From NCBI GenBank assembly GCA_001816655.1, contig MHCP01000015.1, positions 6,485-70,484 on the forward strand: a stretch of 64,000 bases of DNA, read 5' to 3'. This DNA is from Candidatus Woykebacteria bacterium RBG_13_40_15 (lineage in GTDB: Bacteria; Patescibacteriota; Microgenomatia; Woykebacterales; RBG-16-39-9b). The translations under genes were made by a program, and so were the position numbers. Below, in pieces: positions 1 through 64,000 of the stretch. The notes beneath the pieces are model-generated. The model had not been told where the DNA came from. It was given only the letters and a program-made list of their open reading frames with translations, and searched no databases. How positions within the stretch are numbered: the first letter of the stretch is position 1; each line of letters begins with the position of its first letter.

Positions 1-1
1 A

Positions 2-550
2 CAACGTTCCTTAATTGCTCTATCGCTGGGTATCCTACTATTCGCCGCTTTAAATTTCCTAATACCGCACACCCACCTGGTTAGGGAAAAAGGGCATTTA
101 GATAGCCATTTGTATAAGACAGCTTATTTAGTTGCTATTGGTCTTGTTTTGCATGATTTTCCTGAAGGTTTTGCGATGGCAAATTCTTACATTTTTTCGC
201 CTTCTTTAGGATTACTAATCGCTATTAGCATCGCAATTCATAATATACCAGAAGAATTTGCAATGGCTACTCCAATTGTTTTAGTGAAGGAGAAAAGCTT
301 TCTGTTCAAAGCCGCTTTCTTTTCCGGATTGGCAGAGCCAGCCGGAGCTATTGTAGGGCTTTTTGCGGTTCATTTTATGGCTGCTTTAAATCCGCTGTTT
401 ATGTCTTTCGCAGCCGGTGCGATGATTTTTGTAGCAATACACGAATTATTGCCAATGGCGGCGACGTACAAAAAAATTCCTCTATTTATTTTAGGTGTAA
501 TTCTCAGCGCTTTTGTTTATCTGGGACTAACCTTACTAATACCAGAGTAA
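2..550 (+). CDS. ZIP family metal (zinc) transporter, 5' end truncated by window edge
   Basis: Frame is open from position 2 with no stop. Paired motifs HDFPEGFAMA and HNIPEEFAMA are typical of ZupT/ZIP transporters. Multiple TM helices. Confidence 0.7.
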   Translation, partial: QRSLIALSLGILLFAALNFLIPHTHLVREKGHLDSHLYKTAYLVAIGLVLHDFPEGFAMANSYIFSPSLGLLIAISIAIHNIPEEFAMATPIVLVKEKSFLFKAAFFSGLAEPAGAIVGLFAVHFMAALNPLFMSFAAGAMIFVAIHELLPMAATYKKIPLFILGVILSAFVYLGLTLLIPE

Positions 551-672
551 TTATTCTAATTTATACATATTGTATTATTTTTTGGTTTTGCTGCTTTCCC
601 TTACCTACGCAGCTAATAGCTAGCTGTATTACTCTTGCTTTACCGATTGCTAGCCTGATATAATTTCTATTC

Positions 673-1419
673 ATGGGCCAAATTTGGATCTATACGATAG
701 TCAGCGTCCTAGTAGTTAGCATAATTTCCTTAGTCGGGGTAATTACTTTACTTTTGCAGAAAACACTTCTTAAAAAACTTTTGTTGGTTTTTGTCAGCTT
801 TGCTACCGGCGCATTGTTTGGGGGAATTTTTTTCCATCTTCTTCCCGAAGTAGCTGAAGAGGGTTGGAATCTGCAAATTTCGATTTACATTTTGGCGGGT
901 ATTATCGTTTTCTTTATCTTCGAAAAATTAATCCGCTGGCGCCACTGCCACGAACCGACAAGCAGCGAGCACCCTCATCCCCTTGGAATAATGAACCTTC
1001 TTGGTGATTCGGTTCATAATTTTACCGATGGTCTGGTAATCGCTGGGAGTTACCTAGCTAGTATCCCCTTAGGCCTTGCAACCACTTTAGCGGTTATTTT
1101 CCACGAGATACCTCAAGAAATAGGAGACTTCGGTATCTTAATTTACGCAGGCTATTCAAAAAGAAAGGCCTTGTTTTTTAACTTTCTTACGGCGCTCACT
1201 GCTGTTTTAGGAGCCTTAGTAGCTTTAATAATAAGCTCTAGAATTGAAAATATCTCCTCTTATCTGGTTCCCTTTGCGGCTGGTGGTTTTCTTTACATCG
1301 CTGGTTCTGATCTTTTACCGGAACTTCATAAACAGACAGCGATATCAAAATCCTTAATCCAACTTTTCTCTCTTCTTCTTGGAATAGCAGTAATGGCACT
1401 GCTTATTTTTGTAGAGTAA
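673..1419 (+). CDS. ZIP family metal transporter (ZupT-like), His-rich loop
   Basis: HNFTDGL and HEIPQEIGDFG motifs, His-rich HCHEPTSSEHPHP loop, 7-8 predicted TM helices. Confidence 0.7.
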   Translation: MGQIWIYTIVSVLVVSIISLVGVITLLLQKTLLKKLLLVFVSFATGALFGGIFFHLLPEVAEEGWNLQISIYILAGIIVFFIFEKLIRWRHCHEPTSSEHPHPLGIMNLLGDSVHNFTDGLVIAGSYLASIPLGLATTLAVIFHEIPQEIGDFGILIYAGYSKRKALFFNFLTALTAVLGALVALIISSRIENISSYLVPFAAGGFLYIAGSDLLPELHKQTAISKSLIQLFSLLLGIAVMALLIFVE

Positions 1420-1428
1420 AATTGGTTA

Positions 1429-1869
1429 ATGAACCATAAACATACACCGACCTCCAACTTTAAATTAGCTTTTTCTGCTACTACTCACTGCCTTGTCGGC
1501 TGTGGTTTGGGAGAAGTTTCCGGGGTAATAGTTGGAACAATATTTGGTTTAACTTTCATTGTTAGTATTGCTCTGGGAATAGTGGCGGGTTTTATATTTG
1601 GCTACCTTTTAGGATTGCTGCCGCTTCTCAGGGCAAAAATGTCCTTGAAGAGTGCGACAAAAATAGTAGTTGCTACGGAAACAGCCAGTATCGCTGTAAT
1701 GGAAACAGGCGAGGTTTTAACCGAATTTTTCTTTCCTGGAATGATGAATGCCGCTTTAGTGGACATACTTTTTTGGGTTGGATTAACGGCTGCGCTACTC
1801 GTTGGTTTTGCTGCTGCCTTTCCGGTTAATCTCTACCTAGTGCGCCGAGGTATAAGACACCAGCATTAA
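1429..1869 (+). CDS. DUF4396-like small membrane protein
   Basis: THCLVGCGLGEV motif followed by hydrophobic helices, reminiscent of the DUF4396 family. Confidence 0.4.
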   Translation: MNHKHTPTSNFKLAFSATTHCLVGCGLGEVSGVIVGTIFGLTFIVSIALGIVAGFIFGYLLGLLPLLRAKMSLKSATKIVVATETASIAVMETGEVLTEFFFPGMMNAALVDILFWVGLTAALLVGFAAAFPVNLYLVRRGIRHQH

Positions 1870-2639
1870 TCGTTCTTCAAATTAACCAAATCAATTGTAT
1901 TTTGGGTGTAGTTTTCTAAATTTATGACCTCTTGCGGGGTTAAAACTTCACAGACTTGAGCCCAGTGGAAGGAAGCAATATCCCCCACTTTCACATCCGG
2001 CGCTATTTTCGGATTCCACTCAATTTCCTTTTCAACTTCCTTTCCAAACCCATACGTCTTTCCTACTAACAATGGTTTATATTTTACTTTTAACTTTTTT
2101 CTTTTTACTTCAAGTATTCGTCCCCATCCTATCCGGCAAAGATCGAGCATTTCCCCTTGCAATTTTATCCTTCCAGTAACTGCTCCAAGTATTAGTACAT
2201 GGAAACTGTGATGAGGAACGGCTCCTTTTGGAACTTGGTCGGCTCTTTGGCTTGCTACTTCTTCAGTTAAAAGTCCCGGCTGCGTAAAACCAGTCAAGAT
2301 TAGGTTTTTCAAATCCTTTTCGTCAACCTTGCCCAACAAACTATTTCCAACCCAAAAAGCTTTTACTACTTTCTCATCAAGGGGGTCGGTAATATTATTT
2401 TTCTTGGCAATTAATTGGTAATATTTGTAGGCCGCCTCAAATTTCTCGAAAATACCTCTCACGGCTTTTTCTGAAACATTTTTTCCAGTAGTGTAGTCAA
2501 TCAAAGCTTTCCGGCTTTTTGCGTCCTGCGGACCACAATATCCAAGTGAGTAGGATGGTAAGGAGTAAACCGCGGCTGTTTTAAGACCTGACAACTGTCC
2601 CCCTTTGGGCAGAAATAAATTTACCCGACCAAAAGGCAA
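1866..2639 (-). CDS. hypothetical protein with HypC-like C-terminal segment
   Basis: 257 aa ORF. C-terminal VKVGDIASFHWAQVCEV resembles the HypC OB-fold tail. No other recognisable domain. Confidence 0.3.
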   Translation of the reverse strand: MPFGRVNLFLPKGGQLSGLKTAAVYSLPSYSLGYCGPQDAKSRKALIDYTTGKNVSEKAVRGIFEKFEAAYKYYQLIAKKNNITDPLDEKVVKAFWVGNSLLGKVDEKDLKNLILTGFTQPGLLTEEVASQRADQVPKGAVPHHSFHVLILGAVTGRIKLQGEMLDLCRIGWGRILEVKRKKLKVKYKPLLVGKTYGFGKEVEKEIEWNPKIAPDVKVGDIASFHWAQVCEVLTPQEVINLENYTQNTIDLVNLKND

Positions 2640-3501
2640 ATATTAAACCAAATGCGACAACTGCCAGCCCCGCAAATTGATTTGCAGTTAAACTTCTGCC
2701 ACTAAGCAATGTTAGCGCGGTTGTAATTGGAGAGCCTAAAAGTAAAATAACCGTTGCTGTTGTAACCTTGACGCTTTTTAATCCTGTGTACCAAGTTAAA
2801 ACGTAGCTGGCTAGCAGGCTTGATGCAATTAAAATCCAAGGAATTTGTGCCATTGAAAGTTTCGCAACGGAATTAATATTACCTGTAAAAACAAGGAAAA
2901 TTAGAATAAACAGCGAACCTATTCCCATTCTGCCAAGTGCAACAAGCCGTGGAGATATTGTTTTTAGGGCGGCCTTTGAAATCGTATATTCAAACGCCCA
3001 GAAGAGAGTTGCGGCTAAGATTAAATAATCGCCGGCATTCAAACTAGCGGGTAGCGATTTCAAAAGCAATAAATTACCGAGCAATAAAACTGCACCTAAT
3101 AAATAGAGCTTGAGACTAATTTTTTCACGCAGAATTGTTGCTGCAAAGAAAGCGACGTAAACAAACATTGTCTTCTGAACGAACGAGCCGTTCGCAGCAG
3201 TAGTAAGTGAGAGTCCTTTGAAAAAAAGCAGGAAGGGGATCGCCCCACCGAAAAGCCCAATTGCTAAAAGCCATAACCAGTCTTTCTTTTTTAATTTTTT
3301 AACCTGATTAATTTCTCTAAATCCTAAAACCAGCGCCAAAAGGAAGACGGCGACAAGTGTATTTTTCAGAAAAGTGAACAAATATGGATTAAATTCAGCT
3401 ACACCGAACTGATTTATAAAAACGGAAAAGCCACTGATTACGGCTGTTGAAAAGACTAAAATTAATCCCGTTCTTTGATTAACCATTCCAGGCCTTGACA
3501 A
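2581..3501 (-). CDS. EamA/DMT superfamily transporter
   Basis: About 10 TM helices in two EamA-like repeats. Start probably at an internal Met, since it overlaps the upstream ORF. Confidence 0.5.
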   Translation of the reverse strand: MSRPGMVNQRTGLILVFSTAVISGFSVFINQFGVAEFNPYLFTFLKNTLVAVFLLALVLGFREINQVKKLKKKDWLWLLAIGLFGGAIPFLLFFKGLSLTTAANGSFVQKTMFVYVAFFAATILREKISLKLYLLGAVLLLGNLLLLKSLPASLNAGDYLILAATLFWAFEYTISKAALKTISPRLVALGRMGIGSLFILIFLVFTGNINSVAKLSMAQIPWILIASSLLASYVLTWYTGLKSVKVTTATVILLLGSPITTALTLLSGRSLTANQFAGLAVVAFGLIFAFWSGKFISAQRGTVVRS

Positions 3502-3691
3502 TTTTCAAAACCTTCTCGGCATCTGCCTTTCCTACCTTTTTTATCGCCATTCCGTGACTAAAATATAAATAATCGCCAACTTTTATATTTGGTAGCAAGC
3601 TAGTATCTATATCCTTTTCTTCGCCAAGCGCATCAACGGTAGCAGTAGTTTTATTTAATTTTAGAACCCTAACTGGAGTAGCGAGGCACAT
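3479..3691 (-). CDS. HypC/HupF-family-like small protein
   Basis: N-terminal MCLATPVRV matches the HypC signature MC(L/I)(A/G)(I/V)P. 70 aa with GDY and HxG pattern. Confidence 0.5.
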   Translation of the reverse strand: MCLATPVRVLKLNKTTATVDALGEEKDIDTSLLPNIKVGDYLYFSHGMAIKKVGKADAEKVLKIVKAWNG

Positions 3692-3693
3692 TT

Positions 3694-4296
3694 TTAACTA
3701 GTAAGTTTATGCAATCCGTTTAACAAGACTTCGCCAAAAGTATCAATCCAGGTAGTTTTGGGTATTTCGCGATACGGAATATAGCGGGCCAGCATTTGTT
3801 GGATTTTTTCCTTATCGTCCTTATTAACTAAAATGAAAAGGCGACGAGGCCAATTTAGAAAGGTATCGATATGTAGGATAGTGAAACCATTTTTTTCCGT
3901 AAACCAAAAATCATCAAGTTCCTGCCAAATATAGCTATAATTACCGTTATTTATACCTTGACTAGTAATTGAATTGTTGACTATTTCTGGTGGAACGGTA
4001 GCTAGACTGTAGGCGACGAAAACCAAAGCTAATACAGGAATAATAATAAAAAACTCTCTTACGAAAAGGAGAATCAGTATTATTGTCGCGAGCAACAAAA
4101 AGGTGTAGATGTACCACTTCGCACTACGCCTAGTATAGGTTCGGGAAAAAGATTGCCATCGGAACAGGGTTTTGACTGTCTTCCTTTTATCGGATTGTGA
4201 GCCATTCTCAAGTTCAGAAATCTTTCCTTGTAAGGAAGCTAACTCTGATTTTAATTTTCCTAATGTTTTCTCTCTATCCGGCATTTTTTCCCTCAA
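3694..4296 (-). CDS. hypothetical membrane protein with N-terminal coiled coil
   Basis: ORF with two adjacent TM helices. Confidence 0.3.
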   Translation of the reverse strand: MREKMPDREKTLGKLKSELASLQGKISELENGSQSDKRKTVKTLFRWQSFSRTYTRRSAKWYIYTFLLLATIILILLFVREFFIIIPVLALVFVAYSLATVPPEIVNNSITSQGINNGNYSYIWQELDDFWFTEKNGFTILHIDTFLNWPRRLFILVNKDDKEKIQQMLARYIPYREIPKTTWIDTFGEVLLNGLHKLTS

Positions 4297-4301
4297 ACTG
4301 T

Positions 4302-4344
4302 GGCGAGACGTACATTTTTCTTTGAAATTATTACGTCTCTAGCC
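4302..4344. repeat. hairpin element copy 1 (GGCGAGACGTA-loop-TACGTCTCtaGCC) abutting tRNA-Ser(TGA) 3' end
   Basis: 8-bp perfect stem GAGACGTA/TACGTCTC with 19-nt loop. A second hairpin CACGTAGAAATC/GATTTCGTACGTG follows, up to the tRNA end. Confidence 0.6.
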
Positions 4345-4369
4345 ACGTAGAAATCTTTGATTTCGTACG

Positions 4370-4459
4370 TGGCGGAGAGGGTGGGATTCGAACCCACGAT
4401 AACATTGCTGCTATACCGGTTTTCAAGACCAGCGCCTTAAACCGCTCGGCCACCTCTCC
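4370..4459 (-). tRNA. tRNA-Ser (anticodon TGA)
   Basis: Reverse complement GGAGAGGTGGCCGAGCGG...CTTGAAA loop...GGTTCGAATCCCACCCTCTCC-G-CCA. Long variable arm, G73 discriminator, CCA encoded. Confidence 0.9.
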
Positions 4460-4574
4460 AGTAGGAGAGATACCCTAAAACCTCTCCACTTCTATTTTAA
4501 ACTATTTCCAATCAAATTACCTAGACTTCTTCTACCCCAACCGCTTTTTAAAACGTATACGTAGTAGATCATAT

Positions 4575-4692
4575 TGGCGAGACGTAATAATTTCAAAGAA
4601 ATTAAACGTCTCTAGCTCGTACGTGGCACGTAAAATCGCTTCGCGATTAACGTGCCTAGGACGTTAATTTTGCAACGCAAGATTTTACGTCC
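4575..4692. repeat. hairpin element copy 2 (loop inverted relative to copy 1) plus expanded second hairpin, abutting tRNA-Ser(GCT) 3' end
   Basis: GGCGAGACGT...ACGTCTCtaGC has an identical stem, and its loop is the reverse complement of the copy-1 loop. The CACGTAAAATC...GATTTTACGTC stem carries a 43-nt palindromic insert (TTAACGTGCCTAGGACGTTAA). Confidence 0.6.
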
Positions 4693-4782
4693 TGGCGGAG
4701 GAGGTGGGATTCGAACCCACGTGAGCCTCTCGGCTCGCAGGTTTAGCAAACCTGTGCACTGGACCAACTATGCGACTCCTCC
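4693..4782 (-). tRNA. tRNA-Ser (anticodon GCT)
   Basis: Reverse complement GGAGGAG...CAGGT-TTGCTAA-ACCTG...long variable arm...GGTTCGAATCCCACCTCCTCC-G-CCA. Confidence 0.85.
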
Positions 4783-4834
4783 AAGCCCGAGAACTAATGG
4801 AGCAGGCAAATTTTAACAAAAAAACACTACTCTT

Positions 4835-5527
4835 TCAACGCGACAGGTAATTTTTATGGGAGCTTGCTAGTATCAAAGCCCAGATATTACCAGCACCTTT
4901 TCTCTTTAGTACTTTTGTAACTTCTCTAACGGTCGCTCCTGTCGTCCAGACATCATCAAAAACCAAATAGTTTTTGCTGCGAACTTCGGCTTCTTTTGTA
5001 ATATCAAAAGAATTAGTAACCTCGATTAGTCTCTCCTTCTTGGGAAGTGTTGCCTGAGGTTTTGTTTGTTTTGTCTTAATTAAGATGTTGGGATCAAAAT
5101 CTATTCCTAGTAGGGAGGCGATTTTACGACCCAAAATTTCAGTTTGATTAAATCCCCTCCACCTTTTTTTATTTGAGGAAACTGGAATGGGAACTAGAAA
5201 ATACTGTTTAAAATTGTGGTTTGCTAGGTTTTTAGATTTTTTAGTTTCCTCAATGATTGTTGTTTCTAAATCAGTGGTAAATCTGTATTTCAATTGTCCA
5301 ATCAAATCTTTAATTGGGCTTGAGTATTGAAATAGACAAACTAAACCATCTAGACTATATCTTGTTTTGCATTTTGGGTGTGTTGTTCCTCCAATGGCAG
5401 CCTTTAGGCAGACGGGACAAAATTGCTCTGTTGGCTTTATTTTCAATCTATCGTTTTCACAAAGATATGTGCCGAGGCTGCTGCAAACGACACATCTTTT
5501 GGGAAAGATAAGGTCAAGTAAGCCCAT
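4835..5527 (-). CDS. comF: ComF-family phosphoribosyltransferase-domain protein
   Basis: N-terminal double zinc ribbon (CVVC...CPVC, HPKC) and C-terminal PRTase motif LVFDDVWTTGAT. Confidence 0.7.
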   Translation of the reverse strand: MGLLDLIFPKRCVVCSSLGTYLCENDRLKIKPTEQFCPVCLKAAIGGTTHPKCKTRYSLDGLVCLFQYSSPIKDLIGQLKYRFTTDLETTIIEETKKSKNLANHNFKQYFLVPIPVSSNKKRWRGFNQTEILGRKIASLLGIDFDPNILIKTKQTKPQATLPKKERLIEVTNSFDITKEAEVRSKNYLVFDDVWTTGATVREVTKVLKRKGAGNIWALILASSHKNYLSR

Positions 5528-5557
5528 TTATTTATAATTTTAACCGCTAAAACACAA

Positions 5558-5580
5558 CCCCGCACCTTTTAGGTGCGGGG
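5558..5580 (-). terminator. Rho-independent terminator downstream of ssrA
   Basis: CCCCGCACC-TTTTA-GGTGCGGGG is a 9-bp GC stem. On the minus strand it is followed by TTGTGTTTT, immediately 3' of the tmRNA. Confidence 0.6.
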
Positions 5581-5638
5581 TGTCATCTTTCGATAAACTC
5601 AAGATCCTGAGCACCACCTTTAGGGTGGTACCGAAGGA

Positions 5639-5996
5639 TGGTGGAGATGCCCGGCTCTTCCCCGGGGTCCGAAAAGATAACTTACTAGAGAAACTACAAG
5701 CTTAGTCAACATTTAATTTCAGTTTAGGCCTACTAGTTGACGAGCCAGCCTAAACCTAGGTCGCAAGTCTAACTTTCCATAGAAGAACCGGTTCTACAAA
5801 AAGCCTCTTAGCAAGGGTTGCGCCTTGCCATCTCCGCTAAGATAGAGAAACGACAAGACGGCTCATTACGCTACTGCGTATTGAGCGGAAAATGCTTTGT
5901 TGGCATTTATTAGGTTGATCGGAATTTTAACGGTGGTCCCGATCGACACCGGCTTGCTCTTTAGCTAGAGTCTTCCCGTCGAATATATACATCCCC
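5639..5996 (-). ncRNA. ssrA: tmRNA (SsrA)
   Basis: Minus-strand 5' end GGGGATGTATATATTCGACGGG pairs with 3' end CATCTCCACCA, giving a 7-bp acceptor stem with a G3-U wobble, the AlaRS identity element. A T-arm-like CCCGG-GGAAGAG-CCGGG is present. Internal tag ORF is ...GCC AAC AAA GCA TTT TCC GCT CAA TAC GCA GTA GCG TAA TGA, reading ANKAFSAQYAVA then a double stop. smpB is adjacent. Confidence 0.8.
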
Positions 5997-6043
5997 ATGA
6001 TAAGTCAAAACTCAAAATTCAAAAGTCAAATTAAAACTGGTTG

Positions 6044-6508
6044 TTAAAGTGCTTCTTTCTGATGCTTCAGTTTTTCTTCCCGCAAAGTGCTTTCAGCTTC
6101 CCTTTGGAGGGCTTTTCTCTTTAAAGCCTCACGTTTATCGTACTTTTTCTTTGGAGAGGCCAGAGCGATCTCAATTTTAGCATAATTACGTTTAAAATAC
6201 AAGCGCGTAGGGACCACTACCAAATTTGCTCCAGCAAGTTTTCCGGCCAAGTAGTTTATTTCTTTTTTATGCAGAAGGAGTTTTCTGTCCTTACGGCCAC
6301 TACTAGTAGTGGCTCCCTTTTCATATGGACCAATGTAGGCATTAACGAGTACGGCTTCTCTGCTACGGATTAAAGCATAAGAGTCGGTTAAATCCACCTT
6401 GTTTTCTCTAACTGCCTTTATCTCCTCTCCAGTTAAACTAATGCCGGCCTCTAATTTTTCGTTCAGGGTGTAGTTGAAGGTTGCTTTCTTATTGAAGATT
6501 GGTTTCAT
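6044..6508 (-). CDS. smpB: SsrA-binding protein SmpB
   Basis: 154 aa with typical SmpB pattern GISLTGEEIKA...KLLLHKKEI and a basic C-terminal tail. Confidence 0.85.
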   Translation of the reverse strand: MKPIFNKKATFNYTLNEKLEAGISLTGEEIKAVRENKVDLTDSYALIRSREAVLVNAYIGPYEKGATTSSGRKDRKLLLHKKEINYLAGKLAGANLVVVPTRLYFKRNYAKIEIALASPKKKYDKREALKRKALQREAESTLREEKLKHQKEAL

Positions 6509-8454
6509 TGGAGTTTGAACGAGTAAACTGTATTTTGGGCGAGAAAATAAACTACTTTTTTAGATTCGTCAACAATGATAGCCTTCGCTCCTCTCAAGTT
6601 ATCGGATTGGTATAGGGCGACGTAATTCCCGCTTTGTTTTTCAATCACAAATACGCCGCCTGCTCCCTTATCTAAAATATAAAGGTTTACGAAACCTTCC
6701 TTCGTATAAATATCTGCGATTTCAGAAATCTCCCGCGGTTGATTCTTTATGGAAAAGTCTTGCCTCTTACCATCAAAAAATTTGCTGACGGAGTCCCCCG
6801 TAGCTATCCAAACTGCCCCGTCTATTGCAAAGGAGGTAGCTTCCCCATTAAAATTTTCGGTTAAATATTTCTGTGGTCCTGAAAGTGAGGATCCAGCAGA
6901 AAAATAACGCCAAACCTGTTTTGCCCCAGAATCTAGAAGATAAAATTTATCCCTAAAGGTTTCGGCCTCAATTGGGTTTTTCCAGGAAGGAGAGCTAAAT
7001 GCGGCTCTTTTCTCTTGTTCATTTTGATCTACTTTTAATATCTCGTCTTTGGTTTGGAGATAGAGATAATTTTCGTCAGCGGCTATATTTTTTGATCCCT
7101 CTTTCTCGGAAACAAAAATCTTAGGTTCGGCTCCCTCAAGTGGGATTTTGTACACAGAACCAGAATTTACATCAAATGCATAGAGGTCTGATGCTCCCAT
7201 CTTAATTTCCTTAACATCAATTTTTCCTTTGAGTAGGCTAAGATCGCTAAAAAGCTTCGTTTCCACATTGTAAATTCGGTTGATTTTTGTAAGCAGCCCT
7301 GCCAACTTCTCTTTCAAATTCTTTACCTTGGGGTTTTTTGATGAGGAAATTTTAGATAACTCGCTTTCTGCTTCAGTAACAAGGCTAGCTGCTTTTGCTG
7401 GATTTATTTTTTCCAAATTTTCCGCTTCTGATAGCTTACTTTCCACACTTGCCACAGTAGCATCAAACCTCTCTTTTGATTCTTTTCTTGAGTGATTAAA
7501 AAACCCAACCGAGATACTTATCAGGAAAATGGCAGCTAAAACAAGGGCTATTTCGGCAATGCGTTTCTTTTTCCGACTCGCTTCATCCTCCAATGCTCCC
7601 GGGAGGCGGGGGAGCCAGGGAGATAAAATAATAAAGAGGGCCTTTCTGACATACGGTTTGGAGAAAGAAAGGGCACGCCTTGCCTCAAGCTTTACCCGAA
7701 ACAAAAAATTATTAAAAAATTCAACTTTTAATTTTGGTTTTGGTATTTTATCTATCGAGTTTTTGAATGCTTCTTGAAACTTTTGCCCCCTCTCTTCTTC
7801 TCCTATTTCTTTTTTATCTAAATCGGCAATCAAAACCGGATACGGTTTTTCTACAGGCTCTTGCACTGAAAGTCGCACATATAAAGCCTCCCCTACCTCT
7901 TTTATTTCGGTTTGAATTGCCTCCAGGCTTTCTTTGAAATCGTCTTTCTGACAAAATTTGCCTAGGGCTTCTTTATTTACATTTTTTGAGAAGGTAGAGT
8001 CTGCTAGAAAAATTCCATCTTTATCAAAAAGTGAGCCGGAAGCTACTTTAGAAAAATTAATTTTCTTTGTATTCCCACCCCTTGCAAGAAAGAGGCCACA
8101 ATCGCCGCTTTTACCGACATAAAGTACTGACCCCCAAAGGCAAGCAACAACCATTTGAGCTGGCATTTGTTCTTTCGCAATAGAGGCTTTTACAGTTTCT
8201 ATTGCTTCTTCCATTGCTTTTAAATTACTTCCGCTAGCTTTGTAAAAGGTATTTTTAAATAAATCGAGGATCCCTCGGCCAGCTACCAGTCCTTTATCTT
8301 CCGATTCACTTTTTACTTCGACCAAAGCAAGGGTCATTCCTCGTAGTTGCTTTAAATGTTCATCTGTCGGGGTGTATTGAAAAGTCGAAGAAAAAACTCC
8401 TTCTTGGTTTTTTCCGTGGATTTCGCCTACTTGGGCAAACAAGGTTTTTTCCAT
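6505..8454 (-). CDS. membrane protein with N-terminal PP2C-like phosphatase-like domain
   Basis: N-terminal MVVACLWGSVLYVGKSGDCGLFLARGG resembles the PP2C core strand-turn motif. One TM helix, a coiled coil, and a C-terminal beta-rich domain. Overlaps smpB, so likely an operon. Confidence 0.3.
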   Translation of the reverse strand: MEKTLFAQVGEIHGKNQEGVFSSTFQYTPTDEHLKQLRGMTLALVEVKSESEDKGLVAGRGILDLFKNTFYKASGSNLKAMEEAIETVKASIAKEQMPAQMVVACLWGSVLYVGKSGDCGLFLARGGNTKKINFSKVASGSLFDKDGIFLADSTFSKNVNKEALGKFCQKDDFKESLEAIQTEIKEVGEALYVRLSVQEPVEKPYPVLIADLDKKEIGEEERGQKFQEAFKNSIDKIPKPKLKVEFFNNFLFRVKLEARRALSFSKPYVRKALFIILSPWLPRLPGALEDEASRKKKRIAEIALVLAAIFLISISVGFFNHSRKESKERFDATVASVESKLSEAENLEKINPAKAASLVTEAESELSKISSSKNPKVKNLKEKLAGLLTKINRIYNVETKLFSDLSLLKGKIDVKEIKMGASDLYAFDVNSGSVYKIPLEGAEPKIFVSEKEGSKNIAADENYLYLQTKDEILKVDQNEQEKRAAFSSPSWKNPIEAETFRDKFYLLDSGAKQVWRYFSAGSSLSGPQKYLTENFNGEATSFAIDGAVWIATGDSVSKFFDGKRQDFSIKNQPREISEIADIYTKEGFVNLYILDKGAGGVFVIEKQSGNYVALYQSDNLRGAKAIIVDESKKVVYFLAQNTVYSFKLQ

Positions 8455-8457
8455 AAA

Positions 8458-8742
8458 TTACCTAATTAACAATGAGACGGCAAAAATAAAAATTACTACT
8501 GCTCCCAATAAGTTGGCCAGGCTTAGGGCGTCCAATACTATTCCCGTGTTAGTCTGTATATTTTTATTTAACACTCTTACCTGCTTATAGACCAGAAATG
8601 AAAATATTAAATACATTCCTAGTACAAAGGATAAAAATAGCACAGTCAAAAAATCGAAGTTTAAGTTCTCCAAATTAATTTTAGTTAGGTTGAATAGTTC
8701 TATTTTCATATCTCCCTTCCGCTTTTTTATTATCGGAAACAA
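8458..8742 (-). CDS. small membrane protein
   Basis: Two predicted TM helices. Probable start at the internal Met. Confidence 0.3.
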   Translation of the reverse strand: MFPIIKKRKGDMKIELFNLTKINLENLNFDFLTVLFLSFVLGMYLIFSFLVYKQVRVLNKNIQTNTGIVLDALSLANLLGAVVIFIFAVSLLIR

Positions 8743-9250
8743 GATCCAAAATCTTTTTTACATTGCCTTCCGGATCTGGAATTCCTAAAAAATCGAAGTT
8801 TAACAAAGTTCCTGCTGTCTGAATGTGAACATCCCCATAATCAAAAAAATTCTGGGCTATGCCTCCCTTTGAGTATGTAACATCTTGAACATTTTGCAAG
8901 GCCATTTGGGAAACTTTATGATAAAAGATGCTGTAAAAATTTATATCCACGATCCTCTTGTTGGTTAAAATGTAGATATTAAAATACCAAAACAAAAAAT
9001 ACTGAAAAGACGCCCCAAGCACAATTAGCTCCCAGGTAAGAAATGCTAGCAGGGAAGTGCTCGCTGAAATCTGTAAGTTGAAACCCAAAATATTTGGCAA
9101 AAATGGGATAATAATCGGCAGAGCAGCTAAAAAGGCAGCAATTAAAACCCACTTCAAATTTGTAATTATATGTGGTCTAAGTAAAAAAAGAACTTTTTCT
9201 TCTTTTAGCTCACCTTCGAATCGAGCGGGTTCTTGCAAGCTTCCTGCCAT
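8681..9250 (-). CDS. membrane-flanked bacterial PH (bPH_2/YdbS-like) domain protein
   Basis: Two N-terminal TM helices followed by a TNKRIV...GD.HIQTAG beta-rich segment typical of the DUF304/bPH_2 family. Confidence 0.35.
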   Translation of the reverse strand: MAGSLQEPARFEGELKEEKVLFLLRPHIITNLKWVLIAAFLAALPIIIPFLPNILGFNLQISASTSLLAFLTWELIVLGASFQYFLFWYFNIYILTNKRIVDINFYSIFYHKVSQMALQNVQDVTYSKGGIAQNFFDYGDVHIQTAGTLLNFDFLGIPDPEGNVKKILDLVSDNKKAEGRYENRTIQPN

Positions 9251-9262
9251 ACCAACATTGTA

Positions 9263-11047
9263 TCAGCGTATCAGTACATCGTAAAGAGATGTCAAAATTA
9301 CTAATCTTCCCAGCGCTCTCAGATTAAAAACTGATCTGAAGAAGCTCCCGGAAAAAGTTTTCCCGCCCGGATAATTATTACTAACAAATGTGATCGAAGA
9401 TGTGCTCCCTGCGCCATCGAATCCAATTAAGATCCCCCCATTTACTAATGTGCCGACCGGAGCTATACCAATTTGGTTTAGTTTGTTAATAATCTGCGTC
9501 CCGCTCCACCCAGCTGGCCCGAGACAGCCATCAGTCGGCGATAGGTATTGGTTGTAACTGCTGTTTGCTTGAGAGAGCAGTGCAGCATTAAAAAGGTCGC
9601 TAACTTCTGTTTTATTTAACCAGGGGAAGGTGCCGCCACAGTATTTCCCATTCCAAAAAGTGTGATACCAAGGTGAATTACCATAGGCTGGTCCCTCATA
9701 AGCACCGGAGGGACCGAAATCTCGAATTTTTTTCAAATATGGCGGGTTGTAGCTCCAACCAATTTCGGTTGGCAGCATAGTGTAACCACCAGCTGTAGAT
9801 GCATAATAAGAGGTTATTGGAACCCCTCCATAAGTAATAACTACTCCTCGTGTCGCGTCTACCGCCTGGCGCCATCTGGCCGCGGCCGGGTCGGTTACCT
9901 TACCAGCGTTATAAACTTGGCAGGCGGTACTCGTACAAATAGATCTTTGTGAAAGGTACGCCCCTTCGTTGCCAATATAACTTGCCCAACTAGTATAGGC
10001 CAAAGCGTACGTACGAGCTGCCACTGCTTGGGCTTTCAGAGCCTCCATAGACCAATATGAGGGCATTTCGGCTATACCTTTCAAATAATTATCTTCAAAG
10101 GGAATAATGCCGACACCCGCTACATTAATACGGGTTGGTGTTGTGTAACCGCCAACCGACACATTGTTGTAGTAAGCGTGAAGAATTGTCCCGTAACTTT
10201 GTCCTGCTTTAGCCCTACCATAAGCGCCATACTGGCTCATACCTACCCTGTGGGGGTAGCCATAGGTTAAAAAGACATAGGCTGGAGAAAAGCCTGGGTT
10301 TGGCAATGGTTCTGAGGGTGGCGCACTGTCTCCAACAGTCTGGTTGTTACCGGAAGCGGCAAACTTGGCGGCGAGCAATTCTTGTTGCTTGCTAGTTAAG
10401 TTTTGCAACTCGTTTTGGAGACCAGTCAATTTATTCGAAAGGCTGCTTTGCTGGTAGGTACTGTAATAGTAGTTGCTGCGCAAAGAAGCCAGTTGGCTAT
10501 TAATATCGTTGGCAAGGGCCTCCAATTCTGCTTTTGCTTTTACTATTTCCTTGCGAGTTTTTTCAACTTGTATAACTTCCTTATTCACGCTCTCGATTAT
10601 CCCCTTGCTCGTCCCTAAAACTCTCTTTTGAAAAGCCATGCCCTGTGTAAAATCAGAAAATCCCCCGGCATTAATAAATAGCTCTAGTGGGTTGTCTCCT
10701 GGGTGTTTGTAAAATTGTCTGATCTGCCTATCGCGGATTTCAACAATGCTTCTAAGCTCGTTCTTCTTGCTGTTTAAGTCGTCCTCAACTTTCGATAGCT
10801 CACTACTAATTTCAGCAACTTTTTTATTCGCTTCCTCTGCCTCTGCCGCTGTTGAGTAAATCGAGGAGGAGAGATAGGCTATGTCCTTTTTTATTTGATC
10901 TAAGCTTTGTTGGGTCTGCCAATAGAGAGAGTTTTTTTGGTCAATTTGATTCTGAATGTCAAGAAGGTCGTCCGCGCGGACACTCGAAATAGAGATGGCT
11001 AAAAGAATAATTAAAGGTAGCAGGAAGTGAGCAGTTTTTTTAAACAT
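9263..11047 (-). CDS. SpoIID/LytB domain protein with N-terminal coiled coil
   Basis: Signal peptide plus long coiled coil. EALKAQAVAARTYALAY is the SpoIID/LytB signature. Tyr/Trp-rich C-terminal domain. Confidence 0.6.
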   Translation of the reverse strand: MFKKTAHFLLPLIILLAISISSVRADDLLDIQNQIDQKNSLYWQTQQSLDQIKKDIAYLSSSIYSTAAEAEEANKKVAEISSELSKVEDDLNSKKNELRSIVEIRDRQIRQFYKHPGDNPLELFINAGGFSDFTQGMAFQKRVLGTSKGIIESVNKEVIQVEKTRKEIVKAKAELEALANDINSQLASLRSNYYYSTYQQSSLSNKLTGLQNELQNLTSKQQELLAAKFAASGNNQTVGDSAPPSEPLPNPGFSPAYVFLTYGYPHRVGMSQYGAYGRAKAGQSYGTILHAYYNNVSVGGYTTPTRINVAGVGIIPFEDNYLKGIAEMPSYWSMEALKAQAVAARTYALAYTSWASYIGNEGAYLSQRSICTSTACQVYNAGKVTDPAAARWRQAVDATRGVVITYGGVPITSYYASTAGGYTMLPTEIGWSYNPPYLKKIRDFGPSGAYEGPAYGNSPWYHTFWNGKYCGGTFPWLNKTEVSDLFNAALLSQANSSYNQYLSPTDGCLGPAGWSGTQIINKLNQIGIAPVGTLVNGGILIGFDGAGSTSSITFVSNNYPGGKTFSGSFFRSVFNLRALGRLVILTSLYDVLIR

Positions 11048-11165
11048 AGAAACTAAAAAGCTAGTTATTTTACTATAGCCTATTTAGCCTTGAAAGGCAA
11101 GGGTGGCAACGGCTCTGATTTGGTTGACAAACCTAGCCCTCAAGCTTTAAGCTATAATTAAGGAC

Positions 11166-12866
11166 TTGCCAAAAGTGAAAAAAAGATTAATTTTATTTTC
11201 CCTAAGTTTATTTTCCTTAATTTTTCTTATTTCTCCTTCTAATAAGAACGCTTTAGTAACCAAAACTTATGGTGACGACCCAGCAAAACTCTGCTCTCTT
11301 AAATTAACGGGAGATGGGGAGATAGATGGGGTTCCTTATGTTTTACCAGGTGGCACGCTGAGAATACAGCTAACGGGAGCTAAACCAAAGTTAAATGGGT
11401 TTAAGAACCCGGGTGATGTTATGGAATTTAGAAGGGAAGGCGACCCCTACAACGCCAAGAGTAAGATCAGACTACCTATATCTACGGATGGCGATGGAGA
11501 CGGGAATGGTGAATGGGAAGGGAATCCGGAAAGGTATTTTGGCACTTACACTACCAACTACGATAAATATTCTATCTTTCCTGATTGCCCAAACGGCGTC
11601 TCCCCAAACGACAAAACTTTTTATATGTTTAGAGAGCACGAATATAACGGTAAGAAAAGTGGTTTGGCTTGGCTTATCACTCCCCACGACCCACCAAAAA
11701 ACGACGACACACGAATTTCAATATTTATAGCTGGGGTTGAAAAACTGTATGCAATGGTCCCAAATAAATGCCCGGATGGTTCAAAATGTGATCTTACTAG
11801 GTGGCATGAATTCTTAGAAAAACATGAGAATTTTAAAGCCTTTATGGTCAAGGTCTACGGGGACGGGGAAAATGGAAGCCAGGAGCCTGGCTTTACAGGT
11901 AGTTTCATCTCACAGTCGGGCGGTTCGCTGTATGCCTTGGACGATGGGGATGGGGATATCTGCGATAGTAATCCCCACCAAGCATATAAGGCGGATCTTG
12001 ATGCTTGGGATCTTATCAACAAAAAAAAGACTGAAGAGGAGAAAAAAGAACAAGAACAACTGTTAAATAAACTTTATAAATGTGCAGATGCCGATCATTG
12101 GGGTAAGAATGATTTTCTAAGGCCGCGTTTACCTAACGAGATGTTGGAGAAATTACAAGAAGAGAGCCCAGACGCCAATATTGGTCCTAAACTGTTGGAA
12201 ATCAAAGGTATTTGCGAAAATATGCAGGGGATCAGAAGCAGTTGCGATGATGCCTTTAACGAAAATGTAGCGTATAAATTCGCAATATACGGTGTCTTGG
12301 TTCCGCCGATTAAAGGTACTGAAAAGATTGCAGATGATGGTAAGGGAGACATAGCTGACATGCCTTCTGATGGGAGAGATCTGAGTTCTAAAGATTATGA
12401 TGCTTGTGATGATAGTACTGATGGGTTACCAACCTACGCAGTGGGAGAAGACGAAGAAACTATAGCAAGATTGGTCGATGTAGATACTTGTGATGTTTAC
12501 GGCCCGTTGAAAGCAGAAAATAGTGTAAAGGCGATTTTTACATTCACTCCAGTAAAAGCCGATAGCGCGATGGGTTATTTTGAGGGTGAAGGTTATATTA
12601 ATACTCCATTTGGAAAAATACCTGTTAGCGCGGCCGGGATAGCCCAGGCGATTCTCAGTTTAGCTTTGGGTGCAGGTGGTGGCATTGCTTTTCTGCTCAT
12701 GGTCTTTGGCTCTTACAGACTAATTTTTTCCGCCGGCAACCCAATGGCAGTCCAGCAAGGAAGAGAGGTAATTACAGCCGCAGTCGTCGGGTTGCTTGTA
12801 ATCCTCTTCTCTGTTTTTATTCTTAGATTATTTGGGATTGGGGTCTTGGGTTTACCAATTGGTTAA
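11166..12866 (+). CDS. secreted Asp/Gly-rich protein fused to C-terminal T4SS pilin (TrbC/VirB2-like) domain
   Basis: Signal peptide, then about 450 aa ectodomain rich in DGDGDG, then C-terminal GGGIAFLLMVFGSYRLIFSAGNP...REVITAAVVGLLVILF. This matches the pilin repeats in the following ORFs. Confidence 0.55.
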   Translation: MPKVKKRLILFSLSLFSLIFLISPSNKNALVTKTYGDDPAKLCSLKLTGDGEIDGVPYVLPGGTLRIQLTGAKPKLNGFKNPGDVMEFRREGDPYNAKSKIRLPISTDGDGDGNGEWEGNPERYFGTYTTNYDKYSIFPDCPNGVSPNDKTFYMFREHEYNGKKSGLAWLITPHDPPKNDDTRISIFIAGVEKLYAMVPNKCPDGSKCDLTRWHEFLEKHENFKAFMVKVYGDGENGSQEPGFTGSFISQSGGSLYALDDGDGDICDSNPHQAYKADLDAWDLINKKKTEEEKKEQEQLLNKLYKCADADHWGKNDFLRPRLPNEMLEKLQEESPDANIGPKLLEIKGICENMQGIRSSCDDAFNENVAYKFAIYGVLVPPIKGTEKIADDGKGDIADMPSDGRDLSSKDYDACDDSTDGLPTYAVGEDEETIARLVDVDTCDVYGPLKAENSVKAIFTFTPVKADSAMGYFEGEGYINTPFGKIPVSAAGIAQAILSLALGAGGGIAFLLMVFGSYRLIFSAGNPMAVQQGREVITAAVVGLLVILFSVFILRLFGIGVLGLPIG

Positions 12867-12869
12867 TTT

Positions 12870-13523
12870 ATGGCTATTTTTTGCGACGCACCAGAGGCAA
12901 CAGGAAGCGCTGGAAGTGGCTGTATAGTCGATCCCCTGAGGGGTCGGTTTGGTAGTTTGGGGGAACTTCTAACTGCCCTTCTTCCCTTTATCTACGCGCT
13001 GGCCGCAATGGTCGCCTTACTTTTTCTGGTGTGGGGAGGAATTCGCTATTTAACTTCCAGGGGGGATGAAAAACAATTAACTGCCGCGCGCGGCACAATA
13101 ACAAGCGCTATAATTGGCCTTTTGATTATTCTTTTGGTTGGTGTTATTGCGGGAATTATCGCTACTATTTTCAAAATCGATCTTTTTGGCAGTCTCGTGC
13201 CAGCTGCCTATGCAGCCGACACAGTGGATATTGGCTGCGCGGTGAAAATGGCCGGCGGTGTTTGTATCAAAGATGCTTTCCCGAATGTTGGCTCTCTTTT
13301 TACAACTGTAGTTAAAGCGGCCTTATTTACGGCGGCTTTTATTTTTCTCGCTATGACTATCTGGGGCGGCTTTCGCTTTATAAACGCCGGCGGAAACAAA
13401 GACGAAGTTGATGCCGCCAGGGGAGTATTAAGTACCGCTGTTATTGGAGTCTTGATTGTTGCACTCTCTTTAGCAATAATCGAAGTAATTACTAATTTTG
13501 CAGGAGTAGCAAGTATTTTCTAA
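12870..13523 (+). CDS. tandem-duplicated T4SS pilin (two TrbC/VirB2-like domains)
   Basis: Two copies of the motif WGG(I/F)R(Y/F)xxxxGxxxxxxxARGxxxxAxIGxLI, each with two TM helices. Confidence 0.65.
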   Translation: MAIFCDAPEATGSAGSGCIVDPLRGRFGSLGELLTALLPFIYALAAMVALLFLVWGGIRYLTSRGDEKQLTAARGTITSAIIGLLIILLVGVIAGIIATIFKIDLFGSLVPAAYAADTVDIGCAVKMAGGVCIKDAFPNVGSLFTTVVKAALFTAAFIFLAMTIWGGFRFINAGGNKDEVDAARGVLSTAVIGVLIVALSLAIIEVITNFAGVASIF

Positions 13524-13524
13524 G

Positions 13525-13872
13525 ATGGATATTTTTAAACCCGCGCTGGCAGCATCTTCTAGCGCAGACGCATCGGGGTGGCTTGGTAAAATTGGCATAA
13601 AACTGCCTGATCTTGGGGGCTTGGTAGCCAGCGCGCTAAAAATCGCTTTTTTCCTTGCGGCTCTTTTTTTCCTCATCCAATTTATTATCGGTGGCTTTTC
13701 CTGGATAGCTGCTGGTGGGGATCAAAAAGCCCTCGATCAGGCCCGTTCGCGCTTGACTAATGCGGTTATTGGTTTATTAATTGTCGTCGCTGCCTTTGGG
13801 GTCATTTATATTATCTTAAGCGCTTTACATATAAATATCTTTTCCGGTGAAACTATAATTATCGGAAAATAA
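13525..13872 (+). CDS. T4SS pilin (TrbC/VirB2-like)
   Basis: GGFSWIAAGGDQKALDQARSRLTNAVIGLLIVVAAF motif and two TM helices. Confidence 0.65.
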   Translation: MDIFKPALAASSSADASGWLGKIGIKLPDLGGLVASALKIAFFLAALFFLIQFIIGGFSWIAAGGDQKALDQARSRLTNAVIGLLIVVAAFGVIYIILSALHINIFSGETIIIGK

Positions 13873-13930
13873 AGCACCCGGTTGCATAAAAGGCTTTCTA
13901 TGCTTTATAATTTTAAAAGGAGGTGAAATT

Positions 13931-14332
13931 TTGGTTCCTATGAAAAAATTACTCGGATCAGCAGGTCTTTCTGCCGCCCTCTTAGCTATTGCGGCTTCGC
14001 CGGCGTTGGCGCAAACAGAGTTTAAATTTACAGCCCCTGCAAACATACCAAGTTTAGGGGAGATGCTATCCAATATACTGGTGTTGCTATTTTTCTTCGC
14101 CGCTCTCTTGGCTTTTGTCTTCATTGTTATCGGCGGTATCCAGTGGATAACTGCCGGTGGAGATAAGCAAGCCGCAGCCTCGGCAAGAGACCGAATCACA
14201 GCTGCAGTAATTGGTCTTGTTATCGTTGTAGCCGCTTTTGCGATTACAGTACTTATCACATCTGCTCTGCATATTAATATCTTTGCACCGGAGGGAATTA
14301 AACTTCCTGGCGGAGACAGTGTATTCAAGTAG
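13931..14332 (+). CDS. T4SS pilin (TrbC/VirB2-like) with signal peptide
   Basis: GGIQWITAGGDKQAAASARDRITAAVIGLVIVVAAF. The C-terminal ALHINIF is shared with the preceding paralogue. Confidence 0.65.
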   Translation: MVPMKKLLGSAGLSAALLAIAASPALAQTEFKFTAPANIPSLGEMLSNILVLLFFFAALLAFVFIVIGGIQWITAGGDKQAAASARDRITAAVIGLVIVVAAFAITVLITSALHINIFAPEGIKLPGGDSVFK

Positions 14333-14349
14333 GCTATCACGAAATAAAA

Positions 14350-14742
14350 GTGTTAAGCCAATTTAAAAAATTACTCTTTAAATTTCCTATTCTGTTATTT
14401 CTTTATTGCTTTATTTTAAAGCTAGGGGTAGCTTATGCTGGAAATGAGGACCTTGACCTCAACCCTTCCCCAGTAACCGACCTCGTAAAAATTTTCGAAA
14501 ACGCACTTTCTGCGGTAATAATACTTGGGGGCCTTGCTTCTTTTGTAATGATTATTGTTTCGGGCTTTAAATTTATCGCCGCTCAAGGAGATCCAAAGGC
14601 TCTTATGTCTGCTCGCTCGTCTCTACTTTGGGCAATTGCTGGGGTCGCTTTTATTATAATCGCGTGGCTTGTTCTTCAGTTTATAGCTAACTTCACAGGG
14701 GTAAATGTAACAATCTTCCGGTTAAATTTCAATCTTGAGTAG
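14350..14742 (+). CDS. T4SS pilin (TrbC/VirB2-like)
   Basis: SGFKFIAAQGDPKALMSARSSLLWAIAGVAFIIIAW motif and two TM helices. Confidence 0.6.
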   Translation: MLSQFKKLLFKFPILLFLYCFILKLGVAYAGNEDLDLNPSPVTDLVKIFENALSAVIILGGLASFVMIIVSGFKFIAAQGDPKALMSARSSLLWAIAGVAFIIIAWLVLQFIANFTGVNVTIFRLNFNLE

Positions 14743-14821
14743 TTATTAACTAACCTTCCTATTGATTTTTCCAAGGAATCTTTAATTTTTTGCTCCTAAT
14801 ATACCCGATCAATTAAACATT

Positions 14822-15508
14822 CTACGGCTCTTCTACGGCTTTTCCCACAGGCAGGTAGACTATGTGTATTTGTTTTTCCGGGTCTGTCAAACCGTACGAC
14901 CGGAGCCAATTCAGGGCCGCGTCTCTGTAAACGTCCATTGGTTTGTTGTCTATAGTTATAAAAAATTTGTCTGTTGATGGCCAATAAGTAATTTTAAAAT
15001 GATTTCCTGTGTATGGCAACTTTTCTTTTATCTTTTGAACCACTCCCGTTGGGGTCTTACTGCTACCAGTCGTAAAATACCACTCATAAATAAGCTTGTT
15101 GTCGAGCTTTACACTAATCGTATATTTTGTTCCTTGAAGAAGAGTTTCTTCCGGTGTAACGACTGCAACAGTCGTTCCAGGAGAAAGTTCCGACCGAAAT
15201 TTAAAGTCTGGCTTTGTTCCAACTTTCACATCCATATCCTTGACTGGTCGATCAAAAAAGATGTTTATTGTTGGTGCTGTTGAAACACCTTCCTGTTTTG
15301 GCAAAGGCTCCACTCTCGACACTAGCAAAGACGCTTTAGCTGCCTTCAGATCCCCTACATCAAGTGCATTGGTTTTTTCGGTTTCTTTTTTGGGGGGTGT
15401 AAGAGTTGTAATGAGTAGGAAAGCTATCGCTGCTATCGAAAAGACAAAAAGCCAAAATTTTTTATCTTTTAATAACTCATTTAGTTTTTCCAGTTTCATG
15501 GGTGGCAA
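14822..15508 (-). CDS. bitopic membrane protein, possible VirB8-like T4SS component
   Basis: Single N-terminal TM helix plus about 190 aa extracytoplasmic domain. Size and topology fit VirB8. No motif-level support. Confidence 0.25.
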   Translation of the reverse strand: MPPMKLEKLNELLKDKKFWLFVFSIAAIAFLLITTLTPPKKETEKTNALDVGDLKAAKASLLVSRVEPLPKQEGVSTAPTINIFFDRPVKDMDVKVGTKPDFKFRSELSPGTTVAVVTPEETLLQGTKYTISVKLDNKLIYEWYFTTGSSKTPTGVVQKIKEKLPYTGNHFKITYWPSTDKFFITIDNKPMDVYRDAALNWLRSYGLTDPEKQIHIVYLPVGKAVEEP

Positions 15509-16977
15509 TTTACTCCTTTATAACTTGTTGAAACCTCATCTCCTACGTTAAAACTGGGGTTTGGCAATAAATTTCTAAATTCTTGCTCGGGCAGCACTTC
15601 GTTCTCCTCATCCCTTATCATATAATGAAGGTGGTTTACGCCGTGTGTATCTCCAGTTGCTCCCATCAATCCTAGAAATTCTCCCTCTGGGACAAAAGTA
15701 TAGTTCTCTGCCGATTGAATGCAGGAGGAATAGGATTTAAGATGCACATAGTAAGTAATGTAGCTGCTTCCTGTTATTGCTACATAAATTCCGCCATATT
15801 CATCAGTATCCTTTAATAGAAGCCCCCCATTAGTTGAAAATATTGGGGTACCTTCATCGTTGTTTATATCTACTGCCGAAGCCTGATCACCGTAATGAGT
15901 ACCTGATGGATTATACGGCCCTTGAGTAATTTGCCCACTAGTTGGCCAATTACCTCCTATACCACCAGGTGTGCCTGTGCCTGTATCTGATACCGCTAAA
16001 TAAACCTCCCAGATTTTGTCGCAATAAGTCATGCTCCCAAACCTCTCTATTGGCTTGTCACAATCTCCATAATAAGCTGTCCCTGCCTTTTCTATCTCAT
16101 CCTCCTTTTCCCAGGCATCGTCGCTATCATTATAATCGTATTTTGTAAATTGGGCCCGATCGCACTCGTCAGAAGGCGCTCCACTATCACATTTTAACTT
16201 CCAAGCCGCGCCATAAATCGCGTTGCGGATATTACGGACATCTGGGTTGGGCGAATAAGTAGTTACCCCTGCTTCAACTACAGCTGTCTTATATGTGCAC
16301 CACGCGCAAGGAGGGTCAGTAACATCTCCACAATCTAGATCGCTTGGTCGAAAACCATAGTCCTCCATATAGTCTACTGACATTTGCATTGGCCCAATGG
16401 CCGAACATCCATTAGGCTCTCTATTTTCAGGATCTATCCCTTCACCGTTTATACCATTTGGGCTACCGGTATAGACGTCTTTGCTATAATCATCGATCTC
16501 TTCATCCGAATAGCCAAAGATGTGGGGACCTTCAATCACAGCGATCCCAACAAGAACCCCCGCCGGCACTTTAGCCCAAGCACCAGCTGCTTCGAAAAGA
16601 CTTTTTAGTTTTGCTGAGCAGGTATCTTCTTCCCCTTCCTCTGGTGGTTCTTCTCCCAACGCCAGTTTACAGTACCCCGGAACTAAATTGTTGCCGCCGG
16701 TTATTGGTACGGCTGCTTCTGCGCTTCCCACGGCTCCCCCAGCCCCACCTCCAAACAAAACAACCACAATAATCACCGCCATTATTACTACTGAAGCGAT
16801 TAACACTAAACCCCCTAGAAAACTTCCTATCCCCGCCCCAGCTATTGCGATGGCGGCTCTAGTTCCAACTTGTTTTATTAACTGCTCCTGAGCAGCACTA
16901 CCCCGGGCCTGCTGAGCTATGTTAGTAAGATCACTTAGGGATGGGCCTTGTTTTTGTTCTTCTTCTTCTTGTGGCAT
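15496..16977 (-). CDS. bifunctional cell-wall hydrolase: lytic transglycosylase-like domain plus M23 peptidase (VirB1/CwlT analogue)
   Basis: N-terminal TM helix. Cys-rich lysozyme-like segment with GPMQ. C-terminal M23 motifs HYGDQASAVDI (HxxxD) and NHLHYMI (HxH). Confidence 0.6.
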   Translation of the reverse strand: MPQEEEEQKQGPSLSDLTNIAQQARGSAAQEQLIKQVGTRAAIAIAGAGIGSFLGGLVLIASVVIMAVIIVVVLFGGGAGGAVGSAEAAVPITGGNNLVPGYCKLALGEEPPEEGEEDTCSAKLKSLFEAAGAWAKVPAGVLVGIAVIEGPHIFGYSDEEIDDYSKDVYTGSPNGINGEGIDPENREPNGCSAIGPMQMSVDYMEDYGFRPSDLDCGDVTDPPCAWCTYKTAVVEAGVTTYSPNPDVRNIRNAIYGAAWKLKCDSGAPSDECDRAQFTKYDYNDSDDAWEKEDEIEKAGTAYYGDCDKPIERFGSMTYCDKIWEVYLAVSDTGTGTPGGIGGNWPTSGQITQGPYNPSGTHYGDQASAVDINNDEGTPIFSTNGGLLLKDTDEYGGIYVAITGSSYITYYVHLKSYSSCIQSAENYTFVPEGEFLGLMGATGDTHGVNHLHYMIRDEENEVLPEQEFRNLLPNPSFNVGDEVSTSYKGVNCHP

Positions 16978-17080
16978 TGATAGGTCCTTTACTTCTATTG
17001 TAATTTTTTAAACTCTAACACGCAACCACCACCCTTTCTTGACTTAGTAACTTTAAATGAATTAAAATTTATCTAGAACT

Positions 17081-18763
17081 ATGTTCCTGCCCAAAAAATT
17101 TGTACTTACATTGGTAGCCGCGATTTCTGCCTTTTTTTTGTTTGGCGCGCCTGTTTTTGCGCTTGAGCAATCAATCACTTCTACAACCCCTAGTGCAACT
17201 ACCTCTGTAGGAGGCGGGCAAGTTATGGGTTGGCAGAGTGCTGTTGGTGATTTTTTTGGAGATGTCGCGGGGGGTATGATGAGTACCGCGACGAAACTCA
17301 TGGGTCAAGCTCTAGATACGGCATTAGACCACTTTTTAATTAAGGGTGCAACTGGGTGCTTATCCTCCGACAAGGGTTGCCAGCAGGAACAAGTTCAGGA
17401 GGTTATGAATGGAACGCCGATTGAAAAAATGAGCAATCCGGGTTTTCTTCATGTTTTAGCTTCCGGTGGGGACCAGCTTATGACTATGCCAATACCAATA
17501 GATACCGGTACCTATTTCGCCTCGATTAACCCTTTTAAACAGGCGCAGGCTGCTGACACTGGTTTTGATGAACTTCAAAGATCGACCGGATTATTGCGCC
17601 TTTGGGTAGTCTTGAGAAACTCTGCCTATGCCCTGTCTGTACTTGTCCTTGTAGTCATTGGCTTTATGATCATGCTTCGGGTGCCGCTTGATCCACGCAC
17701 AGTGGTTACGGCGCAGAGTGCAATCCCAAGGATAATTATTGCCCTTATTTTAATTACGTTTAGTTTTGCGATCGCCGGCCTGTTTCTTGACTTTGGCAGG
17801 CTAGCGGTCCAATCGGTTCATTGGGTATATGGCCAAGTTGGTATTAGTTGGGGCGGAGCCTTGTTGAAGCTTATCGGGGTAATTGTTTTTGGTAGCGCAT
17901 CAATTGGAGCTATCATGGGGTTTGGCCTGCCGGGATTTATTCTTGGAGCGGTAATCGGCGTCATAATCGTTGGGGCGGTCCTTCTGTATCTTTATTTCAA
18001 AATGATTTCTCGGTTTGCCCAATTCGTCGTTCTCTCTATATTCGCGCCAATGGTTTTCTTATATGCCGCTGTTCCCGGACAAACAAGCGCTGCTACAAAT
18101 TGGTTCAAGCGTCAGCTCTCCAATATTCTCGCCACACCGGCCATACTTTTCATGGTCGCCCTAGCTCTTGTTGTAATTAATACCGGTATCCCTAACCCCC
18201 TGTATCGTGGTAACCCTTTTAATCTAGCCGATAGCTTTACTCCATTTTTAGTCGCGTTTGGTATCTTGTTTGCCGCGACACGTGCTCCGGAAATAGTCGA
18301 TGATTTACTTGGTCTAAAGAAAGCGCCCGGAGCTAACGCAGGGTTGACTGGCGCTACACTTATGGGTGGTCTAACCACAGCAACTAGAAATAAAGAACTC
18401 ATAAAGGGTGTTGGATCGCGACTTGCCGGCGGACCGCTTGGAAAGGCGGCTGGTGCCGCCGCTGCACCCCTTCGGGCTGGCGCAAATAAGCTCACAGGTG
18501 GTTACTTCGACCGAAGAGCAGAAAGGGCTAGAGATGACAGAGCTCTTAAGCTGGCAAAGGCGAGTTATGATGAGCAACAAAGAAGAGATCGAGGAACGGA
18601 ACTTTTAAAACAACAGGGTTATATTAAAGGAGAAAAGGGAGAGCAGGGAGAACAAGGAGAGCAGGGAGAACAAGGAGTCTCACTTATCAATCCTGGGCCT
18701 CAATACCCTGCAAAGCCAGCGGGAGGTGGGACAAGCCAGGAGGATCAAAATCAAAATACATAG
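17081..18763 (+). CDS. VirB6/TrbL-like polytopic membrane protein with C-terminal collagen-like GEQ repeats
   Basis: Signal peptide and at least 6 TM helices in the central region. C-terminal GEKGEQGEQGEQGEQG is encoded by a tandem 18-nt DNA repeat at about 18628-18675. Confidence 0.45.
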   Translation: MFLPKKFVLTLVAAISAFFLFGAPVFALEQSITSTTPSATTSVGGGQVMGWQSAVGDFFGDVAGGMMSTATKLMGQALDTALDHFLIKGATGCLSSDKGCQQEQVQEVMNGTPIEKMSNPGFLHVLASGGDQLMTMPIPIDTGTYFASINPFKQAQAADTGFDELQRSTGLLRLWVVLRNSAYALSVLVLVVIGFMIMLRVPLDPRTVVTAQSAIPRIIIALILITFSFAIAGLFLDFGRLAVQSVHWVYGQVGISWGGALLKLIGVIVFGSASIGAIMGFGLPGFILGAVIGVIIVGAVLLYLYFKMISRFAQFVVLSIFAPMVFLYAAVPGQTSAATNWFKRQLSNILATPAILFMVALALVVINTGIPNPLYRGNPFNLADSFTPFLVAFGILFAATRAPEIVDDLLGLKKAPGANAGLTGATLMGGLTTATRNKELIKGVGSRLAGGPLGKAAGAAAAPLRAGANKLTGGYFDRRAERARDDRALKLAKASYDEQQRRDRGTELLKQQGYIKGEKGEQGEQGEQGEQGVSLINPGPQYPAKPAGGGTSQEDQNQNT

Positions 18764-18822
18764 CAAAATGGGGTCACTTCTCGCATTACTGCTTAAAGCA
18801 ACCCCATGTGTGATCACCTCCT

Positions 18823-21681
18823 TTACACTGCTGGCACTACAAGTGGGCTACCGTTTCCCCTAGGCACCCACTTCCTGCCATAATACTGCCCTTGCTCCAA
18901 GAGATAGGGAATTGTTCCCCCAACTATCTTTATCTCCTCGTTGGTCCATCTACCCTCAATGTCTAAGAGAACCTTCTCGGGACTCGTTCTCCCAAAATTG
19001 AGAGCTGCGGCTCCAAGCAACGGCTGGACAACTTCCTTCGCAACCGTCTGTATATCCTCCCACTCTTCAAACGTACCGTCCATGATCTTCCCTGCGATCA
19101 AACCCTGTGCCTTTTCCGGGCTCTGCTGGTAGTAGTTGAAGCCAAGGACCTTGGCCAAGCGGCTCTGAGCTAGGAAACTAGCCGATTGTTTAGGGAGCCT
19201 GATCACATGGAATCTCTTTGCTTGCTGTACCTTTGGATCGTGGATGCTTAGCCCCCGACGATATGCCCCTTCCAGCAAACGAAGCGCCATTGGAAGGCTG
19301 GCTTGCTTAAGCTCGCCATCATTGCCATTGGCCAACTCTATCAGCACAGCATCTGCGAAATCGTCGGCTACCTCAAGCCTTTTTGCAGCGAAGTTGCGCC
19401 AGTCCGGCCGACCATCTCCCTCAAGCCATGGCTGTCCTGCCAAATCCGCTCGGTATCCTTTACGGAGATCGGTTTCCCCCATGTCCTCATTTTCTTGGGC
19501 TTGCCTATCTATCAGGGCTTGCTTAGGAGCGAGTGGCTGTCTATTCCACATGAGTAACAGCATATTCCCAAATTGGGTGTAGCTGGGTCTAGCTGGGTCG
19601 TTGCTGGTCCAGCGACTAAACCGGACATTTTCTTCCGACCCAAAAGCCATGGGCGAGCGGAATCTCTGGTTCGTTTTATCCACGAGGGACATGAATACAA
19701 TCCCATCGTAGGTTTCCCACAGCCATTTGGGATCGTCCGTAGCCAGGTCTATTTTCTGGAGGGCCCAGAGGAACTCGTTGGGGTAGTTCATTACCTTCGC
19801 CAAATCTCTGTCCACCCCAGTTGCACCTCGGGGTGGAAGAACCCCCCAAATCGCTTGGCCGCAATAGCTCCAGATCATCTCCAAACCCGACTGAAAAGCC
19901 AAGTGAGCATCAAAGATCTCCCTAGCTAGGGAGTTTCCGTGGTCTCTTTCCTCAAAGGGATCCTTCATCATCCAGTAGGGACCGAGGATCCTTTCTCTCA
20001 CAGCCTGGATCGTCTCTTCCTCCGTCGGCGCTCTGTTGTCGTGGCCTTCTTTCCACCCCGCTAACCAGCGCGGACCGAGATACTCTAACCGCTCCTCTTG
20101 GCTCCTTCCGCTCACCTCTTCGGCGAGCTTGTAGAGCCGCATGAAACGATCGTTGTACTTCCACTCAAGTGGCGGCCGTGGCCCTCCAGCGTCATTGTCG
20201 CACGCTTGGGCGTTCACTGCTTCAGTAAGGCCTCCCTGACCACGCTTTGTACGCATGCTCCTCGCCATCTGCCAGGCTCTAATGATTCGGACGATGTCGC
20301 GCAAGACCTCGAAAGGCGCGGCGAACATCTTCATTGCCTCCCAATTCAACCCATCCGGGGTAAGGACCGGAGGCTCAATCAGGTGGAAGTAAAAGCCAAC
20401 CAGTGTCCATAGCTTGTCGGCCTTTTGCTCCCAGGTAACGGCTTGTATGTTCCAGACTGATTGCCAGATCTTCCTGAGCTGGTTTAGCTCCGTTAGGTTC
20501 ATCCAGTCGTATTCCTCATTGAGAAGATTCTCGAAGCCGCCCTGAACAGGAAGACAACTTAGGGCAGCCCTGACCGGATCAACCTCTAGGGCATCGAAGT
20601 CTGCTTCTGGGCCCGCCCCACTCTCTTGGAACTTTGTTCGTTCCTGTTCCTTTATCTTCTGCAGGCCTTCGTAGACCTGCCGAGCAGTAACAAACTCCAA
20701 TGCCACCTCAAGGTGAACGCGGTAGTAAAGCGCCCCCTCGGTTTCCAGCCAGCCGGGTACGCAAAGCTTGCCCCCTATTTTCATAAATGGCAGGGGCGGT
20801 GGAACATCCTCAGTCTCTGGATCGTACCGCTCTTTGATTAGAGAGGGGTCCCGAAGAGCTCTGAGGAGGTCGAAATCCAAAGAGTCCCCTGTGACTGGAT
20901 TGGCGTAGCCTCTGTAGCAGTAGGGGACATACGTCTTCTCCTTAGGCCGCCTTTCCACGCTAGCAGGGTCTCTGCGGTAGTCCTCGATTAGCTTCCACCT
21001 CCTCTCCAACTCCTCGTTGTACCGCTTTTCCAACCGGGCCTTTGGCACCATGTGGAACGGTTGGCGAGGGCTTTGGGAGTAGGCCTCTTCTATAATCGGG
21101 GTCAGGACCCAGTAGCGAACTCGCTGAATTTCACCTAGGAATTTGTAGGTTTCGTCTCCGAGAGAGAACGTGTGGAATTTTCTATATGCCTTTCTCTCCC
21201 TACTGCCCTCCTCTCCACTCTGGAGACGTTTTTCGTAGTGCTCCCCCCATCTCTCCTGATGGGTAGCGAAGGCCCCCCTCATTCCCTCTGGCAAGTGGCC
21301 CAAGAACATCGGCTCGCCCTTCACCATACGGTAGATGTTGCCTTTATCATCCAGAAGGACGTGGGCTTTTTTTCCCTTCTTAGGCGACCACTCAAGGTCC
21401 AGCCTTTTGTACAAACTTTCCAGATCCTGTGGCTTCGTGGTCCTCCACATCCATACCGGCACGTAGATTCGGATCCCCTTCTGTGAGAAGAACTCCAGTA
21501 GCCTGTCGATTATCCTTGTCGTTATGGCTTGAAGTAGTGCCCACTCAGAGCTGAAGGGAAACCTTCTGCCTCCCGCATAGTCTTCGTCCTGCAACCAAGT
21601 CCTGTCGGTTACCCGAACACCGCTTGTGGCAGCTTGTTCCTCTTCCTCTTCTTGAAAGTCCGTGTCGTTCATCATTGTCAT
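18823..21681 (-). CDS. large hypothetical protein (952 aa) in GC-rich island 1
   Basis: Long uninterrupted ORF. Local GC is markedly higher than flanks. No recognisable catalytic motif by eye. Acidic N-terminus, Trp-rich. Confidence 0.6.
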   Translation of the reverse strand: MTMMNDTDFQEEEEEQAATSGVRVTDRTWLQDEDYAGGRRFPFSSEWALLQAITTRIIDRLLEFFSQKGIRIYVPVWMWRTTKPQDLESLYKRLDLEWSPKKGKKAHVLLDDKGNIYRMVKGEPMFLGHLPEGMRGAFATHQERWGEHYEKRLQSGEEGSRERKAYRKFHTFSLGDETYKFLGEIQRVRYWVLTPIIEEAYSQSPRQPFHMVPKARLEKRYNEELERRWKLIEDYRRDPASVERRPKEKTYVPYCYRGYANPVTGDSLDFDLLRALRDPSLIKERYDPETEDVPPPLPFMKIGGKLCVPGWLETEGALYYRVHLEVALEFVTARQVYEGLQKIKEQERTKFQESGAGPEADFDALEVDPVRAALSCLPVQGGFENLLNEEYDWMNLTELNQLRKIWQSVWNIQAVTWEQKADKLWTLVGFYFHLIEPPVLTPDGLNWEAMKMFAAPFEVLRDIVRIIRAWQMARSMRTKRGQGGLTEAVNAQACDNDAGGPRPPLEWKYNDRFMRLYKLAEEVSGRSQEERLEYLGPRWLAGWKEGHDNRAPTEEETIQAVRERILGPYWMMKDPFEERDHGNSLAREIFDAHLAFQSGLEMIWSYCGQAIWGVLPPRGATGVDRDLAKVMNYPNEFLWALQKIDLATDDPKWLWETYDGIVFMSLVDKTNQRFRSPMAFGSEENVRFSRWTSNDPARPSYTQFGNMLLLMWNRQPLAPKQALIDRQAQENEDMGETDLRKGYRADLAGQPWLEGDGRPDWRNFAAKRLEVADDFADAVLIELANGNDGELKQASLPMALRLLEGAYRRGLSIHDPKVQQAKRFHVIRLPKQSASFLAQSRLAKVLGFNYYQQSPEKAQGLIAGKIMDGTFEEWEDIQTVAKEVVQPLLGAAALNFGRTSPEKVLLDIEGRWTNEEIKIVGGTIPYLLEQGQYYGRKWVPRGNGSPLVVPAV

Positions 21682-21972
21682 TTGTCGTTCTCCTTGGTGT
21701 GTTTTAATGCCGCTTTCGCAGCTTCTTTAAGTGGTTGTATTCAAACTCCGCTTGACGCGATGCGTCTGCGGAAGGGAATTGAATCAAACCCACTTGGTGA
21801 AGCGCAAAAAGCAGCTCACACCAAGGGGTGTCTACCCGCCGGCCGGCGGGCAAGCATCCCTTGGTGTTTTTCACCAAGAAGCTATACCGAATTAAGAATT
21901 TATAATTCAGAATGCAGAATTTCTCCTTCTTTATTTTCGAATATTTACTTTTTAAAGTTCTACAAAAAGATA

Positions 21973-22003
21973 AGCGGGCTCTAGGTATTTCCCAGAGCCC
22001 GCT
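21973..22003. repeat. boundary hairpin AGCGGGCTCT-loop-AGAGCCCGCT (island 1)
   Basis: 10-bp stem with 11-nt loop. Near-identical to the hairpin at 47434-47464. Confidence 0.6.
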
Positions 22004-22364
22004 TCACCACCAGCCACCGGCTGATGTCTCGCCATTACGGCGAGATCTGCTCTGGGCTTTTCTCAATGATTAATTTGAAGCTAAATTTCATTTTAAATTT
22101 CCTCGTGCTTATTCTAGCACAAATCGTTGAGTTTGTCAAACCTATAGTCACTCGACTACATCTCGCGCCTGTTTCTCTGCGAGATATAATACGCAAGTAT
22201 TACCTGCCCGACGCTAAAGCTTTGGCAGGCGGGCATTCTGCGTATTGTTTCCTTGCAGGATATAATAATCCGTCTCCTTTACTTTATTTTTGATCTATTT
22301 TGAACTGGTTGCTTTTACCAACCAAATAGTCAATAATAGTGGGCGAAGAAGAGGGACGATATTA

Positions 22365-22395
22365 CAGTAAGCAGAAAGCAGTAAGCAGTAAGCGG
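22365..22395. repeat. CAGTAAGC/CAGAAAGC short tandem repeat block
   Basis: cagtaagcagaaagcagtaagcagtaagcgg. Related motif at 22828-22870 and at 44501-44523. Confidence 0.6.
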
Positions 22396-22415
22396 GTTGG
22401 AACTAAAAATCAACT

Positions 22416-22847
22416 TTGCTAGCTGCTACAAGTTTTCTACAAAGTGCCTCGGCAGAGAGCAGAAAGCAGATGCCCAACAGTTCGAGTTTCGAAAAAATAA
22501 AGGCTTGGCAAAAAGGTCATCTATTAGCCTTGGAGGTTTACAAAGTTACCAAGTCGTTTCCGCGGGAAGAGGCTTTCGGTCTAACATCTCAGTTACAACG
22601 TGCTGCAATATCCGTCCCCACCAACATAGCAGAAGGTTACGCAAGACAAAATAATAAGGTCTTTGGAACATTTTTAGATACGGCTTACGCGTCGCTAGTT
22701 GAAATTAAGTATTTATTAAAGTTTTCTGCAGAGGTTGGTTATATTTCGAAACAAAATTTTATTAAATTAGAATCTTTAGCTGACGAGGTCGGCAAGGTTC
22801 TTTGGAAATTTATGAAGGAGGTAAAATCAGTAAGCAGTAATCGGTAA
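22416..22847 (+). CDS. four-helix-bundle protein (23S rRNA intervening-sequence protein / Avd-like family)
   Basis: 143 aa. Pattern KIKAWQKGHLLALEVYKVTKSFPREEAFGLTSQLQRAAISVPTNIAEGYAR is characteristic of the PF05635-type four-helix-bundle family, which includes DGR Avd. Confidence 0.6.
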   Translation: MLAATSFLQSASAESRKQMPNSSSFEKIKAWQKGHLLALEVYKVTKSFPREEAFGLTSQLQRAAISVPTNIAEGYARQNNKVFGTFLDTAYASLVEIKYLLKFSAEVGYISKQNFIKLESLADEVGKVLWKFMKEVKSVSSNR

Positions 22848-22934
22848 GCCTAATTGGAAAGCAGAAAGCAAACGCTAATTGTTATCTGCTAACTAACGGG
22901 TGCTAACTGTTCAACTGCTAACTGCTAACTGACT
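22828..22934. repeat. short tandem repeats: CAGTAAGC-like followed by four copies of GCTAACT
   Basis: cagtaagcagtaatcggtaagcc...gaaagcagaaagc, then gctaact at 22888, 22902, 22917 and 22924. GCTAACT approximates the reverse complement of AGTAAGC. Confidence 0.6.
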
Positions 22935-23459
22935 GTGCAGCAGCATCCTGTACCGCAAAACATAACTGGCTTTGAGTTTAAACTGATTGGCTTTCTGACT
23001 ATAAAGCAGTTTGCTTATTTGGCGGGGGCTTCTATCCTCTCTTTTGCTTGCTATTTTATATTGCCCGGCCTTTTGCGTTGGATGATTATCTTACCAGTTA
23101 TGGCGGCGGGAAGTGCTTTTGCCTTTCTGTCCCTAAACGGTATGTCTTTCGACAAATGGATCATTGCCTTTATCCGATTGATAAGCAACCCCCAGATAAG
23201 AGTTTGGAGAAAAACACCTAAGGTTATTAGCTTTCTAGCCCCAGAATTTTCCTACTATTTACGCCGAGGAGTAGAAGCGGCACAACCCACTCAAGCACCA
23301 AGCAAAGATCGTCTTAAACTCTTTGTTAGCCAACTTCAGGAACAAAAGCCAGAGGATCAGTTGGACGTTTTTGAAAAAAGCCGGCTCTCAAAGTTAAATT
23401 TTGCTGCCCGAGAGACTCCCCAAACACCTATACCGGACCAGGAAGGAGTGGCCCCTTAG
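22935..23459 (+). CDS. small two-TM membrane protein, possible VirB3-like T4SS component
   Basis: 174 aa with two adjacent TM helices near the N-terminus. Its position in the T4SS locus fits VirB3 or a VirB3-like protein. Confidence 0.3.
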   Translation: MQQHPVPQNITGFEFKLIGFLTIKQFAYLAGASILSFACYFILPGLLRWMIILPVMAAGSAFAFLSLNGMSFDKWIIAFIRLISNPQIRVWRKTPKVISFLAPEFSYYLRRGVEAAQPTQAPSKDRLKLFVSQLQEQKPEDQLDVFEKSRLSKLNFAARETPQTPIPDQEGVAP

Positions 23460-25262
23460 ATGACTGATATAACTGTCCCTCTAACAAGGGTCGGTAACCT
23501 TACTTCTGATCTACCGGAAAAAGCACCACCCTACCCAGGGGAAGCCCTCGCGGGAAGGTCTCCAAAGAGATTAGTCGAGGAGCAAAAAACAGGAGACTTG
23601 AAACTAGCATCCGCAACGCCTTTTAAACCAGTCGCTTCGATAAATTATCCGGAGAAAAATATTTACGTCGCGCCGCTTAATAATGTTCAGCCTAGCCGTG
23701 GCTTGAACCCAGTTGGTAGCCGAGGAGTGGTTTCCTTACCTATTCAGGGCGAGAGGGTTTTTGAAATCGAGGACGCAATCAGAAAGCCTGTTGAAGCACG
23801 TATCGAAAAACTTTTATCCCAATACGAGTCTCCACCCGTGGAGCAGGTAAAACCTCTACTCCCCCCACAAGGGCCTCCTCCTGTAGGAACGGGGGAAACA
23901 ACTGAGCAAGCTAAGACGGAGCTAGAGAACATTAAAGAGGCGGTTCGCAACGAGCTGCTAAAAAAGGGCGGCAAAGATCAAACCTTGACACCGATCCCGT
24001 CTGGGACGCCAGCAGCTACTGCCCCAGTGGCTGTTCCTTCAGCTTCGTCGCCGCAAATACAATCCCCACAAACAGCAACGATCCCAGCGGAGCAACAGCC
24101 AAGCGCGCCAAGCATTATATCTATACCTACGCCAACAGCGCCCAAGCAGGATGAAACTGAGATCCACAAACGGGTGGAGCCGCCTCAACCAGAACAGATT
24201 GTATCGCCACCAACAGAAGCGGCCAAAATTGGGCCTCCTACAACTCAAACCGCCCCCTTGCAGACAACTCCACCACCAGGCGAATCGGCGACAAGTAAGC
24301 TTTTTTCGGAGGCGGAAAAATTGCAAACTGAGCTAGCTAATTTACAAAAGGAAGTTTCGGAACAAAAGTTGGGGGGAAAAGGCGAGGGAACCGCGCAAGT
24401 CGGCGCCCCTACAACCCCCTCTTCTATTCCTGTTTCTATGCCTGTTCCCAATATTGTTGTTGCTCCTACTCCTCCCCAACCTACCCCTGTAACTACCCCT
24501 CCGGCTCAAAAATCTGCTCAAGATGAACAGATTAGGAGGCTAGTTACTGAGAGGTCGGAGCTACTTAAGCAAATTAATGATCTTAGCAGCAAGCTTCAGG
24601 ACGAGAAAACCCAAAAACAGACTGCGCAAGAGGATGCAGACTCATTTCGGAAAAAAACCAGCACCTTGGAGAAGGAAAAGGCCGATATTTTAGGGCAAAG
24701 CGAGGCTATTAAAGCAGACTTAGTGAAAAACCAGCAGGTCCCTACTTCAACGGAGGGCCTCCCTAAGGAAATAGAAAATCTACGCTCCCGCCTTTTAGTG
24801 GCTGAGCAAGCGAAAAAGGTAGACGAAGAAAAAATAAACCAACTAGAAGATTTAATTGCTGGGGCAAAGCAAATACCGCAAGGAAAAGTCGATCTAGTTG
24901 AACCGGAAAAAGCTAAGAGTGTAGAAACTTTATCTAAGCAGGGTGTAGTTAAAGTTGTTAAACCCGACCTTGCAGTTGGGAAAATGGCTCCTTCGTTGAC
25001 AAGCGCCCCCAATGTAATAAATGGCATCGTTCGGGACAAGGGGGGATTGCTTCTTTCAAATGTAATTATAGTCGTAAAGGATAGTACGGGCGACCCGGTA
25101 AGGGCCTTGAAGACGAATAAGATTGGTCAGTTTGCAATTTCGACGCCCCTACCAAATGGCACATATATTATGGAGCTAGAATCGACAACTAATAATTTTA
25201 ATAATATTCAGGTGGAACTCAAAGGCGAGGTATTGCCACCAATAGAGATAAAGGCTACCTAA
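23460..25262 (+). CDS. Pro/Gln-rich coiled-coil protein with C-terminal carboxypeptidase-regulatory-like beta-sandwich
   Basis: Long low-complexity Pro-rich region, coiled coil, and C-terminal GIVRDKGGLLLSNVIIVVKDSTGDPV...GQFAISTPLPNGTYIM. Possible envelope-spanning T4SS scaffold. Confidence 0.35.
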   Translation: MTDITVPLTRVGNLTSDLPEKAPPYPGEALAGRSPKRLVEEQKTGDLKLASATPFKPVASINYPEKNIYVAPLNNVQPSRGLNPVGSRGVVSLPIQGERVFEIEDAIRKPVEARIEKLLSQYESPPVEQVKPLLPPQGPPPVGTGETTEQAKTELENIKEAVRNELLKKGGKDQTLTPIPSGTPAATAPVAVPSASSPQIQSPQTATIPAEQQPSAPSIISIPTPTAPKQDETEIHKRVEPPQPEQIVSPPTEAAKIGPPTTQTAPLQTTPPPGESATSKLFSEAEKLQTELANLQKEVSEQKLGGKGEGTAQVGAPTTPSSIPVSMPVPNIVVAPTPPQPTPVTTPPAQKSAQDEQIRRLVTERSELLKQINDLSSKLQDEKTQKQTAQEDADSFRKKTSTLEKEKADILGQSEAIKADLVKNQQVPTSTEGLPKEIENLRSRLLVAEQAKKVDEEKINQLEDLIAGAKQIPQGKVDLVEPEKAKSVETLSKQGVVKVVKPDLAVGKMAPSLTSAPNVINGIVRDKGGLLLSNVIIVVKDSTGDPVRALKTNKIGQFAISTPLPNGTYIMELESTTNNFNNIQVELKGEVLPPIEIKAT

Positions 25263-25982
25263 ATGGCTAAACCAAAAAGAATACCACTAACTCAAGAGCA
25301 TTTGGATATCGAAGATATTCGAGATGATGTTGTTATTCTAAAAAGTGGGACCGCGGCTGCGGTTCTCCAAACAACTGCTATTAATTTTGATTTACTGAGC
25401 GAACAGGAGCAAGATTCAGTCATTTTTGCATTTGCGGGCTTACTAAATTCTATAACCTACCCCATTCAAGTGTTGATACGCAGTAAAAGAGTTGATATTT
25501 CCAATTACATATTAAGGATCGCCGAGGCAAAGAGGAAAACCCATAATCAAAGCTTGGTCTCCCAAATTGAAAAATACGAAAACTTTATTAAGGATCTCGT
25601 ATCAAAAAACCAGGTTCTTGACAAGAGATTTTATGTAATAATCCCTTATTTTAATATTGAGCTTTCTCAATTAACTGGGGGTCTGGGATCAATTTTCCAC
25701 CCAAAGGCCGTCAAAGAGCATAAATGGGCCACTTTGGAAAAAGCGAAGGTAAATTTGGAACCAAAAGTGGAGCACCTCATAAAGCAATTTTCGCGGCTTG
25801 GGGTAAAAACTATCCGTTTAACAACCGAGGAGCTAGTTGAACTTTATTATGATCTTTACAATGCTGATATCGCGCGCGAGGAGAAAGCGGCGCTTGGAAC
25901 CAAAGAATATACGACACCAATAGTTGAGCCAAAAATTACACCCGTAGCAACTCCGCCAGCAGAGGAAGGGGTCAAACAGTAA
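25263..25982 (+). CDS. VirB4 N-terminal-domain-like protein (possible split VirB4, part 1)
   Basis: VVILKSGTAAAVLQTTAINFDLLSEQEQDSVIFAFAGLLNSITYPIQVLIRSKRVDI matches the N-terminal pattern of Gram-positive VirB4/TrsE-like ATPases. Stop lies 3 nt before the next ATG. Confidence 0.45.
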   Translation: MAKPKRIPLTQEHLDIEDIRDDVVILKSGTAAAVLQTTAINFDLLSEQEQDSVIFAFAGLLNSITYPIQVLIRSKRVDISNYILRIAEAKRKTHNQSLVSQIEKYENFIKDLVSKNQVLDKRFYVIIPYFNIELSQLTGGLGSIFHPKAVKEHKWATLEKAKVNLEPKVEHLIKQFSRLGVKTIRLTTEELVELYYDLYNADIAREEKAALGTKEYTTPIVEPKITPVATPPAEEGVKQ

Positions 25983-25985
25983 TCC

Positions 25986-27800
25986 ATGACATTTAATATT
26001 TTTGGAAAAAAACAAAAAACACAACCAGAAAATCCCAATCTACAAAGTACCCGAGACAAAACCGCGAGATTCCTTGGTACTGGAATGGTTGATGTAAAGG
26101 ATGTTATTGCACCAGCAGCAATACAGGTCGAGTTTGATCATGTAAAAATCGGCGAAACATATTTTAGAACCCTTTTAGTTGCTGGTTACCCCAGATTTAT
26201 AGGAGCTAACTGGCTTGCCCCTTTAATCAACTTTGATCACACTCTTGATCTTTCCTTTTTCTACTACCCTGTAGAAACCAGGGGTATTTTAAGCGATCTG
26301 AGACGTAAAATAGCAGAAATGGAAGCAACAATCGAATCTGATTTGGAATCTGGTAGGGTCCTTGATCCAGCCATTAGGGCCTCCCTTGAAGATGCCCAAG
26401 AGTTGCAGGAGCAGCTGGCTACTGGAATTGAAAGGTTTTTTCAGTTTTCCTTTTATATCAAAATACCCGCAAATAGTTTGGAGGAATTAAATAAAATAAC
26501 GCGGGAGGTGGAAGCTGTTGCTGGATCCTTGTTGATAATAACTAAACACGCAAGCTTGCAACAAGAGCAGGGATTTCAAAATACCTTACCTTACTTTTCC
26601 GACAAATTATTCTCAATTAGAAACATGGATACAATAAGTCTTGCCACAACCTTCCCCTTTACAAGTTCCGAATTAACGGCAGACGAGGGTGTCCTCTACG
26701 GAATAAATGAGCATAATGGATCCCTAGTTATTTTTGACCGTTTCTCGCTAGAAAATGCTAACAGTGTTGTTTTTGCAAAATCGGGAGCAGGAAAAAGCTA
26801 TCTAGTTAAGTTGGAGGCTTTGCGCTCTTTAATGTTTGGTACCGAAATAATCATCATCGACCCTGAAGATGAGTACAAAGATCTAGCGGTGACCATCGGC
26901 GGTGAATATATAAAATTCGCCCAAAATCAGCCGGCAAAAATTAACCCATTTGACCTTTCCGGAATCTATGAAGAAGGGGAGAATGAGCTTGGATTAAAGA
27001 TCTTATCCCTTCACGCTCTTTTTCGAATAATGTTAGGGGAACTTACTCCTACCGAAGATGCCATTCTTGATCGGGCCTTAATAACTACTTATAAACTCAA
27101 GGGGGTTACTCCAGATCCTGCAACACAAACTAAAGAACCTCCAATTTTGGCCGATTTATACAATGTGCTGCAGAATATGGCGGAGTCTTCAGCAAGGGAA
27201 ATGGCGCAAAGGCTGGAAAAATTCATAAAAGGCTCGCTCTCTGGTATTTTTGACCAGCCTAGTACAGTTAACTTGTCCAACTCATTCACAGTTTTCTCCA
27301 TTAGAGAGCTCGAAGACGAGCTGCGTCCTATTGCTATGTTCATTGTCCTTGATCATATCTGGACTAAGATTAAGAGGGATAGAAAAAAGAGACTTCTTGT
27401 AGTGGACGAGGCTTGGTATTTAATGAAATACCAAGATTCTGCTTCATTTATGTATTCTATGGCAAAGAGGGCTCGTAAATACAACTTGGGGGTAACAACT
27501 ATCACGCAGGATGTTGAGGATTTTTTGAACAGTGACTACGGTAAAGCAATTGTTACGAACTCTTCCATCCAAGTTTTGCTTAAGCAGAGCCCGGCTGCAA
27601 TTGATAAAATTGTTGAAGTATTTTATTTATCGGCTGGTGAAAAAAATCTTTTACTTTCGTCAGATATTGGTGAGGGGCTGTTCTTTGTAGGCCCCAATCA
27701 TGTAGCAATTAGGATCCAGGCGTCGCCTGATGAACACATGCTTTTAACACGCGGGCAGCAAACTCCCAAACCCACGGAAGAGCCGCCTAAGGCTCAATAA
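25986..27800 (+). CDS. VirB4/TraE/CagE-family conjugal-transfer ATPase (C-terminal ATPase part)
   Basis: Walker A VVFAKSGAGKSYLVK and Walker B RLLVVDEAWYLM (DEAW is typical of VirB4). 604 aa. Confidence 0.75.
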   Translation: MTFNIFGKKQKTQPENPNLQSTRDKTARFLGTGMVDVKDVIAPAAIQVEFDHVKIGETYFRTLLVAGYPRFIGANWLAPLINFDHTLDLSFFYYPVETRGILSDLRRKIAEMEATIESDLESGRVLDPAIRASLEDAQELQEQLATGIERFFQFSFYIKIPANSLEELNKITREVEAVAGSLLIITKHASLQQEQGFQNTLPYFSDKLFSIRNMDTISLATTFPFTSSELTADEGVLYGINEHNGSLVIFDRFSLENANSVVFAKSGAGKSYLVKLEALRSLMFGTEIIIIDPEDEYKDLAVTIGGEYIKFAQNQPAKINPFDLSGIYEEGENELGLKILSLHALFRIMLGELTPTEDAILDRALITTYKLKGVTPDPATQTKEPPILADLYNVLQNMAESSAREMAQRLEKFIKGSLSGIFDQPSTVNLSNSFTVFSIRELEDELRPIAMFIVLDHIWTKIKRDRKKRLLVVDEAWYLMKYQDSASFMYSMAKRARKYNLGVTTITQDVEDFLNSDYGKAIVTNSSIQVLLKQSPAAIDKIVEVFYLSAGEKNLLLSSDIGEGLFFVGPNHVAIRIQASPDEHMLLTRGQQTPKPTEEPPKAQ

Positions 27801-28884
27801 TTTTTCCATCAACCATATTTAATACACGGGCCCGCTTTTTAAATTCCGCTGTTAGAAGATCGAGGCTCGTGGTCGTAATTAATATCTGGCGTGCGCTAAT
27901 GTGAGTAAGGAGCAGCCCCCTGTTCTTTTCGTCAAGTTCGCTCGTAACATCGTCGAGAAGTATTACCGGAGGCTCGCCGAAAATTCGCGAAAAAAGCTGG
28001 GCTTGGGCAAGGTTCAATAAAATTATGGCTTGGCGTTTTTCTGCTCTGGAACCAAAGGGGCCTAAATCTTTCTCCAAAATTGATTGTCCTAACTCTTCCT
28101 CTACAACTAGTTTGAGGTCGTCTCTGTGTGGGCCAAAAGTAGTCATTATTAACCGCCGTTCTACACCTCGTTTATTTTTAAGGGCTCGTAAGAACTCTTT
28201 CTTACTTAGTCCCTCACTCTCTAGATTAATTGGGACCGTGTATTCAATACGAGCATTTTTTCCTATCGTTCCTTTTGAGATTTTATTTAGAATTCTATTT
28301 AAACTGCTTATTTCTTTTTCGCGCTCCTGCCAAAGTTTTATGCCGTACTTGGCAAGAAGCCTATCCCATGTTTCAAGTTGTTCCTCAGTCGCATTTCCAC
28401 CGGAGATTTTGAGAAGCTTGTTCCGATTAATCAGGGTTTTATTGTAATTAATCAAATTGAAAAGGTAACCTCGATTTATTGTTGCGATTAATTTGTCCAG
28501 CCAAACCCTTCTAGCGGCTGGTGGCCCTCCAATTAGTTCTATTTCTCCTGGGTGAAAAAGGACTGTTGCTAGCCTGCCCAAAAGATAAGTAGCTGGCTTT
28601 GTTTTATTATTGATTATTATCTTGGTTTCTCCCTCTCGGTAAAGGAATATACGAATACTACCCTTACTAGTCTCACCGAATATCTCAGCGTTACTCTCGT
28701 TCCAATTGATCGCCTCGCTTCTTGTTCCATGAAACGGTTTGCCATAAGAGAGCAAATAAACAGCCTCGATGAGGTTTGTTTTCCCCTGACCATTGCCTCC
28801 AACAACAATTGTTACTCCGCTACCCAATTGTAGGTCGGAAATATCTAGATTTCGGAAGTTTCTTATGGAAAGGGTTTTCAACAT
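27787..28884 (-). CDS. recF: DNA replication and repair protein RecF
   Basis: N-terminal LSIRNFRNL...IVVGGNGQGKTNLIEAV Walker A. SMC-like signature near the C-terminus. Confidence 0.85.
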   Translation of the reverse strand: MLKTLSIRNFRNLDISDLQLGSGVTIVVGGNGQGKTNLIEAVYLLSYGKPFHGTRSEAINWNESNAEIFGETSKGSIRIFLYREGETKIIINNKTKPATYLLGRLATVLFHPGEIELIGGPPAARRVWLDKLIATINRGYLFNLINYNKTLINRNKLLKISGGNATEEQLETWDRLLAKYGIKLWQEREKEISSLNRILNKISKGTIGKNARIEYTVPINLESEGLSKKEFLRALKNKRGVERRLIMTTFGPHRDDLKLVVEEELGQSILEKDLGPFGSRAEKRQAIILLNLAQAQLFSRIFGEPPVILLDDVTSELDEKNRGLLLTHISARQILITTTSLDLLTAEFKKRARVLNMVDGKIIEP

Positions 28885-29985
28885 TTAACTTTGCGGGCGG
28901 ACAGGCATGATTACAAAACTAAGATTCTTTTTGTCCCTGCCGCGGAAGATGGCAGCACTTGTACTTCCACTAAGGGACATCGTCATCTGCTCGTCCTTAA
29001 TAGCGGAGAGGCTCTCGAGCAGAAACCGCGAATTGAAAGCCAGGGTCATTTTTTCGCCATCAATATTAGCGTGCATCTCTGTCTCGGCATCTCCCACTTG
29101 GCTGGTGGCTCCTGTTAATTTAAGCTTTCCTGCGCCAAGCTCAATCTTAACTACATTACCAACATCTCGGGCAAACAAGGCCCCCAATTTTACAGCATTT
29201 ACCAGCGCTTTCGTGCTAACAGTCACTGTGGAGCAAAAGGCTGTTGGTATTATTTGTTCAAAACTTGGATAGGCTCCTTCTAGGAGTCTGCTTATAATAA
29301 TTAGGTTTCTAGTCTCAATTTTTGCCTGGTTTTTTTCTTTGTCAACAGATAGTTGCACCGTCTCGTCTTCTTGGTCGGCAACGGCTTTGACGGTTTCCTG
29401 AAGGGCTCTTGATGGGATTAATACCTCGAAATCACCAGAGCCTGTTATTTCATTTTTGCCTAGCCTGTAACCGTCCGTAGCGACAAAAACCAATTTACTA
29501 GCAGACCCTTTTATAAGTATCCCTGTTAGCACAGGGCGGCCTTCCTCAGCCGCCGCACAGAAAATAACCGAGGATACGGTATTTAAAAAGGTTTGCCTCT
29601 CCAATTCTAAGGTGGACGCGGATTCAAATGTAGTAACTTTCGGAAACTCGCTTGGGTTTATTGTGGAAAGGGTTGCTTTGGAGTCGCCCGACTCTAGTAA
29701 TACGCTATCCTTTACAGTTTTAATGGTGAGCTGCTCGTTTGTGGCGGCCTGACAAAAGTCAACCAAAAGTCTGGCAGGAACGGTAGTTTCTCCATTTTCC
29801 TCAATTTTTACACTCATTTGTTTTATGATTGTTGTTTCTAAATTGGTTCCGGTTATTTTAAGCATGCCGGAGTTTGCTTCCAGTAAAAGATTTCCCAATA
29901 CGGGTAAACTTAAACGTGTTGTTATTGCTTGTGAAACAAGAGACGCTGCCTTTAAAAGTGTTTCTCTGTTAGTGACTAACTTCAT
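28885..29985 (-). CDS. dnaN: DNA polymerase III beta sliding clamp
   Basis: 366 aa. N-terminus MKLVTNRETLLKAASLVSQAI...LPVLGNLLLEA is typical of DnaN. Sits between dnaA and recF. Confidence 0.85.
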   Translation of the reverse strand: MKLVTNRETLLKAASLVSQAITTRLSLPVLGNLLLEANSGMLKITGTNLETTIIKQMSVKIEENGETTVPARLLVDFCQAATNEQLTIKTVKDSVLLESGDSKATLSTINPSEFPKVTTFESASTLELERQTFLNTVSSVIFCAAAEEGRPVLTGILIKGSASKLVFVATDGYRLGKNEITGSGDFEVLIPSRALQETVKAVADQEDETVQLSVDKEKNQAKIETRNLIIISRLLEGAYPSFEQIIPTAFCSTVTVSTKALVNAVKLGALFARDVGNVVKIELGAGKLKLTGATSQVGDAETEMHANIDGEKMTLAFNSRFLLESLSAIKDEQMTMSLSGSTSAAIFRGRDKKNLSFVIMPVRPQS

Positions 29986-30090
29986 TTTTATTACTTAATA
30001 TTAATAATAGTCGTAGTAATAGAGGCAGAAAAAAGTAAATTTTATACTACAACAAGCAGGGGAAAGGTTTGTGGAAAAACGCAAAAGTTA
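29986..30090. promoter_or_regulatory. candidate oriC segment (dnaA-dnaN intergenic, AT-rich with DnaA-box-like TGTGGAAAA)
   Basis: AT-rich TTAATATTAATAATAG plus a one-mismatch DnaA box. Position is classic between dnaA and dnaN. Confidence 0.35.
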
Positions 30091-31452
30091 TTAACCACCA
30101 AGGGCCTTATCCTTGACCTCTGCAACTATTCTACCAATTTCCCCATCCTTTTCCACTAGGTTTTCCACCTTGCTGACAGAATAAATTACCGTGGTGTGGT
30201 CCCTACCCCCTAAAAGAGAGGCGATCTCGTTAAAAGAAAGCCCCACCTCAGTGCGTAGTAAGTACATTGCTACTTGCCGGGGAAAAACACACTCTTTGCC
30301 CCTTTTTACGCCCCGTAAGTCCGATAAACTAAGAGAGAAAAACCTAGCTATTTCGGCCAATATTTCTTCCGCGGAGGGCTTCTTTGGGGGATCCAAATTA
30401 ATTGAGTTTTTTACGAGCTCCTCATTTATAGCTCGTCCAGTAAGCTTTGCAATAGCAAGCAACCGTAGTAATCCACCCTCCAAAGACCGAACGCTTGGGC
30501 CTAAACGCTCCGCCATAAAGCGAATTGTGGGAAAATCTATTGAAGCCCCTTCCGAATGCGCCTTTGCCAGCAGAATTGCCTCTCTTAGTTCCAGGTCGGG
30601 GGTTTCTATCTTGACTACCATACCACCAGAAAACCTGTTTCTCAACCGCTCATGTAGATTTGAAAGTTGTGCTGGATCACGATCGCAACAAAGAATAATC
30701 TGTTTACCACGACCGTGCAGATGATTAAAAGTGTGAAAAAATTCTTCTTGAGTGCTTTCTCTCCCAGCTATAAACTGAATATCATCAATAAGCAAGAGAT
30801 CCACGGCCCGATATTTGGCCCGAAAATCTACAGTTTGCCGTTTTTGAATAGCTTCAATCATATCGTTGGTAAAAGTCTCGCTTGAGGAATAAATTACCCG
30901 GCTAGGGTTTCGGCGAAGAATTACTCCCTGGCCAATCGCCTGCAGGAGGTGGGTCTTTCCCACCCCAACCCCACCGTAGATTAAAAGCGGATTGTAACGC
31001 TCAAAGGGGGAGTCGACAACGGCTTTGGCAACAGCGTAAGCAAGTTGATTAGATTGGCCGACGATAAAATCTGCGAACGAATATTTTGGATTTATATTGG
31101 AAACAACCAAGGACTCCTTGATTGTTGAGGAAGCAGCGTCCTCAAACAAAGGTATGGCCAGCTCCGGATTTTTCGGCTCCTTCACTTTTGGCGCCTCAAG
31201 CCCTTTTGCGGAAACCGTGAAGACTAAGGTCGCAGATGCCCCGGAGATACGCTCAACAATTTCCTTTATTTGCCCTAAGTATCGTTCTTCAATCCATGTT
31301 TTATTGTATGGGCTAGAGCAACCAATTTCCACAACACCGTCCTTGAGAGACAATACTCCAGTCTTGCCCTTAAACCAAGTTTGAAAGTTGGCGGCGGACA
31401 ATGTTAATTGTAATTCAGTTAAAACCGATTCCCAAAGGGATTTTTCATCCAT
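30091..31452 (-). CDS. dnaA: chromosomal replication initiator DnaA
   Basis: AAA+ Walker A GGVGVGKTHLLQAIG, Walker B LLLIDDIQF, and a C-terminal DNA-binding domain (HTTV). Confidence 0.9.
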   Translation of the reverse strand: MDEKSLWESVLTELQLTLSAANFQTWFKGKTGVLSLKDGVVEIGCSSPYNKTWIEERYLGQIKEIVERISGASATLVFTVSAKGLEAPKVKEPKNPELAIPLFEDAASSTIKESLVVSNINPKYSFADFIVGQSNQLAYAVAKAVVDSPFERYNPLLIYGGVGVGKTHLLQAIGQGVILRRNPSRVIYSSSETFTNDMIEAIQKRQTVDFRAKYRAVDLLLIDDIQFIAGRESTQEEFFHTFNHLHGRGKQIILCCDRDPAQLSNLHERLRNRFSGGMVVKIETPDLELREAILLAKAHSEGASIDFPTIRFMAERLGPSVRSLEGGLLRLLAIAKLTGRAINEELVKNSINLDPPKKPSAEEILAEIARFFSLSLSDLRGVKRGKECVFPRQVAMYLLRTEVGLSFNEIASLLGGRDHTTVIYSVSKVENLVEKDGEIGRIVAEVKDKALGG

Positions 31453-31661
31453 AAGTGCGCATTAAATTAGGCAGGAGACATCAGGAAAAGCTAGCCCTCG
31501 AGATTAGGGGCCCTACTATAATAGCAAGCGGGTTTAAGGAGCGGTCAAGATACTAAAAATATAGCAAACTAGATCGCCCACTTTTTATGAGGCTAAAAAC
31601 TATTTTCGAATTGACAAACCGAGTTTGGGGCCATATACTCTAACAGAAAAATTGAGGACAA

Positions 31662-31799
31662 ATGCCTAAACGAACATATCAGCCAAAGAAATTAAAAAGA
31701 AAAAAGAAACACGGTTTCCTATCAAAGATGGCAAATAAAAGTGGTAGGTCAGTTATAAGTAAACGCCGCTTAAAGGGGCGTAGACGGCTCGCGATCTAA
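31662..31799 (+). CDS. rpmH: 50S ribosomal protein L34
   Basis: 45-aa [48 protein letters not shown]. Not in the ORF track because it is under 60 aa. Immediately upstream of rnpA. Confidence 0.9.
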
Positions 31800-31801
31800 T
31801 T

Positions 31802-32134
31802 ATGCTACCGGAAAAATTTAGATTAAAGATAGGCCAGAGTAATTATCGTAATTGGGTTGGAAAAAAAGAAGTCTACACGCCACTTTTTAAATTGATTTAT
31901 AGAAAAAAGGTAAGCCGGTCTGATACAAAAATTGGTTTCGTTGTCACTGGAAAAATTGGAAAAGCCACAAAGCGAAATAAAATTCGTAGATGGCTATCCG
32001 AAGTGGTTAAAGACAGCATCGAAAGATTCCCAAAAGGAACGGAAGCGGTATTTATAGTTTCAATACCAAAGGAAGAAATTACGTATGAAAAAATTGTTGA
32101 CTGGGTCGATAAAATTTTACCAAGAATTTATTAG
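31802..32134 (+). CDS. rnpA: RNase P protein component
   Basis: 110 aa, basic, with an RnpA-like FVVTGKIGKATKRNKIRRWLSE. Canonical position after rpmH. Confidence 0.8.
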   Translation: MLPEKFRLKIGQSNYRNWVGKKEVYTPLFKLIYRKKVSRSDTKIGFVVTGKIGKATKRNKIRRWLSEVVKDSIERFPKGTEAVFIVSIPKEEITYEKIVDWVDKILPRIY

Positions 32135-32309
32135 CCTATTTCTTAAACTAGGCTTCCCTGCAGGAAGATGTCGTTATAGGCCAACCTGTTCGGAATACAC
32201 AAAGAGGGCAATTGAAAAATTCGGGCCATTAAGAGGAGTTGGCCTTGGCCTTAAACGGATTGTTAAATGCAACCCCTTTTCGGTCGGGGGGTTTGATCCC
32301 ATACCATGA
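32085..32309 (+). CDS. yidD: membrane protein insertion efficiency factor YidD
   Basis: CRYRPTCSEYTKRAIEKFGPLRGVGLGLKRIVKCNPF is the YidD signature. Confidence 0.85.
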   Translation: MKKLLTGSIKFYQEFISLFLKLGFPAGRCRYRPTCSEYTKRAIEKFGPLRGVGLGLKRIVKCNPFSVGGFDPIP

Positions 32310-33034
32310 TTAATTTTTTTGTTGATATACTACTTGGTTTAAATAGGCTCCTTTTCAACAATCTTGGATTGACTATTATCGTTGTTGGTATTTTATCCAG
32401 AGCAGTCTTCCACCCATTTATAATTTCCAGTCTAAGATACAACAAAGCTCTTCGCGATTTAAAACCACAATTAGATAGCATAAAGAAAAAGTACGGTAAA
32501 GATATTAGAAAGGTTTCGGAGGAGCAGTCCAAGCTTTTTCGAGCGTCTGGGGTACATCCCGCGGCCGGTGCAATAAGCTGTTTGAGTACCATAACTCAGA
32601 TAGTCGTTTTTATTATTTTGTACCAAGCTTTAATAAAAGTAATTTCCTCCGGGGTTCAGACGAGCTTCCTTTTATGGAATTTAGCCAACCCAGACGTTTA
32701 TCATATTCAAGGCGTGCCGATTCCTATACCAGGGCTGTTAGTAATACTTTCAGCATTCGGAACTCTTATCCAATCACAAATGCTTACGCCAGAGACTAAG
32801 AAGGCCCCGCCTAAGAAGGGGGAAAAGGGGGATATCTCAGACGATTTAATGGCTTGGCAACAACAAACGATGTTTATATTCCCAATTATAATTTTGTTAA
32901 TTGGACTCCGATTTCCTGCTGGGCTTGTTTTGTACTGGGCTATTAGCACTCTTTACGGTATAATTCAGCAGTATCAGGCAAGTGGCTTAGGAGGACTAAA
33001 ATTATGGCTAGCAAGTCTACCGATAAAAAAATAG
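32306..33034 (+). CDS. yidC: YidC/Oxa1-family membrane insertase (short form)
   Basis: 242 aa with 5 TM helices and conserved YidC core. Canonical position after yidD. Confidence 0.75.
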   Translation: MINFFVDILLGLNRLLFNNLGLTIIVVGILSRAVFHPFIISSLRYNKALRDLKPQLDSIKKKYGKDIRKVSEEQSKLFRASGVHPAAGAISCLSTITQIVVFIILYQALIKVISSGVQTSFLLWNLANPDVYHIQGVPIPIPGLLVILSAFGTLIQSQMLTPETKKAPPKKGEKGDISDDLMAWQQQTMFIFPIIILLIGLRFPAGLVLYWAISTLYGIIQQYQASGLGGLKLWLASLPIKK

Positions 33035-33483
33035 AAAAGGAAGCCAAGGAAATTTGTTTAAAGACGCTTTCCTTACTTGGGTTTGATTTAACTCCAAAGA
33101 TAACAAAAGAAGAAGGAGCAATACACATCGATATAGAGGGGGAGGATCTTGGTTTATTGATCGGGCAGCACGGATCTAACCTCGAGAGTCTCCAACTTTT
33201 AATTGGAATTGCAATTAATAAGAAAGTATCCAGTGGGAAATGGATACCGGTTCTAATTGATGTTGGGGGGTGGCGTAAACAGCGGGAGGAAGCCATCAAG
33301 GCCTTAGTGGAAAGAGCAGCCGAGAAAGTTTCAATGGGCGACTCTAAAGCAGAACTTCCCCCCATGTCCCCCGCCCAAAGGAGAGTAGCGCACATTTTTG
33401 TTTCTGAACAAAAAGGGTATGTAAGTGAATCTGTTGGGGTAGGAGAGGATCGAAGAGTAGTTATAAGAAAAGAAAATGGCTGA
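33004..33483 (+). CDS. jag: Jag/KhpB-like RNA-binding protein (KH + R3H domains)
   Basis: KH-like LLIGQHGSNLESLQLLI and R3H-like C-terminus. Canonical position after yidC. Confidence 0.7.
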   Translation: MASKSTDKKIEKEAKEICLKTLSLLGFDLTPKITKEEGAIHIDIEGEDLGLLIGQHGSNLESLQLLIGIAINKKVSSGKWIPVLIDVGGWRKQREEAIKALVERAAEKVSMGDSKAELPPMSPAQRRVAHIFVSEQKGYVSESVGVGEDRRVVIRKENG

Positions 33484-33922
33484 AAATAATAGAAGCTTAA
33501 AGGTTTTTTGTGATGGCGGGGCGCGAGGAAACCCCGGCCCTGGAGCAGCAGCATGTATAATAACCGATCCTGCGGGGAAAAAGCGTTTTTTATGCGGGAA
33601 ATATTTAAGTTGGGCTACCAACAACCAGGCAGAATACGGGGCGGTAAGACTAGCCCTAAAGGTAATAAAAGAAAACTATAAAAAACGCGTAGATGTAAAC
33701 TTTTTCTTGGATTCAGACTTAGTCGTTAATCAATTATCCGGATTATTTAAAGTTAAAAACGCGGCCTTGAGGAGTATTTTATTTGAAATAAGGACGATGG
33801 AAGTTTCCCTAGGAAAGGTTTATTATAAACGTGTTCCAAGAGAAGAAAACGAGGAAGCAGATCGGCTAGTAAATAAGGTTATTGATGAAAAGAAAGATTT
33901 GAGGGAGACTGCTTCTATTTAA
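33476..33922 (+). CDS. rnhA: ribonuclease HI-like protein
   Basis: FCDGGARGNPGPGAAACII...NNQAEYGAVRLAL...EEADRL. Shows the RNase H fold motifs DGG...E...D. Confidence 0.7.
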   Translation: MAENNRSLKVFCDGGARGNPGPGAAACIITDPAGKKRFLCGKYLSWATNNQAEYGAVRLALKVIKENYKKRVDVNFFLDSDLVVNQLSGLFKVKNAALRSILFEIRTMEVSLGKVYYKRVPREENEEADRLVNKVIDEKKDLRETASI

Positions 33923-33924
33923 AA

Positions 33925-35559
33925 ATGGAAACTGCCACGGAAGGACAAAAACTAGAGTTTAAAAATTTTGAAAACAAGCCGACGGCCTTAGTAGCTGGTG
34001 GTGCAGGCTTTTTAGGATCATATCTCTGTGAGGCTTTAATCGCTCAGGGCTTCAACGTACTTTGTGTTGATAATTTAGCACGAAGTTCAAAAAAGAATAT
34101 TGAAAAGCTTCTCTCCTTTCCCAACTTCTTTTTTTGGGAAGAGGACATAAACCGAGCTGGTTTTACAATCTCACCTAATGTCAAAATAACCCATATTTTT
34201 CACCTTGCAAGCGTTGAGGAATACCTGTCCTCAAATAACCTTTCCCTAGAAACTTTATTGGTTAATTCCATCGGGACAAAAAATCTGCTGGACGTAGCTG
34301 TTCAAAAAAAAGCAAAATTTATTTTTGTTTCTTCGTCGGAAGTCTTCCGTGGAGCCTTTTCTCAAAAGAACCTATCAATTTACTTTGGAAAGGAAGCTGG
34401 TACAACACACCTTACTTTCGGAGAGGCGAAAAGGTTTTCCGAAACCCTAGCCGCCGAGTATTTCAATAAATTCGACCTCCCCGTAGTTATAGTTCGAATT
34501 AAAGATCCTTACGGGCCTAAAATGAATCTGTCCTCAGACAATATAGTGTCAAAGTCTATTAGCCAGGCAATTAAAGGAAAGATTGAGATAATAGGAGATG
34601 GTTTAAGAGTAGCTAATCCTACCTTTGTTACCGATATAATTTTCGGGATCGTAAAGGCGGCGATTAAGGGCGAGAAGGGAGAGATCTTTAATTTAATTAG
34701 TCGAGAAAGATGTACAGAACGAGCCCTCGCGGAGCATTTAAAAAAGCTTTTTGGCGGGGTAGAAGTTGTTTATAAAGAGCAGAAAGAATTAGATCTGCCA
34801 GAGTCTCCCCTGATTTTAGACGATGCTCAAGGAAAGCTAAATTGGGATCCAAAGGTCCCGTTGGACGATGGGCTTGTTCAAACAGTTAATTTTTATAAGG
34901 TGGGGGGTACCGAAAATAAGGAAGAAAAGAATGTACCGAGTAACCCAATAGTCCCCCCAGTAGAGTTAACTGGGAAAAAAGGATTTGACAAAAACTTTTT
35001 AAGGAATTTATTTTTAGGTGCTATTTTGGTGCTGTTTTTATGGGCAACAGCCGTTCCAATTATAACTTCAGCAGCAAGCTACTATTTAGGTAATAAAAAT
35101 TTCAATAGTGCCCTGGAAGAACTTAAGCAGGATAAAACCGATAATGCAGTAGCTCACGCCGAAAAAGCTGAAAATTTCTACAAACGTAGTCAGGAATCCT
35201 TGCAAAATATCTCTTGGCTTCTAACCGCGACCAATTTAAAAGGGACCTTACAGCAAACGAGCAATTACCTTTTCCTAGCGGAGACCCTTTCTAGAGCAGT
35301 AAATTTCGAAAGTAAAAGCATAGGCAATATTAACGATGCCTCTAGCGCAGACGGTGAAAAGCTAAAAGAAGATTTAAAAAAAGCCATAGAAAACATCACA
35401 GAGGCAGACAAAAATATTGATGTAGCATCCACAATAAGTATTGATGCAAGAAAACTGCCAGCCTTCTTGAATAAAGACTATCAAACGCTTCAGGAAAAAA
35501 GGCAGACACTGGAAAGCCTTTCTGAAACAATTAACTCAAATTTAGAAAGCACACAGTGA
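33925..35559 (+). CDS. NAD-dependent epimerase/dehydratase (UDP-sugar decarboxylase-like) fused to C-terminal TM/coiled-coil extension
   Basis: Rossmann LVAGGAGFLGSYLCEALIAQGFNVLCVDNL. The catalytic domain spans about 330 aa, followed by a TM helix and a roughly 180-aa coiled-coil tail. Confidence 0.6.
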   Translation: METATEGQKLEFKNFENKPTALVAGGAGFLGSYLCEALIAQGFNVLCVDNLARSSKKNIEKLLSFPNFFFWEEDINRAGFTISPNVKITHIFHLASVEEYLSSNNLSLETLLVNSIGTKNLLDVAVQKKAKFIFVSSSEVFRGAFSQKNLSIYFGKEAGTTHLTFGEAKRFSETLAAEYFNKFDLPVVIVRIKDPYGPKMNLSSDNIVSKSISQAIKGKIEIIGDGLRVANPTFVTDIIFGIVKAAIKGEKGEIFNLISRERCTERALAEHLKKLFGGVEVVYKEQKELDLPESPLILDDAQGKLNWDPKVPLDDGLVQTVNFYKVGGTENKEEKNVPSNPIVPPVELTGKKGFDKNFLRNLFLGAILVLFLWATAVPIITSAASYYLGNKNFNSALEELKQDKTDNAVAHAEKAENFYKRSQESLQNISWLLTATNLKGTLQQTSNYLFLAETLSRAVNFESKSIGNINDASSADGEKLKEDLKKAIENITEADKNIDVASTISIDARKLPAFLNKDYQTLQEKRQTLESLSETINSNLESTQ

Positions 35560-35616
35560 ATTAGGAGTCTAGTGGCTCCTTGCGTAAGAACAAGCCTTTT
35601 GTTAAACTAACCCCCG

Positions 35617-35970
35617 ATGGATAAAGAAGTTTTCAAGCAGTTTAAGCAGCATTTCGGAGAGGAATGGTCCTGTAATTGCGGAAGTTCCTTTGAGTCAGAG
35701 TGGTTAGAAATTATGGCGCAGACTGATAATTCCCTTCTCGCAAGATATAATTGTCAGGTTTGTGGTGGAGAGCAATTTTTTGCTGTCGGCGTTTCGGCTG
35801 GGGACAAACTAAACAAAGAGATAACGGAAGTTCCAATGGCCGCAATTTCGAGCGATGATGCGCTAGATATAAAATCAGAGATTTCCAAATTGACTTTTAA
35901 ACAAATTAGAGCCTTGGGGCGAAGGAAGGTAATAGCTAAAACATCAATACAGAAACCGACAAGGGGCTAA
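35617..35970 (+). CDS. hypothetical zinc-ribbon protein
   Basis: CNCG...CQVCGG Cys pairs. 117 aa. Confidence 0.3.
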   Translation: MDKEVFKQFKQHFGEEWSCNCGSSFESEWLEIMAQTDNSLLARYNCQVCGGEQFFAVGVSAGDKLNKEITEVPMAAISSDDALDIKSEISKLTFKQIRALGRRKVIAKTSIQKPTRG

Positions 35971-36007
35971 ATTGTTGTATTGACGAGGCCTTTATAATGA
36001 TTCTTGC

Positions 36008-36712
36008 ATGGAAAAAATAAAAATAACAGTAGAGCCAAGAACGATCTTAGGTAAAAAAATAAAGAAACTTAGAAAAGTTGGTATTTTGCCTGCAAATTTA
36101 TTTGGAAAAGACATAAAGTCAAAATCAATTCAACTATCAAGTAAGGATTTTAAGAGATCTTATAAAGAGGCAGGCGAAACCGGAATAGTTGAAGTAAAGT
36201 TAAAGGACGAAGCCTATTCAGCCTTGATACACGATGTTCAATACGATCCCGTAACAGGCGAAGCAATTCACGCCAATTTTCACAGGGTTAATTTAAAGGA
36301 GAAAATTACTGCTAATGTGCCCATTAAGCTTGAGGGAGAATCCCCTGCAGAAAAAACAGGAATTGGGCTTATTTTGCAAACCCTGGACGAACTAGAGATT
36401 GAAAGTCTCCCAACGGATATCCCACACGAAATTACTGTTGATATTTCAAATCTTTCTGAAATAGGTCAGACGATTCATGTAAAAGATCTAAAGATTGAAA
36501 AGGACAAAATAGAAGTTAAAAATGACCCTGAAGAAGTCGTTGTTTCAGTTCAGACAGCAGAAATGAAGGAGGAGGTTGTTGAAGAAGCCCCAACCCCCGA
36601 AGAGGTAGAAGCGATTGAGGAAAAGGGTGAAGAAACTCTTGAGGGTGAAGAGGGGGAAAAGACGGAAGAAAAAGAGAAGGAGAAAGAACAATCCTCAGAA
36701 CAAAAGACCTAA
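36008..36712 (+). CDS. rplY: 50S ribosomal protein L25/general stress protein Ctc (long form with acidic tail)
   Basis: N-terminal KITVEPRTILGKKIKKLRKVGILPANLFGK and a Glu-rich C-terminal extension. Confidence 0.75.
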   Translation: MEKIKITVEPRTILGKKIKKLRKVGILPANLFGKDIKSKSIQLSSKDFKRSYKEAGETGIVEVKLKDEAYSALIHDVQYDPVTGEAIHANFHRVNLKEKITANVPIKLEGESPAEKTGIGLILQTLDELEIESLPTDIPHEITVDISNLSEIGQTIHVKDLKIEKDKIEVKNDPEEVVVSVQTAEMKEEVVEEAPTPEEVEAIEEKGEETLEGEEGEKTEEKEKEKEQSSEQKT

Positions 36713-39165
36713 TTACGTGGCCACTGTGCGAGCATTACACTTTTCCCACCGGTGTTTGATAGTTTTTGCCAAAGTTCCTCAGTTATAAAAGGCATGAATG
36801 GGTGCAATAATATTAGAGAATTTTCAAGTACGTATTCCAACACTGGCTGACTTTCCTTTCTCCGCAATTTACTTTTTTCTATATAAATGTCTGCAAATTT
36901 GTGCCAGACAAAATCGTAGATCTCATCAGAAGCAAGGTGGAGCTGGAGACCTTGTAAATTCTTAGTAACCTTCCCACTTGTTTTATCCAACTCGGTTTTT
37001 ATCCACTTATCATCTTTGTGAGCGAATCTTAGGTTACCTACAGGATCTTTCGGCTTTAACTCCAAGATGTATCTTGCGATGTTTCTGAGCTTCGTTCCAA
37101 AATTCCTGAAGTTTTTTCCTCTAGTATCTAGACTTTCCCTTGAAACCCTGCCATCCCTACCCGGAACAGCATAGGTATAAAGCGCCATTCTTGTTGCATC
37201 GGTTCCCCACCGCTCGATTAAATAGCTTGGTTCGATACCGTTTCCCAATGACTTTGAAAATTTACGACCTTGTAAATCTCTCAACATCCCATGAAAAAAC
37301 ATCTGTTTAAAAGGAATCTCCTTCATAAAGTATTTTCCAAGCATAATCATTCTGGCAATCCAAAGAAATTTAATCTCAGGCGCAGTTATCTCAAAATCCC
37401 AGGGGAAATAACGTTCAAGCGCTCTAGTTTTTTCAGGCCATCCTAAAGTGGAGAGAGGCCAAAGCCCTGAGGAAAACCAGGTATCTAAAACCTGCTCGTC
37501 TTGGGTTAGCTTTGAACCGCCGCATCGAGGACACGTTTCTGGTGGATCGGAAGATACAATTACTTCCCCACACCCCGTGACTTTCCTATTTACGGGCTCA
37601 AATTTATAACTGTATATAAAAGCTAGCGTGTTCTCGTTTACATCAAAATTCTTGTTATGTTTTTGTAGAGCCGCAATCAATTCTTCGCGTTTTTGATAAA
37701 CCGCCCCATAAGCAGGGTCATGTAGTGGCAATTTGCCGACGGCGGTCTCGCTAACAGCAGTGATAGTGCCAAAACCGATGATTTTATTAGTCCCGCTTTG
37801 ATGAAAGGCAGCTCTGTCTCCGACTTTATACCAGTGGTTCTTTAGGCGGTAGGTTTTGGTTTTCCCGGTGTAAAGTTGAGGCACAACGCCTTCATAAAAA
37901 CCCAAGGGTCTAGCTAACCCCTTTCCTAAACCACAATACCAAACCGGGATGCGGTGACCCCACCAAAGAGACCTTGAAATACACCAATCGTGGATATTTG
38001 ATAACCAATCATTGAGAATTTTGGAATACCCCTTAGGTAAAAAATTTATTTCGTTACCACTTATCGCTTTGATTGCCCCCTTAGCTAGATTATTAACTTT
38101 AACAAACCACTCCTCCGATACCAGAGGTTCGACAGTGCTTTTACAGCGATCACAAACAGCAACATTGTGAACATAATCCTCTTCCTTAACCAGAATTCCC
38201 TTTTCTTTAAGTTCTGGAATCATTGCTGCTCGGGCCTCTTCAACCTTCATTCCAGCAAATTTCCCAGCGACCTCTGTTAATCTACCATTTTTATCTATCA
38301 CCCGAATTATTGGAAGGTTGTGCCTTTTCCCAATTTCATAATCTTCAAAATCATGGGCTGGGGTAACTTTTACAACACCCGTCCCAAAGTTTGGATCCAC
38401 TGCCGGATCCGCAATCACCTTCATTTTCTTCGGTCCGGCGAGAGTTTGGATTTCAAATTCCTTTCCAACGAAGTCTGTATATCTTTTATCGCCAGGGTTT
38501 ACAGCCATTGCAGTATCGCCAAACTTTGTTTCCGGGCGAACAGTTGCGAGTGTTAGTGGCCCGTATTTAAGAAAGTAAAGCTTCTCTTTTCTCTCCTCAT
38601 ATTCTAATTCAGCATCCTCTATTGCCGTGTTACATCTCGGACACCACTGCACTATATAAGGCCCTTTGTAGAGTAGCCCTCTGTCCCAATAAGTTTTAAA
38701 CTCTTCAAAAACCGCCTTAGCTGGACCTGGGTCTAGTGAAAAAACTTCCCTGGACCAGTCGGCCGAAAGCCCCATAAATCGCCATGTTGAAGAAACTCCC
38801 TTGTATACCTTGTCTTTAAATTCCCATGCCCTTTTTAACCACTCTTCACGGCCTAGCTTTTCCTTGGAAAGCCCTTGTTTTTTTAGCTCCCTGTTGAAAG
38901 TTGCTTCAAACAAAATCCCTGCATGATCAACACCCGGCAAAAGCAAAACATCAAACCCCTGAAGCCGCTTGAATCGGGCAATAGCATCCAAGATCGTATG
39001 CTGCATTGCATGGCCGAGATGAAGCCCACCGGTTAAATTAGGTGGTGGTATTAGCAGCGAATAAGGTTTTTTTGGAGAGTTCGGGGCCGCTTTGAAAAGA
39101 CCTTTTTTCTCCCAAAAAGAGTACCAGCTCGCTTCGGATTGTTTATGGTCATAAACTTTGTCCAT
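36709..39165 (-). CDS. valS: valyl-tRNA synthetase (short form)
   Basis: PPPNLTGGLHLGHA HIGH region and KFSKSLGN KMSKS region. N-terminal WYSFWEKKGLF. 818 aa, lacking the C-terminal coiled coil. Confidence 0.8.
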   Translation of the reverse strand: MDKVYDHKQSEASWYSFWEKKGLFKAAPNSPKKPYSLLIPPPNLTGGLHLGHAMQHTILDAIARFKRLQGFDVLLLPGVDHAGILFEATFNRELKKQGLSKEKLGREEWLKRAWEFKDKVYKGVSSTWRFMGLSADWSREVFSLDPGPAKAVFEEFKTYWDRGLLYKGPYIVQWCPRCNTAIEDAELEYEERKEKLYFLKYGPLTLATVRPETKFGDTAMAVNPGDKRYTDFVGKEFEIQTLAGPKKMKVIADPAVDPNFGTGVVKVTPAHDFEDYEIGKRHNLPIIRVIDKNGRLTEVAGKFAGMKVEEARAAMIPELKEKGILVKEEDYVHNVAVCDRCKSTVEPLVSEEWFVKVNNLAKGAIKAISGNEINFLPKGYSKILNDWLSNIHDWCISRSLWWGHRIPVWYCGLGKGLARPLGFYEGVVPQLYTGKTKTYRLKNHWYKVGDRAAFHQSGTNKIIGFGTITAVSETAVGKLPLHDPAYGAVYQKREELIAALQKHNKNFDVNENTLAFIYSYKFEPVNRKVTGCGEVIVSSDPPETCPRCGGSKLTQDEQVLDTWFSSGLWPLSTLGWPEKTRALERYFPWDFEITAPEIKFLWIARMIMLGKYFMKEIPFKQMFFHGMLRDLQGRKFSKSLGNGIEPSYLIERWGTDATRMALYTYAVPGRDGRVSRESLDTRGKNFRNFGTKLRNIARYILELKPKDPVGNLRFAHKDDKWIKTELDKTSGKVTKNLQGLQLHLASDEIYDFVWHKFADIYIEKSKLRRKESQPVLEYVLENSLILLHPFMPFITEELWQKLSNTGGKSVMLAQWPRN

Positions 39166-39262
39166 TGTGACAAAGTATATAGTAAGTTAAAGACGCTTGC
39201 AATCTAGCGACCGGTTTAAATAAAACCGAAAGCAAGGGATATATTAAAAACCAAGTAGGAAA

Positions 39263-39913
39263 ATGTCCGCTCGTTTTGGTAAACTTATATTAATGGATGA
39301 AAATCTAAATTTCGATGTCTTAGCTGAGGATAATATTAGAATATTAGCAGTACCAAATGAGAACTTTAAGAAACCGCTATGCGTAATTTTGGTGGGCTAT
39401 CCAGGGGCAGGAAAAACCCATTTGGTAGAAAGATTAAAACAAAAATTTCCATTTACTGTTCTTTCTGAGGAAGATATGACTAGTTTTTTGTCCCCCCGAG
39501 CAACAATATTTAAGCGTGGCGCAGTTGAGGTTTTCAAATTAGCCCTAAAAACCATCGAACACTTATTAAAAAAAGGTAAGTCGTGTATTTATGACGCAAA
39601 TATTAAAACAAGGGAACAGCGGGATTTAATTAAAAAAGCAGTTGAATTTGCAGGAGGCAACTACCTGTTAGTTTTGGTAAATTACCCAAAGGAAGAATGT
39701 TACGAGCGAAGCCAAAAGCAAAACTTTGAAATAAGTAGAGGCGAGGCAAAAGGTTTTATAGTTGATAGGGATTTTTTCGAATTTGAAGTAGCTTCTACAC
39801 ACCTTCCCGCTCCTAATGAGCAACACATAGATTACGACGGGCAAAACGAAGAAGCCCCCCTCCAACTTTACCCAGTATTGGAAGAACGGTTCAAGCAGTC
39901 AGAGCAGTATTGA
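39263..39913 (+). CDS. P-loop kinase-like protein (AAA_33/zeta-toxin-like fold)
   Basis: Walker A VILVGYPGAGKTHLVERL. 216 aa. Confidence 0.45.
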   Translation: MSARFGKLILMDENLNFDVLAEDNIRILAVPNENFKKPLCVILVGYPGAGKTHLVERLKQKFPFTVLSEEDMTSFLSPRATIFKRGAVEVFKLALKTIEHLLKKGKSCIYDANIKTREQRDLIKKAVEFAGGNYLLVLVNYPKEECYERSQKQNFEISRGEAKGFIVDRDFFEFEVASTHLPAPNEQHIDYDGQNEEAPLQLYPVLEERFKQSEQY

Positions 39914-40882
39914 TGGGTCGGGTTCCAGTTTGCTCCACGGAACAATTTTATAGTTGAAGTAGGCAGCTGCCGCGACCATAACCCCATTATCAACCGAAAG
40001 ATTAATCGGCGGAAAGAAGACTGGAATGGAAAGGCTTTTACCAGCCTCTTCTCTAAGTAGTTTGTTTGCGGCCACCCCTCCCCCAAAAACAATACTTTCC
40101 GCGGGCAGACTGGCGGAAGCTTTTTTAGCTTTTGTAATTAAAACTTCTACAACTGCTGCTTGAACACTGGCAGCAATATTATTGATATTATCGCTGAGAT
40201 TCTCCTCACCAATATTACTAACCAAACTAGTAACAGCCGTTTTAAGACCGCTGAATGAAAAATCATAATCAGGGGAGTTGAGTAGAGGCCTTGGAAGATT
40301 AAATTTTTGAGAATCACCTTGTATTGCTGCCTTTTCTATCGCAGGGCCGCCAGGATAGCCTAGGCGTAGAAGACGGGCTATTTTATCAAGAGACTCTCCT
40401 GCAGCATCGTCCCTGGTACCCCCGAGAGATTTATAATTTCCATGCCCCTGCATATAAACTAATTCCGTATGCCCGCCGGAGACTATAAGAGCAATGAGGG
40501 GAAATTTTGGTGGGGTTGTGTTTTCAATCCAGGTAGCATAAATATGAGAAATTAGATGACTCACTGGGATTAGTGGTTTTTTCCATACATAGGAAAGTGT
40601 TTTGGCAACTTCAACACCAACAATTAGTGAGCCATGTAGACCGGGACCGAAGGTAACTGCGATTGCATCGATTTGCTTTGAGGGAGGCTCTCCTAATACC
40701 TCAGTAACAACTGGAATTATTGTTTTGGTTTGCTCGCGCGCCGCGATCTCTGGTATTATTCCGCCAGACTTAGCGTGCAAAGGTAGGGAAGAAGCAAGGC
40801 TGCTGGAGATAACTTTAGTGCCGTTTTCGACAATGGCAACAGCCGTTTCGTCACAGGAAGTTTCTACACCTAGGATTTTCAT
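39899..40882 (-). CDS. tsaD: tRNA N6-adenosine threonylcarbamoyltransferase TsaD/Kae1
   Basis: MKILGVETSCDETAVAIV and the conserved HxxxH-less ASKH fold motifs GGVAAN. Confidence 0.85.
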   Translation of the reverse strand: MKILGVETSCDETAVAIVENGTKVISSSLASSLPLHAKSGGIIPEIAAREQTKTIIPVVTEVLGEPPSKQIDAIAVTFGPGLHGSLIVGVEVAKTLSYVWKKPLIPVSHLISHIYATWIENTTPPKFPLIALIVSGGHTELVYMQGHGNYKSLGGTRDDAAGESLDKIARLLRLGYPGGPAIEKAAIQGDSQKFNLPRPLLNSPDYDFSFSGLKTAVTSLVSNIGEENLSDNINNIAASVQAAVVEVLITKAKKASASLPAESIVFGGGVAANKLLREEAGKSLSIPVFFPPINLSVDNGVMVAAAAYFNYKIVPWSKLEPDPSILL

Positions 40883-40943
40883 ATTGCTTGCCTGTCCTGA
40901 GCCTGTCGAAGGATTTCAATCCCCAAAATTTTCATAAGCTTGG

Positions 40944-41483
40944 TTACTGCCCATAATGAACTGGCGGTTTTGGGGACCGCTTTCTTCTAGGTGACAATAA
41001 ATATTGGGCCGCGTCTGCGTCCAGATCAGTAAATTCATCCGCTTCAGCAATTAATTTGTTGGAAGCGCTAGGTTTAAAGGCCATAACTTCAACCCTGTGG
41101 CCCTGATTCCTTAAAAATTCCACAGCGTCTTTATAATCACCATCTCCGGAAACAAGAACCATTACATCCAATTTAGAAGAGAGGCGAATCATATCAATCA
41201 CGACCCCGACATCCCAATCCGCTTTCTTTTGCCCACCGGGAAAAACCTGAATATCCTTTACCTTTACTTCGAAGCCGGCTTTTTGTAGAGCATCAAAAAA
41301 AGATTGTTCTAGGGGTTCCTCAGCACGGACAACATAAGCGATCGCTCTAATTAGTTGTCGGCCACCAACAGCGTCTTCTAGTATTTTTCCAAAATTTACT
41401 TTAGATCCATAAAGATTTTTGGCCGAATAATACATATTTTGAACATCTACAAAAACCCCAACTCTTTGCGAAATGTTTTTCAT
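40944..41483 (-). CDS. NYN/LabA-like PIN-fold domain protein
   Basis: VGVFVDVQNMYY...LVSGDGDY pattern of LabA/NYN nucleases. Confidence 0.65.
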   Translation of the reverse strand: MKNISQRVGVFVDVQNMYYSAKNLYGSKVNFGKILEDAVGGRQLIRAIAYVVRAEEPLEQSFFDALQKAGFEVKVKDIQVFPGGQKKADWDVGVVIDMIRLSSKLDVMVLVSGDGDYKDAVEFLRNQGHRVEVMAFKPSASNKLIAEADEFTDLDADAAQYLLSPRRKRSPKPPVHYGQ

Positions 41484-41567
41484 TTCAATTCACCACCCTT
41501 CGACCAGTAATAATTGAAGAACTGATGCTGTTATGATAACATTTAGAGCAGTTTTTAGCGAGGATCT

Positions 41568-42446
41568 ATGAAAAAAGTTACAAAAGCAATAATCCCCGCG
41601 GCTGGTTTCGGAACTCGCTTTTTGCCACAAACAAAGGCAATGCCCAAAGAAATGCTCCCCGTGGTTGATAAGCCGGTTATTCAATATGTCGTTGAAGAGG
41701 TAGTAGCCTCTGGGATTTTCGACATTATTATCGTTACCGGGTCATCCAAAAGAGCAATCGAGGACCATTTTGATCGGGCCTATGATTTGGAATTTTTTCT
41801 TTCTCAGTCAGGAAAAGGAGATAAATTAGAGGAAATTCGTAAGATTGCCAATATGGCAAATTTTGTTTTTGTAAGTCAGAGGGGGCCATATGGAAATGCT
41901 GGGCCAGTTCTTAGTGCAAGCCACCTTATAGCGAAGGACGAACCATTTGCTGTTATTTGGGGAGACGAATTTATTTATGCGGACCCCCCACGCTTAAAGC
42001 AGCTGATTGATGTTTTTGAAAAATATCAAAAATCGGCAATTAGCGGAGTGAGAGTCGATAAAAAAGACCTTTCAAAATATGGGATATCAAAAATAGAATC
42101 AGTCGAGGATAATGTGTATAAGATATTAGACATCGTCGAGAAACCGACGCTGGAAGAGGCCCCTTCAAATTTAGCGACTCACGGGGCTTATATTTTTACC
42201 CCTAGTATGCTCGGTTACCTATCTGACTTGAAACCTGGGAAGGGTGGGGAGCTGTGGCTATCGGAAGCGATCGAGGCACTGCTAAAAAAAGAGTCGGTAT
42301 ACGCTGTAGAAATTAAAAACGGTAGGTATTACGATACTGGGGACAAACTTGGCTACCTAAAGACGATAATTGATTTCTCCATCGATCACCCTGAATTTGG
42401 GAATGAAATAAAAGAATATATAAAAGAAAAAGCTAGGGCTTTTTGA
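41568..42446 (+). CDS. galU: UTP-glucose-1-phosphate uridylyltransferase
   Basis: AIIPAAGFGTRFLPQTKAMPKEMLPVVDKP N-terminal nucleotidyltransferase signature. Confidence 0.8.
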   Translation: MKKVTKAIIPAAGFGTRFLPQTKAMPKEMLPVVDKPVIQYVVEEVVASGIFDIIIVTGSSKRAIEDHFDRAYDLEFFLSQSGKGDKLEEIRKIANMANFVFVSQRGPYGNAGPVLSASHLIAKDEPFAVIWGDEFIYADPPRLKQLIDVFEKYQKSAISGVRVDKKDLSKYGISKIESVEDNVYKILDIVEKPTLEEAPSNLATHGAYIFTPSMLGYLSDLKPGKGGELWLSEAIEALLKKESVYAVEIKNGRYYDTGDKLGYLKTIIDFSIDHPEFGNEIKEYIKEKARAF

Positions 42447-42541
42447 TCAGACTTGACAAATAAACGGCTACCTTTTAAAATCTTGTCTTGCCCAAGTGCT
42501 CTGTTATCTGTACCACCTTTAATAAAAGCTAATAAAGAATT

Positions 42542-44492
<1,951 letters not shown>

Positions 44493-44500
44493 GCAGATAT

Positions 44501-44523
44501 CAGAAAGCAGACAGCAGTAAGCG
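44501..44523. repeat. CAGAAAGCAG...CAGTAAGCG motif at left edge of GC-rich island 2
   Basis: cagaaagcagacagcagtaagcg shares a 10-mer and a 9-mer with the repeat at 22365-22395. Confidence 0.5.
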
Positions 44524-44632
44524 TTAGAAGTAGGCCTTAGGAACCTCAAAGCCTGTAGTTCTCCACTCGTTTCGGATAATTTTGATCTTCCCATAAATTT
44601 TTAACTTGAGAAAAAATGTGAAAACTAGGACA

Positions 44633-44666
44633 GTCAGGGGAACCTCGGTTTGGAAGTTCCCCTGAC
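44633..44666. terminator. strong hairpin downstream of minus-strand 295-aa ORF (11-bp stem GTCAGGGGAAC/GTTCCCCTGAC)
   Basis: Perfect 11-bp stem, 12-nt loop, and T-rich trailer on the minus strand. Confidence 0.5.
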
Positions 44667-44677
44667 GAGTGCGTGAA

Positions 44678-45565
44678 CTAGCTTTTCTTGACTAGCTTGC
44701 CGTGCGGTCTCCAGGAGGAAGGCCGGCCTTGTGTTATGACCTCAACCATTCTTGTTGGCCACTCTGTCCCGAATTGTAGGAGACGGCCGAATCCGAGACG
44801 TAGGGCCGTAGGTTTGTCTGGAAGCAACAACGGAAGCTCCTCGGGGTTTATTTTCTCACCCTCCCTGTAGAAAGCTGCATGGTGCTTTACTGGGCAGACT
44901 AGCAGTACTCTCTTGAGGAAGAAGAATGCGACGAAATGGTCCTCTCTATTGAGGCAGCGGACCAAATAAGTCGCCTCTGGTGCTAAGCCCCAAGGTATGG
45001 TTAGTCGCTTAGGATCCGTGGCCGAGTGCTGTTGCCAGGTAAAGACACCCCAGTGCTTCGTATATACCCTCCCCTCACTGTCGATTTTCACCACTTCCAT
45101 CAGGTCTGGTACCGGAGCGCGGGTGAGCGGGCCGGTCCCAACTAGCGGCGGCTGGCGGATTGGGGGCAGATCGTCCAAATGGAGACAGCCGATAAAGGGC
45201 CGCTTCTCTGGCCAGGTTTCCATTCCTTCCACTGCCCCAAAAGGTAGTACCTCTCTTCCAAACAGGATTTCCGAACCCTGCTTGAAAGTTCCAAACGTCG
45301 CTCCGTTGTCAGGATTGGGAAAGCCGAATCTACCAGAGGGTGAAACTCGGCAAAACCGGGTTGGAAGGCGCGCTCTTAGACATCTCTGATAGTAAAGACG
45401 TTCCATCCATGTCGGGGCTTGACCAAGACTCTGAACAAGTTCCCAGACATCCGACTCCCCCAGTAGCCATAGCCTATAGCGAAGCTCAAGATCTTCATCG
45501 GGCATGATCAGTAGGTGTGCGCCACTTGATGTAACCAGGTGAAACGTTAATTTGGCGGGCGGCAT
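44678..45565 (-). CDS. hypothetical protein (295 aa), GC-rich island 2, candidate retron accessory/effector
   Basis: Long ORF with island-like GC content. No recognisable motif. Confidence 0.5.
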   Translation of the reverse strand: MPPAKLTFHLVTSSGAHLLIMPDEDLELRYRLWLLGESDVWELVQSLGQAPTWMERLYYQRCLRARLPTRFCRVSPSGRFGFPNPDNGATFGTFKQGSEILFGREVLPFGAVEGMETWPEKRPFIGCLHLDDLPPIRQPPLVGTGPLTRAPVPDLMEVVKIDSEGRVYTKHWGVFTWQQHSATDPKRLTIPWGLAPEATYLVRCLNREDHFVAFFFLKRVLLVCPVKHHAAFYREGEKINPEELPLLLPDKPTALRLGFGRLLQFGTEWPTRMVEVITQGRPSSWRPHGKLVKKS

Positions 45566-45737
45566 GACGTTCCCTCCTTGGATTTGAACTCTCCTTAACT
45601 ACAATCTCCACTCCAACTGTTAAATATATTAAAACTTTTTTTGTAGCTGTCAAGCGGCTTTTAGCTAAAAAGTACCTTATTAATAAGCGAAGTTGAAAGT
45701 TGCAGATAAAACCATATTTATCTAAAATGTTATTGCT

Positions 45738-46223
45738 ATGGGGAAATTTGAGGCTTTGACACCAGAACAAGTAAGACAATTTGAAAAAGAAGCAGTTAAA
45801 AGATTTAACCACGAGGAAAACGATCATCCACATGTTGAACCCCAGGTGGGATCACTTGAGCTGGCCCGCTTTAAGGCCGTTTTTCCTTTCCAACTTTTTC
45901 CAGACGAGTTGATAGTCGAGGAAAAAAGAGTGATTTGGATTCATCGTTTTGGCCCACGAATGTGCGAGGTAATTACTCTTTTACCCTCCGATATAAATAG
46001 AGTCGAAGCTTCCACCGGCCCTCTCTTTGGCCATCTTCATGTCTCTATACCAAGGCACGATATTGAGATTCTTATCGACCGTCTTAAACGAAACGACGCT
46101 CTCTTTGCCCGTGATTTAATTGATGGTCTAGCTACAGCAGCCAGACAAAACCTAGCGATAGAAGGCGAAACTGCGCAAGAAAAAGTAGATTTTCTTCTCC
46201 GTCTTTCCCACGTGAGTGTCTAA
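45738..46223 (+). CDS. hypothetical protein (161 aa) immediately upstream of retron-like ncRNA, candidate effector
   Basis: Same strand as the RT, ending about 40 nt before the a1 repeat. No recognisable motif. Confidence 0.5.
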   Translation: MGKFEALTPEQVRQFEKEAVKRFNHEENDHPHVEPQVGSLELARFKAVFPFQLFPDELIVEEKRVIWIHRFGPRMCEVITLLPSDINRVEASTGPLFGHLHVSIPRHDIEILIDRLKRNDALFARDLIDGLATAARQNLAIEGETAQEKVDFLLRLSHVSV

Positions 46224-46262
46224 ACCTTGACCGAAAAAGCCCTAAATGATATAAAGACACTA

Positions 46263-46388
46263 ACTTGGGCTAGAGCTTAAGTGGCCCCAAATTGGCCCGC
46301 ACCGTCAGATGGCTGACTGGTGTAAACGGGAAGGCTGGCGCCTCGTTCCCGGCGCGCGTTTACCAGCCCGAACTTGAGTAGCCCAAGT
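46263..46388 (+). ncRNA. retron-like msr/msd non-coding RNA bracketed by a1/a2 inverted repeats
   Basis: Perfect 10-bp inverted repeat ACTTGGGCTA (46263-46272) and TAGCCCAAGT (46379-46388). The enclosed region has a GGCC hairpin and a long imperfect stem GACTGGTGTAAACGGGAAGGCTGGCGCC / GGCGCGCGTTTACCAGCC. It lies directly upstream of a retron-type RT. Confidence 0.55.
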
Positions 46389-47432
46389 GAGGATGGGGCT
46401 GCCGTACTAGCTAATAGCGCGGCAGCCCCTAGAAAATGGAGAGCGATAATGAGATCAATAGAGCCAGTTATATTCTCCAGCGGAGAAGGACGATTCCCAG
46501 CGGAGGGTTTGGAGGTTGACTATAATAGGTTCGGATTCAACCCCCTAGTCTACCTCGGGTTCCTAATAGGTATACCAACAAGGTGGATCGATTACGTAAT
46601 AAAAATCGGTGCCGACAACTTCTACACCGAAGTTAGGATACCGAAAAAGGGTGGTGGGGTGAGGGTTCTTCAAGTACCCCTAGATCCCTTAATGGGTATT
46701 CAGAGAAGGATTCTTCGCAAGGTTCTAAGCCAACTAGAGCCCAAGAGCTCCTGCCACGGCTTTGTTACTGGTAGATCGATAATTACCAATGCCCAAGTCC
46801 ATGTCGGATCAACGCACATGCTTGTCCTCGATCTGGAAAGTGCATTTGATCAAGGCCTGTCTAGTCGAATCTTTAGAGAGCTCTGGGGAGAGAGGGTTGG
46901 CGAGAGGAGGCTTGGATTTCTGGTCGCCTCCTTGATAACACAGCTCTGTACAGTATACAGCGGGGATATTGGAGAACGGTACGGGTTTCGGCACCTTCCT
47001 CAGGGAGCACCAACCTCACCAGCGCTCTTTAATCTTGCTTGCCGTCCGTTGGATGGAAGACTGGACCACTTCGTATGGAGAATCGGTGGGGTTTACACAC
47101 GCTATGCGGACAACCTTGCTTTCTCCGTTCCTAGACAACTGACCCCCAAGGAGGAGCATATAATTCGGAAGATAGTAGATGGGAGTGGTTTCAGAGTTAA
47201 CGATGCCAAAACGAGGTTGATGCGCCAAAGCGGGCACTCGATCCTGCGTCTTCCAGGGGTCGCTATCAACAACGGAAGGATAATACTTCCCAAGAGGAAG
47301 AGAAAGCAGCTGCGGGCAGCAATTTACCTAGCCGCCTTGCATGGAGAGACAGATAGGCTTCGGGGACTAATAGGCTTTGTGGAGCAGGTGTACGGCCCCG
47401 AAGTCCCAAGACAAATAATCGGTAGTCACTAG
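46374..47432 (+). CDS. retron-type reverse transcriptase (motif C reads YADN)
   Basis: RT motifs present: IPKKGGGVRVLQVP (motifs 1-2); HGFVTGRSIITNAQVH carrying the retron-specific VTG and NAxxH; LDLESAFD (motif A); LPQGAPTSPALFNLA (motif B); YTRYADNLAF (motif C with the second Asp replaced by Asn). The likely true start is ATG at 46449, which has a GGAGAG ribosome-binding site. Confidence 0.8.
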   Translation: MSSPSEDGAAVLANSAAAPRKWRAIMRSIEPVIFSSGEGRFPAEGLEVDYNRFGFNPLVYLGFLIGIPTRWIDYVIKIGADNFYTEVRIPKKGGGVRVLQVPLDPLMGIQRRILRKVLSQLEPKSSCHGFVTGRSIITNAQVHVGSTHMLVLDLESAFDQGLSSRIFRELWGERVGERRLGFLVASLITQLCTVYSGDIGERYGFRHLPQGAPTSPALFNLACRPLDGRLDHFVWRIGGVYTRYADNLAFSVPRQLTPKEEHIIRKIVDGSGFRVNDAKTRLMRQSGHSILRLPGVAINNGRIILPKRKRKQLRAAIYLAALHGETDRLRGLIGFVEQVYGPEVPRQIIGSH

Positions 47433-47433
47433 T

Positions 47434-47464
47434 AGCGGGCTCGCTTCCACAAACCGAGCCCGCT
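47434..47464. repeat. boundary hairpin AGCGGGCTCG-loop-CGAGCCCGCT (island 2, just after RT stop)
   Basis: 10-bp stem with 11-nt loop. Same stem sequence family as 21973-22003. Confidence 0.6.
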
Positions 47465-47605
47465 CACCGTAGTTAATATCCCATAATAATTATATATTCA
47501 AATTTATCTCTGACTTTGAATCAAATTACCCTTGCTTACTTCTTTACAAAAATTAACGAAAACTTTCCACCAAGGCCCTTTTATTTGCTACAATTAAATT
47601 GATAT

Positions 47606-48880
47606 ATGATTATAAAAAACTTCGATCAGCTTTCAATAAACTCTTTGAGAAACCACGCCTTGCAAATTACAGAAGCAGGTTTCGAGGCAATTGATACGGA
47701 AACGGTCATCAAAGAATCAGTGAAATTAACAAATGGAACTCTCCAGATTAAAGATAGGCAATTTGACCTGAAAAAATTTGAGCATATTTACCTAATTGGG
47801 GTTGGGAAAGTCGCTTTTGCGGCTGGGAAAGCTTTAGAAAAAATGTTGGGTAATTATATAACCGATGGGATAGTTTTAGATGTTCAAGGTGGAAAATTAA
47901 AAAAATTAAAAAGCTTAATTGGTACACACCCCTTGGCTTCCCAAAAAAATGTTTTAGCTACTAAAGAAATAATTTCACTTCTGAAAAAAGCAGGGAGAGA
48001 GGATCTAATTTTGGCAGTTATTTCTGGCGGAAGTAGCGCTCTTTTGTGCGCCCCACATAAAATCTCGTACGAAAAAATCGCTGAAATTTTCGAAGTTATG
48101 ACAGGTACGGGTGCAACTATTGAGGAAATCAATATAGTGAGGAAACATCTTTCCGAAATAAACGGCGGCGATCTTGCGAAGCTGACCTACCCAGCCACCA
48201 TCATCTCACTGATTTTCTCCGACGTGCCGGGTGATGATTTAGACACAATTGGTTCTGGGCCGACTGTTTTAGATAGTTCAACAACGGCGGATGCGCAAGC
48301 ACTAATTGAAAAATACAATGTTTTAAAAGAGGCCAAACTTAGCAAGGTTGAGTTTACGGAAACCCCAAAGAATCCTATTTACTTTGAAAAGGTTGCAAAT
48401 ATTATTGTTGTTAACAGTAAACGCGCCGTAGATGCCATGGCTAAGAAGGCGGCAGAGTTAAATTACAAAGTTAGTATTTTTAGCACACAAGTACAAGGAG
48501 AAGCTTCGGATGCCGGCCAGAAACTTTTGGCTAGCGCTGAGGATAAGACAGCAGTTTTGGCAGCCGGCGAAACTACAGTTTCAATAAAAGGAGATGGAAT
48601 CGGGGGGCGTAATCAACACCTTGTTTTATCGGCCCTGAAGCATCTTAAAGAAGATCAAGTTATTATTTCGGCCGACAGCGACGGGGTTGATCACAGCCGG
48701 TTTGCCGGTGCAATTGGTGATAAAGAGACTGTTAAAAAAGCGATCGGGAAAAAGATTTCAATAGAAAAATACTTGGATAACTTTGACTCATTTAATTTTT
48801 ACCGAGTTGTAGAAGACGGTATCGAGACAGGCCCTTTGGAATCCAACGTGTCTGATTTCATGCTGGTTTTATCTGCCTAG
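47606..48880 (+). CDS. glycerate 2-kinase (MOFRL family)
   Basis: LAAGETTVSIKGDGIGGRNQHLVLSA and VGKVAFAAG motifs of GckA/TtuD-type glycerate kinases. Confidence 0.7.
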   Translation: MIIKNFDQLSINSLRNHALQITEAGFEAIDTETVIKESVKLTNGTLQIKDRQFDLKKFEHIYLIGVGKVAFAAGKALEKMLGNYITDGIVLDVQGGKLKKLKSLIGTHPLASQKNVLATKEIISLLKKAGREDLILAVISGGSSALLCAPHKISYEKIAEIFEVMTGTGATIEEINIVRKHLSEINGGDLAKLTYPATIISLIFSDVPGDDLDTIGSGPTVLDSSTTADAQALIEKYNVLKEAKLSKVEFTETPKNPIYFEKVANIIVVNSKRAVDAMAKKAAELNYKVSIFSTQVQGEASDAGQKLLASAEDKTAVLAAGETTVSIKGDGIGGRNQHLVLSALKHLKEDQVIISADSDGVDHSRFAGAIGDKETVKKAIGKKISIEKYLDNFDSFNFYRVVEDGIETGPLESNVSDFMLVLSA

Positions 48881-48942
48881 AAGCTGACTGTAAGCGTCGA
48901 AATTTGACAAACGAATTCTTGGTTGATAAGATTAATTTGTAG

Positions 48943-50550
48943 ATGGAAACACAGACTGCTCCTGCTCGAAATTGGTTTAAACCATCAATATTAATTCTTC
49001 TTGTAGTTTTACTTCTAGCCTCCCTAGCTTTAGTTGGGATTTACCTCATTAAAAATGCCAATAAAGAACCTAAAGAAAAAGTTCTCACTGGTCTAACCAG
49101 AGATAAAATAACAATTGGCAGTAGTGTTATTGTTTTAGGAGTATTTCCGGAGTCTGCTGCTGAAACTCGGGATATTGATTTTAATAACAATATTTTTGAT
49201 GGACTGACCCGAGTTATAAATGGCGAGGTAAAGGGGGCTCTAGCGACCAGTTGGACCAACCCAGATAAAACCACCTGGCGCTTTACTTTGCGAAAAGGAG
49301 TCAAGTTTCACAACGGCGATCCCTTTACTGCCGCCGATTTAAAATTTAGCATTGATCAGGCTATAGCAAAAGAGTGGCCGGATACCTCGTATTTAATAAC
49401 AATAAAATCGGTTGAAATCGTGGACAACTTTACAGTAGACATTAAAACAGCTAGCCCCGACCCGGTTCTGCTTGCCAGGTTAGCCAATGTTCCTATTGTT
49501 TCCGAAAAACAATACAAAAGTAAAAAGGCAGACGAGCAAGCAGTCGGCACAGGGCCATATAAATTTGTAAGCCTTGATGATAAGGAGGGGGTTTTGGAAG
49601 CTAATGAAAGCTGGTATTTAGGTACCCCAAAAGTAAAGAAAGTTGTCTATAAATTCTACCCCGTAGACACAACCGATGAACAAATGGCTCAGGCGCTACG
49701 CAGGGACGAGGTTGATCTAATTGTTCTTCAGGAGGAAAAGGTAGTCAACTCCCTTAAAAACGATTTCCAAGTAAAATCGTCGACTGGCCTTGAGATAAGG
49801 ATTTTGTGGTTGGATGCGGCCAGAGAAAAAAGTCCGTATGTAGACAAAGTTCCAAACCCACTAAAAAACAAACTGGTAAGACAAGCTATTTATAAGGCGA
49901 TAGATACAAATGAAATAATTAAAGAACAGGGAATTTCTACCGAACCACCCTCACAGTTAGTTACAGAAGGGGTCTTTGGCTACAATCCAAACATAAAAAG
50001 ACCAAAGAAAAGTCTCGAGGAAGCAAGGAATTTAATGGAGCAAGCAGGAATGACTGGTGGATTTAGTATGACTTTGGATACACCAGAAGGAGTAGTGAAA
50101 ACCGCCAATGCGATAGCCAAGAATCTTAAAGAGATAAATATTAATGTTAAAGTCAATCCTATAACAAAAGATACAGGATTTGGAAAAGTTACGAGCGGGG
50201 ATAGTTCTGCTTTTATGTTGAGCTATACAGCGGACATACTTGATTCGGGTGATGTCTTTGCTGATCTTTTGCATACACCCACAAGTAACTTTGGTAGTAG
50301 CAACTTTTTTAGCTACAGTAATAGCGAAATAGACAAGCTAGCAGAGGAGGCATCTTCAATCTTCGAACCAAAGAAAAGGTTACCGAAGTTGCAAGAAGCG
50401 ATGGTAAAGGCCATGGAAGAACTACCGCTCATACCTCTATTTCAACAAAAGACTTTCTGGGTTATTAGAAATAACTTTGATTGGACGCCCACAGCGCTTG
50501 GGGTTATTTCTTCTAATGAAATTTCCGGTCGTGAAGTAACTACCAAATAA
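48943..50550 (+). CDS. ABC transporter substrate-binding protein, family 5 (peptide/nickel type)
   Basis: N-terminal TM/signal anchor. WRFTLRKGVKFHNGDPFTAADLKFS is typical of SBP_bac_5. Confidence 0.65.
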   Translation: METQTAPARNWFKPSILILLVVLLLASLALVGIYLIKNANKEPKEKVLTGLTRDKITIGSSVIVLGVFPESAAETRDIDFNNNIFDGLTRVINGEVKGALATSWTNPDKTTWRFTLRKGVKFHNGDPFTAADLKFSIDQAIAKEWPDTSYLITIKSVEIVDNFTVDIKTASPDPVLLARLANVPIVSEKQYKSKKADEQAVGTGPYKFVSLDDKEGVLEANESWYLGTPKVKKVVYKFYPVDTTDEQMAQALRRDEVDLIVLQEEKVVNSLKNDFQVKSSTGLEIRILWLDAAREKSPYVDKVPNPLKNKLVRQAIYKAIDTNEIIKEQGISTEPPSQLVTEGVFGYNPNIKRPKKSLEEARNLMEQAGMTGGFSMTLDTPEGVVKTANAIAKNLKEININVKVNPITKDTGFGKVTSGDSSAFMLSYTADILDSGDVFADLLHTPTSNFGSSNFFSYSNSEIDKLAEEASSIFEPKKRLPKLQEAMVKAMEELPLIPLFQQKTFWVIRNNFDWTPTALGVISSNEISGREVTTK

Positions 50551-50608
50551 CAGCTCACAAATTTATTTTCCTAGCCCCAGATTTTTGTGTTACACTTAAG
50601 CTAGTTGA

Positions 50609-52099
50609 ATGAAACTTCTGCCACAAACATTATTTAAATCAATAAGGGTAAGGTTTGGTGTAATAATTGCAATTCTACTTCTTTTGGTTTTTGCGCTTTC
50701 TTCCGGTGTATTAATTATTCGTACTATAAATTCTCAAAATAAGACACTAATTACACAAGCCCGAGCTTTTTCTGAATTGTCCTCTCAACCAATTGGCGAT
50801 ACCTACTCACTTTATTACGGTTCGGGGTACCTAAAATTTACTGAGCTGATTGGGAAAATACTAGCTCTAAACCCTGATATAATCAAAGTACAAATAATTT
50901 CGGCAAACGGCGAAATTTTATTCGATTCCACCCAAGTTTCTGCCGATAAGCCTCCCGAAATCAAAAACGAGACAGACAAAGCGGTTATAGAGAAAGTTAA
51001 ATTAAACGAGGAAAGTGAAATACCAGCCCGTACGGAAGGGTCAAAACCAACCCAAATAATCCAACCCTATTTTGAGGACTTTGGCGCCCACCCTTTTTCA
51101 ATCCGTTACTTTATTTCTTATGATTCCGTAACCCAAAACATGGCAGCTATCATTACCACCTCAGCCCTGCTTTCGGCGGGGTTTCTTATTGGAGCAATTA
51201 TTCTAATTTTTATTGTCGTTGGTCGGACTATTATTAATCCGATGGAAACAGTAATCAAAGGGGCCCGTCTAATTCAGGGAGGCGATTTTTCGCACAACAT
51301 TGAGGTTAAAAATAAGGATGAAATTGGGGATTTAGCAGCGGCAGTAAACCAAATGGCGCAAACACTAAAGAGGAATATTGAATCGCTCCGAGAACTTGAT
51401 AAATTAAAGGACGAATTTGTCTTCTTAGCCTCTCATAATTTGAGAACGCCAATCACGGTTATAAAAGGCTACATTGGGCTACTTCAAAGAGATAAATCCC
51501 TCGGAGCAAAAGCTAAAAATAGGCTTGAAAAAATGCAAGCTAGTACAAAAGAGCTGCAACTACTCGCAGAATCATTGCTTAATTTAGCTTCCTTGGAGTA
51601 TAAAGATAAGGAACTTTTAATATCGGACGTAGATCTGGTGGAGCTAGTTGAAGAAATAACTGAAGAGTTTGGTAAAGAAGTGGGTGAAAAAAGAATTAGT
51701 TATATTTTGGAATTCCCATCAACCCCGCCTTCCAAAATAGCAGCCGACAAAGAGAGAATAAAGCAGGCGTTGGGAAATTTAATTGATAACGCAATTAAAT
51801 TTAATAGAGACGGGGGGAAGGTAATAATCAAACTAGAAGAAAAAGACAAAGATTTGATCCTCTCAATAGAAGATACTGGTGTTGGAATTTCTAAAGAAGA
51901 AAGTGAGCATATTTTTCAGAAGTTCCATCGAGCGACTAGCGTACTCAATTATAACTACGAGGGTATTGGGGTGGGACTCTATATAACTAGGTTGATTATA
52001 GAAGCCCATCAAGGTAAAGTCTGGTTCGAATCTAAACTTGGAGAGGGAACCACGTTTTTTGTTAAGCTACCAGTTAAGGCAGAACACTCAGTGGGTTAA
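50609..52099 (+). CDS. sensor histidine kinase (TM, HAMP, HisKA, HATPase_c)
   Basis: H-box ASHNLRTPITVIKGY, N-box LGNLIDNAIKFN, G-boxes DTGVGI and GIGVGL. Confidence 0.85.
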   Translation: MKLLPQTLFKSIRVRFGVIIAILLLLVFALSSGVLIIRTINSQNKTLITQARAFSELSSQPIGDTYSLYYGSGYLKFTELIGKILALNPDIIKVQIISANGEILFDSTQVSADKPPEIKNETDKAVIEKVKLNEESEIPARTEGSKPTQIIQPYFEDFGAHPFSIRYFISYDSVTQNMAAIITTSALLSAGFLIGAIILIFIVVGRTIINPMETVIKGARLIQGGDFSHNIEVKNKDEIGDLAAAVNQMAQTLKRNIESLRELDKLKDEFVFLASHNLRTPITVIKGYIGLLQRDKSLGAKAKNRLEKMQASTKELQLLAESLLNLASLEYKDKELLISDVDLVELVEEITEEFGKEVGEKRISYILEFPSTPPSKIAADKERIKQALGNLIDNAIKFNRDGGKVIIKLEEKDKDLILSIEDTGVGISKEESEHIFQKFHRATSVLNYNYEGIGVGLYITRLIIEAHQGKVWFESKLGEGTTFFVKLPVKAEHSVG

Positions 52100-52895
52100 T
52101 GGCAAGACCATCTTTATAGACCTCAAAGTGGAGGTGAGGACCAGTAGTCACACCTGTATCTCCAATAAAACCAATTATTGCATCGCTACCTACGCTTTCC
52201 CCGACCCGAACATTAATTCCAGAAAGATGTGCATACTTGGAGTCAAAACCATTTACACTTTGAATAATAATAGTATTGCCAAAACCATGGCTGTTCCAAC
52301 CAGCAAATACCACCTTTCCCTTGGCGAGAGGCTTTATGGGGGCACCGTGCGGGGCTGTGATATCTATACCCCGGTGGTAAGAAGAGAAGAGGCTCGTTAT
52401 ACCACCGCGAATGGGCCATGTAAAAATAGGGTGTTCTTTAGCAACTACTTGCGTAGATATAGTAAGCTTTTCTATTTTAGGCGTAACTGCAAGCTGGTTT
52501 CCAGCCACAACAGTGTCTGGCCTTTGATTAAAGCCAACAAGTAAAAATATTAACCCAAGTACTACGATTGTCCTAAAGGCAAATGTAGGAACAGCTTTTC
52601 TAAATGTTTGCCAAAGGAAAAGTACCTCGGTTAAAACACTCAAAGCGTCAATAATAATAGCTTCCGGGGTAAACCAGACGATATTGCCACGCAAGGCACC
52701 AGTTCCAGCAGCTGCGTGGGAGAATTGTACATTTCGCAGGGGCAGAGCGCGCCTTGTACCAAAAGGCACATAGGTGGTTCTGTTTAACATAATCCCCGCC
52801 AGCAACTGCGTAGCTGTGGGCGGGGTAGAAACAAAAAATCTCCCATATTTTTGGGAGACGCGGCGTATTCTAACAGAAAGGACAAGTAGTGTCAA
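52074..52895 (-). CDS. M23 family metallopeptidase
   Basis: HRGIDITAPHGAPI (HxxxD) and GDTGVTTGPHLHFEV (HxH). Confidence 0.8.
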   Translation of the reverse strand: MTLLVLSVRIRRVSQKYGRFFVSTPPTATQLLAGIMLNRTTYVPFGTRRALPLRNVQFSHAAAGTGALRGNIVWFTPEAIIIDALSVLTEVLFLWQTFRKAVPTFAFRTIVVLGLIFLLVGFNQRPDTVVAGNQLAVTPKIEKLTISTQVVAKEHPIFTWPIRGGITSLFSSYHRGIDITAPHGAPIKPLAKGKVVFAGWNSHGFGNTIIIQSVNGFDSKYAHLSGINVRVGESVGSDAIIGFIGDTGVTTGPHLHFEVYKDGLAINPLSVLP

Positions 52896-52956
52896 GTTAT
52901 AGGGGTGCGTAATTAGAGTTTTTGTAGGTTATATGATATACTTTGGCCTCGTATAA

Positions 52957-53030
52957 GGCGTGGTGGTCGAGTGGTTAGACACGGGTCTGCAAAACCTGTC
53001 ACAGCGGTTCGAATCCGCTCCACGCCTCCA
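52957..53030 (+). tRNA. tRNA-Cys (anticodon GCA)
   Basis: GGCGTGG acceptor. Anticodon stem-loop CGGGT-CTGCAAA-ACCTG. T-arm GCGGTTCGAATCCGC. 3' end CCACGCC-T-CCA. Confidence 0.85.
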
Positions 53031-53050
53031 AAGCCCGGGCTAATAAATAT

Positions 53051-53079
53051 CCTCTAGTAATTGACATAGTGTTATTTTT
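53051..53079 (+). promoter_or_regulatory. consensus sigma70-type promoter (TTGACA-17 nt-TATAAT)
   Basis: TTGACA at 53051-53056 and TATAAT at 53074-53079 with an exact 17-nt spacer. Drives a roughly 300-nt leader before the first island 3 ORF. Confidence 0.6.
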
Positions 53080-53390
53080 CTGGTATAATACAACTTGTTC
53101 TTTGAAATATTAGAAAAGTTACAGGTCTCGAAAGGCATCTAGTAACTGGTAATAATTGTATTTGTAACTGTCACTGTTAAAAACCTTGAAGTAAATGCAC
53201 ATTAAAACCAGTTACCAGGTGCCTTTATTGTGCCGCGGAGCTTTATGCGAAGTGGCATTGGTACCAGTACCTTGAAAATTACTCCTTACAAACTCTCCTT
53301 CACTTGGGCTCGCTCATATTGTTCTTAAATTTATTTTGAGAACAGTTAGAGCGGCTTGCTCAAGCATTACAATACGAAGGAGGTTGTGAC

Positions 53391-53831
53391 GTGACAGCCC
53401 GTCTAGTCAAAGGCGTGTACGGTACGTATCTGGCCCCTTTTGAAGGCCCCTTCGGCCTTCGCTATGGGCAACGCAGGAAGTGGTACATCCACAACAATGC
53501 TGGGTGGTACAATTCTGAAGGCGAGAAGTTAGGATGGGGCGATCTCAACATTGAGGATATTCAACGAATCGCTTCGGAGCTCCTGCCCGGCGAGGTGTTC
53601 ATCATCCTCAGTGAGCAGGACACTTCCTGGCAGCACGACCGAATGGATGCTCCCGGGATCGAGTACTGTGCTTTCAAATGCCACTGTATTATCCTTCCAG
53701 GGAAGGTATACAAGGTGGTGGGGCATGAATACGAAACCGCGGACGAGGACGTGGAGGATCAAGGGCTCGCCGTAACCCTAGTTTCTCGCTCTCGTGCAAG
53801 GGAGCTTCTCAGCCAGCCTACCAACGCCTAG
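53391..53831 (+). CDS. hypothetical protein (146 aa), GC-rich island 3
   Basis: GTG start preceded by GAAGGAGG. GC-rich codon usage unlike the host. No recognisable motif. Confidence 0.5.
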   Translation: MTARLVKGVYGTYLAPFEGPFGLRYGQRRKWYIHNNAGWYNSEGEKLGWGDLNIEDIQRIASELLPGEVFIILSEQDTSWQHDRMDAPGIEYCAFKCHCIILPGKVYKVVGHEYETADEDVEDQGLAVTLVSRSRARELLSQPTNA

Positions 53832-53945
53832 ACAACAGCAAGGAGTAAGCGATGTGTAGTCCAAATCAAGCAGCGATGTTTGAAGAGGCACAAGTACCAT
53901 CGTAAACTTCTTAAGGAAATCATGGTTCGATAAACTCACCACAAG

Positions 53946-54401
53946 TTGGTTTTCTTAGGAGAGATCATGAACAACGTGAGTTCGTGGTCTGTAGTCAAGG
54001 AGGGAGAGATGAGTACCTTAGAAGCGCAGTTAATGGACGCTACCTTCGATTGGCGTCACCGCATACTACACCACCGTGATGGAACGTGCGGCGCCTCGGC
54101 GCGTGACCTGGAGACCGGCTCGCTTTATTGCCCTGCCGAGGCGTCCAGGGCACCGCCTGATCGGATCATCAAGGAGGCGGGCAGGGAGTACACAGAGCCA
54201 CTCCCTTGCCTCACCAGAATCCTCGTTCGGCTCGCTCGTTTAGATGCCGAAGCGAGGATATTTGCCACCGGCTTCCTCAGCTTCTGCGAGAATGCCGGAG
54301 TTCCCAAGGTCGCAGCGGAGGCTATCTGGGAAGCCGCAGTTCAGCAGACCGAGGATTATCTTGCTAGGTCAAAGAGCCTCGACGAGCTTAACGCCGAGTA
54401 A
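53946..54401 (+). CDS. hypothetical protein, GC-rich island 3 (likely start ATG 53967)
   Basis: AGGAG RBS at 53956-53960 and ATG at 53967. No recognisable motif. Confidence 0.5.
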   Translation: MVFLGEIMNNVSSWSVVKEGEMSTLEAQLMDATFDWRHRILHHRDGTCGASARDLETGSLYCPAEASRAPPDRIIKEAGREYTEPLPCLTRILVRLARLDAEARIFATGFLSFCENAGVPKVAAEAIWEAAVQQTEDYLARSKSLDELNAE

Positions 54402-54658
54402 GATCGTCCGTCTTCCTAGCGATTACGGACACGGCTACGGTTTGGCGGTTTCGGCAAAGGCATTGCCTTGTCTCTTCCGCCATGTCGTGACGAACGGCAA
54501 AAACAAAAAGTTGGTCAGGCAAAACCGTTCTACCTGGCCGTAAAAACAACGGTGCGAAGGCCTCTTGAGGCATGCGTGGGAAGGAGCAGACATATGCAAT
54601 GTTTGTTTCCTTCCCTTCCCTGAGCAAATCAAGAAATTGGTTTTCTTAGGAGGAGACG

Positions 54659-54684
54659 CGACCTGAAAGGGTCGTTTTTCTTTT
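54659..54684 (+). terminator. putative Rho-independent terminator (CGACC-TGAAAG-GGTCG then TTTTTCTTTT)
   Basis: Short GC stem followed by a T-run. Lies within a roughly 360-nt non-coding stretch. Confidence 0.35.
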
Positions 54685-54766
54685 CCGAGGAGTTTGCAAG
54701 GCCCGTCCTTGCAGCTTCGACACAACCATTTCCCATTTTAATTCTTTGTGTTAAAATTACTCCGCC

Positions 54767-55015
54767 ATGGAAAAAGTCCAAAAGATCAAGGTTTTAAAAT
54801 ACACCGCCATTTTTGAACCAGATAAAGAAACTGGCGGTTACACTGTAACTATCCCAGCGTTACCTGGCTGTATTTCCGAGGGCGATACTTTTGAAGAGGC
54901 GTTAAAAAATATTAAAGAAGCAGCTGAGCTTTACCTGGAAGTTTTGAAAGAAGAGAAAGAGGAAATACCAGTCGAAGAAAACCCCGTCGTGGCGCCAATT
55001 GAAGTTAGAGTATGA
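54767..55015 (+). CDS. hicB: HicB-family antitoxin
   Basis: KYTAIFEPDKETGGYTVTIPALPGCISEGDTFEEALKNIKEA is the UPF0150/HicB RNase-H-like fold signature. Confidence 0.75.
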   Translation: MEKVQKIKVLKYTAIFEPDKETGGYTVTIPALPGCISEGDTFEEALKNIKEAAELYLEVLKEEKEEIPVEENPVVAPIEVRV

Positions 55016-55230
55016 CCAAACTCCCTGCTGTAAAACCAAAGGAACTAGAAAGGGTTTTATTAAAAGCCGGTTTTAAATTTGTCCGTCAAAAGGGAAGCCA
55101 CAGAATGTACGTCAGAGGAATTTATAAGGTTGTCGTTCCCTACCACAACAAAGATCTAAAGAGTGGCACCCTGAGAAATATCCTTAAGCAAGCCAACCTT
55201 CCTCCGACACAATTATCCAAAATTCTTTAG
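55012..55230 (+). CDS. hicA: HicA-family mRNA interferase toxin
   Basis: PKELERVLLKAGFKFVRQKGSHRMY is the YcfA/HicA signature with catalytic His. Overlaps the hicB stop by 4 nt. Confidence 0.75.
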   Translation: MTKLPAVKPKELERVLLKAGFKFVRQKGSHRMYVRGIYKVVVPYHNKDLKSGTLRNILKQANLPPTQLSKIL

Positions 55231-56360
55231 AGTTTTTTGGCGTATTGGGAGGAGATCCAACCTTCTTTTGCGGCCTTTATTTTATACCAGCCAGAAGTAT
55301 CCTCTAGCAGTTTATATTTTTCCCCGGGGGAGACTTGGCCAATTATTGCATAAGCGGTCCCCGGCCCATTTCGGACATTCAATATTCCGGTTGGTGTTTG
55401 GAGTATTTCAACACTAGACGTTGTTGCGGTTGTTTCGGCCGGTTGATAATTTTTTGCTAGATTTTCGAAAGCTTTCTTTGCTGCTCCTGTAGTTTCTTGT
55501 CCATCTGCTTTTAAAAAGCCGATTGTAGAGGCTTTGGCGGCCTTAATCTTAGCCTCGGATTTTTTATTCTGAAAGTAGGTTTTACCGTTTTGATCAATTA
55601 GCGCGTCAAACCCCATTTGTTTAGTTTTAGCATAGAAAAATACTCCTTCCGCCCAAATCTCAGGTTTGTCAATTAAGGAGGTGTGACTTGCTGATATTGC
55701 GATTTCGTAGGAATTAATTTGCCCCTCTTGCAATTTTGCTATCTCAGAAAAAGGATTTTCCGACAAAAATACTTCGACTATCAATCTAGAACCAGATTCG
55801 ATATTGATTTCCATCTCTCTAGTGTAAAAACCACTTTTTCCAACCCTCAACTTATGAATACCCCGGTTTGGGTCTATTGATACCGCCCCACGCCCCACAA
55901 GTTCTCCGTCAAGCCAAATGTCGGATTTAGCCGACGTCGTAATTATGGAAAGACCACCCCCTGCCTGGAAGGAACGAACGTCTCCCGCAGAAAAAGCCCC
56001 ATTCGGTCCAAAATCGAAGTTTATTGCGGTAATATTTTGGGCCGTCAAGCTGATCTTTTTTGAAAAAACCACCTTTTTATTATCAAGGCTAGATATTTCA
56101 CTTTCCAGCCGTAGAGTATGGCTCCCCACTCGCAAATTTTTCTTGAGAAGTGGGGTAGTACCGATCAATTTTTCATCCAGAAAAACCTTGCTAGTAAAGT
56201 TTGGTGTTTCCACCTTCAATATCGAATTGGAGCTTTTGAAAAATTGAAAAGCCAGCCCAAAGATAATAATTAGGATTATTATTGCGATTAGTGAAAGAAG
56301 GATCTTTAGAAACCTCATAAAGCATCTATAAAAATAACACAAAGAAAACGCTTTACACAA
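55227..56360 (-). CDS. PEGA-domain protein with C-terminal bacterial SH3 domain
   Basis: N-terminal TM helix, PEGA-like beta repeats, and C-terminal NVRNGPGTAYAIIGQVSPGEKYKLLEDTSGWYKI (SH3b). Confidence 0.55.
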   Translation of the reverse strand: MCKAFSLCYFYRCFMRFLKILLSLIAIIILIIIFGLAFQFFKSSNSILKVETPNFTSKVFLDEKLIGTTPLLKKNLRVGSHTLRLESEISSLDNKKVVFSKKISLTAQNITAINFDFGPNGAFSAGDVRSFQAGGGLSIITTSAKSDIWLDGELVGRGAVSIDPNRGIHKLRVGKSGFYTREMEINIESGSRLIVEVFLSENPFSEIAKLQEGQINSYEIAISASHTSLIDKPEIWAEGVFFYAKTKQMGFDALIDQNGKTYFQNKKSEAKIKAAKASTIGFLKADGQETTGAAKKAFENLAKNYQPAETTATTSSVEILQTPTGILNVRNGPGTAYAIIGQVSPGEKYKLLEDTSGWYKIKAAKEGWISSQYAKKL

Positions 56361-56384
56361 TAATTTTTAATTCTTGCAGAGTTC

Positions 56385-56930
56385 TTGCAGCTAGTGTTAA
56401 ATTGTAGTGTGAGACAATTTTCTGCCATAAAACTAGCGGACGAACTCATCCTTCCTCTTGTAATTATTGTAATGACTAGGTACTTGAGCGTTTTTTTGGC
56501 GGCTTTACTGGCCCCATTAAATTTCTCAATTGGAGTTTCTAGCAGCTTTCACACCCTCTTATTTTTGAGTTTTTCTGACAAAAACCAAGCGGTATTAGCT
56601 AATTTTATTTCGTGGATGGCTGTTGCTACGGTTTTGGCAATGTATTTTGGCTTTGTCCTTTTTCGGGGCCTCCATACTGCCTCGGAGCAGCTACATCCCA
56701 AATATGCGCAGGACCTTCACAAGAGAAATCTTGATTTTCTGGTTATTGACCAAAATGAGACAAGGCATCAAACAATCGGTTGGCTAGCAATCGTGGTGTT
56801 GGTATCCTGCCTTATGCTGTATGATTTTTTAAGTGTAGGATTGCCGGCTTTTTCCTTGGGCTACTTCCTTGGGTTAGCAGCCTTGCTAATAGGGATTTCT
56901 TATCCGGTCTTTTACAGAGGCAAAAATTGA
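56385..56930 (+). CDS. hypothetical polytopic membrane protein
   Basis: 181 aa with 4-5 TM helices. Confidence 0.3.
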   Translation: MQLVLNCSVRQFSAIKLADELILPLVIIVMTRYLSVFLAALLAPLNFSIGVSSSFHTLLFLSFSDKNQAVLANFISWMAVATVLAMYFGFVLFRGLHTASEQLHPKYAQDLHKRNLDFLVIDQNETRHQTIGWLAIVVLVSCLMLYDFLSVGLPAFSLGYFLGLAALLIGISYPVFYRGKN

Positions 56931-57000
56931 AGCCCCGTAGGCTAAAAGGTAACGGAGTTGTCTTTAAGTTTTCCAAACGCTCTGCTTGTCACGGGGCGGA

Positions 57001-57930
57001 TTAAATGTTGGATGCGTAGAGGAAAAAGATAACAGAAAAAAACCAAAGAAAAACTGTAAAGAAAAGAGGTTTGTCCGAGATCAAAATTTTTTCAGGAGAT
57101 TCCCCCTCACTTTTTTCAAAAATGAGATACAAATAACGAAAAACCCCGTAGGCTACGATGGGTATAGTTGCCATCAAAAGTTTTGATGAGGAGAGGGTTT
57201 GTGGTAAGACGCTCGCATAAAAGACATTCCCACCAATCTCAGGGGAATTAAAAGTAAATAAGCTATATGTAATCAAAATTGCCGTTGCCATCATAAAAAC
57301 TAACCCGTCTAAAAGCTGCTGGGGGTAAAACAAAAGTGTTTTTCGGTGCTGACCCCCCTGTTGCTTTGTAAGAAGGGTAAATTCGCTTCTTCTTTTGCCC
57401 ACACTAAGAAAAAGAGCGAACATCATAGTTGTTATAATAAGCCAAGATGAAAGAGGTGTAAGGACCACAATAGAGCCAGCAAAAATCCGTAGCATAAAAG
57501 TAAAGGAAATTGCGATAACATCCAAAATAATAATTTCTTTGAGTATAAATGTGTAAAAAAGCTGAATTACCAAGTAGATTGCGATTAGGGGTACAAGATA
57601 TGGAGAAATAAAAGTTGAGGAAATCAGAGCAACTGATGCTAGAAATAATGCAACAATTGCAGCTGTTCTGACAGATAGGTTGCCGGCGGCTATTGGACGA
57701 TCTTTTTTTGAAAAGTGAAGTTTATCCCTGTTCCTATCAGCAATATCATTTATTAGGTACATTGAAGAAGAAGCGGCACAGAAAATTAGAAAGGTATAAA
57801 AAACAGGAGTAAATTTACTTAATATAAAAAGCTCCTTGGAGAAAAGAATCGCTGCAAAAACAACTAAGTTTTTAATCCACTGCCTGGGTCTTAAAGAGAC
57901 AAAGACTTCTAATGTTAAATCTTTAAACAT
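57001..57930 (-). CDS. UbiA-family prenyl/phosphoribosyl transferase (decaprenyl-phosphate phosphoribosyltransferase-like)
   Basis: NDIADRNRD (NDxxDxxxD) motif and 8-9 TM helices. Confidence 0.65.
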   Translation of the reverse strand: MFKDLTLEVFVSLRPRQWIKNLVVFAAILFSKELFILSKFTPVFYTFLIFCAASSSMYLINDIADRNRDKLHFSKKDRPIAAGNLSVRTAAIVALFLASVALISSTFISPYLVPLIAIYLVIQLFYTFILKEIIILDVIAISFTFMLRIFAGSIVVLTPLSSWLIITTMMFALFLSVGKRRSEFTLLTKQQGGQHRKTLLFYPQQLLDGLVFMMATAILITYSLFTFNSPEIGGNVFYASVLPQTLSSSKLLMATIPIVAYGVFRYLYLIFEKSEGESPEKILISDKPLFFTVFLWFFSVIFFLYASNI

Positions 57931-59032
57931 GTATTAATTTGCTCTTACGAAGCCGAGCTAGTGTAATTAGAAAAGCTAATATTACTACTGCGCCTAGAAA
58001 AATTGCAAAAAATCTCTCCTGTCGGCTTAGATTTAAGGCCAAAAAAGCAAAAACAATACTTACTAGGTAATAAAAAAGCACCACTTGTCTTTTTGACCAG
58101 CCGAGGGATAAAAGTTGATGGTGAAGATGTTCCTTATCACCCCACACAGGCGAGCGACCGCGCAAGATTCTACGTATGACAGCCCAAATACCGTCAATTA
58201 TGGGAACGATTAGAAGTAGGCCAGTTGTTAGAAGTTTTGCGCCGGATAAAATTGAAAGAGAAGCGATAATCAGACCAGCTAAAGCAGCACCCCCATAACC
58301 AGGCATTATTTTTTGAGGATAAAAACTCCAAAATAAAAAACCAAAATAAGCACCAGCAGCAATAAAAGCGAGTACCGCCGGAGCTAACTGACTACCATCC
58401 ACTCCTAAAAGCCGGCTTGAAGCAAAACCAAGCGCAATTAACCCAATCACTGCGATTCCTGGAAGCTGGCCGTCTACTCCGGAAGACCAATTAAGAGAAT
58501 TCATAACCCAAATAACCCAAATAAAAGCAAAGATGTCAGCGAGCAGTACAATTGAATGAGGGCCGGCGAAAAAACCAAAAGGGAGAAGCTCGGGAAAGTT
58601 AAAGTGATAGATAATATTATCCAACCTAACCTGTCCCCCAAAAGGGTTGGTGAACCAAGTAATACCAACACCAAAACCAACGATTATCCCAGCGGCTAAG
58701 ACATTGGTTAAAAGCCGAAGGTACGGGTTTAAATCGTATTTATCATCCAACACTCCAACGATAACGATTACAAAGGCAGCTAACAAAATCCCAATAATAT
58801 GTTTATCAAGTAGCTTTGGCCCCCAAATTAATGAAAATATTACGTAAGAACTTATAACTGCGAAAAACGTTGCTAGTCCACCAGCACGGGGAATAGGACT
58901 TTTATGCAGAATAGCTGGATGGATTCTCCAAGGAAAGTCCAAAAATTTAAATTTCTTTGCAAACAAAATTATGATCGGTGTAATCACAAAAGAAACCAAG
59001 CCTGCAAATAAAAATAAATCAATGAAAGCCAT
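57923..59032 (-). CDS. glycosyltransferase family 4 (MraY/WecA-like polyprenyl-phosphate sugar-phosphate transferase)
   Basis: 10-11 TM helices and VDGQLPG DG-motif region. Forms an operon with the UbiA and GT2 genes. Confidence 0.5.
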   Translation of the reverse strand: MAFIDLFLFAGLVSFVITPIIILFAKKFKFLDFPWRIHPAILHKSPIPRAGGLATFFAVISSYVIFSLIWGPKLLDKHIIGILLAAFVIVIVGVLDDKYDLNPYLRLLTNVLAAGIIVGFGVGITWFTNPFGGQVRLDNIIYHFNFPELLPFGFFAGPHSIVLLADIFAFIWVIWVMNSLNWSSGVDGQLPGIAVIGLIALGFASSRLLGVDGSQLAPAVLAFIAAGAYFGFLFWSFYPQKIMPGYGGAALAGLIIASLSILSGAKLLTTGLLLIVPIIDGIWAVIRRILRGRSPVWGDKEHLHHQLLSLGWSKRQVVLFYYLVSIVFAFLALNLSRQERFFAIFLGAVVILAFLITLARLRKSKLIHV

Positions 59033-59383
59033 TTAAGTAGCAACTAAAATTATTTTAAATAATGTATAAAAAAGAATACCACTGATAATAGGACTGACCC
59101 AAACAAGAATTGAAGAGAGAATTTTCTCCCTCGATCGGAAATAACTAATCATTAGAAAATTAATAATAATTATTGAGATGTTAATTATTGGTAGTAACCA
59201 AATGAAAACAGGACTAGTCAAGCGGGCTTCTCCCCAGTGTCTTGTAAACCAGAGAGGAATAGCCAAAGGAAGTTTATTGTAATATTGGCTGATTAGTAAT
59301 ACAGATAAGAATAAAAACAGGAGACTAAACACCAAACTAATGAAACTACCACTTTTTACTGAATTTCTTAGAGCCGCTTTCAT
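59033..59383 (-). CDS. small membrane protein (DUF2304-like)
   Basis: 116 aa with 4 TM helices. Commonly found adjacent to GT2 genes. Confidence 0.3.
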   Translation of the reverse strand: MKAALRNSVKSGSFISLVFSLLFLFLSVLLISQYYNKLPLAIPLWFTRHWGEARLTSPVFIWLLPIINISIIIINFLMISYFRSREKILSSILVWVSPIISGILFYTLFKIILVAT

Positions 59384-59394
59384 GAATTGCTTTT

Positions 59395-60885
59395 CTAATT
59401 TTTAACTATTTTTTCTGTAACTTTATATTCTAGTCTTTTGCCCAGCAACAATCTAGTATGAGCATCCATTCCTGGTAAGGCAGAAAAGAAAAAGCCAGTG
59501 ACGGGTAAAAGGAAGTACTGAAGAATTGACAGCGGTAGTAACCTTTTTTTAAAGCCGCTATTTTGGGGTTTCGCGAGAAAGTCAACGATTATTACGAAAA
59601 TAAAAAATACAGCACAAAAAGTTAAAATAACACTTGAGATTCTTGGCAGGTAAAAACCGACACTGGTGTAGCGGAACGTTGGATTTATAAGTGGGGGTAT
59701 TGCTGCTCCGAGAGTGATTATCCACCAGTTTACCGGCCAAAGTACGTGCTGCTCTGACGCACGTATAAAACGGACAAGAAAATTTACTAAAGGAACTTCT
59801 CTTCGGTGTCTAATAAAATGACTCAACGCATAAGCAACGTCAGTTACTCCCCATGCCCATCGTCTATTTTGAAAATATTGGGCCTTTAGGCTTTCCCAAT
59901 AATTCTGCCCCTCAGCGGCGTCGGCATACAAAGGTAGGAATATTGATTCTAGATCAACGTTACCATTGTTTGCAAAGAAAGCTTTGAAGAATAAGTGCCA
60001 GTCTTCAGGTACTACGTCAACATCCCAAAAGTCGGCTTTTTCTAAGAGCCGCCAACTCAGGGAGTAACTTGAGTAATTAAAATTTGAACCAGGGGTGAGT
60101 AGTTGAGCTATACCATTGATCGAGTAGATTGTATGTACAACTTTGATTGGGAGGGGTACGCGCCAAATGTTATTATAAAAAAGAATTGCTGCCTGCCAAA
60201 ATTTTTGATGGGGAGTATCATTTTTCAAAAATTGATAGGTTAGGACACTAAAATATTTGGGATGAATGGAAACATCCGAATCACAGCTAGTTACTGTAAT
60301 AAAATCTTTGTCATAACCGGCACTCTCAATATATTTTTTGACTTCCCTAGCCGCAAAAGCCAGGTTTGAAGATTTTCCTGCAACTTCGTTTTCTAATAAC
60401 GCGTGCTGGGTAATCCAGAAGTCACTAAAGTTCTTCCCAAAACGCTTTCTTAAGCCCTCGGCTTTCTTTAACGAGGCTTCTTCGCGTTTTTCGGTAGCAA
60501 TACAGACGCTGATTTTTTGAGCAGGAAATTCTTGTTCTGCGAGGAAGGCTAGGGTTCTGGACAAAATTTCTTCAGACTCTTTGTAAGTTGGGATTAAAAC
60601 AATGTGCCGCATCTTTTCCCAAGGTAGCCCCTCATCTTTCAGTTTTTGCAGCCAATTTTTTCTTGCAACTCCTTGTATTTTAATATACCCCCTTAAGGAG
60701 TTAATGCCTAGAAGGGCAGCACGGTAAAAAAAGTAAATGTCGAAGAAAATTATGAAATATGCAAGAGCAAAGGGAGCAAGAAAACTAGCCCAAAATGGAG
60801 ACGTCAAAAGACCCCATGAAATGACTGGTAGAATTATTTCGAAAACCCGCTTAAATATTTTTTCTCGAGCCTCTTTAGTAAACAT
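59395..60885 (-). CDS. glycosyltransferase family 2, membrane-bound (processive-type)
   Basis: VLIPTYKESEEILSRTLAFLAEQEFP, DxD region (TSCDSDVS), and N- and C-terminal TM helices. Confidence 0.7.
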   Translation of the reverse strand: MFTKEAREKIFKRVFEIILPVISWGLLTSPFWASFLAPFALAYFIIFFDIYFFYRAALLGINSLRGYIKIQGVARKNWLQKLKDEGLPWEKMRHIVLIPTYKESEEILSRTLAFLAEQEFPAQKISVCIATEKREEASLKKAEGLRKRFGKNFSDFWITQHALLENEVAGKSSNLAFAAREVKKYIESAGYDKDFITVTSCDSDVSIHPKYFSVLTYQFLKNDTPHQKFWQAAILFYNNIWRVPLPIKVVHTIYSINGIAQLLTPGSNFNYSSYSLSWRLLEKADFWDVDVVPEDWHLFFKAFFANNGNVDLESIFLPLYADAAEGQNYWESLKAQYFQNRRWAWGVTDVAYALSHFIRHRREVPLVNFLVRFIRASEQHVLWPVNWWIITLGAAIPPLINPTFRYTSVGFYLPRISSVILTFCAVFFIFVIIVDFLAKPQNSGFKKRLLPLSILQYFLLPVTGFFFSALPGMDAHTRLLLGKRLEYKVTEKIVKN

Positions 60886-60887
60886 AA

Positions 60888-61685
60888 TTATATTTTAAAT
60901 AAAATTTTCGCGTTTTGAGTTGTAATATTAGTAGCCTCTTCAATGCTCAAGTTTTTAAGTTCTGCGATTTTGGTAGCGACCATTTTAACATAAATTGGTT
61001 CATTTCGCTTGCCTCTGTAAGGTTCTGGAGGTAAATAGGGAGCGTCTGTTTCAATCAAAATTTTACCGTTCGGAACATTTTTTGCTATTTCCCTGATTGT
61101 ATTATTGCCCTTGTAAGTAATATTTCCGCTGAAAGAAATATAAAGACCAAAGTCTAGAAACCTTTTTGCTTGGTTGGCATCTCCGATAAAACAATGCATT
61201 ACACCTCGAATCGTTCCTTTATACTGGCCGATTTCATTGATAAGTTCATCGTAGGCGTCTCGGCAATGAAAAATAATCGGCAAGTTCCTTTCAATTGCAA
61301 GAGTAATCTGTTCGTGGAGCATGCTTGTCTGATCCTTCAACTGTGGTTTTGGATAGTCGTCTAGTTCGTTAGAACGCAAGACGCGAAGTGGCTTATATGT
61401 ATGAAGGTCCAGACCAATTTCTCCCACAGCGACAACTTTTTCTTCGCCGGCCAGTTTTGTTAATGTTTTAGAGTCCCATTGATTAGGATGGTGGGGATGC
61501 ACCCCAATAGAAGCGTAAAAGTTGGGGACTTCTTTAGCTAAAGCAACTGCTCCCTTACTAGAATCAATTGCCGCGCCTACATTTATAACTGCTTCAAGTT
61601 CCTTGGAATTGCGTTTAACAACGGCGTCTCGATCCTTGTTGTAGTCTTTAAACTGCAAATGAGCATGGGTATCTATTAGGTTCAT
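60888..61685 (-). CDS. tatD: TatD-family metal-dependent hydrolase
   Basis: MNLIDTHAHL...and the conserved His/Glu/Asp pattern of TatD DNases. Confidence 0.8.
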   Translation of the reverse strand: MNLIDTHAHLQFKDYNKDRDAVVKRNSKELEAVINVGAAIDSSKGAVALAKEVPNFYASIGVHPHHPNQWDSKTLTKLAGEEKVVAVGEIGLDLHTYKPLRVLRSNELDDYPKPQLKDQTSMLHEQITLAIERNLPIIFHCRDAYDELINEIGQYKGTIRGVMHCFIGDANQAKRFLDFGLYISFSGNITYKGNNTIREIAKNVPNGKILIETDAPYLPPEPYRGKRNEPIYVKMVATKIAELKNLSIEEATNITTQNAKILFKI

Positions 61686-63121
61686 TTCCTAGGAAAAATA
61701 CCGCCTTTATAAACAATTTTGTTTTGTCTAAATTGGTCAAAAATCATTTCTGACGTCGCCGGTAGGAACGGTTCGATCAGATAAGCAATCTTTTGGATTT
61801 CTATCACCACGTCTTGTAGTAATTTCTTAACCACCTCTTTATCAGATTTCAATTTTTCCCACGGCTTCTCATTTTCTAATAAAGAGTCCAACTCAGAAAT
61901 ACTCTTCCATATAAGATCCAAAACGTCTTTAAAGTAGAATTTTTCAATATATTCTTTGATTCTCTTTTCTCGATCTGTTGAAGGGTTTAGGTAGGGATTT
62001 TGAGGTTCAAAAATTAATATCTCGCCAATTTTTTCACCAAGCTTCGCTACTCTTGCGACTAAATTTCCTAAACCATTAGCTAGATCTGAATTGTAGGCAT
62101 TTTCTAGCTTTTCAATCGAAATATCATTATCGTCTTCAGGACTCGTGTACCTTAAAAGATAGTAACGGACTGCATCAGCCCCATATTTTTTCACAAGTTC
62201 AGTCGGTCGGATTATATTTCCAAGTGATTTACTGATTTTTTGCCCATCCAAAGTTAAAAACCCATGTGCATAAATTGTTGAAGGTAATGGATACTCAGCA
62301 CTTTTTAACATTGCTGGCCAAAGTAGTGCGTGCCAGCGTAGATTATCTTTGCCGATGATGTGAATAATTTTTGTATTTTCGTCCCAAAACCCTTTTTGTT
62401 TCCCAGCCGTCAAATAATTGATCAGAGCGTCAAACCAAACATAAATTACCTGGGTCGAGTCGCCTGGTACTTCGATTCCCCAAGGGACTGCTTCTTTTCT
62501 TCGGGAAATAGTTATATCTTCAATTTTGTCGACAAAAGCCAAAACCTCGTTCCTTCTGCTTTCAGGTAAAACAAAATTAGGATTATTTTTAATGTGCCCC
62601 TTTAAAAAAGGAATGTATTTTTTCCATTCGAAGAAATAATTTTTTTCAGTCACAGGCTCCAACTTAGTTTTAGGATGGATTAGGCAACGCCCGCCTTTTA
62701 TTTCAGAAGCGGTTTTAAAAGCCTCACAATCGCGGCAATACTGCCCCTTAAAATCTCCTAGATATATATCGTTTTTATTTTTAGCAACTCTATTCCAAAA
62801 ATCTAAAACAACTTCTATATGATCAGAATCTGTGGTTCGAATAAATCTATCATACGAAATATTCAAGCTATCCTGCTCTTTTTTGTCAGCGTTTGAAATG
62901 AAATCAACGAATTCTTCAACGTCTTTACCGGCGGCCTTTGCGGCCTCAAGTGCCTTAGCGCCGTTTTCATCTGTGCCGGTTAAGAAATATACATTTTGTT
63001 TGCCGATTGTTTCTCGATAGTAACGCGCAAGGACATCAGCCATGATTTTTTGATACGCATGGCCTATGTGAATTACGTCGTTTACATAATCTATTGCGGT
63101 TGTGATTAAAACTTTGTCCAT
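61682..63121 (-). CDS. metG: methionyl-tRNA synthetase (short form)
   Basis: ITTAIDYVNDVIHIGHAYQKIMADVLARYYR (HIGH region) and KISKSLGN (KMSKS region). 479 aa without a C-terminal dimerisation domain. Confidence 0.8.
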   Translation of the reverse strand: MDKVLITTAIDYVNDVIHIGHAYQKIMADVLARYYRETIGKQNVYFLTGTDENGAKALEAAKAAGKDVEEFVDFISNADKKEQDSLNISYDRFIRTTDSDHIEVVLDFWNRVAKNKNDIYLGDFKGQYCRDCEAFKTASEIKGGRCLIHPKTKLEPVTEKNYFFEWKKYIPFLKGHIKNNPNFVLPESRRNEVLAFVDKIEDITISRRKEAVPWGIEVPGDSTQVIYVWFDALINYLTAGKQKGFWDENTKIIHIIGKDNLRWHALLWPAMLKSAEYPLPSTIYAHGFLTLDGQKISKSLGNIIRPTELVKKYGADAVRYYLLRYTSPEDDNDISIEKLENAYNSDLANGLGNLVARVAKLGEKIGEILIFEPQNPYLNPSTDREKRIKEYIEKFYFKDVLDLIWKSISELDSLLENEKPWEKLKSDKEVVKKLLQDVVIEIQKIAYLIEPFLPATSEMIFDQFRQNKIVYKGGIFPRK

Positions 63122-63279
63122 AATTGTATTTTATTCCTCTAGAGCACTTAATTAAATTAGCTGCTTTAGCTTAAGCTAATAGGCGTAGCCTAGGATTAAG
63201 CGCAGCATTCGTAAAAGCCAATCTTCGGAGAAGATATTGGCTCTGAGAATGCTATTTTACAGCAAGTGCCCAAGCAAAG

Positions 63280-63672
63280 CTACCGATTTGAGAAGTACAA
63301 TTCGATTAAAATAACTATCCCGATTATTAAAGCCGTGTTTAAGAAATTTAAGAAGCTAAAGACTTTTAAAAACTCGATTGCGATAATCAAAAACGAAAAC
63401 AGAAAAGCTCGTCTCAGGGAGCGAACAAGCCGCCTTTTTGAAGCTATTAACATATCTTGTCCGGGCAATCTCGTTACAAAAACTCCCGATATAAAATAAA
63501 TTGCTAAAGTAATTGTAAATGTTAGACCTGCGAGAGCAGACAATAAAGCATAAGAAACATTGGTTATAACTATGGCCTCTCCAATTTTTGGTGGGGTAAA
63601 GTAAACGATTGAAAAAAAGACCGCCCAAAAAACGACCGCACCGATAGTGATGGGGATTATAAATTTTTTCAT
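63280..63672 (-). CDS. small membrane protein
   Basis: 130 aa with 4 TM helices. Confidence 0.3.
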   Translation of the reverse strand: MKKFIIPITIGAVVFWAVFFSIVYFTPPKIGEAIVITNVSYALLSALAGLTFTITLAIYFISGVFVTRLPGQDMLIASKRRLVRSLRRAFLFSFLIIAIEFLKVFSFLNFLNTALIIGIVILIELYFSNR

Positions 63673-63803
63673 TCTTGGTTTAATTTTAAACCTTGGCCGA
63701 CTTAATTTACAATAAACCTAGAGTTTGCTAAGATAGTTCGGCAAGACTACTATTAAAACTTGGATAAATTTGTTGAAGAGGCGCTCAGAAAAGGAGTCGA
63801 AGG

Positions 63804-64000
63804 ATGGATATAAATACTCTAATAATTATTTTAATCGGCGTTGTAATTGTTGGTTTTGTTTTTCTTTTCAGACAATTTCAACTTTTGCAAAAAGAAAAAG
63901 ATAAAGATAAATCCCAAGAAATTCTCTTAAAGTGGCTTGAGGACATGAGGAGCAGTGTTGATAAAAACACAAGCACTTTGCAAGAGCGGCTCGATGCGGC
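63804..64000 (+). CDS. rmuC: DNA recombination protein RmuC-like, N-terminal fragment (runs off window)
   Basis: MDINTLIIILIGVVIVGFVFLFRQFQLLQKEKDKDKSQ... is an N-terminal TM anchor followed by a coiled coil, as in RmuC. Confidence 0.45.
   Translation, partial: MDINTLIIILIGVVIVGFVFLFRQFQLLQKEKDKDKSQEILLKWLEDMRSSVDKNTSTLQERLDA

Follow-up and report, generated by a model that had tools for sequence, protein, structure and literature searches.

The four-helix-bundle (4HB) gene is located at positions 22470 to 22847 of a 64,000-nucleotide stretch of DNA (the window) from Candidatus Woykebacteria bacterium RBG_13_40_15, and it encodes a 125-aa protein of the PF05635/TIGR02436 family, as indicated by HMM scores, PDB matches and database identity. 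This gene, its repeats and the downstream prgI gene are all on the forward (+) strand. In profile HMM searches the protein scores 122.4 bits against PF05635 (cut-off 33.8, E=1.2e-35) and 111.7 bits against TIGR02436 (cut-off 24). These scores bear out an earlier sequence-only reading, which had assigned the gene to the family of 23S rRNA intervening-sequence (IVS) proteins that also includes Avd. That reading took the gene as a 143-aa ORF, for which the start would be the TTG at 22416; the length and start probably need correction. The ATG at 22470 is the preferred start because a 100% identical database protein of Candidatus Woykebacteria RBG_13_40_15 has 125 aa, and because both the orthologue alignment and the Pfam coverage start there. 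Sequence searches match PDB entries 2GSC (E=1.2e-17, residues 7-99) and 2RLD (E=5e-4); by homology, the protein is a four-helix bundle related to solved members. The gene has a dN/dS of 0.05 to 0.09, indicating purifying selection, and is fixed in this clade. PF05635 is a very large family, with 20,136 clusters (50% identity) at E<=1e-3. It is named after a few rRNA intervening sequences, and we know of no function for it outside diversity-generating retroelements (DGRs).

Homology with relatives begins at approximately 22288, just upstream of a promoter-like element, TTGCTT-17 nt-AATAAT (22309 to 22337), whose hexamers and spacing are kept in an alignment of three Woykebacteria lineages. The element probably serves as promoter for the entire 4HB-prgI transcript, a role that we infer because it scores below the threshold of a consensus scan. 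An 18-nt box, AAGAAGAGGGACGATATT (22346 to 22363), lies where the transcript is predicted to begin and is 100% identical in the related loci L001 to L007. The box was not found elsewhere in the window or in any of the loci fetched by that stage; it is unique to this locus, and was rejected as a dispersed motif or promoter element. The distal (+) arm, cagtaagcagaaagcagtaagcagtaagcgg (22365 to 22395), consists of the units CAGTAAG, CAGAAAG, CAGTAAG and CAGTAAG, followed by CGG, and Tandem Repeats Finder (TRF) reports it with period 7, 4.1 copies and 90% matches. With a short inverse-type segment, TTTGCTAGCTGCTAC (22415 to 22429), this arm is predicted to form a small ORF-less hairpin, whose local fold is -18 to -23 kcal/mol, compared with -13 to -14 for shuffles. 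In the alignment, L001 has a full ORF-less hairpin on the opposite side of the AAGAAGAGGGACGATATT box, and L005 has none there. A further (+) array detected by TRF, with the units CAGAGAG, CAGAAAG and CAG (22453 to 22469), directly precedes the ATG and is kept in L001 and L005.

Two more arms are found at the other end of the gene. The proximal (+) arm (22828 to 22869) reads CAGTAAG, CAGTAAT, CGGTAAG and CC and, farther on, GGAAAG, CAGAAAG and C; it contains cagtaagcagtaatcggtaagcc (22828-22850) and gaaagcagaaagc (22857-22869) and overlaps the TAA stop codon at 22845-22847, a layout matched in L001, L005 and L099. The (-) arm (22884 to 22934) has four copies of inverse units, CTGCTAA/GCTAACT, in TRF, with GCTAACT at 22888, 22902, 22917 and 22924, and it ends at the GTG start codon of a prgI-family gene (22935 to 23459; PF12666, E=2.3e-13). 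This gene heads an operon of prgI, a 600-aa gene, a TraC-like gene and a VirB4-like gene, which also yields a TraG P-loop match (E=2.9e-27), and the synteny is retained in L001 to L007. All of the repeats quoted in the sequence-only reading, including the groEL-side cagaaagcagacagcagtaagcg at 44501-44523, are present at these positions. The reverse complement of GCTAACT, AGTTAGC, is one mismatch from AGTAAGC; its description there as a rough inverse also holds.

The clustering of the repeats goes far beyond chance, and the sequence-only reading rightly took those at the flanks as meaningful and inversely oriented. TRF reports period-7 arrays at 22365-22393, 22452-22470, 22828-22849, 22901-22931 and 44493-44522. 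The motif CAGWAAGCAG has 6 matches versus 0.25 expected, a number that none of 100 shuffles attained, and CAGN4CAGN4CAG also has 6 (0.17 expected), all of them at the 4HB and groEL loci and none elsewhere in the 64 kb.

The layout of the window locus is a three-arm variant, (+) ... ORF ... (+)(-), whereas L078 (2940-3385) has a simple two-arm cassette. The right-hand hairpin, formed by the proximal (+) arm and the (-) arm, has a predicted energy of -34.7 kcal/mol (z = -4.1), and no shuffle out of 200 is as stable. The duplex of the (-) arm with the distal (+) arm is predicted at -55.6 kcal/mol, versus -38.6 +/- 5.2. In the minimum free energy (MFE) fold, two local hairpins are preferred over a closing stem around the ORF. 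An intrinsic terminator or REP element was considered and rejected: the hairpin is followed by no T-run, the prgI GTG comes directly next, and no terminator is listed at 22828-22934. Neither the region nor related loci match any Rfam family.

Similar arrays are a family-wide feature of PF05635 genes, and their arms are inverted and co-vary. Period-7 arrays number 112 in 75.6 kb near 4HB genes and 73 in 428 kb elsewhere, an approximately 9-fold enrichment. The unit sequence varies by locus, and at 45 of 50 loci with two arrays the upstream and downstream units are reverse complements within 2 mismatches. The inverted-repeat score of an array with its own partner has a median of 40, versus 17 for cross-locus pairs. 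In sets of diverse PF05635 loci, this score exceeds the 95th percentile of controls at 65 of 77 bacterial loci (84%, p=1e-40) and 45 of 54 viral loci, and it does so at only 10 of 135 neighbouring genes (7%). Despite the changing units, the period (7 or 8) and the copy number (median 4.4 per arm) are kept across loci, and copy numbers reach 13-27 in some arrays. The median length is 33 nt for an arm and 486 nt for a cassette, that is, the gene with its arms. In the MFE folds of 42 of 45 cassettes, at least half of the upstream arm is paired with the downstream arm; the median is 81%, versus 0% for a control with shuffled arms, and the predicted arm stem contributes a mean of -24.5 kcal/mol per cassette. 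The arms are consistently imperfect (86% identity), with about one fixed mismatch per unit, and unit position 5 never turns complementary in this clade. There is no excess of G.U among sense-strand mismatches (23 versus 26), so selection for pairing at the level of RNA rather than DNA is not proven.

Cassettes tend to occupy spacers between co-directional genes. Of 75 loci, 52 have both neighbours reading in the same direction as the 4HB gene, across gaps of 71 and 47 nt, and Pfam matches identify the spacers nuoC|nuoD, groES|groEL, sdhA|sdhB (twice) and atpG|atpD. Cultured carriers include Bosea sp. OK403 (nuoC|nuoD), Formosa sp. A9 (groES|groEL) and Flavobacterium strains. At the orthologous site before prgI, arrays are present in all 6 loci with a 4HB gene, versus 5 of 44 loci that lack one (Fisher p=3e-5); gene and arrays are gained and lost jointly there, and ORF-less hairpins (L122, L001 and L005) and remnants of arms (L152) are also seen. 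This joint behavior speaks against the idea that the arrays lie near the gene by chance, being REP-like terminators, neutral microsatellites or other generic repeats of intergenic DNA. In favor of that idea, the window does have other heptamer arrays (TCAAAAN x4 at 6005-6038 and TTTTACT x4 at 2082-2110), and relatives have ORF-less CAG-heptamer hairpins in several intergenic regions. Against these stand the enrichment beside 4HB genes and the frequency of paired inverted arms at these genes relative to their neighbours, as well as the confinement of CAGN4 triplets to the two loci of the window and a hairpin that runs into the prgI start codon with no U-tract. We disfavor this explanation as very improbable.

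The second site of the repeat family in the window is a solo (+) array in the 3' UTR of groEL (44494 to 44523, + strand), found by TRF and composed of CAGATAT, CAGAAAG, CAGACAG, CAGTAAG and CG. The previously quoted portion begins 9 nt past the groEL stop codon (44492), and its kinship with the 4HB flanking repeats stands, both belonging to one family. Neither an inverse partner nor a 4HB gene accompanies the array, its fold is no more stable than those of shuffles, and tblastn found no remnant of a 4HB pseudogene beside it at E<=10. A (CAGNNNN)3-4 array occurs at the equivalent position in all 5 relatives examined, in degenerate form in one, and the genes downstream of it differ among the five. 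Judged from this comparison, the array is a feature that groEL 3' UTRs of this clade have conserved.

The repeats had also been proposed as att-like sites that link or mark two islands. This proposal is unsupported because the arrays sit in the conserved prgI-operon leader and the groEL 3' UTR, inside sequence that relatives share. The left synteny break, at about 22288, is roughly 75 nt outside the left array, and no integrase is present among the neighbouring genes scanned around the 4HB locus. An integrative island with att sites was rejected on these grounds. A transposon or MITE was likewise rejected, with no target-site duplications and no transposase in any cassette.

A broader form of the same idea is that the arrays act as DNA, serving a mobile element as its terminal inverted repeats or as sites of recombination. 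Several distributional data are suggestive of mobility. The cassette is patchy at the prgI site, occupying at least 5 separate positions in the VirB4 tree, and others are found in viral contigs and in many unrelated operon spacers. ORF-less hairpins also fit, as their position differs between the window and L001, and those of L001 and L005 are inserted at the tip of a pre-existing stem. However, target-site duplications are seen in none of 64 loci, where adjacent direct matches of 2-5 nt are at or below chance and no stem continues beyond the arms. No transposase or integrase is associated with the cassettes, whose sole gene is 4HB, and both window arrays lie away from island borders. Within Woykebacteria the position is stable although synonymous divergence is saturated, and the arm remnants of L152 and the decaying ORF of L151 fit loss equally well as gain. 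Function as DNA is, in our view, distinctly unlikely. The suggestion that the gene is a mobile cassette survives in part: in the wider group this one site is occupied in a patchy manner, but within this clade the gene is fixed and subject to purifying selection. The possibility that cassette-bearing loci have lost the Shine-Dalgarno sequence of prgI was also considered and rejected, as this sequence is present in 0 of 6 such loci versus 4 of 27 others (p=0.55) and most prgI genes lack it regardless.

The kinship with Avd raises the question of whether the locus is what remains of a DGR, or an accessory portion of one, with the ORF as Avd. The bAvd protein is basic and binds nucleic acids. It is a pentamer with a homologous four-helix-bundle fold (PDB 4DWL), and Avd and IVS proteins are homologous (PMC10053308). 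The window protein matches Avd models weakly, falling under both cut-offs: the bAvd-like Pfam family PF22296 gives 37.6 bits, just below its cut-off of 40, and the Avd equivalog NF033474 gives 32.3 bits against a cut-off of 80. The check suggested by the sequence-only reading, for template/variable repeats within 10 kb, came out negative, as did a scan for a reverse transcriptase (RT). The 16 larger ORFs scanned within this distance (11.2-31.5 kb) encode T4SS pilins, an Ig-like protein, an M23 peptidase, PrgI, TraC-like and VirB4-like proteins, RecF, DnaN, DnaA and proteins with no match, and no RT. No template/variable repeat pair is present, there being no direct repeats of at least 30 nt in 12-33 kb (+/-10 kb) and none of at least 45 nt in the whole window. 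The window also lacks a target gene, and flanking tandem-repeat arms are foreign to DGR architecture. For the window, this explanation is effectively refuted.

The reading that we prefer, and to which we give about an even chance of being right, is that the locus is a copy of a widespread cassette, in which a PF05635 4HB gene lies between inverted arrays of 7-8-nt units and the arms pair as an imperfect stem, some 30 bp long, that is a candidate substrate of RNase III. The closest known counterpart is the IVS in helix 45 of the Coxiella burnetii 23S rRNA, which likewise carries a PF05635 (S23p) four-helix-bundle ORF and, at 428 nt, is similar in size to the median cassette (PMC4990558). Ahead of the ATG of its S23p ORF, the Coxiella IVS has a purine-rich AGAAGA and then 3-4 tandem heptamers (PMC4990558), an arrangement resembling AAGAAGAGGGACGATATT followed by (CAGWAAG)4 in the window. 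Copy number differs among Coxiella strains, and ORF-less forms exist for both IVSs and cassettes. Cleavage by RNase III is shown only for rRNA IVSs, such as that of Coxiella (PMC4990558), and by analogy the cassette stem is probably also a substrate. Several differences are also apparent. Lying between a non-coding leader and prgI, the window cassette is part of an operon spacer or mRNA leader, whereas IVSs are in an rRNA helix (helix 25 or 45); Rfam detects no rRNA in the window, and the conserved 23S motif GGATAACAGGCTGAT, used to look for cassettes inside 23S rRNA, is in 0 of 229 loci fetched. The three-arm layout is a feature of the window, unlike the Coxiella IVS, and the window protein is under strong purifying selection, whereas the Coxiella protein is thought to be unmade and decaying.

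If the preferred cassette reading is correct, the host transcript would include the cassette, and its complementary arms would fold together into the imperfect stem, which would most likely be a processing site of RNase III. Cleavage would free or insulate the 4HB mRNA, and the prgI message downstream would retain a short leader. What the analysis shows is the layout and how general it is, the co-variation and predicted pairing of the arms, the genomic contexts, and the gain and loss of gene and arrays together; that the RNAs pair in vivo, that RNase III cuts them and that prgI is affected are parts of the model that we infer. In the three-arm variant of the window, the (-) arm may pair with either of two partners, the (+) arm overlapping the stop codon or the distal one, so that translation of 4HB could influence which structure forms. 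Repeats within each arm probably arise by slippage and concerted evolution, with selection holding the arms approximately complementary. The solo (+) arrays in groEL 3' UTRs have no partner, and therefore are not explained by a pure stem model.

Solo arrays are more readily accommodated if the arrays are protein-binding sites. The simplest reader would be a pentameric ring of the 4HB protein that contacts one unit per protomer. In this scheme the (-) arm would serve as an anti-arm, and the solo arrays, conserved without partners beside groEL, would be targets in trans. The median of 4.4 copies per arm is compatible with such a ring, since the closest solved relative, 2GSC, was deposited with five chains and is described as a homopentamer. 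Many arrays consist of a conserved core and a variable spacer (for example, CAG+4, CTGAG+3 and AGAG+4), and unit families are common to separate sites of one genome, as at 22.4 kb and 44.5 kb of the window, at several sites in L001, and in L009. The strong purifying selection on the gene agrees with a role for the protein, and the fixed arm mismatches speak against simple selection for a stem. In contrast, the units vary widely among loci, yet the invariant residues of the protein are unchanged; some arrays have as many as 13-27 copies; and binding requires neither the complementarity of the arms nor the unit variants that they share. We consider this explanation to be unlikely. An analogy for it is TRAP and the trp leader of Bacillus, in which a ring oligomer reads evenly spaced short repeats, with the outcome set by a competing RNA structure. 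TRAP reads triplet repeats with a period of 5-6 nt, whereas the cassette period is 7-8 nt; the proteins are unrelated, and binding by 4HB is putative.

Other known repeats share some properties with the preferred cassette. Short tandemly repeated repetitive (STRR) heptamers of cyanobacteria are tandem heptanucleotide arrays in intergenic DNA, as are the cassette arrays. To our knowledge, STRR sequences have not been described as paired inverse arrays around a specific gene family. REP/BIME and MITE-like palindromes resemble cassettes in being imperfect palindromes in operon spacers with dispersed ORF-less copies, and both may affect mRNA processing or stability. Unlike them, the cassette has arms of 7-8-nt tandem units that change by lineage, carries its own conserved ORF, and has no target-site duplication and no RAYT or transposase partner that we have seen. 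A search of the full-text literature, with older subscription literature outside its scope, found no description of a general association between PF05635 genes and arrays; heptamers were noted only for the Coxiella IVS.

PF05635 genes are almost always accompanied by inverted, co-varying arrays of 7-8-nt units, which lie in spacers transcribed within core operons (nuo, atp, sdh and groESL), in viral contigs and, in the window, ahead of a CPR secretion operon. This association joins rRNA IVSs and many genes annotated as "four helix bundle protein" into a single type of element, and it opens the function to tests of whether RNase III cleaves the arms, whether the protein binds the repeats and whether flanking genes are affected. 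A wider possibility, which we regard as speculative and improbable, is that 4HB proteins outside DGRs, some 20,000 clusters at 50% identity, are ring readers of 7-8-nt tandem repeats and that each cassette is an autoregulated RNA-processing module. Protein bound to the (+) arm would compete with pairing by the (-) arm and so decide whether the stem forms and is cut, coupling expression of the host operon, here prgI to VirB4, to the cassette. Solo (+) arrays, such as those in the groEL 3' UTRs of Woykebacteria, would be targets in trans. If true, this would provide a function for a family that has lacked one since its discovery in rRNA IVSs, and would establish a class of operon-spacer elements, new in kind, that need no transposase to spread.

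The protein encoded beside the repeats is, by its profile matches, a clear member of the PF05635/TIGR02436 family of four-helix-bundle (4HB) proteins (PF05635, E=1.2e-35; TIGR02436, 111.7 bits; pentameric 2GSC, E=1.2e-17), as the sequence-only reading had proposed. All sequence elements quoted in that reading were recovered in place, and the ORF is indeed flanked by repeats. Its length, put at 143 amino acids, is better taken as 125 from the ATG at 22470, because an identical database protein (Candidatus Woykebacteria RBG_13_40_15, a CPR bacterium) has 125 amino acids. The protein was rejected as the accessory protein Avd of a diversity-generating retroelement (32 bits against an equivalog cut-off of 80). 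A search for such a retroelement at the locus found no reverse transcriptase domain among the larger ORFs scanned within 10 kb of the gene (T4SS pilins, M23 peptidase, PrgI, TraC-like, VirB4-like, RecF, DnaN and DnaA) and no direct repeat of at least 45 nucleotides in the window.

The left array of CAG-type, or (+), units (cagtaagcagaaagcagtaagcagtaagcgg) lies at 22365-22395, and a second (+) array at 22828-22869 overlaps the 4HB stop codon. Four inverse, or (-), units of the form GCTAACT are found at 22888, 22902, 22917 and 22924. The related motif cagaaagcagacagcagtaagcg is located directly 3' of the groEL stop codon (44501-44523). TRF called five period-7 arrays at these 4HB-flanking and groEL-side positions. 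The pattern CAGWAAGCAG has 6 matches versus 0.25 expected, a number reached in 0 of 100 shuffles, and CAGN4CAGN4CAG also has 6 (0.17 expected), every one at the 4HB or groEL-side locus. A distinct heptamer array, (TCAAAAN)x4, occurs at 6005-6038, immediately 5' of the tmRNA gene (5639-5996, minus strand).

A 4HB orthologue (74-78% amino acid identity) occupies the identical location in three further Woykebacteria lineages and is followed directly by prgI and the genes for a large protein, a TraC-like protein and a VirB4-like protein, with recF-dnaN further on. The 4HB protein is more conserved than its neighbours (PrgI 50-53%, 600-aa protein 35-42%, TraC-like 66-68%) and its gene has a dN/dS of 0.05-0.09; it is therefore a functional, long-resident gene here. 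Alignment of the locus reveals a conserved promoter-like sequence (TTGCTT-17-AATAAT), then a box of 18 nt (AAGAAGAGGGACGATATT), 100% conserved, for which no other occurrence was found, a (+) array of CAGNNAG units, the 4HB ORF, whose final codons merge into a further (+) array, and a (-) array that extends as far as the start codon of prgI. A further, ORF-less hairpin, composed of a (+) array, a loop and a (-) array, follows the box in the window, precedes it in one relative (L001) and is missing in another (L005).

The repeats had been read as possible island edges or att sites, and the comparison speaks against this. No homology with relatives is found left of about 22288, so the synteny break lies outside the arrays. 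The groEL-side array, of (+) type, is solo: it lacks an inverse partner, folds no more stably than shuffles, and has no 4HB remnant found near it. In five related Woykebacteria lineages, whose GroEL proteins are 82-84% identical, a period-7 array directly follows the groEL stop codon in every case, as clear (CAGNNNN)3-4 in four and degenerate in L171; in three it lies just upstream of an intrinsic terminator. The genes downstream are not those of the window, and the array is therefore a 3'-UTR feature that is old in the clade and marks no island edge. The arrays beside the 4HB gene almost certainly belong to the cassette itself and are not island or att sites. Between the groEL 3' UTR and the convergent gene at 44678-45565 is a strong hairpin (gtcaggggaacctcggtttggaagttcccctgac, 44634-44668), probably a terminator.

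Several other features surround the locus. A lineage-specific region (17081-21681; right border about 22288) is GC-rich (0.51-0.53 versus about 0.42 for the window), and neither of its two ORFs (560 and 952 aa) has a Pfam or NCBIfam match or a same-place counterpart in related Woykebacteria. The 3' end of the 560-aa ORF contains a coding 9/18-nt tandem repeat, (GGAGAACAG)5.4, at 18629-18677. On the minus strand, a strong promoter-like sequence with an upstream TG (TTGACA-17-TAGAAT, 11/12 matches; 22139-22111) is followed by a 14-bp GC-rich terminator hairpin with a T-run (22004-21972). This region, which has no Rfam match, could encode either a small RNA (about 110-170 nt) or, upstream of the 952-aa gene, an attenuated leader. 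A cluster at 11166-16977 comprises four T4SS_pilin (PF18895) paralogues together with genes for an Ig-like protein and an M23 peptidase; with prgI and the TraC-like and VirB4-like genes, these probably specify a type IV secretion or conjugation-like apparatus. The genes recF, dnaN and dnaA (27787-31452) adjoin the VirB4-like operon, and cumulative GC skew has its minimum at about 30-32 kb, so the window probably includes the replication origin.

Paired arms are general in the family. In 80 diverse PF05635 loci from species-representative genomes, including Acidobacteriota, Bacteroidota, Planctomycetota, Verrucomicrobiota, Chloroflexota, Proteobacteria and several CPR groups, the density of period-7 arrays up to 250 bp from the 4HB gene is about 9 times that in the rest of these loci (112 in 75.6 kb versus 73 in 428 kb), and period-8 arrays are likewise enriched. 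Arrays occur on both sides in 50 of 82 loci with enough flank, and in 45 of these 50 the upstream unit is the reverse complement of the downstream unit with at most 2 mismatches. The unit itself varies by locus, for example AGGCTGT/CCTACAG x13.6 (L012), GGCAGTC/ACTGCCT (Bosea) and GTAAATG/ACCATTT (L041), and the two arms vary together. A TRF-independent alignment test gave a median inverted-repeat score of 40 for a locus's own arms versus 17 for arms paired across loci; 65 of 77 loci exceed the control 95th percentile (p=1e-40), versus only 10 of 135 neighbouring genes of the same loci. Among viral contigs, 45 of 54 4HB loci pass. Arms have a median copy number of 4.4, align over 33 nt at 86% identity, and on the downstream side begin a median of 4 nt past the stop codon.

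When whole cassettes (median 486 nt) are folded as RNA, 42 of 45 loci have a minimum free energy structure in which at least half of the upstream arm is base-paired to the downstream arm (median 81%, versus 0% with a shuffled downstream arm), and the arm stem contributes a mean of -24.5 kcal/mol. In the window, the (-) arm and the proximal (+) arm, at the stop codon, form a predicted hairpin of -34.7 kcal/mol (z = -4.1; 0 of 200 shuffles as stable). The distal (+) arm forms a weak local hairpin, and its duplex with the (-) arm is predicted at -55.6 kcal/mol versus -38.6 +/- 5.2 for shuffles. A minority of the other loci share this three-arm layout (L099, L024, L061 and L011 among them), of which the window, from a CPR genome, offers a well-preserved copy.

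In 52 of 75 loci the genes on both sides run in the same direction as the 4HB gene. The intervening gaps measure just 71 and 47 nt, which means that the arms take up the spacers. Insertion sites confirmed by Pfam are nuoC|nuoD (Bosea), groES|groEL (Formosa), atpG|atpD and sdhA|sdhB (Blastocatellia, Capnocytophaga). The conserved 23S motif is present in 0 of 229 fetched loci; despite its Pfam name, the family as sampled lies outside rRNA.

Gene and arrays come and go together before prgI. Among 80 metagenomic loci retrieved by their VirB4-like protein (57-82% identity), 50 have prgI and at least 700 nt upstream, and 6 of the 50 have a 4HB gene directly before prgI. All 6 carry period-7/8 arrays in the 700 nt preceding prgI, for the most part as paired arms on both flanks that reach to within about 12 nt of its ATG, versus only 5 of 44 loci without a detectable 4HB gene (Fisher p=3e-5). 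Among these five exceptions, L122 has an ORF-less inverted pair whose unit, AGGTAAA, is that of the L149 cassette, and L152 keeps a remnant of the (-) arm. In L151 (3990-4500), the ORF before prgI is 4HB-like but divergent and possibly decaying, and arrays flank it; tblastn at 1e-4 missed this ORF, so cassettes at this site are undercounted. The 4HB-positive loci occupy at least 5 separate positions in the VirB4 tree, with units by clade of CAGNAAG, AGAGTANA (8 nt), AGGTAAA and ACTAACG. Presence of the cassette is thus patchy; losses at the prgI site are documented, and repeated gains are possible. That the cassette moves as a DNA-level mobile element is decidedly unlikely, as neither target-site duplications nor a transposase were found. 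In relatives without the cassette (L110-L165), prgI mostly lacks a Shine-Dalgarno sequence, and a TATACT- or TACAAT-like box is frequently present 6-10 nt upstream of the ATG, suggesting leaderless or near-leaderless mRNAs.

[quoted passage not shown] This 428-nt element contains an S23p (PF05635) ORF, in front of which stand AGAAGA and three to four tandem heptamers, strain-variable in number; RNase III cleaves at the start of the first repeat (PMC4990558). The cassettes agree with it in size, ORF, repeat period, arm length and arm complementarity, and the window element is therefore proposed to be an IVS-type cassette. Relatives carry ORF-less CAG-heptamer hairpins at other places too. Those in L001 (3640-3760) and L005 (1790-1950) interrupt a pre-existing stem (cttgggagg...ccctccaag) at its tip, much as IVSs sit on rRNA helix tips; this stem has no Rfam match and belongs to the non-coding stretch that separates the 4HB gene from an upstream divergent gene.

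A transcript from the upstream promoter would span both the cassette and the prgI operon; in vivo, the cassette's arms would pair into imperfect duplexes, and RNase III would process them, separating the 4HB message from the prgI message, with possible regulatory consequences. We give this mechanism about an even chance. Some features fit it poorly: the match between the arms is always imperfect (about one fixed mismatch in each unit), and solo (+) arrays are conserved without partners. In three Woykebacteria lineages, unit position 5 is A in the (+) arm and its complement never occurs in the (-) arm. Mismatches show no G.U bias on the sense strand, and many arrays resemble a constant core plus a variable spacer. 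Such features, together with a copy number of about 4-5 and pentameric relatives, would suit direct reading of the repeats by a ring of 4HB proteins, a rather unlikely explanation.

The ORF-bearing IVS is a kind of element already known. In the open full-text literature searched, only the Coxiella paper was found to note heptamers beside an S23p ORF, and no description turned up of the general association of arrays with 4HB genes, of their habitat in operon spacers or of ORF-less derivatives outside rRNA.

Follow-up and report, generated by a model that had tools for sequence, protein, structure and literature searches.

The described systems closest to the element reported here are Retron-Ec86 (type II-A) and Retron-Ec67, whose reverse transcriptases (RTs) are like ours in sequence family, together with the type XIII retrons (myxobacterial Mx162/Mx65-like). 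The retron definition used throughout is that of Mestre et al. 2020 (PMC7736814), in which an RT with a canonical YxDD motif C is encoded with an ncRNA whose paired a1 and a2 arms enclose one to three msr hairpins and which carries a branching G, with an RT-associated effector gene or domain as the third component and msDNA as the product. Type XIII additionally requires a distinctive ncRNA and a winged-helix/SWIM protein, which is usually joined by a HEAT/ARM partner (PMC7736814). The window, i.e. the whole stretch of 64,000 nt that was analysed, derives from Candidatus Woykebacteria RBG_13_40_15, which confirms the earlier supposition of a CPR bacterium as the host. To judge from its sequence, the element in it appears to be a real but unusual minimal retron with a YADN box and no recognisable effector gene. 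As a whole, the locus is probably best explained as a self-contained 1.24-kb YxDN retron core cassette (46227-47464) that encodes no effector and leaves the neighbouring reading frame ORF161 outside.

The reverse transcriptase and its motif C

The RT is a protein of 327 aa (NCBI protein A2172_00935) encoded on the plus strand at 46449-47432. The reading frame had been given two alternative starts (46374 and 46449), of which the ATG at 46449, preceded by GGAGAG at 46438-46443, is the true one. Matches were obtained in Pfam, PADLOC, NCBIfam and the PDB. RVT_1 (1.5e-18) was the only Pfam domain in the 327-aa protein, with no fused effector, integrase, maturase or endonuclease. When the RT was compared with profiles of retron and other RTs, as the preliminary description had advised, retron models scored best (5e-56 and weaker): the best 25 PADLOC matches were all retron RT models (RT_other at 5.2e-56, RT_outgroup, RT_XIII and RT_III-A among them), the NCBIfam model retron_St85 matched at 4e-44, which is below its cut-off, and the closest solved structures in the PDB were the RTs of retrons Ec67, Ec86, Ec83, Ec78 and Eco8 (~1e-24). 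The retron signature string read earlier in the protein, CHGFVTGRSIITNAQVH, is present, with NAxxH and VTG at 46755-46802, as is HGFVTGRSIITNAQVH. NAxxH was found in all 120 RT relatives checked; the exact VTG triplet occurs in the window RT, and the clade relatives described below have VxG, VRN or TKG at this place. In line with its first identification as a retron-type RT, PADLOC, NCBIfam and the PDB all favour retrons, group II and Drt2 models being far weaker, and the profile scores place the RT, as far as they go, in the retron/retron-like RT lineage.

It is extremely improbable that the protein is instead an Abi/UG (DRT) defence RT, or the RT of a diversity-generating retroelement (DGR) or group II intron, and the inverted repeat upstream of it incidental. 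DGRs are the dominant source of RTs in CPR genomes (PMC8632793), and weak NCBIfam matches to group II RT (1.6e-10) and Drt2 (1.4e-8) were obtained, but the lead of the retron models exceeds 30 orders of magnitude, the upstream RNA structure co-varies across loci, no template/variable repeat pair was found in 44400-47700, no intron RNA domain, Rfam match or maturase/endonuclease extension was detected, and the window contains no CRISPR array. A group II intron, in which an RT/maturase with X and En domains lies inside a ribozyme of domains I-VI, was rejected on the basis of the TIGR04416 score (40.7 bits, where the cut-off is 300), the lack of intron RNA in Rfam and the size and domain content of the protein (327 aa, RVT_1 only). 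A DGR, which would have a target gene and a template/variable repeat pair near the RT, was rejected because the longest direct repeat in 44400-47700 measures 18 nt at 78% identity and the profile matches of the RT are to retrons.

Motif C of the RT, a feature absent from the preliminary description, reads YADN (47103-47114) and not the canonical YADD; the motif A Asp sits in LDLESAF. YxDN was found in exactly the 10 closest of the 120 RT relatives, and the other 109 of the 120 have DD in motif C. YxDN was absent from 80 GTDB retron loci and from all 79 motif-C matches recovered in 80 IMG/VR retron loci, every motif-C match in these 160 other retron loci reading DD. All 30 of 30 neighbour-joining bootstraps recovered the ten YxDN RTs as a monophyletic clade. 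Neither D128, the motif A Asp, nor D221, the first Asp of motif C, varies, and the remaining polymerase motifs, LPQGAPTSP among them, are intact. These alignments suggest that the RT belongs to a small, monophyletic and unclassified branch of retron RTs that always have Asn in place of the second YxDD Asp. In RT structures the metals are ligated by the motif A Asp together with the first Asp of motif C, and since both are kept, polymerisation in this branch is probably retained, perhaps in altered form.

Because the YxDN box is unlike that of every other retron RT examined here, the enzyme could also be impaired. The motif C Asp-to-Asn change would then abolish or strongly cut DNA synthesis, and the RT and its ncRNA would form a ribonucleoprotein that acts as a sensor or regulator and makes no msDNA. 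The occurrence of YxDN in all 10 clade members, against DD in 109 of the 120 relatives and in all motif-C matches of the 160 loci, agrees with such a repurposing, as does a short and imperfect msd-like hairpin (see below), and mutation of a YxDD aspartate is the standard route to inactivation of retron RTs. We nevertheless consider this reading quite unlikely, given that both metal ligands and the other polymerase motifs are preserved, that natural xDN polymerase motifs such as the GDN of mononegavirus L proteins are active, and that a1/a2 with the unpaired G, a geometry needed only for 2'-OH priming, has been kept through compensatory changes.

The structured RNA upstream of the RT gene

Four related loci (L002, L006, L007 and L008) keep the same ncRNA-RT architecture, with compensatory changes in three helices. 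In the window, a putative σ70 promoter of the retron transcript was read directly from the sequence at 46227-46255 on the plus strand (TTGACC at 46227-46232, a 17-nt spacer and TATAAA at 46250-46255); a consensus scan missed it because the scan demands T at position 6 of the -10 element. Transcription is predicted to start at ~46262, with the first bases of a1, and similar -35/-10 pairs were seen by eye just 5' of a1 in L007 and L008. The perfect 10-bp inverted repeat reported earlier is present: its 5' arm a1 (ACTTGGGCTA) lies at 46263-46272 and its 3' arm a2 (TAGCCCAAGT) at 46379-46388, and together they close an RNA of 126 nt. The repeat can be extended to 13 nt at 92%, a1 reaching 46260 with one mismatch and a2 reaching 46391. 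The repeat is no mere chance occurrence: perfect inverted repeats of this length or longer (≥10 bp), with arms 60-350 nt apart, arose in 18 of 2000 (0.9%) dinucleotide-preserving shuffles of the 225-nt intergenic region, the fold of which was better than those of 200 out of 200 shuffles (z = -4.4; L002, -4.0; L007, -6.4; L008, -5.9). In the minimum-free-energy folds a1 pairs with a2, which close the fold in the window as well as in L002, L007 and L008, and compensatory changes were found in 7 of the 10 pairs across the five loci.

Immediately 3' of a1 stands the predicted branching (priming) nucleotide, G46273 (...GGCUA-G-AGC), which is unpaired in the folds; a G directly after an a1 ending in CTA was found in five of five loci (window, L002, L006, L007 and L008). 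By analogy with retron biology (PMC7736814), the 2'-OH of G46273 is predicted to serve as the primer. The fold prediction and the search for a branching G that had been called for earlier therefore yielded both an a1/a2-closed fold and a candidate G at 46273, and the proposal of a structured RNA bracketed by a1 and a2 held up, with a conserved fold and an unpaired G after a1 in all five loci.

The msr-like part (46274-46322) consists of a small hairpin (GGCC at 46283-46286 with GGCC at 46294-46297) and a conserved 9-bp hairpin (CACCGTCAG-ATGG-CTGAC(T)GGTG, 46300-46322). This tetraloop hairpin recurs in L002, L007 and L008; it is 100% paired, with both sides changed in 5 of 9 pairs. As judged with covariation blocks chosen by hand, the a1/a2-paired ncRNA encloses msr hairpins in the number given by the definition. 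The msd-like template region (46317-46378), also read from the sequence, contains an imperfect hairpin (CTGGTGTAAACG...CGTTTACCAG, 46317-46366). The outer part of this hairpin has 7+4 pairs and the inner part 5-6, including a GGGAA/TTCCC stem, and the minimum-free-energy fold prefers other pairings to it. At its 5' end the hairpin shares bases with the 3' strand of the conserved msr hairpin, which gives rise to alternative pairings in which the two hairpins compete for the bases GGTG. The msd equivalents of L002, L007 and L008 are short too. Where the retron definition has a long, stable msd stem-loop as template (PMC7736814), a hairpin that is short, imperfect and in competition with an msr hairpin counts against reading the cassette as a retron core.

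Between a2 and the ribosome-binding site of the RT gene lies a strong hairpin (GGGGCTGCCG...CGGCAGCCCC, 46395-46429; -28 kcal/mol, z = -4.9), which may function in processing, stability or attenuation; it has equivalents in L002, L007 and L008, and 5 of its 7 outer pairs show compensatory changes. Another hairpin directly follows the RT stop codon (AGCGGGCTCGCTT / AACCGAGCCCGCT, 47434-47464), as it does in L002, and is likely to mark the 3' end of both cassette and transcript. In a block alignment of the five loci, which was built manually on the helices proposed here and for this reason leans towards them, 96.5% of the cells of the three shared helices pair and both sides change in 17 of 26 pairs; this was reached by 0 of 500 shuffles, and slid registers were only 30-48% paired. 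No Rfam family matches the ncRNA, a point that also weighs against the retron reading.

In the explanation that we favour, the retron cassette would sit immediately downstream of the host gene ORF161 in the Woykebacteria genome and be transcribed from its own promoter into one RNA comprising the 126-nt msr-msd, the stabilising hairpin and the RT reading frame. On the model of characterised retrons, the msr hairpins would be bound by the RT, the 2'-OH of the unpaired G46273 would prime, and the RNA would be copied leftwards from 46378. The predicted product is a short branched msDNA, the complement of the template read leftwards from that position, of ~50-70 nt. With no effector within the cassette, any output would need the separately transcribed ORF295 or another partner.

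Neighbouring genes and related loci

The locus had been described as a single block of ~55% GC, which it is not: the GC-rich "island" is made up of two separate, non-contiguous cassettes (ncRNA+RT and ORF295) around one host gene. The GC content amounts to 55.1% in the ncRNA region and 50.2% in the RT gene, such that the ncRNA+RT cassette rises to 50-55% between host-like flanks, to 53.9% in ORF295, 32.6% in the spacer between ORF295 and ORF161, 43.8% in ORF161 (GC3 0.35, host-like) and 42.4% in the whole window. ORF295 and the RT cassette, on either side of ORF161, are the only GC-rich segments of the neighbourhood.

Both adjacent reading frames that had been put forward as candidate effectors are present, one of 161 aa (45738-46223, plus strand) and one of 295 aa (44678-45565, minus strand), but ORF161 does not qualify as an effector. 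ORF161 (A2172_00930) had no match in Pfam, PADLOC or NCBIfam; 17 homologues were found, and in L003 and L004 a homologue occupies the same groES-groEL...SBP_bac_5 synteny with no RT. An effector role was rejected on account of this synteny and of the host-like GC and GC3, and ORF161 is an ordinary host gene outside the retron.

ORF295 (A2172_00925) is an independent transcription unit on the minus strand (44633-45655), with its own promoter (GCTTGACAG...TAATAT, 45655-45626), ribosome-binding site (AAGGAGGGA), coding sequence (45565-44678, 295 aa) and terminator-like hairpin (an inverted repeat at 44633-44666). The search of both reading frames against PADLOC defence profiles that had been recommended was run and gave no match to either; ORF295 also had no match in Pfam, NCBIfam or PHROG, and its AF2 model (pLDDT 80) revealed no fold match and no toxin-like or nuclease-like fold. 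The family is tiny (~9 members), with 9 proteins at E<=0.001 among 1.8 billion library representatives. It shares a contig with a YxDN-clade RT twice, namely in the window and on a JGI contig of 4517 bp, where 1.6 kb separate the ORF295 relative P0144 from P0004, the closest match to the window RT (48% identity). The two genes are divergent with one gene between them in the window, and convergent with three genes between them on the JGI contig. ORF295-family genes are always found in one Woykebacteria-type locus, next to either its HAD gene or ORF161, and RT cassettes land in that locus as well (L002); as both use one locus, their co-occurrence may reflect a shared insertion hotspot. BLASTP and profile comparison found no ORF295 relative at the RT loci L002, L006, L007 and L008, and L001 has an ORF295 relative with no RT within its 2.5 kb. 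Because the layouts differ and the chromosomal hotspot is always the same, a role of ORF295 as partner or effector of the retron, as suggested by these sequence comparisons, is possible but unproven.

Phage defence is the most likely biological output of the retron. Known defensive retrons require an effector, and the lack of one conserved beside this clade counts against the favoured explanation. ORF295 could supply it in a tripartite system, as a two-domain effector of a new family that is expressed from its own divergent promoter beyond ORF161, restrained by RT-msDNA and freed on phage infection. We regard this as possible though doubtful: the two GC-rich segments around the same host gene, the proximity of P0144 to P0004 despite the great rarity of the family and the lack of any other candidate partner in the window argue for it, and are offset by the differing gene arrangement, the hotspot that could account for the co-occurrence, the clade RTs and the L001 gene that each stand without the other, the separate promoter and terminator of ORF295 and the absence of a detectable toxin-like or nuclease-like fold.

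The related loci also bear on whether the cassette serves a dedicated defence function at all. L006 consists of only ncRNA and RT, between housekeeping genes; in L002 a 52-nt direct repeat (94% identical), which is a duplication of the neighbouring gene's promoter and first codons, flanks the unit precisely on both sides; and in L007 the cassette is part of a conjugative-element-like segment and has a serine recombinase next to it. The GC content of the cassette is foreign in every host, no neighbour gene is conserved among the YxDN clade loci, and no known defence protein adjoins any clade member. Such features would be expected of an effector-less, semi-autonomous cassette (1.2-1.4 kb, promoter-ncRNA-RT-terminator) that moves between CPR intergenic sites, which could occur via a circular or cDNA intermediate and recombination. 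This alternative is distinctly improbable, however, as flanking repeats were found at L002 only and not at the window, L006, L007 or L008, no integrase or endonuclease domain is encoded, a single homologous crossover in horizontal transfer explains the 52-nt repeat equally well, and autonomous mobility has never been demonstrated for retrons (PMC7736814). A wider generalisation, which is speculative and unlikely to hold, is that the YxDN clade represents distinct, mostly CPR-borne minimal retrons in the form of 1.2-1.4-kb promoter-ncRNA-RT cassettes, which would either spread by themselves between intergenic sites, as the L002 repeat hints, or be paired with the separately encoded two-domain ORF295 effector family, in either case with an altered active site and an unusually short msDNA.

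Comparison with described retrons

The expectation that the element would fit no single described retron type was borne out, the RT scores being spread over several type profiles, and on these scores the RT appears to fit none of the 13 retron types cleanly. The effectors of types I-XII were sought (ATPase with HNH/TOPRIM, NDT-like, PRTase, 2TM, cold-shock, HTH, DUF3800, HEPN, protease and TIR), and no such domain was found in the RT, ORF161 or ORF295 with Pfam, PADLOC or NCBIfam. The top PADLOC profile for the RT, RT_other (188.8 bits), and the second, RT_outgroup, match over only the C-terminal 260 of their 407-481 positions; RT_other is not consistently best for the clade members, and both labels stand for no type assignment, not for a defined system. 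RT_XIII is among the top three profiles (2.9e-54) and is the best profile for several clade members, and many of the next-closest RT relatives, which keep YADD, are from Myxococcota or Pyrinomonadaceae. Type XIII RTs, however, measure ~470-510 aa with an N-terminal extension, compared with 327 aa for the window RT, and no winged-helix/SWIM or HEAT/ARM protein was found near the window RT or at L002 and L006-L008. Membership in type XIII was rejected because the defining winged-helix and SWIM zinc-finger protein is absent.

Relative to Retron-Ec86 and Retron-Ec67, the element lacks an NDT-like (nucleoside deoxyribosyltransferase-like), TOPRIM or other known effector, whether fused to the RT or in its operon, and its RT has YADN where theirs have YADD and is only ~25-30% identical to them. 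It differs further in its short, imperfect msd stem, in an additional conserved hairpin that separates a2 from the RT start, and in its CPR host. The likeness in sequence family extends over residues 49-314 of the RT, and the element has in common with both retrons the NAxxH and VTG motifs, an ncRNA directly 5' of the RT gene on the same strand, and terminal a1/a2 arms around msr hairpins and a putative msd hairpin, with an unpaired G after a1.

Affiliation of the reverse transcriptase

The reverse transcriptase (RT) gene of the cassette (46227–47464, plus strand) encodes A2172_00935 (100% identity), a hypothetical protein of 327 aa from Candidatus Woykebacteria bacterium RBG_13_40_15, a CPR/Patescibacteria genome. 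The reading frame described previously, ending at 47432 and bearing retron signatures, was recovered and contains CHGFVTGRSIITNAQVH; its true start is the ATG at 46449, preceded by a GGAGAG ribosome-binding site, and the TTG at 46374 falls within the RNA element. RVT_1 was the sole Pfam domain. Profile searches agreed with the proposed retron type: all 25 best PADLOC matches were retron RT profiles, including RT_other (5.2e-56), RT_outgroup (2.5e-54), RT_XIII (2.9e-54) and RT_III-A (1.6e-53), and the NCBIfam matches were retron_St85 (4e-44, under the cut-off of the model), group II RT (1.6e-10) and Drt2 (1.4e-8). The closest solved structures were the RTs of retrons Ec67, Ec86, Ec83, Ec78 and Eco8 (1e-24 to 1e-11); a group II RT first appeared at 6e-9. 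Although about 80% of the RTs in CPR genomes belong to diversity-generating retroelements (DGRs; review, PMC8632793), neither a template/variable repeat pair nor an intron RNA was found around the RT, and the window holds no CRISPR array. On the strength of these matches and absences the non-retron alternatives were set aside; judged from its sequence, the RT is of retron lineage, as the preliminary description had it.

The nearest relatives of this RT were few and distant (P0002–P0007, P0009, P0010 and P0070, 33–50% identity), and beyond them came ordinary retron RTs from Myxococcota, Acidobacteriota, Planctomycetota and Cyanobacteria. The aligned motif C of the window RT is RYADNL, and in 10 of the 10 closest proteins Asn replaces the second Asp of YxDD (hereafter YxDN). 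By comparison, DD was kept in 109 of the 120 best RT matches, in 80 of 80 GTDB retron loci scanned with a pattern that permitted either residue, and in all 79 motif-C matches from 80 IMG/VR retron loci. The ten YxDN RTs formed a clade in 30/30 neighbour-joining bootstraps of the 61 closest RTs, with the Asp of motif A and the first Asp of motif C invariant, and the conserved Asn may alter metal binding or processivity. Since the best type profile varied among clade members (XIII, III-A, other), the clade fits no described retron type, in line with the earlier suggestion that this could be an undescribed one. Further searches for clade loci returned only generic YADD retrons of at most 40% identity from genome and viral contigs and none from two scans of metagenome contigs, and our literature search found no paper on YADN RTs, on CPR/Patescibacteria retrons or on retron types beyond XIII.

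Structure and conservation of the upstream RNA

The perfect 10-bp inverted repeat reported upstream of the RT is present (a1, 46263–46272; a2, 46379–46388), and shuffling the 225-nt spacer that precedes the RT gave a perfect repeat of 10 bp or more at such spacing in 0.9% of cases. Fold prediction, which had been proposed as a check, showed that this spacer folds better than 200 of 200 shuffles (z = -4.4). Directly after the ORF161 stop, a putative promoter recognised by eye (46227–46255; TTGACC, a 17-nt spacer and TATAAA) puts the predicted start of transcription where a1 begins. The RNA then consists of a1, an unpaired G (46273), a small hairpin, a 9-bp hairpin with an ATGG loop (46300–46322), an imperfect hairpin (CTGGTGTAAACG...CGTTTACCAG) and a2, followed by a strong extra hairpin (46395–46429) and the ribosome-binding site of the RT; from a1 to a2 it measures 126 nt.

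At the four other loci with YxDN RTs and upstream DNA (L002, L006, L007 and L008), the RNA preceding the RT is likewise closed by an inverted repeat, the sequence of which differs from locus to locus, and in each of them a G comes directly after a1, whose last bases are CTA. The two arms are separated by 106 nt in both the window and L002, and by 213–299 nt in L006, L007 and L008; both the long forms (z = -6.4 and -5.9) and the short forms (z = -3.7 and -4.0) fold with a1/a2 closing. In a block alignment covering the three common helices (a1/a2, the 9-bp hairpin and the post-a2 hairpin), standard pairs filled 96.5% of cells and 17 of 26 pairs were changed on both sides, a count that is supportive rather than proof because the blocks were hand-chosen around the proposed helices and comprise five sequences, MAFFT alignments of the ncRNAs having mis-registered a1. 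The observed pairing and covariation values were reached by 0 of 500 shuffles, and slid registers gave 30–48% pairing. The hairpin between a2 and the RT ribosome-binding site also occurs at L002:4013–4056, L007:2286–2315 and L008:6573–6601, its position being kept at the four loci with compensatory changes. Rfam searches over 44000–48000 matched no retron or other family, even at E ≤ 10.

These data show an RT of retron lineage, an upstream RNA that co-varies between loci and has the priming geometry, and a cassette-like organisation with a putative promoter of its own and a terminal hairpin. By analogy with retron biology, RNA and RT would derive from one transcript, the RT would bind the msr hairpins, the 2'-OH of G46273 would prime synthesis, and the RNA would be copied leftwards from 46378 into a short branched msDNA, probably in the service of phage defence. 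Compensatory changes have preserved the geometry for priming, which argues that DNA synthesis still occurs.

Flanking genes and the search for an effector

Both open reading frames proposed as candidate effectors, ORF161 (A2172_00930, 161 aa, 45738–46223, plus strand) and ORF295 (A2172_00925, 295 aa, 44678–45565, minus strand), are present. The single island of about 55% GC ascribed to this block resolved into two GC-rich pieces, ORF295 (53.9%) on one side and the ncRNA region (55.1%) with the RT (50.2%) on the other, separated by a spacer of 32.6% GC and by ORF161, whose composition (43.8% GC, GC3 0.35) resembles that of groEL and other host genes. Among 17 ORF161 homologues, ORF164 lies in two loci without an RT (L003 and L004) in the order NYN-groES-groEL-SurA_N-epimerase-ORF164-HAD-DUF1684-SBP_bac_5-HisKA-M23, which shares with the window the frame NYN, groES, groEL, ORF161, SBP_bac_5 and HisKA. 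This synteny in RT-less relatives, together with the host-like composition, indicates that ORF161 is not a retron component, and its reading as an effector was abandoned. In another genome, a 44-aa ORF161 remnant comprising only the N-terminus (L001:795–929) stands divergent from an ORF295 homologue, with an M23 peptidase gene after it; in L003 this M23 gene lies about 5 kb from the ORF161 homologue, which implies a deletion in the L001 genome.

ORF295 had one close homologue (51% identity), and an HMM scan of 1.8 billion representatives (E ≤ 0.001) returned only the query and eight other proteins, in some of which the C-terminal domain (about 140 aa) is duplicated. It matched nothing in Pfam, PADLOC, NCBIfam, PHROGs or the PDB sequence profile, nor, by tblastn, in phages and plasmids. 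Every gene of the family carries a conserved promoter of its own (GCTTGACAG, N17, TATTAT-like), a AAGGAGGGA ribosome-binding site and a GGGGAACC...GGTTCCCC hairpin, and is GC-rich against AT-rich flanks; the promoter/terminator signature was unique within the window. At all five loci with DNA, the gene is divergent either from an ORF161 homologue (window, L001 and L090) or from the HAD gene that follows the ORF161 homologue in L003 (L089 and L091). A family member (P0144) also shares a 4517-bp JGI contig with P0004, the RT most similar to that of the window (48% identity), in convergent orientation with three genes between them. The family and the YxDN clade are thus found twice on the same contig, but their arrangement is not conserved, and both favour one chromosomal hotspot, the L002 RT also lying between groEL and SurA_N. 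Moreover, no relative of ORF295 was found at L002, L006, L007 or L008, and no remote homology linked it to the GC-rich RT neighbours there (316 aa in L008; 202 and 138 aa in L002). Taken together, these observations make it rather unlikely, though still conceivable, that the unproven ORF295 is the effector of the retron. Beside the RT at the same four loci no known defence gene was found. Either the effector is supplied by ORF295 or an unlinked gene, or the YxDN clade works differently, and the missing effector is the main gap in the present picture.

Possible mobility of the cassette and comparison with known retrons

In L002, a 52-nt direct repeat (3826–3877 and 5276–5327, 94% identical) exactly brackets the ncRNA and RT unit of P0002, which shows that the two can be taken up together as a discrete cassette. 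The duplicated sequence is that of the promoter region and initial codons of the neighbouring 207-aa gene, and the second copy of the repeat also provides the T-run after the RT terminator hairpin. It could reflect single-crossover acquisition or a long target duplication, and a single homologous crossover explains it as well as retron-driven mobility does; flanking direct repeats were found neither around the window cassette nor at other clade loci. In L007 (3–11276), the neighbours of the RT are a large serine recombinase and a set of genes for type IV secretion/conjugation (TraG-like ATPase, TrbC, PrgI and TraC-like), and this copy thus rides on a conjugative-element-like segment. Downstream of the L008 RT (8186–8874) are genes for a small WYL-domain protein and a Trypco2-domain protein, domains typical of conflict and defence neighbourhoods.

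The window contains other GC-rich segments. A stretch of about 2.2 kb (53031–55226, up to 51% GC), with only short ORFs lacking Pfam matches, directly follows tRNA-Cys (52957–53030); the flanking M23 peptidase and PEGA/SH3 genes are adjacent in L003, and it therefore looks like an insertion at a tRNA gene. The most GC-rich part (17081–21681, 49–56%) carries long ORFs of 560 aa (plus strand) and 952 aa (minus strand) without Pfam match and a short 9/18-nt tandem repeat (18629–18677). We also located a tmRNA gene (5639–5996, minus strand; Rfam, 134 bits) and two tRNA-Ser genes (4370–4459 and 4693–4782).

Retrons are studied as phage-defence systems and as genome-editing tools, and most of the diversity known so far stems from Proteobacteria and other cultivated phyla; a Woykebacteria genome that carries a well-supported retron core widens this host range. 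Of greatest interest are two features that the preliminary description had not recognised, the YxDN clade and the minimal cassette without a conserved partner: the branch combines a naturally substituted catalytic box with a very compact RNA and RT and no conserved effector. If it makes msDNA, the Asn variant would reveal what the second aspartate of motif C is for, and the compact cassette would be a candidate editing scaffold. If ORF295 is the partner, a new family of effectors would be added; should there be no partner, the view of retrons as always three-part, toxin/antitoxin-like systems would be challenged. To our knowledge, the hairpin between a2 and the RT ribosome-binding site is absent from the textbook retron layout. 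In other respects the window RNA has the geometry by which retrons are defined, namely a terminal duplex with an unpaired G beside it, msr hairpins and a template hairpin that ends at a2 (PMC7736814), although its msd stem is shorter and weaker than is usual in retrons.

Follow-up and report, generated by a model that had tools for sequence, protein, structure and literature searches.

A GC-rich segment follows the tRNA-Cys gene in the 64-kb stretch of the Candidatus Woykebacteria RBG_13_40_15 genome that was analyzed here (the window), and the question it raises is how its genes came to lie there. The GC content over positions ~53400-54600 is 0.51-0.60, compared to 0.42 for the window. An initial annotation had taken this anomaly, together with the tRNA gene and the toxin-antitoxin genes downstream, as the signature of a small integrated element or defence islet; the anomaly was confirmed, and ARAGORN and Rfam agreed on a tRNA-Cys at the left of the region. 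With moderate confidence, it is proposed here that Woykebacteria have an accessory-gene hotspot between tRNA-Cys and the PEGA/SH3 gene, and that this hotspot, in the subclade of this genome, carries a fixed and selectively maintained host expression frame with repeated exchange of foreign genes. The proposal builds on the observed anatomy of the locus and its conservation, on the foreign composition of the enclosed genes (the cargo) and on the replacement of these genes between genomes. A gene-swapping hotspot is favored over a leftover integrated element because the conserved frame holds different foreign genes in each genome.

The order M23 peptidase, tRNA-Cys, variable segment and PEGA/SH3 was found in four relatives (L081, L082, L083 and L084), and the orthologous tRNA-Cys adjoins the M23 peptidase gene in L081, L083 and L084. 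In the window, the locus is surrounded by genes for the M23 peptidase, a histidine kinase, SBP_bac_5, HicBA and PEGA/SH3. For comparison of the frame, the related genomes L081 and L083 were used, with a DNA identity of 71-76% in the flanking genes. Four elements are located at the same place in both: a perfect promoter, a 96-nt hairpin, a ~32-nt hairpin named R and a bidirectional terminator. Between the window and L081/L083, these non-coding elements share 82-97% identity and thus exceed the flanking genes in conservation. ORF1 and ORF2, the two ORFs of the GC-rich island, are absent from L081 and L083. In the presence/absence comparison with relatives that the initial annotation had suggested, other genes were found in their place, and housekeeping homologs of the two ORFs were not encountered. 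Farther Woykebacteria have retained the hotspot with HD, HAD, HicBA or VapBC genes, and the frame is absent from them.

Further searches added little to this set of genomes. With the M23 peptidase as query, no Woykebacteria were retrieved but only generic M23 domains of Bacillota and other taxa, and among metagenome contigs searched with the 3' arm of the long hairpin only the L083 contig matched. The short contigs of the close relatives L164, L167 and L168 stop at the tRNA and gave no sequence of the slot. Neither an empty site, i.e., the slot without cargo, nor circular intermediates were seen for the three frame-bearing genomes. The features of the locus are listed in the table.

Table. Features of the tRNA-Cys locus in the window (positions are those of the 64-kb stretch).
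Feature	Position	Strand	Properties
tRNA-Cys (GCA)	52957..53030	+	ARAGORN; Rfam 62 bits; left anchor of the variable region
TTGACA-17-TATAAT promoter	53061..53089	+	sigma-70-type, TGn extended -10; 12/12 consensus match
Conserved promoter-proximal RNA	53096..53236	+	~35 nt single-stranded 5' leader, 96-nt hairpin, then U-run
ORF1 5' UTR, window-specific	53237..53390	+	fold -46.8 kcal/mol, z = -5.4
ORF1, A2172_00965	53391..53831	+	foreign gene, 146 aa; GC1/2/3 0.61/0.40/0.64
Mini-ORF, 17 codons, MCSPNQAAMFEEAQVPS	53852..53905	+	candidate only, read off the sequence; SD AAGGAG; 3' tail of the ORF1 insertion
R1 hairpin	53907..53964	+	covariance model 31.6 bits, E = 1e-4; enlarged loop of 24 nt
Translation-initiation segment 3' of R1	53966..54008	+	small hairpin CATGAAC-AACGTGA-GTTCGTG carrying ATG 53967
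ORF2, A2172_00970	53967..54401	+	144 aa from ATG 53967 or 130 aa from ATG 54009
ORF2 cassette 3' UTR	54402..54615	+	GC-rich, structured; z = -3.8 and -6.6 for its halves
R2 hairpin	54616..54655	+	CCTGAG-C-AAATCAA-GAAA-TTGGTTT-T-CTTAGG; covariance model 58.6 bits
Bidirectional intrinsic-terminator-like hairpin	54658..54685	.	GAAA loop, A-run before, T-run after; right frame edge
hicB-hicA pair	54767..55230	+	Pfam

The left part of the frame consists of the promoter and a structured RNA. The perfect promoter had been recognized before, although 10 nt too far upstream (53051-53079). It is the single 12/12 match in the window, where four other sites with one mismatch were found (0.38 expected at ≤1 mismatch). 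In L081 (7748-7720) and L083 (7749-7721), the promoter likewise matches 12/12 and carries the TG. The hairpin of the RNA that follows spans 53131-53226 and has 39 consensus pairs; its arms (53131-53156 and 53201-53226) are 26 nt long and 85% complementary, which bears out the inverted repeats reported earlier for the leader. The whole 295-nt leader folds with -98.8 kcal/mol (z = -6.7), and the promoter-proximal piece alone has a z of -4.2. The consensus fold of the long hairpin, derived from three genomes, contains one compensatory and two one-sided changes, which preserve the pairs. The promoter-proximal RNA is ~88% identical to L081 and L083, compared to 71-76% for the flanking genes, and homology between the window and its relatives stops at ~53236, right after the U-run. 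In L081 and L083 the hairpin has an A-run and a U5 run at its sides and thereby resembles an intrinsic terminator. Judged by these features, the promoter-proximal RNA is a candidate ~135-nt sRNA and/or attenuator.

No known RNA family was identified when the leader, R and the 3' UTR were searched against Rfam 15, in which the tRNA alone passed; the matches at E up to 10 were noise from the long hairpin, with plant miRNA models at 19-20 bits versus gathering scores of 74-144. The covariance model of the long hairpin found three copies only (window, L081 and L083) and no dispersed repeats, and zero matches to its arms were present in viral contigs. The 5' leader of the sRNA did not pair with R above the level of shuffled sequence. 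The possibility that the long hairpin is a retron msd was rejected. The only reverse transcriptase (46374-47432) is 6.7 kb distant and is preceded by a structured region of its own, which includes a CTTGGGCTA/TAGCCCAAG inverted repeat, and in L081 and L083 the hairpin is kept with no reverse transcriptase within 8 kb; conserved a1/a2 repeats flanking the hairpin were not found in the consensus fold. A DGR check gave no TR/VR repeat near the reverse transcriptase. A possible leaderless peptide of 11-15 codons can be read from the transcript start in each of the three genomes. It was attributed to chance, since an AUG is present in L083 only and the sequence is unconserved.

Downstream of the RNA, a 16-nt exact repeat, TTGGTTTTCTTAGGAG, is located at 53946-53961 and 54637-54652; in 100 shuffles it was never found twice. 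It had been noted as an 18-mer at 53943 and 54639, coordinates which are off by 2-3 nt, and the copies differ at positions 17-19. The 18-mer had also been described as containing a ribosome-binding site, but it is more than that, since it forms the 3' arm of hairpin R, which reads TTGGTTTTCTTAGG, with the first copy in R1 and the second in R2. Over five copies of R, 93% of the cells are paired and two pairs are compensatory, a covariation that is weak statistically, with 25 of 500 shuffles reaching the observed value and three independent genomes only. The arms of R are conserved and its apex varies with compensation. R2 is conserved in L081 and L083, and in L081 the central regions of R1 and R2 differ. 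With the R model, each of the three genomes gave R1 and R2, and no further copy was recovered in ~130 kb (the 64-kb window and ~66 kb of relatives). Two independent assemblies of the same population have a contig start at exactly 54650, within R2. A viral attP derived from the 5' part of R was considered and rejected; the 73 matches were AT-rich chance matches, and the best extended one (23 nt, five related contigs) was located inside a capsid-like ORF. Viral contigs contained zero matches to the 25-mer right of R1.

The 39 nt right of R1 are 97% identical between the window and L081 despite unrelated downstream ORFs, which is the highest value of any frame part. In the window, the segment from R1 to the SD is fused in frame to the cargo ORF, and the SD CAAGGAGGGAGAG (53997-54009) directly precedes the in-frame ATG 54009. 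In L081, the ATG equivalent to 53967 opens a 15-codon ORF, the TGA of which overlaps the GTG start of the cargo (GTGA stop-start coupling). At the far end, the terminator-like hairpin that had been described after the second 18-mer was found with its core at 54658-54675, followed by the T-run. Its identity in relatives is 82-86%, and in L083 it comes directly after the PEGA/SH3 stop codon. Three items previously counted as foreign DNA, namely the promoter, the initial 140 nt of the leader and the 18-mer, thus belong to a chromosomal frame that is present in relatives without ORF1 and ORF2.

The genes held by this frame differ from genome to genome. Between the R copies, ORF2 is present in the window, a 136-aa protein without Pfam match in L081 and an alpha/beta hydrolase (5e-29) in L083. 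ORF1 precedes R1 and follows the long hairpin. The GC3 of these four cargo ORFs is 0.59-0.73 compared to 0.34-0.41 for native genes; all four are co-oriented with the promoter, and no internal promoter-like site of ≥9/12 was found on that strand. ORF1 and ORF2 were present where they had been called, and their codon-position GC looks coding. Neither of them had a mobility-gene match in Pfam, PHROG, NCBIfam or PADLOC, and the absence of a PADLOC match for both does not support a defence islet.

ORF1 belongs to a large phage-borne family that is uncharacterised; its core motif is N-x-GWYN-x2-GEKLGWGDL, and a profile search gave 753 clusters at 50% identity. Its relatives occur in IMG/VR contigs, including jumbo phage contigs of 338 kb and 392 kb and one contig with a tail sheath gene; their neighbors in the phage contigs were uninformative on function. 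No match to ORF1 was found in Pfam, PHROG, PADLOC, NCBIfam or GenBank phages, and its AF2 model (pLDDT 78) had no Foldseek match in PDB or BFVD. A resemblance to the RecA C-terminal motif was observed as a weak lead. The ORF1 5' UTR is absent from L081 and L083; its fold pairs an anti-SD CTCTCCTTC (53293-53301) with the SD GAAGGAGG (53376-53383), which is a single instance. ORF2 is an orphan with only a self-match among 5.8 billion proteins and without a family match in Pfam, PHROG, PADLOC or NCBIfam. Its GC1/2/3 of 0.60/0.48/0.66 is coding-like (GC1>GC2), and its single-sequence AF2 model (pLDDT 43.6) was uninformative. The ORF2 3' UTR ends in a hairpin, GGGAAGGAG...TTCCTTCCC, at 54578-54615 and has no homology in L081 or L083.

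The hicBA genes announced downstream of the island were confirmed by Pfam, with HicB at 54767-55015 (PF15919, 8.9e-15) and HicA at 55012-55230 (PF07927, 8.2e-20); the genes overlap by 4 nt, and by their domains they are a putative HicAB type II toxin-antitoxin pair. Their GC of 0.40-0.41 and GC3 of 0.36-0.41 correspond to the native composition; L081 has the pair at 86% identity, and L083 lacks it. Because of this native GC and their distribution, common to L081 and missing in L083, HicBA is placed outside the GC island and is assigned to a separate, older acquisition.

Taken as an expression frame, the locus consists of the sigma-70 promoter, the ~135-nt RNA and R1 with its SD/start segment, followed at the far end by R2 and the bidirectional terminator. 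Promoter-less foreign ORFs lie as cargo between R1 and R2, which in the window is ORF2, and ORF1 represents a second insertion, placed after the long hairpin and before R1. Transcripts started at the conserved promoter would either stop at the long hairpin, yielding an sRNA, or read through into the cargo. The frame would supply the SD and start context for the cargo and might thus exert translational control, as the SDs could be partly occluded by R and by the ORF1 leader; the transcript end would be set by the terminator. Cargo turnover would occur via recombination at or near the conserved hairpins, by homologous exchange through the flanks or by a recombinase acting in trans. Several points count against this proposal. 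The frame is present in three independent genomes only and the covariation statistics are weak. The long hairpin with its U5 run is terminator-like, and efficient termination there could leave the cargo with hardly any transcription from the promoter. Unlike the other cargos, ORF1 lies before R1, which means that insertion is not confined to one site. Finally, each frame element could be conserved for an unrelated reason, for example as an independent sRNA, as the PEGA/SH3 terminator or as the 5' UTR of an ancestral gene.

The original view, in which promoter, leader, ORF1, ORF2 and HicBA are the remnant of one element (a prophage, ICE or defence islet) at the tRNA-Cys 3' end that has lost its integrase, draws on the adjacent tRNA 3' end, the GC-rich anomaly, the phage-borne relatives of ORF1 and the toxin-antitoxin genes, which are close by and occupy the same interval in other relatives. 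The variable, foreign and phage-related content of such an element was indeed found, but not its unity. The promoter, hairpin, R and terminator are 82-97% identical in relatives lacking ORF1 and ORF2, HicBA has native GC and is common to L081, and the foreign DNA forms two separate blocks at two positions of the frame. Moreover, the Pfam matches of all called genes within ~8 kb in L081, L082 and L083 included no integrase or recombinase, and no second copy of the tRNA-Cys 3' end (last 25 or 15 nt) was found in the window at ≤3 mismatches, so that the suggested search for an attR was negative. On the sequence comparison with L081 and L083 this view is largely refuted, and it is considered very unlikely. 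A less remote, though still rather improbable, reading treats the promoter and long hairpin as an autonomous, efficiently terminated sRNA gene, with cargo that landed in a neutral gap between terminators and with R as an mRNA-stabilizing or terminator-associated hairpin of the neighboring genes. The A-run and U5 run of the hairpin in L081 and L083, the end of conservation right after the U-run, the R2-terminator pair that abuts the PEGA/SH3 stop codon in L083 and the GNRA loops would all agree with this. It does not account, however, for the presence of R1 and a conserved SD/start segment ahead of unrelated cargos, nor for the shared orientation and missing promoters of the four cargo ORFs, and the leader of the supposed sRNA pairs with R no better than random.

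It is also conceivable that R represents recombination sites for a recombinase encoded elsewhere, and that cassettes consisting of ORF, 3' UTR and R move downstream of the resident promoter, as in an integron without a linked integrase. Direct R repeats bracket the cargo in all three genomes, with conserved arms and a variable but compensated apex, and the cargos lack promoters and face in the direction of the resident one. The 97% identity of the 39 nt right of R1 in front of unrelated cargos, the conserved SD and short ORF that resemble the attI1 short ORF in role, and the contigs of two assemblies that both begin at 54650 inside R2 point in the same direction. Against this stand the lack of a locus-linked recombinase, the dissimilarity of R (32 nt, CTTAGG) to attC, its restriction to a single locus without another copy in 64 kb plus ~66 kb of related DNA, and the position of ORF1 outside the R1-R2 interval. 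In addition, the GAAA tetraloops of R and the terminator point to a role at the RNA level, the central differences between R1 and R2 in L081 would block their mutual recombination, and the number of genomes is three; cassette capture at R is therefore judged unlikely. Equally doubtful is its widest form, a new gene-capture and expression platform of CPR bacteria that has no linked integrase, in which a resident promoter and structured RNA would be combined with R as exchange sites (used by a recombinase in trans or by a hairpin-directed single-strand mechanism) and with cassettes from phages or GC-richer donors, forming a functional analogue of the integron from unrelated parts.

CPR bacteria have tiny genomes, and their acquisition and expression of foreign genes are little understood. 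A non-coding frame that is better conserved than the neighboring proteins, while the enclosed genes are replaced wholesale, suggests that a 'landing and expression pad' for horizontally acquired genes is being maintained. If the exchange is site-specific, this would be a new cassette system. If it is not, the locus would still provide a candidate abundant sRNA of Woykebacteria, a natural set of strong promoter and terminator for an uncultivated phylum, and a chromosomal foothold for the phage protein family of 753 clusters.

Among known systems, the integron is similar in several aspects. In integrons, every cassette carries at its 3' end an attC site, an imperfect palindrome that has RYYYAAC and GTTRRRY cores and a length of at least ~57 nt, and in class 1 integrons a short ORF in attI1 has a role in translation initiation. 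Here too, a resident promoter, predicted from the sequence to be strong, would read into co-oriented, promoter-less and compositionally foreign ORFs, repeated structured sites bound these ORFs, and a conserved SD and short ORF before the first cargo could initiate or couple translation. In contrast to integrons, no adjacent intI was found (~8 kb in L081, L082 and L083; immediate neighbors in the window), and R is 32 nt long, has CTT instead of GTT and lacks a RYYYAAC partner, and thus does not qualify as an attC site. Furthermore, R is conserved and not cassette-specific, there are at most two cargos, and ORF1 lies outside the R-bounded interval. Like REP/BIME hairpins, R is a ~32-nt imperfect palindrome beside a terminator in a 3' intergenic position, but it occurs at this locus only and is not dispersed.

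With tRNA-linked islands, the locus shares the position beside a tRNA 3' end, the atypical composition, the different content in relatives and the accumulation of toxin-antitoxin modules. It differs from them in having neither an integrase nor a tRNA-derived att repeat, in that the variable DNA begins ~200 nt past the tRNA, within the conserved frame, and in that the inserts are single genes of ~0.7 kb. The promoter-proximal RNA corresponds to sRNA genes with Rho-independent terminators in its consensus promoter, short single-stranded 5' region, terminal hairpin with U-run, length of ~135 nt and conservation across species, whereas its hairpin is unusually long (39 bp), has neither an Rfam match nor a predicted target and is followed by further conserved elements downstream. 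Finally, ORF1 can be compared to phage morons and small accessory cassettes, as it is an accessory gene of small size, comes from a phage-borne family and lies between a promoter and a terminator; unlike in morons, no prophage surrounds it, and the promoter and terminator belong to a host frame that is common to unrelated cargos.

The adjacent M23 peptidase gave access to related genomes through its orthologues (68-74% identical in amino acids), and comparison of these genomes is the decisive sequence evidence on the locus. One related species is represented by a 332-kb JGI contig and a Logan contig (L081/L082) and a second by a 66-kb JGI contig and a Logan contig (L083/L084). Gene order is kept on one flank (SBP_bac_5, histidine kinase, M23, tRNA-Cys) and on the other (PEGA/SH3, 176-aa protein, UbiA, GT4). 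The interval from tRNA-Cys to PEGA/SH3 differs in content in each genome compared: it holds ORF1, ORF2 and HicBA in the window, a 136-aa ORF without Pfam match, MazE, a PRK-family kinase and HicBA in L081, and a single alpha/beta hydrolase gene in L083. The initial annotation had proposed a variable, horizontally acquired tRNA-adjacent spot and was right in this, as relatives with the same flanks hold different genes. In the more distant Woykebacteria L159, L160 and L161 (M23 ~46% identical), where the tRNA is inverted, the interval is also variable, being occupied by a gene for an HD-domain protein, by a HAD gene, or by HicBA together with VapBC and further genes. Because it varies in close and distant Woykebacteria alike, the interval is, as judged from gene content, an accessory-gene hotspot of long standing. 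An AbiEii/AbiEi toxin-antitoxin (abortive-infection) pair is found in L081 and L082 between the 176-aa gene and PEGA/SH3 (L081 2480-3786), and neither in the window nor in L083, indicating another variable spot a few kb off.

ORF1 (A2172_00965), ORF2 (A2172_00970) and the M23 gene (A2172_00955) lie on one 162,841-bp contig of this CPR bacterium. The individual features reported before could be found again: the perfect promoter near tRNA-Cys, now placed 10 nt further to the right and the sole exact TTGACA-17-TATAAT match within 64 kb, the inverted repeats of the leader, both ORFs, HicB and HicA, the terminator-like hairpin, and the GC anomaly (GC up to 0.51-0.60; mean of the window 0.42). The repeated 18-mer holds as a repeat, with an exact 16-mer that occurred twice in 0/100 shuffles; in the predicted fold, the second of its copies forms the 3' side of a 13-bp hairpin (CCTGAG-C-AAATCAA-GAAA-TTGGTTT-T-CTTAGG), here called R.

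Features of the locus and covariance-model scores of the R hairpin copies (R1, ahead of the cargo ORF; R2, before the terminator)
Feature	Position	Remark
tRNA-Cys	52957-53030	
Promoter TTGACA-17-TATAAT	53061-53089	perfect, with TGn extension
Inverted repeat	53131-53156 and 53201-53226	26-nt arms
ORF1	53391-53831	
ORF2	53967-54401	
16-mer TTGGTTTTCTTAGGAG	53946 and 54637	exact
Terminator-like hairpin	54658-54675	
R1, window	53907-53964	31.6 bits, E = 1e-4; whole hairpin, with an enlarged loop of 24 nt
R1, L081		53.9 bits
R1-like, L083		21.7 bits, E = 0.026; diverged, directly 3' of long hairpin
R2, each of three genomes		55.6-58.6 bits

The variable genes are enclosed by non-coding elements whose order the window shares with both L081 and L083: promoter, leader, long hairpin, R1, ~30 nt, the Shine-Dalgarno (SD) sequence CAAGGAGGGA and the cargo ORF, followed by a cargo-specific 3' UTR, R2 and the terminator. 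The promoter is 12/12 with TG in all three, and is followed by a conserved 5' leader of ~35 nt and a 96-nt hairpin with 39 consensus pairs, pair-preserving substitutions and a U-run, past which homology ends abruptly (~53236). The far end comprises ~70 nt with the R hairpin and a terminator hairpin, preceded by an A-run and followed by a T-run. As no gap separates this terminator from the stop codon of PEGA/SH3 in L083, it is predicted to be bidirectional. Identity to L081/L083 is 88% for promoter and hairpin, 90-97% for the R1 region and 82-86% for R2 and terminator, whereas the protein-coding DNA on the flanks reaches only 71-76%, which for these three genomes implies purifying selection on the frame. 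An ORF of 11-15 codons at or beside the predicted transcription start (53095-53142; L083 7717-7673 (-); L081 ~7716-7680 (-)) has ATG as its first codon in L083 and TTG in the other two genomes, and is open in all three despite two compensating 1-nt indels between window and L083; since its peptide sequence is not conserved, it is probably due to chance in AT-rich sequence.

Across five copies of R, 93% of cells are paired, and two pairs are altered on both sides in L081 R1 (CAA/TTG to CTC/GAG). These pairing values were matched by 25/500 shuffles and, given so few sequences, the covariation is supportive rather than conclusive. A dispersed REP-like repeat was rejected for R, because the covariance model found no further copy in the 64-kb window and ~66 kb of related DNA; R is thus locus-specific in the DNA scanned.

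The 39 nt 3' of R1 (GGTTTTCTTAGGAGAGATCATGAACAACGTGAGTTCGTG) are 97% identical between window and L081, although the proteins encoded after them show no relationship (BLASTP E = 14). This segment has an ATG, which in the window is read in the ORF2 frame; in L081 it begins a 15-codon ORF whose TGA overlaps the GTG start of the cargo, and in L083 the hydrolase ATG lies in the equivalent context GGAGATCATG. With GC3 values of 0.64, 0.66, 0.73 and 0.59, against 0.34-0.41 for native neighbours, the cargo genes are foreign by composition. All four cargo ORFs are co-oriented with the conserved promoter and no promoter-like site was found inside any of them. The window carries an additional insertion between long hairpin and R1 (53237-53906), bearing ORF1 and its own 154-nt 5' UTR, which folds strongly (z = -5.4) with an anti-SD predicted to pair with the SD.

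ORF1 is a member of a large family of uncharacterised proteins, for which a profile search gave 753 clusters at 50% identity (133 at E < 1e-30) and whose invariant core is N-x-GWYN-x2-GEKLGWGDL. Relatives occur on virus-like contigs of 338 kb and 392 kb and on a myovirus-like one with a tail sheath gene. The family had no match in Pfam, PHROGs, PADLOC, NCBIfam or GenBank phages, nor in Foldseek with a model usable at pLDDT 78. A 23-residue stretch of ORF1 resembles the RecA C-terminal beta-hairpin (single-domain E-value 0.47, hhalign probability 35%) and is no more than a lead. For ORF2, an orphan, the predicted model is poor.

Several further features were observed in the window. A second GC-rich island (44400-47432) contains a retron-type reverse transcriptase gene (46374-47432 (+); Pfam RVT_1 1.5e-18, PADLOC models for retron RTs with values as low as 5e-56). 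Just 5' of it (region 46215-46390) are a promoter-like TTGACC-17-TATAAA and a structured region that has the inverted repeat CTTGGGCTA/TAGCCCAAG at its two ends, similar to the a1/a2 repeats known from retron ncRNAs. ORFs of 161 aa (45738-46223) and 295 aa (44678-45565 (-)) beside it have no assigned function; L081 has '103 aa + HAD' genes at the place of this island. The largest GC-rich island, at ~18.0-21.8 kb and reaching a GC of 0.56, encodes a 952-aa protein (18823-21681 (-)), adjoined by a 560-aa protein (17081-18763), both without match in Pfam and PADLOC. A 600-aa ORF in a further GC-rich patch (23460-25262) weakly matches CarboxypepD_reg-like (8e-4) and PADLOC LmuB/JetC-like SMC models (8e-6, 5e-4). 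On the 5' side of the M23 gene (52838-52895 (-); counterparts L081 7909-7966 and L083 7911-7968), its 11/12 promoter, TTGACA-17-TAGAAT and TG, is directly followed by a conserved terminator-like hairpin with T-run (GTCTCCCAAAAATATGGGAGAT TTTTTG), recognisable also in distant L160 and L161, and then by a GC-rich hairpin; these 5' UTR hairpins may form an attenuator or regulatory leader.

A single integrated element uniting promoter, leader, ORFs and HicBA, as first proposed, is not borne out: no integrase was found within ~8 kb in the three genomes, no attC-type site at the locus, and no downstream repeat of the tRNA-Cys 3' end that could serve as attR. The GC of HicBA is native; L081 has it at 86% identity and L083 lacks it, and on these grounds it is regarded as acquired separately and earlier, and as lying outside the frame. 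Between the R2-terminator and HicBA, L081 carries one gene for a MazE-like antitoxin and one of the PRK family, uridine kinase/phosphoribulokinase-like (5822-6900, minus-strand reading). The terminator 3' half (AAGGTCGTTTTTCTTT) recurs 3' of the PRK gene (5790-5830), which suggests that this pair was inserted at or within the terminator.

Best supported by the sequence comparison of the three genomes is a conserved expression frame of the host, in which foreign genes lacking promoters would have been exchanged repeatedly. The long hairpin could act as a discrete sRNA, in transcription attenuation, or both. R, whose hairpins bear GAAA tetraloops, could act in the RNA, by occluding the SD or affecting transcript stability, or in the DNA, as a site of recombination. 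The same population is represented by two further assemblies (ERZ28563994 and ERZ4902897), in which contigs L162 and L163 begin exactly at 54650, inside R2, and ORF1 is on separate short contigs (L165, L166) ending at 54040 and 54072, so that ORF2 was never contiguously assembled there; one SNP is visible around 54036. Heterogeneity among strains in the ORF2 cassette, or a problem of coverage, could account for this break. Taken together, the locus is best described as a tRNA-linked hotspot with integron-like expression logic, which it shares with integrons without having any of their defining parts.
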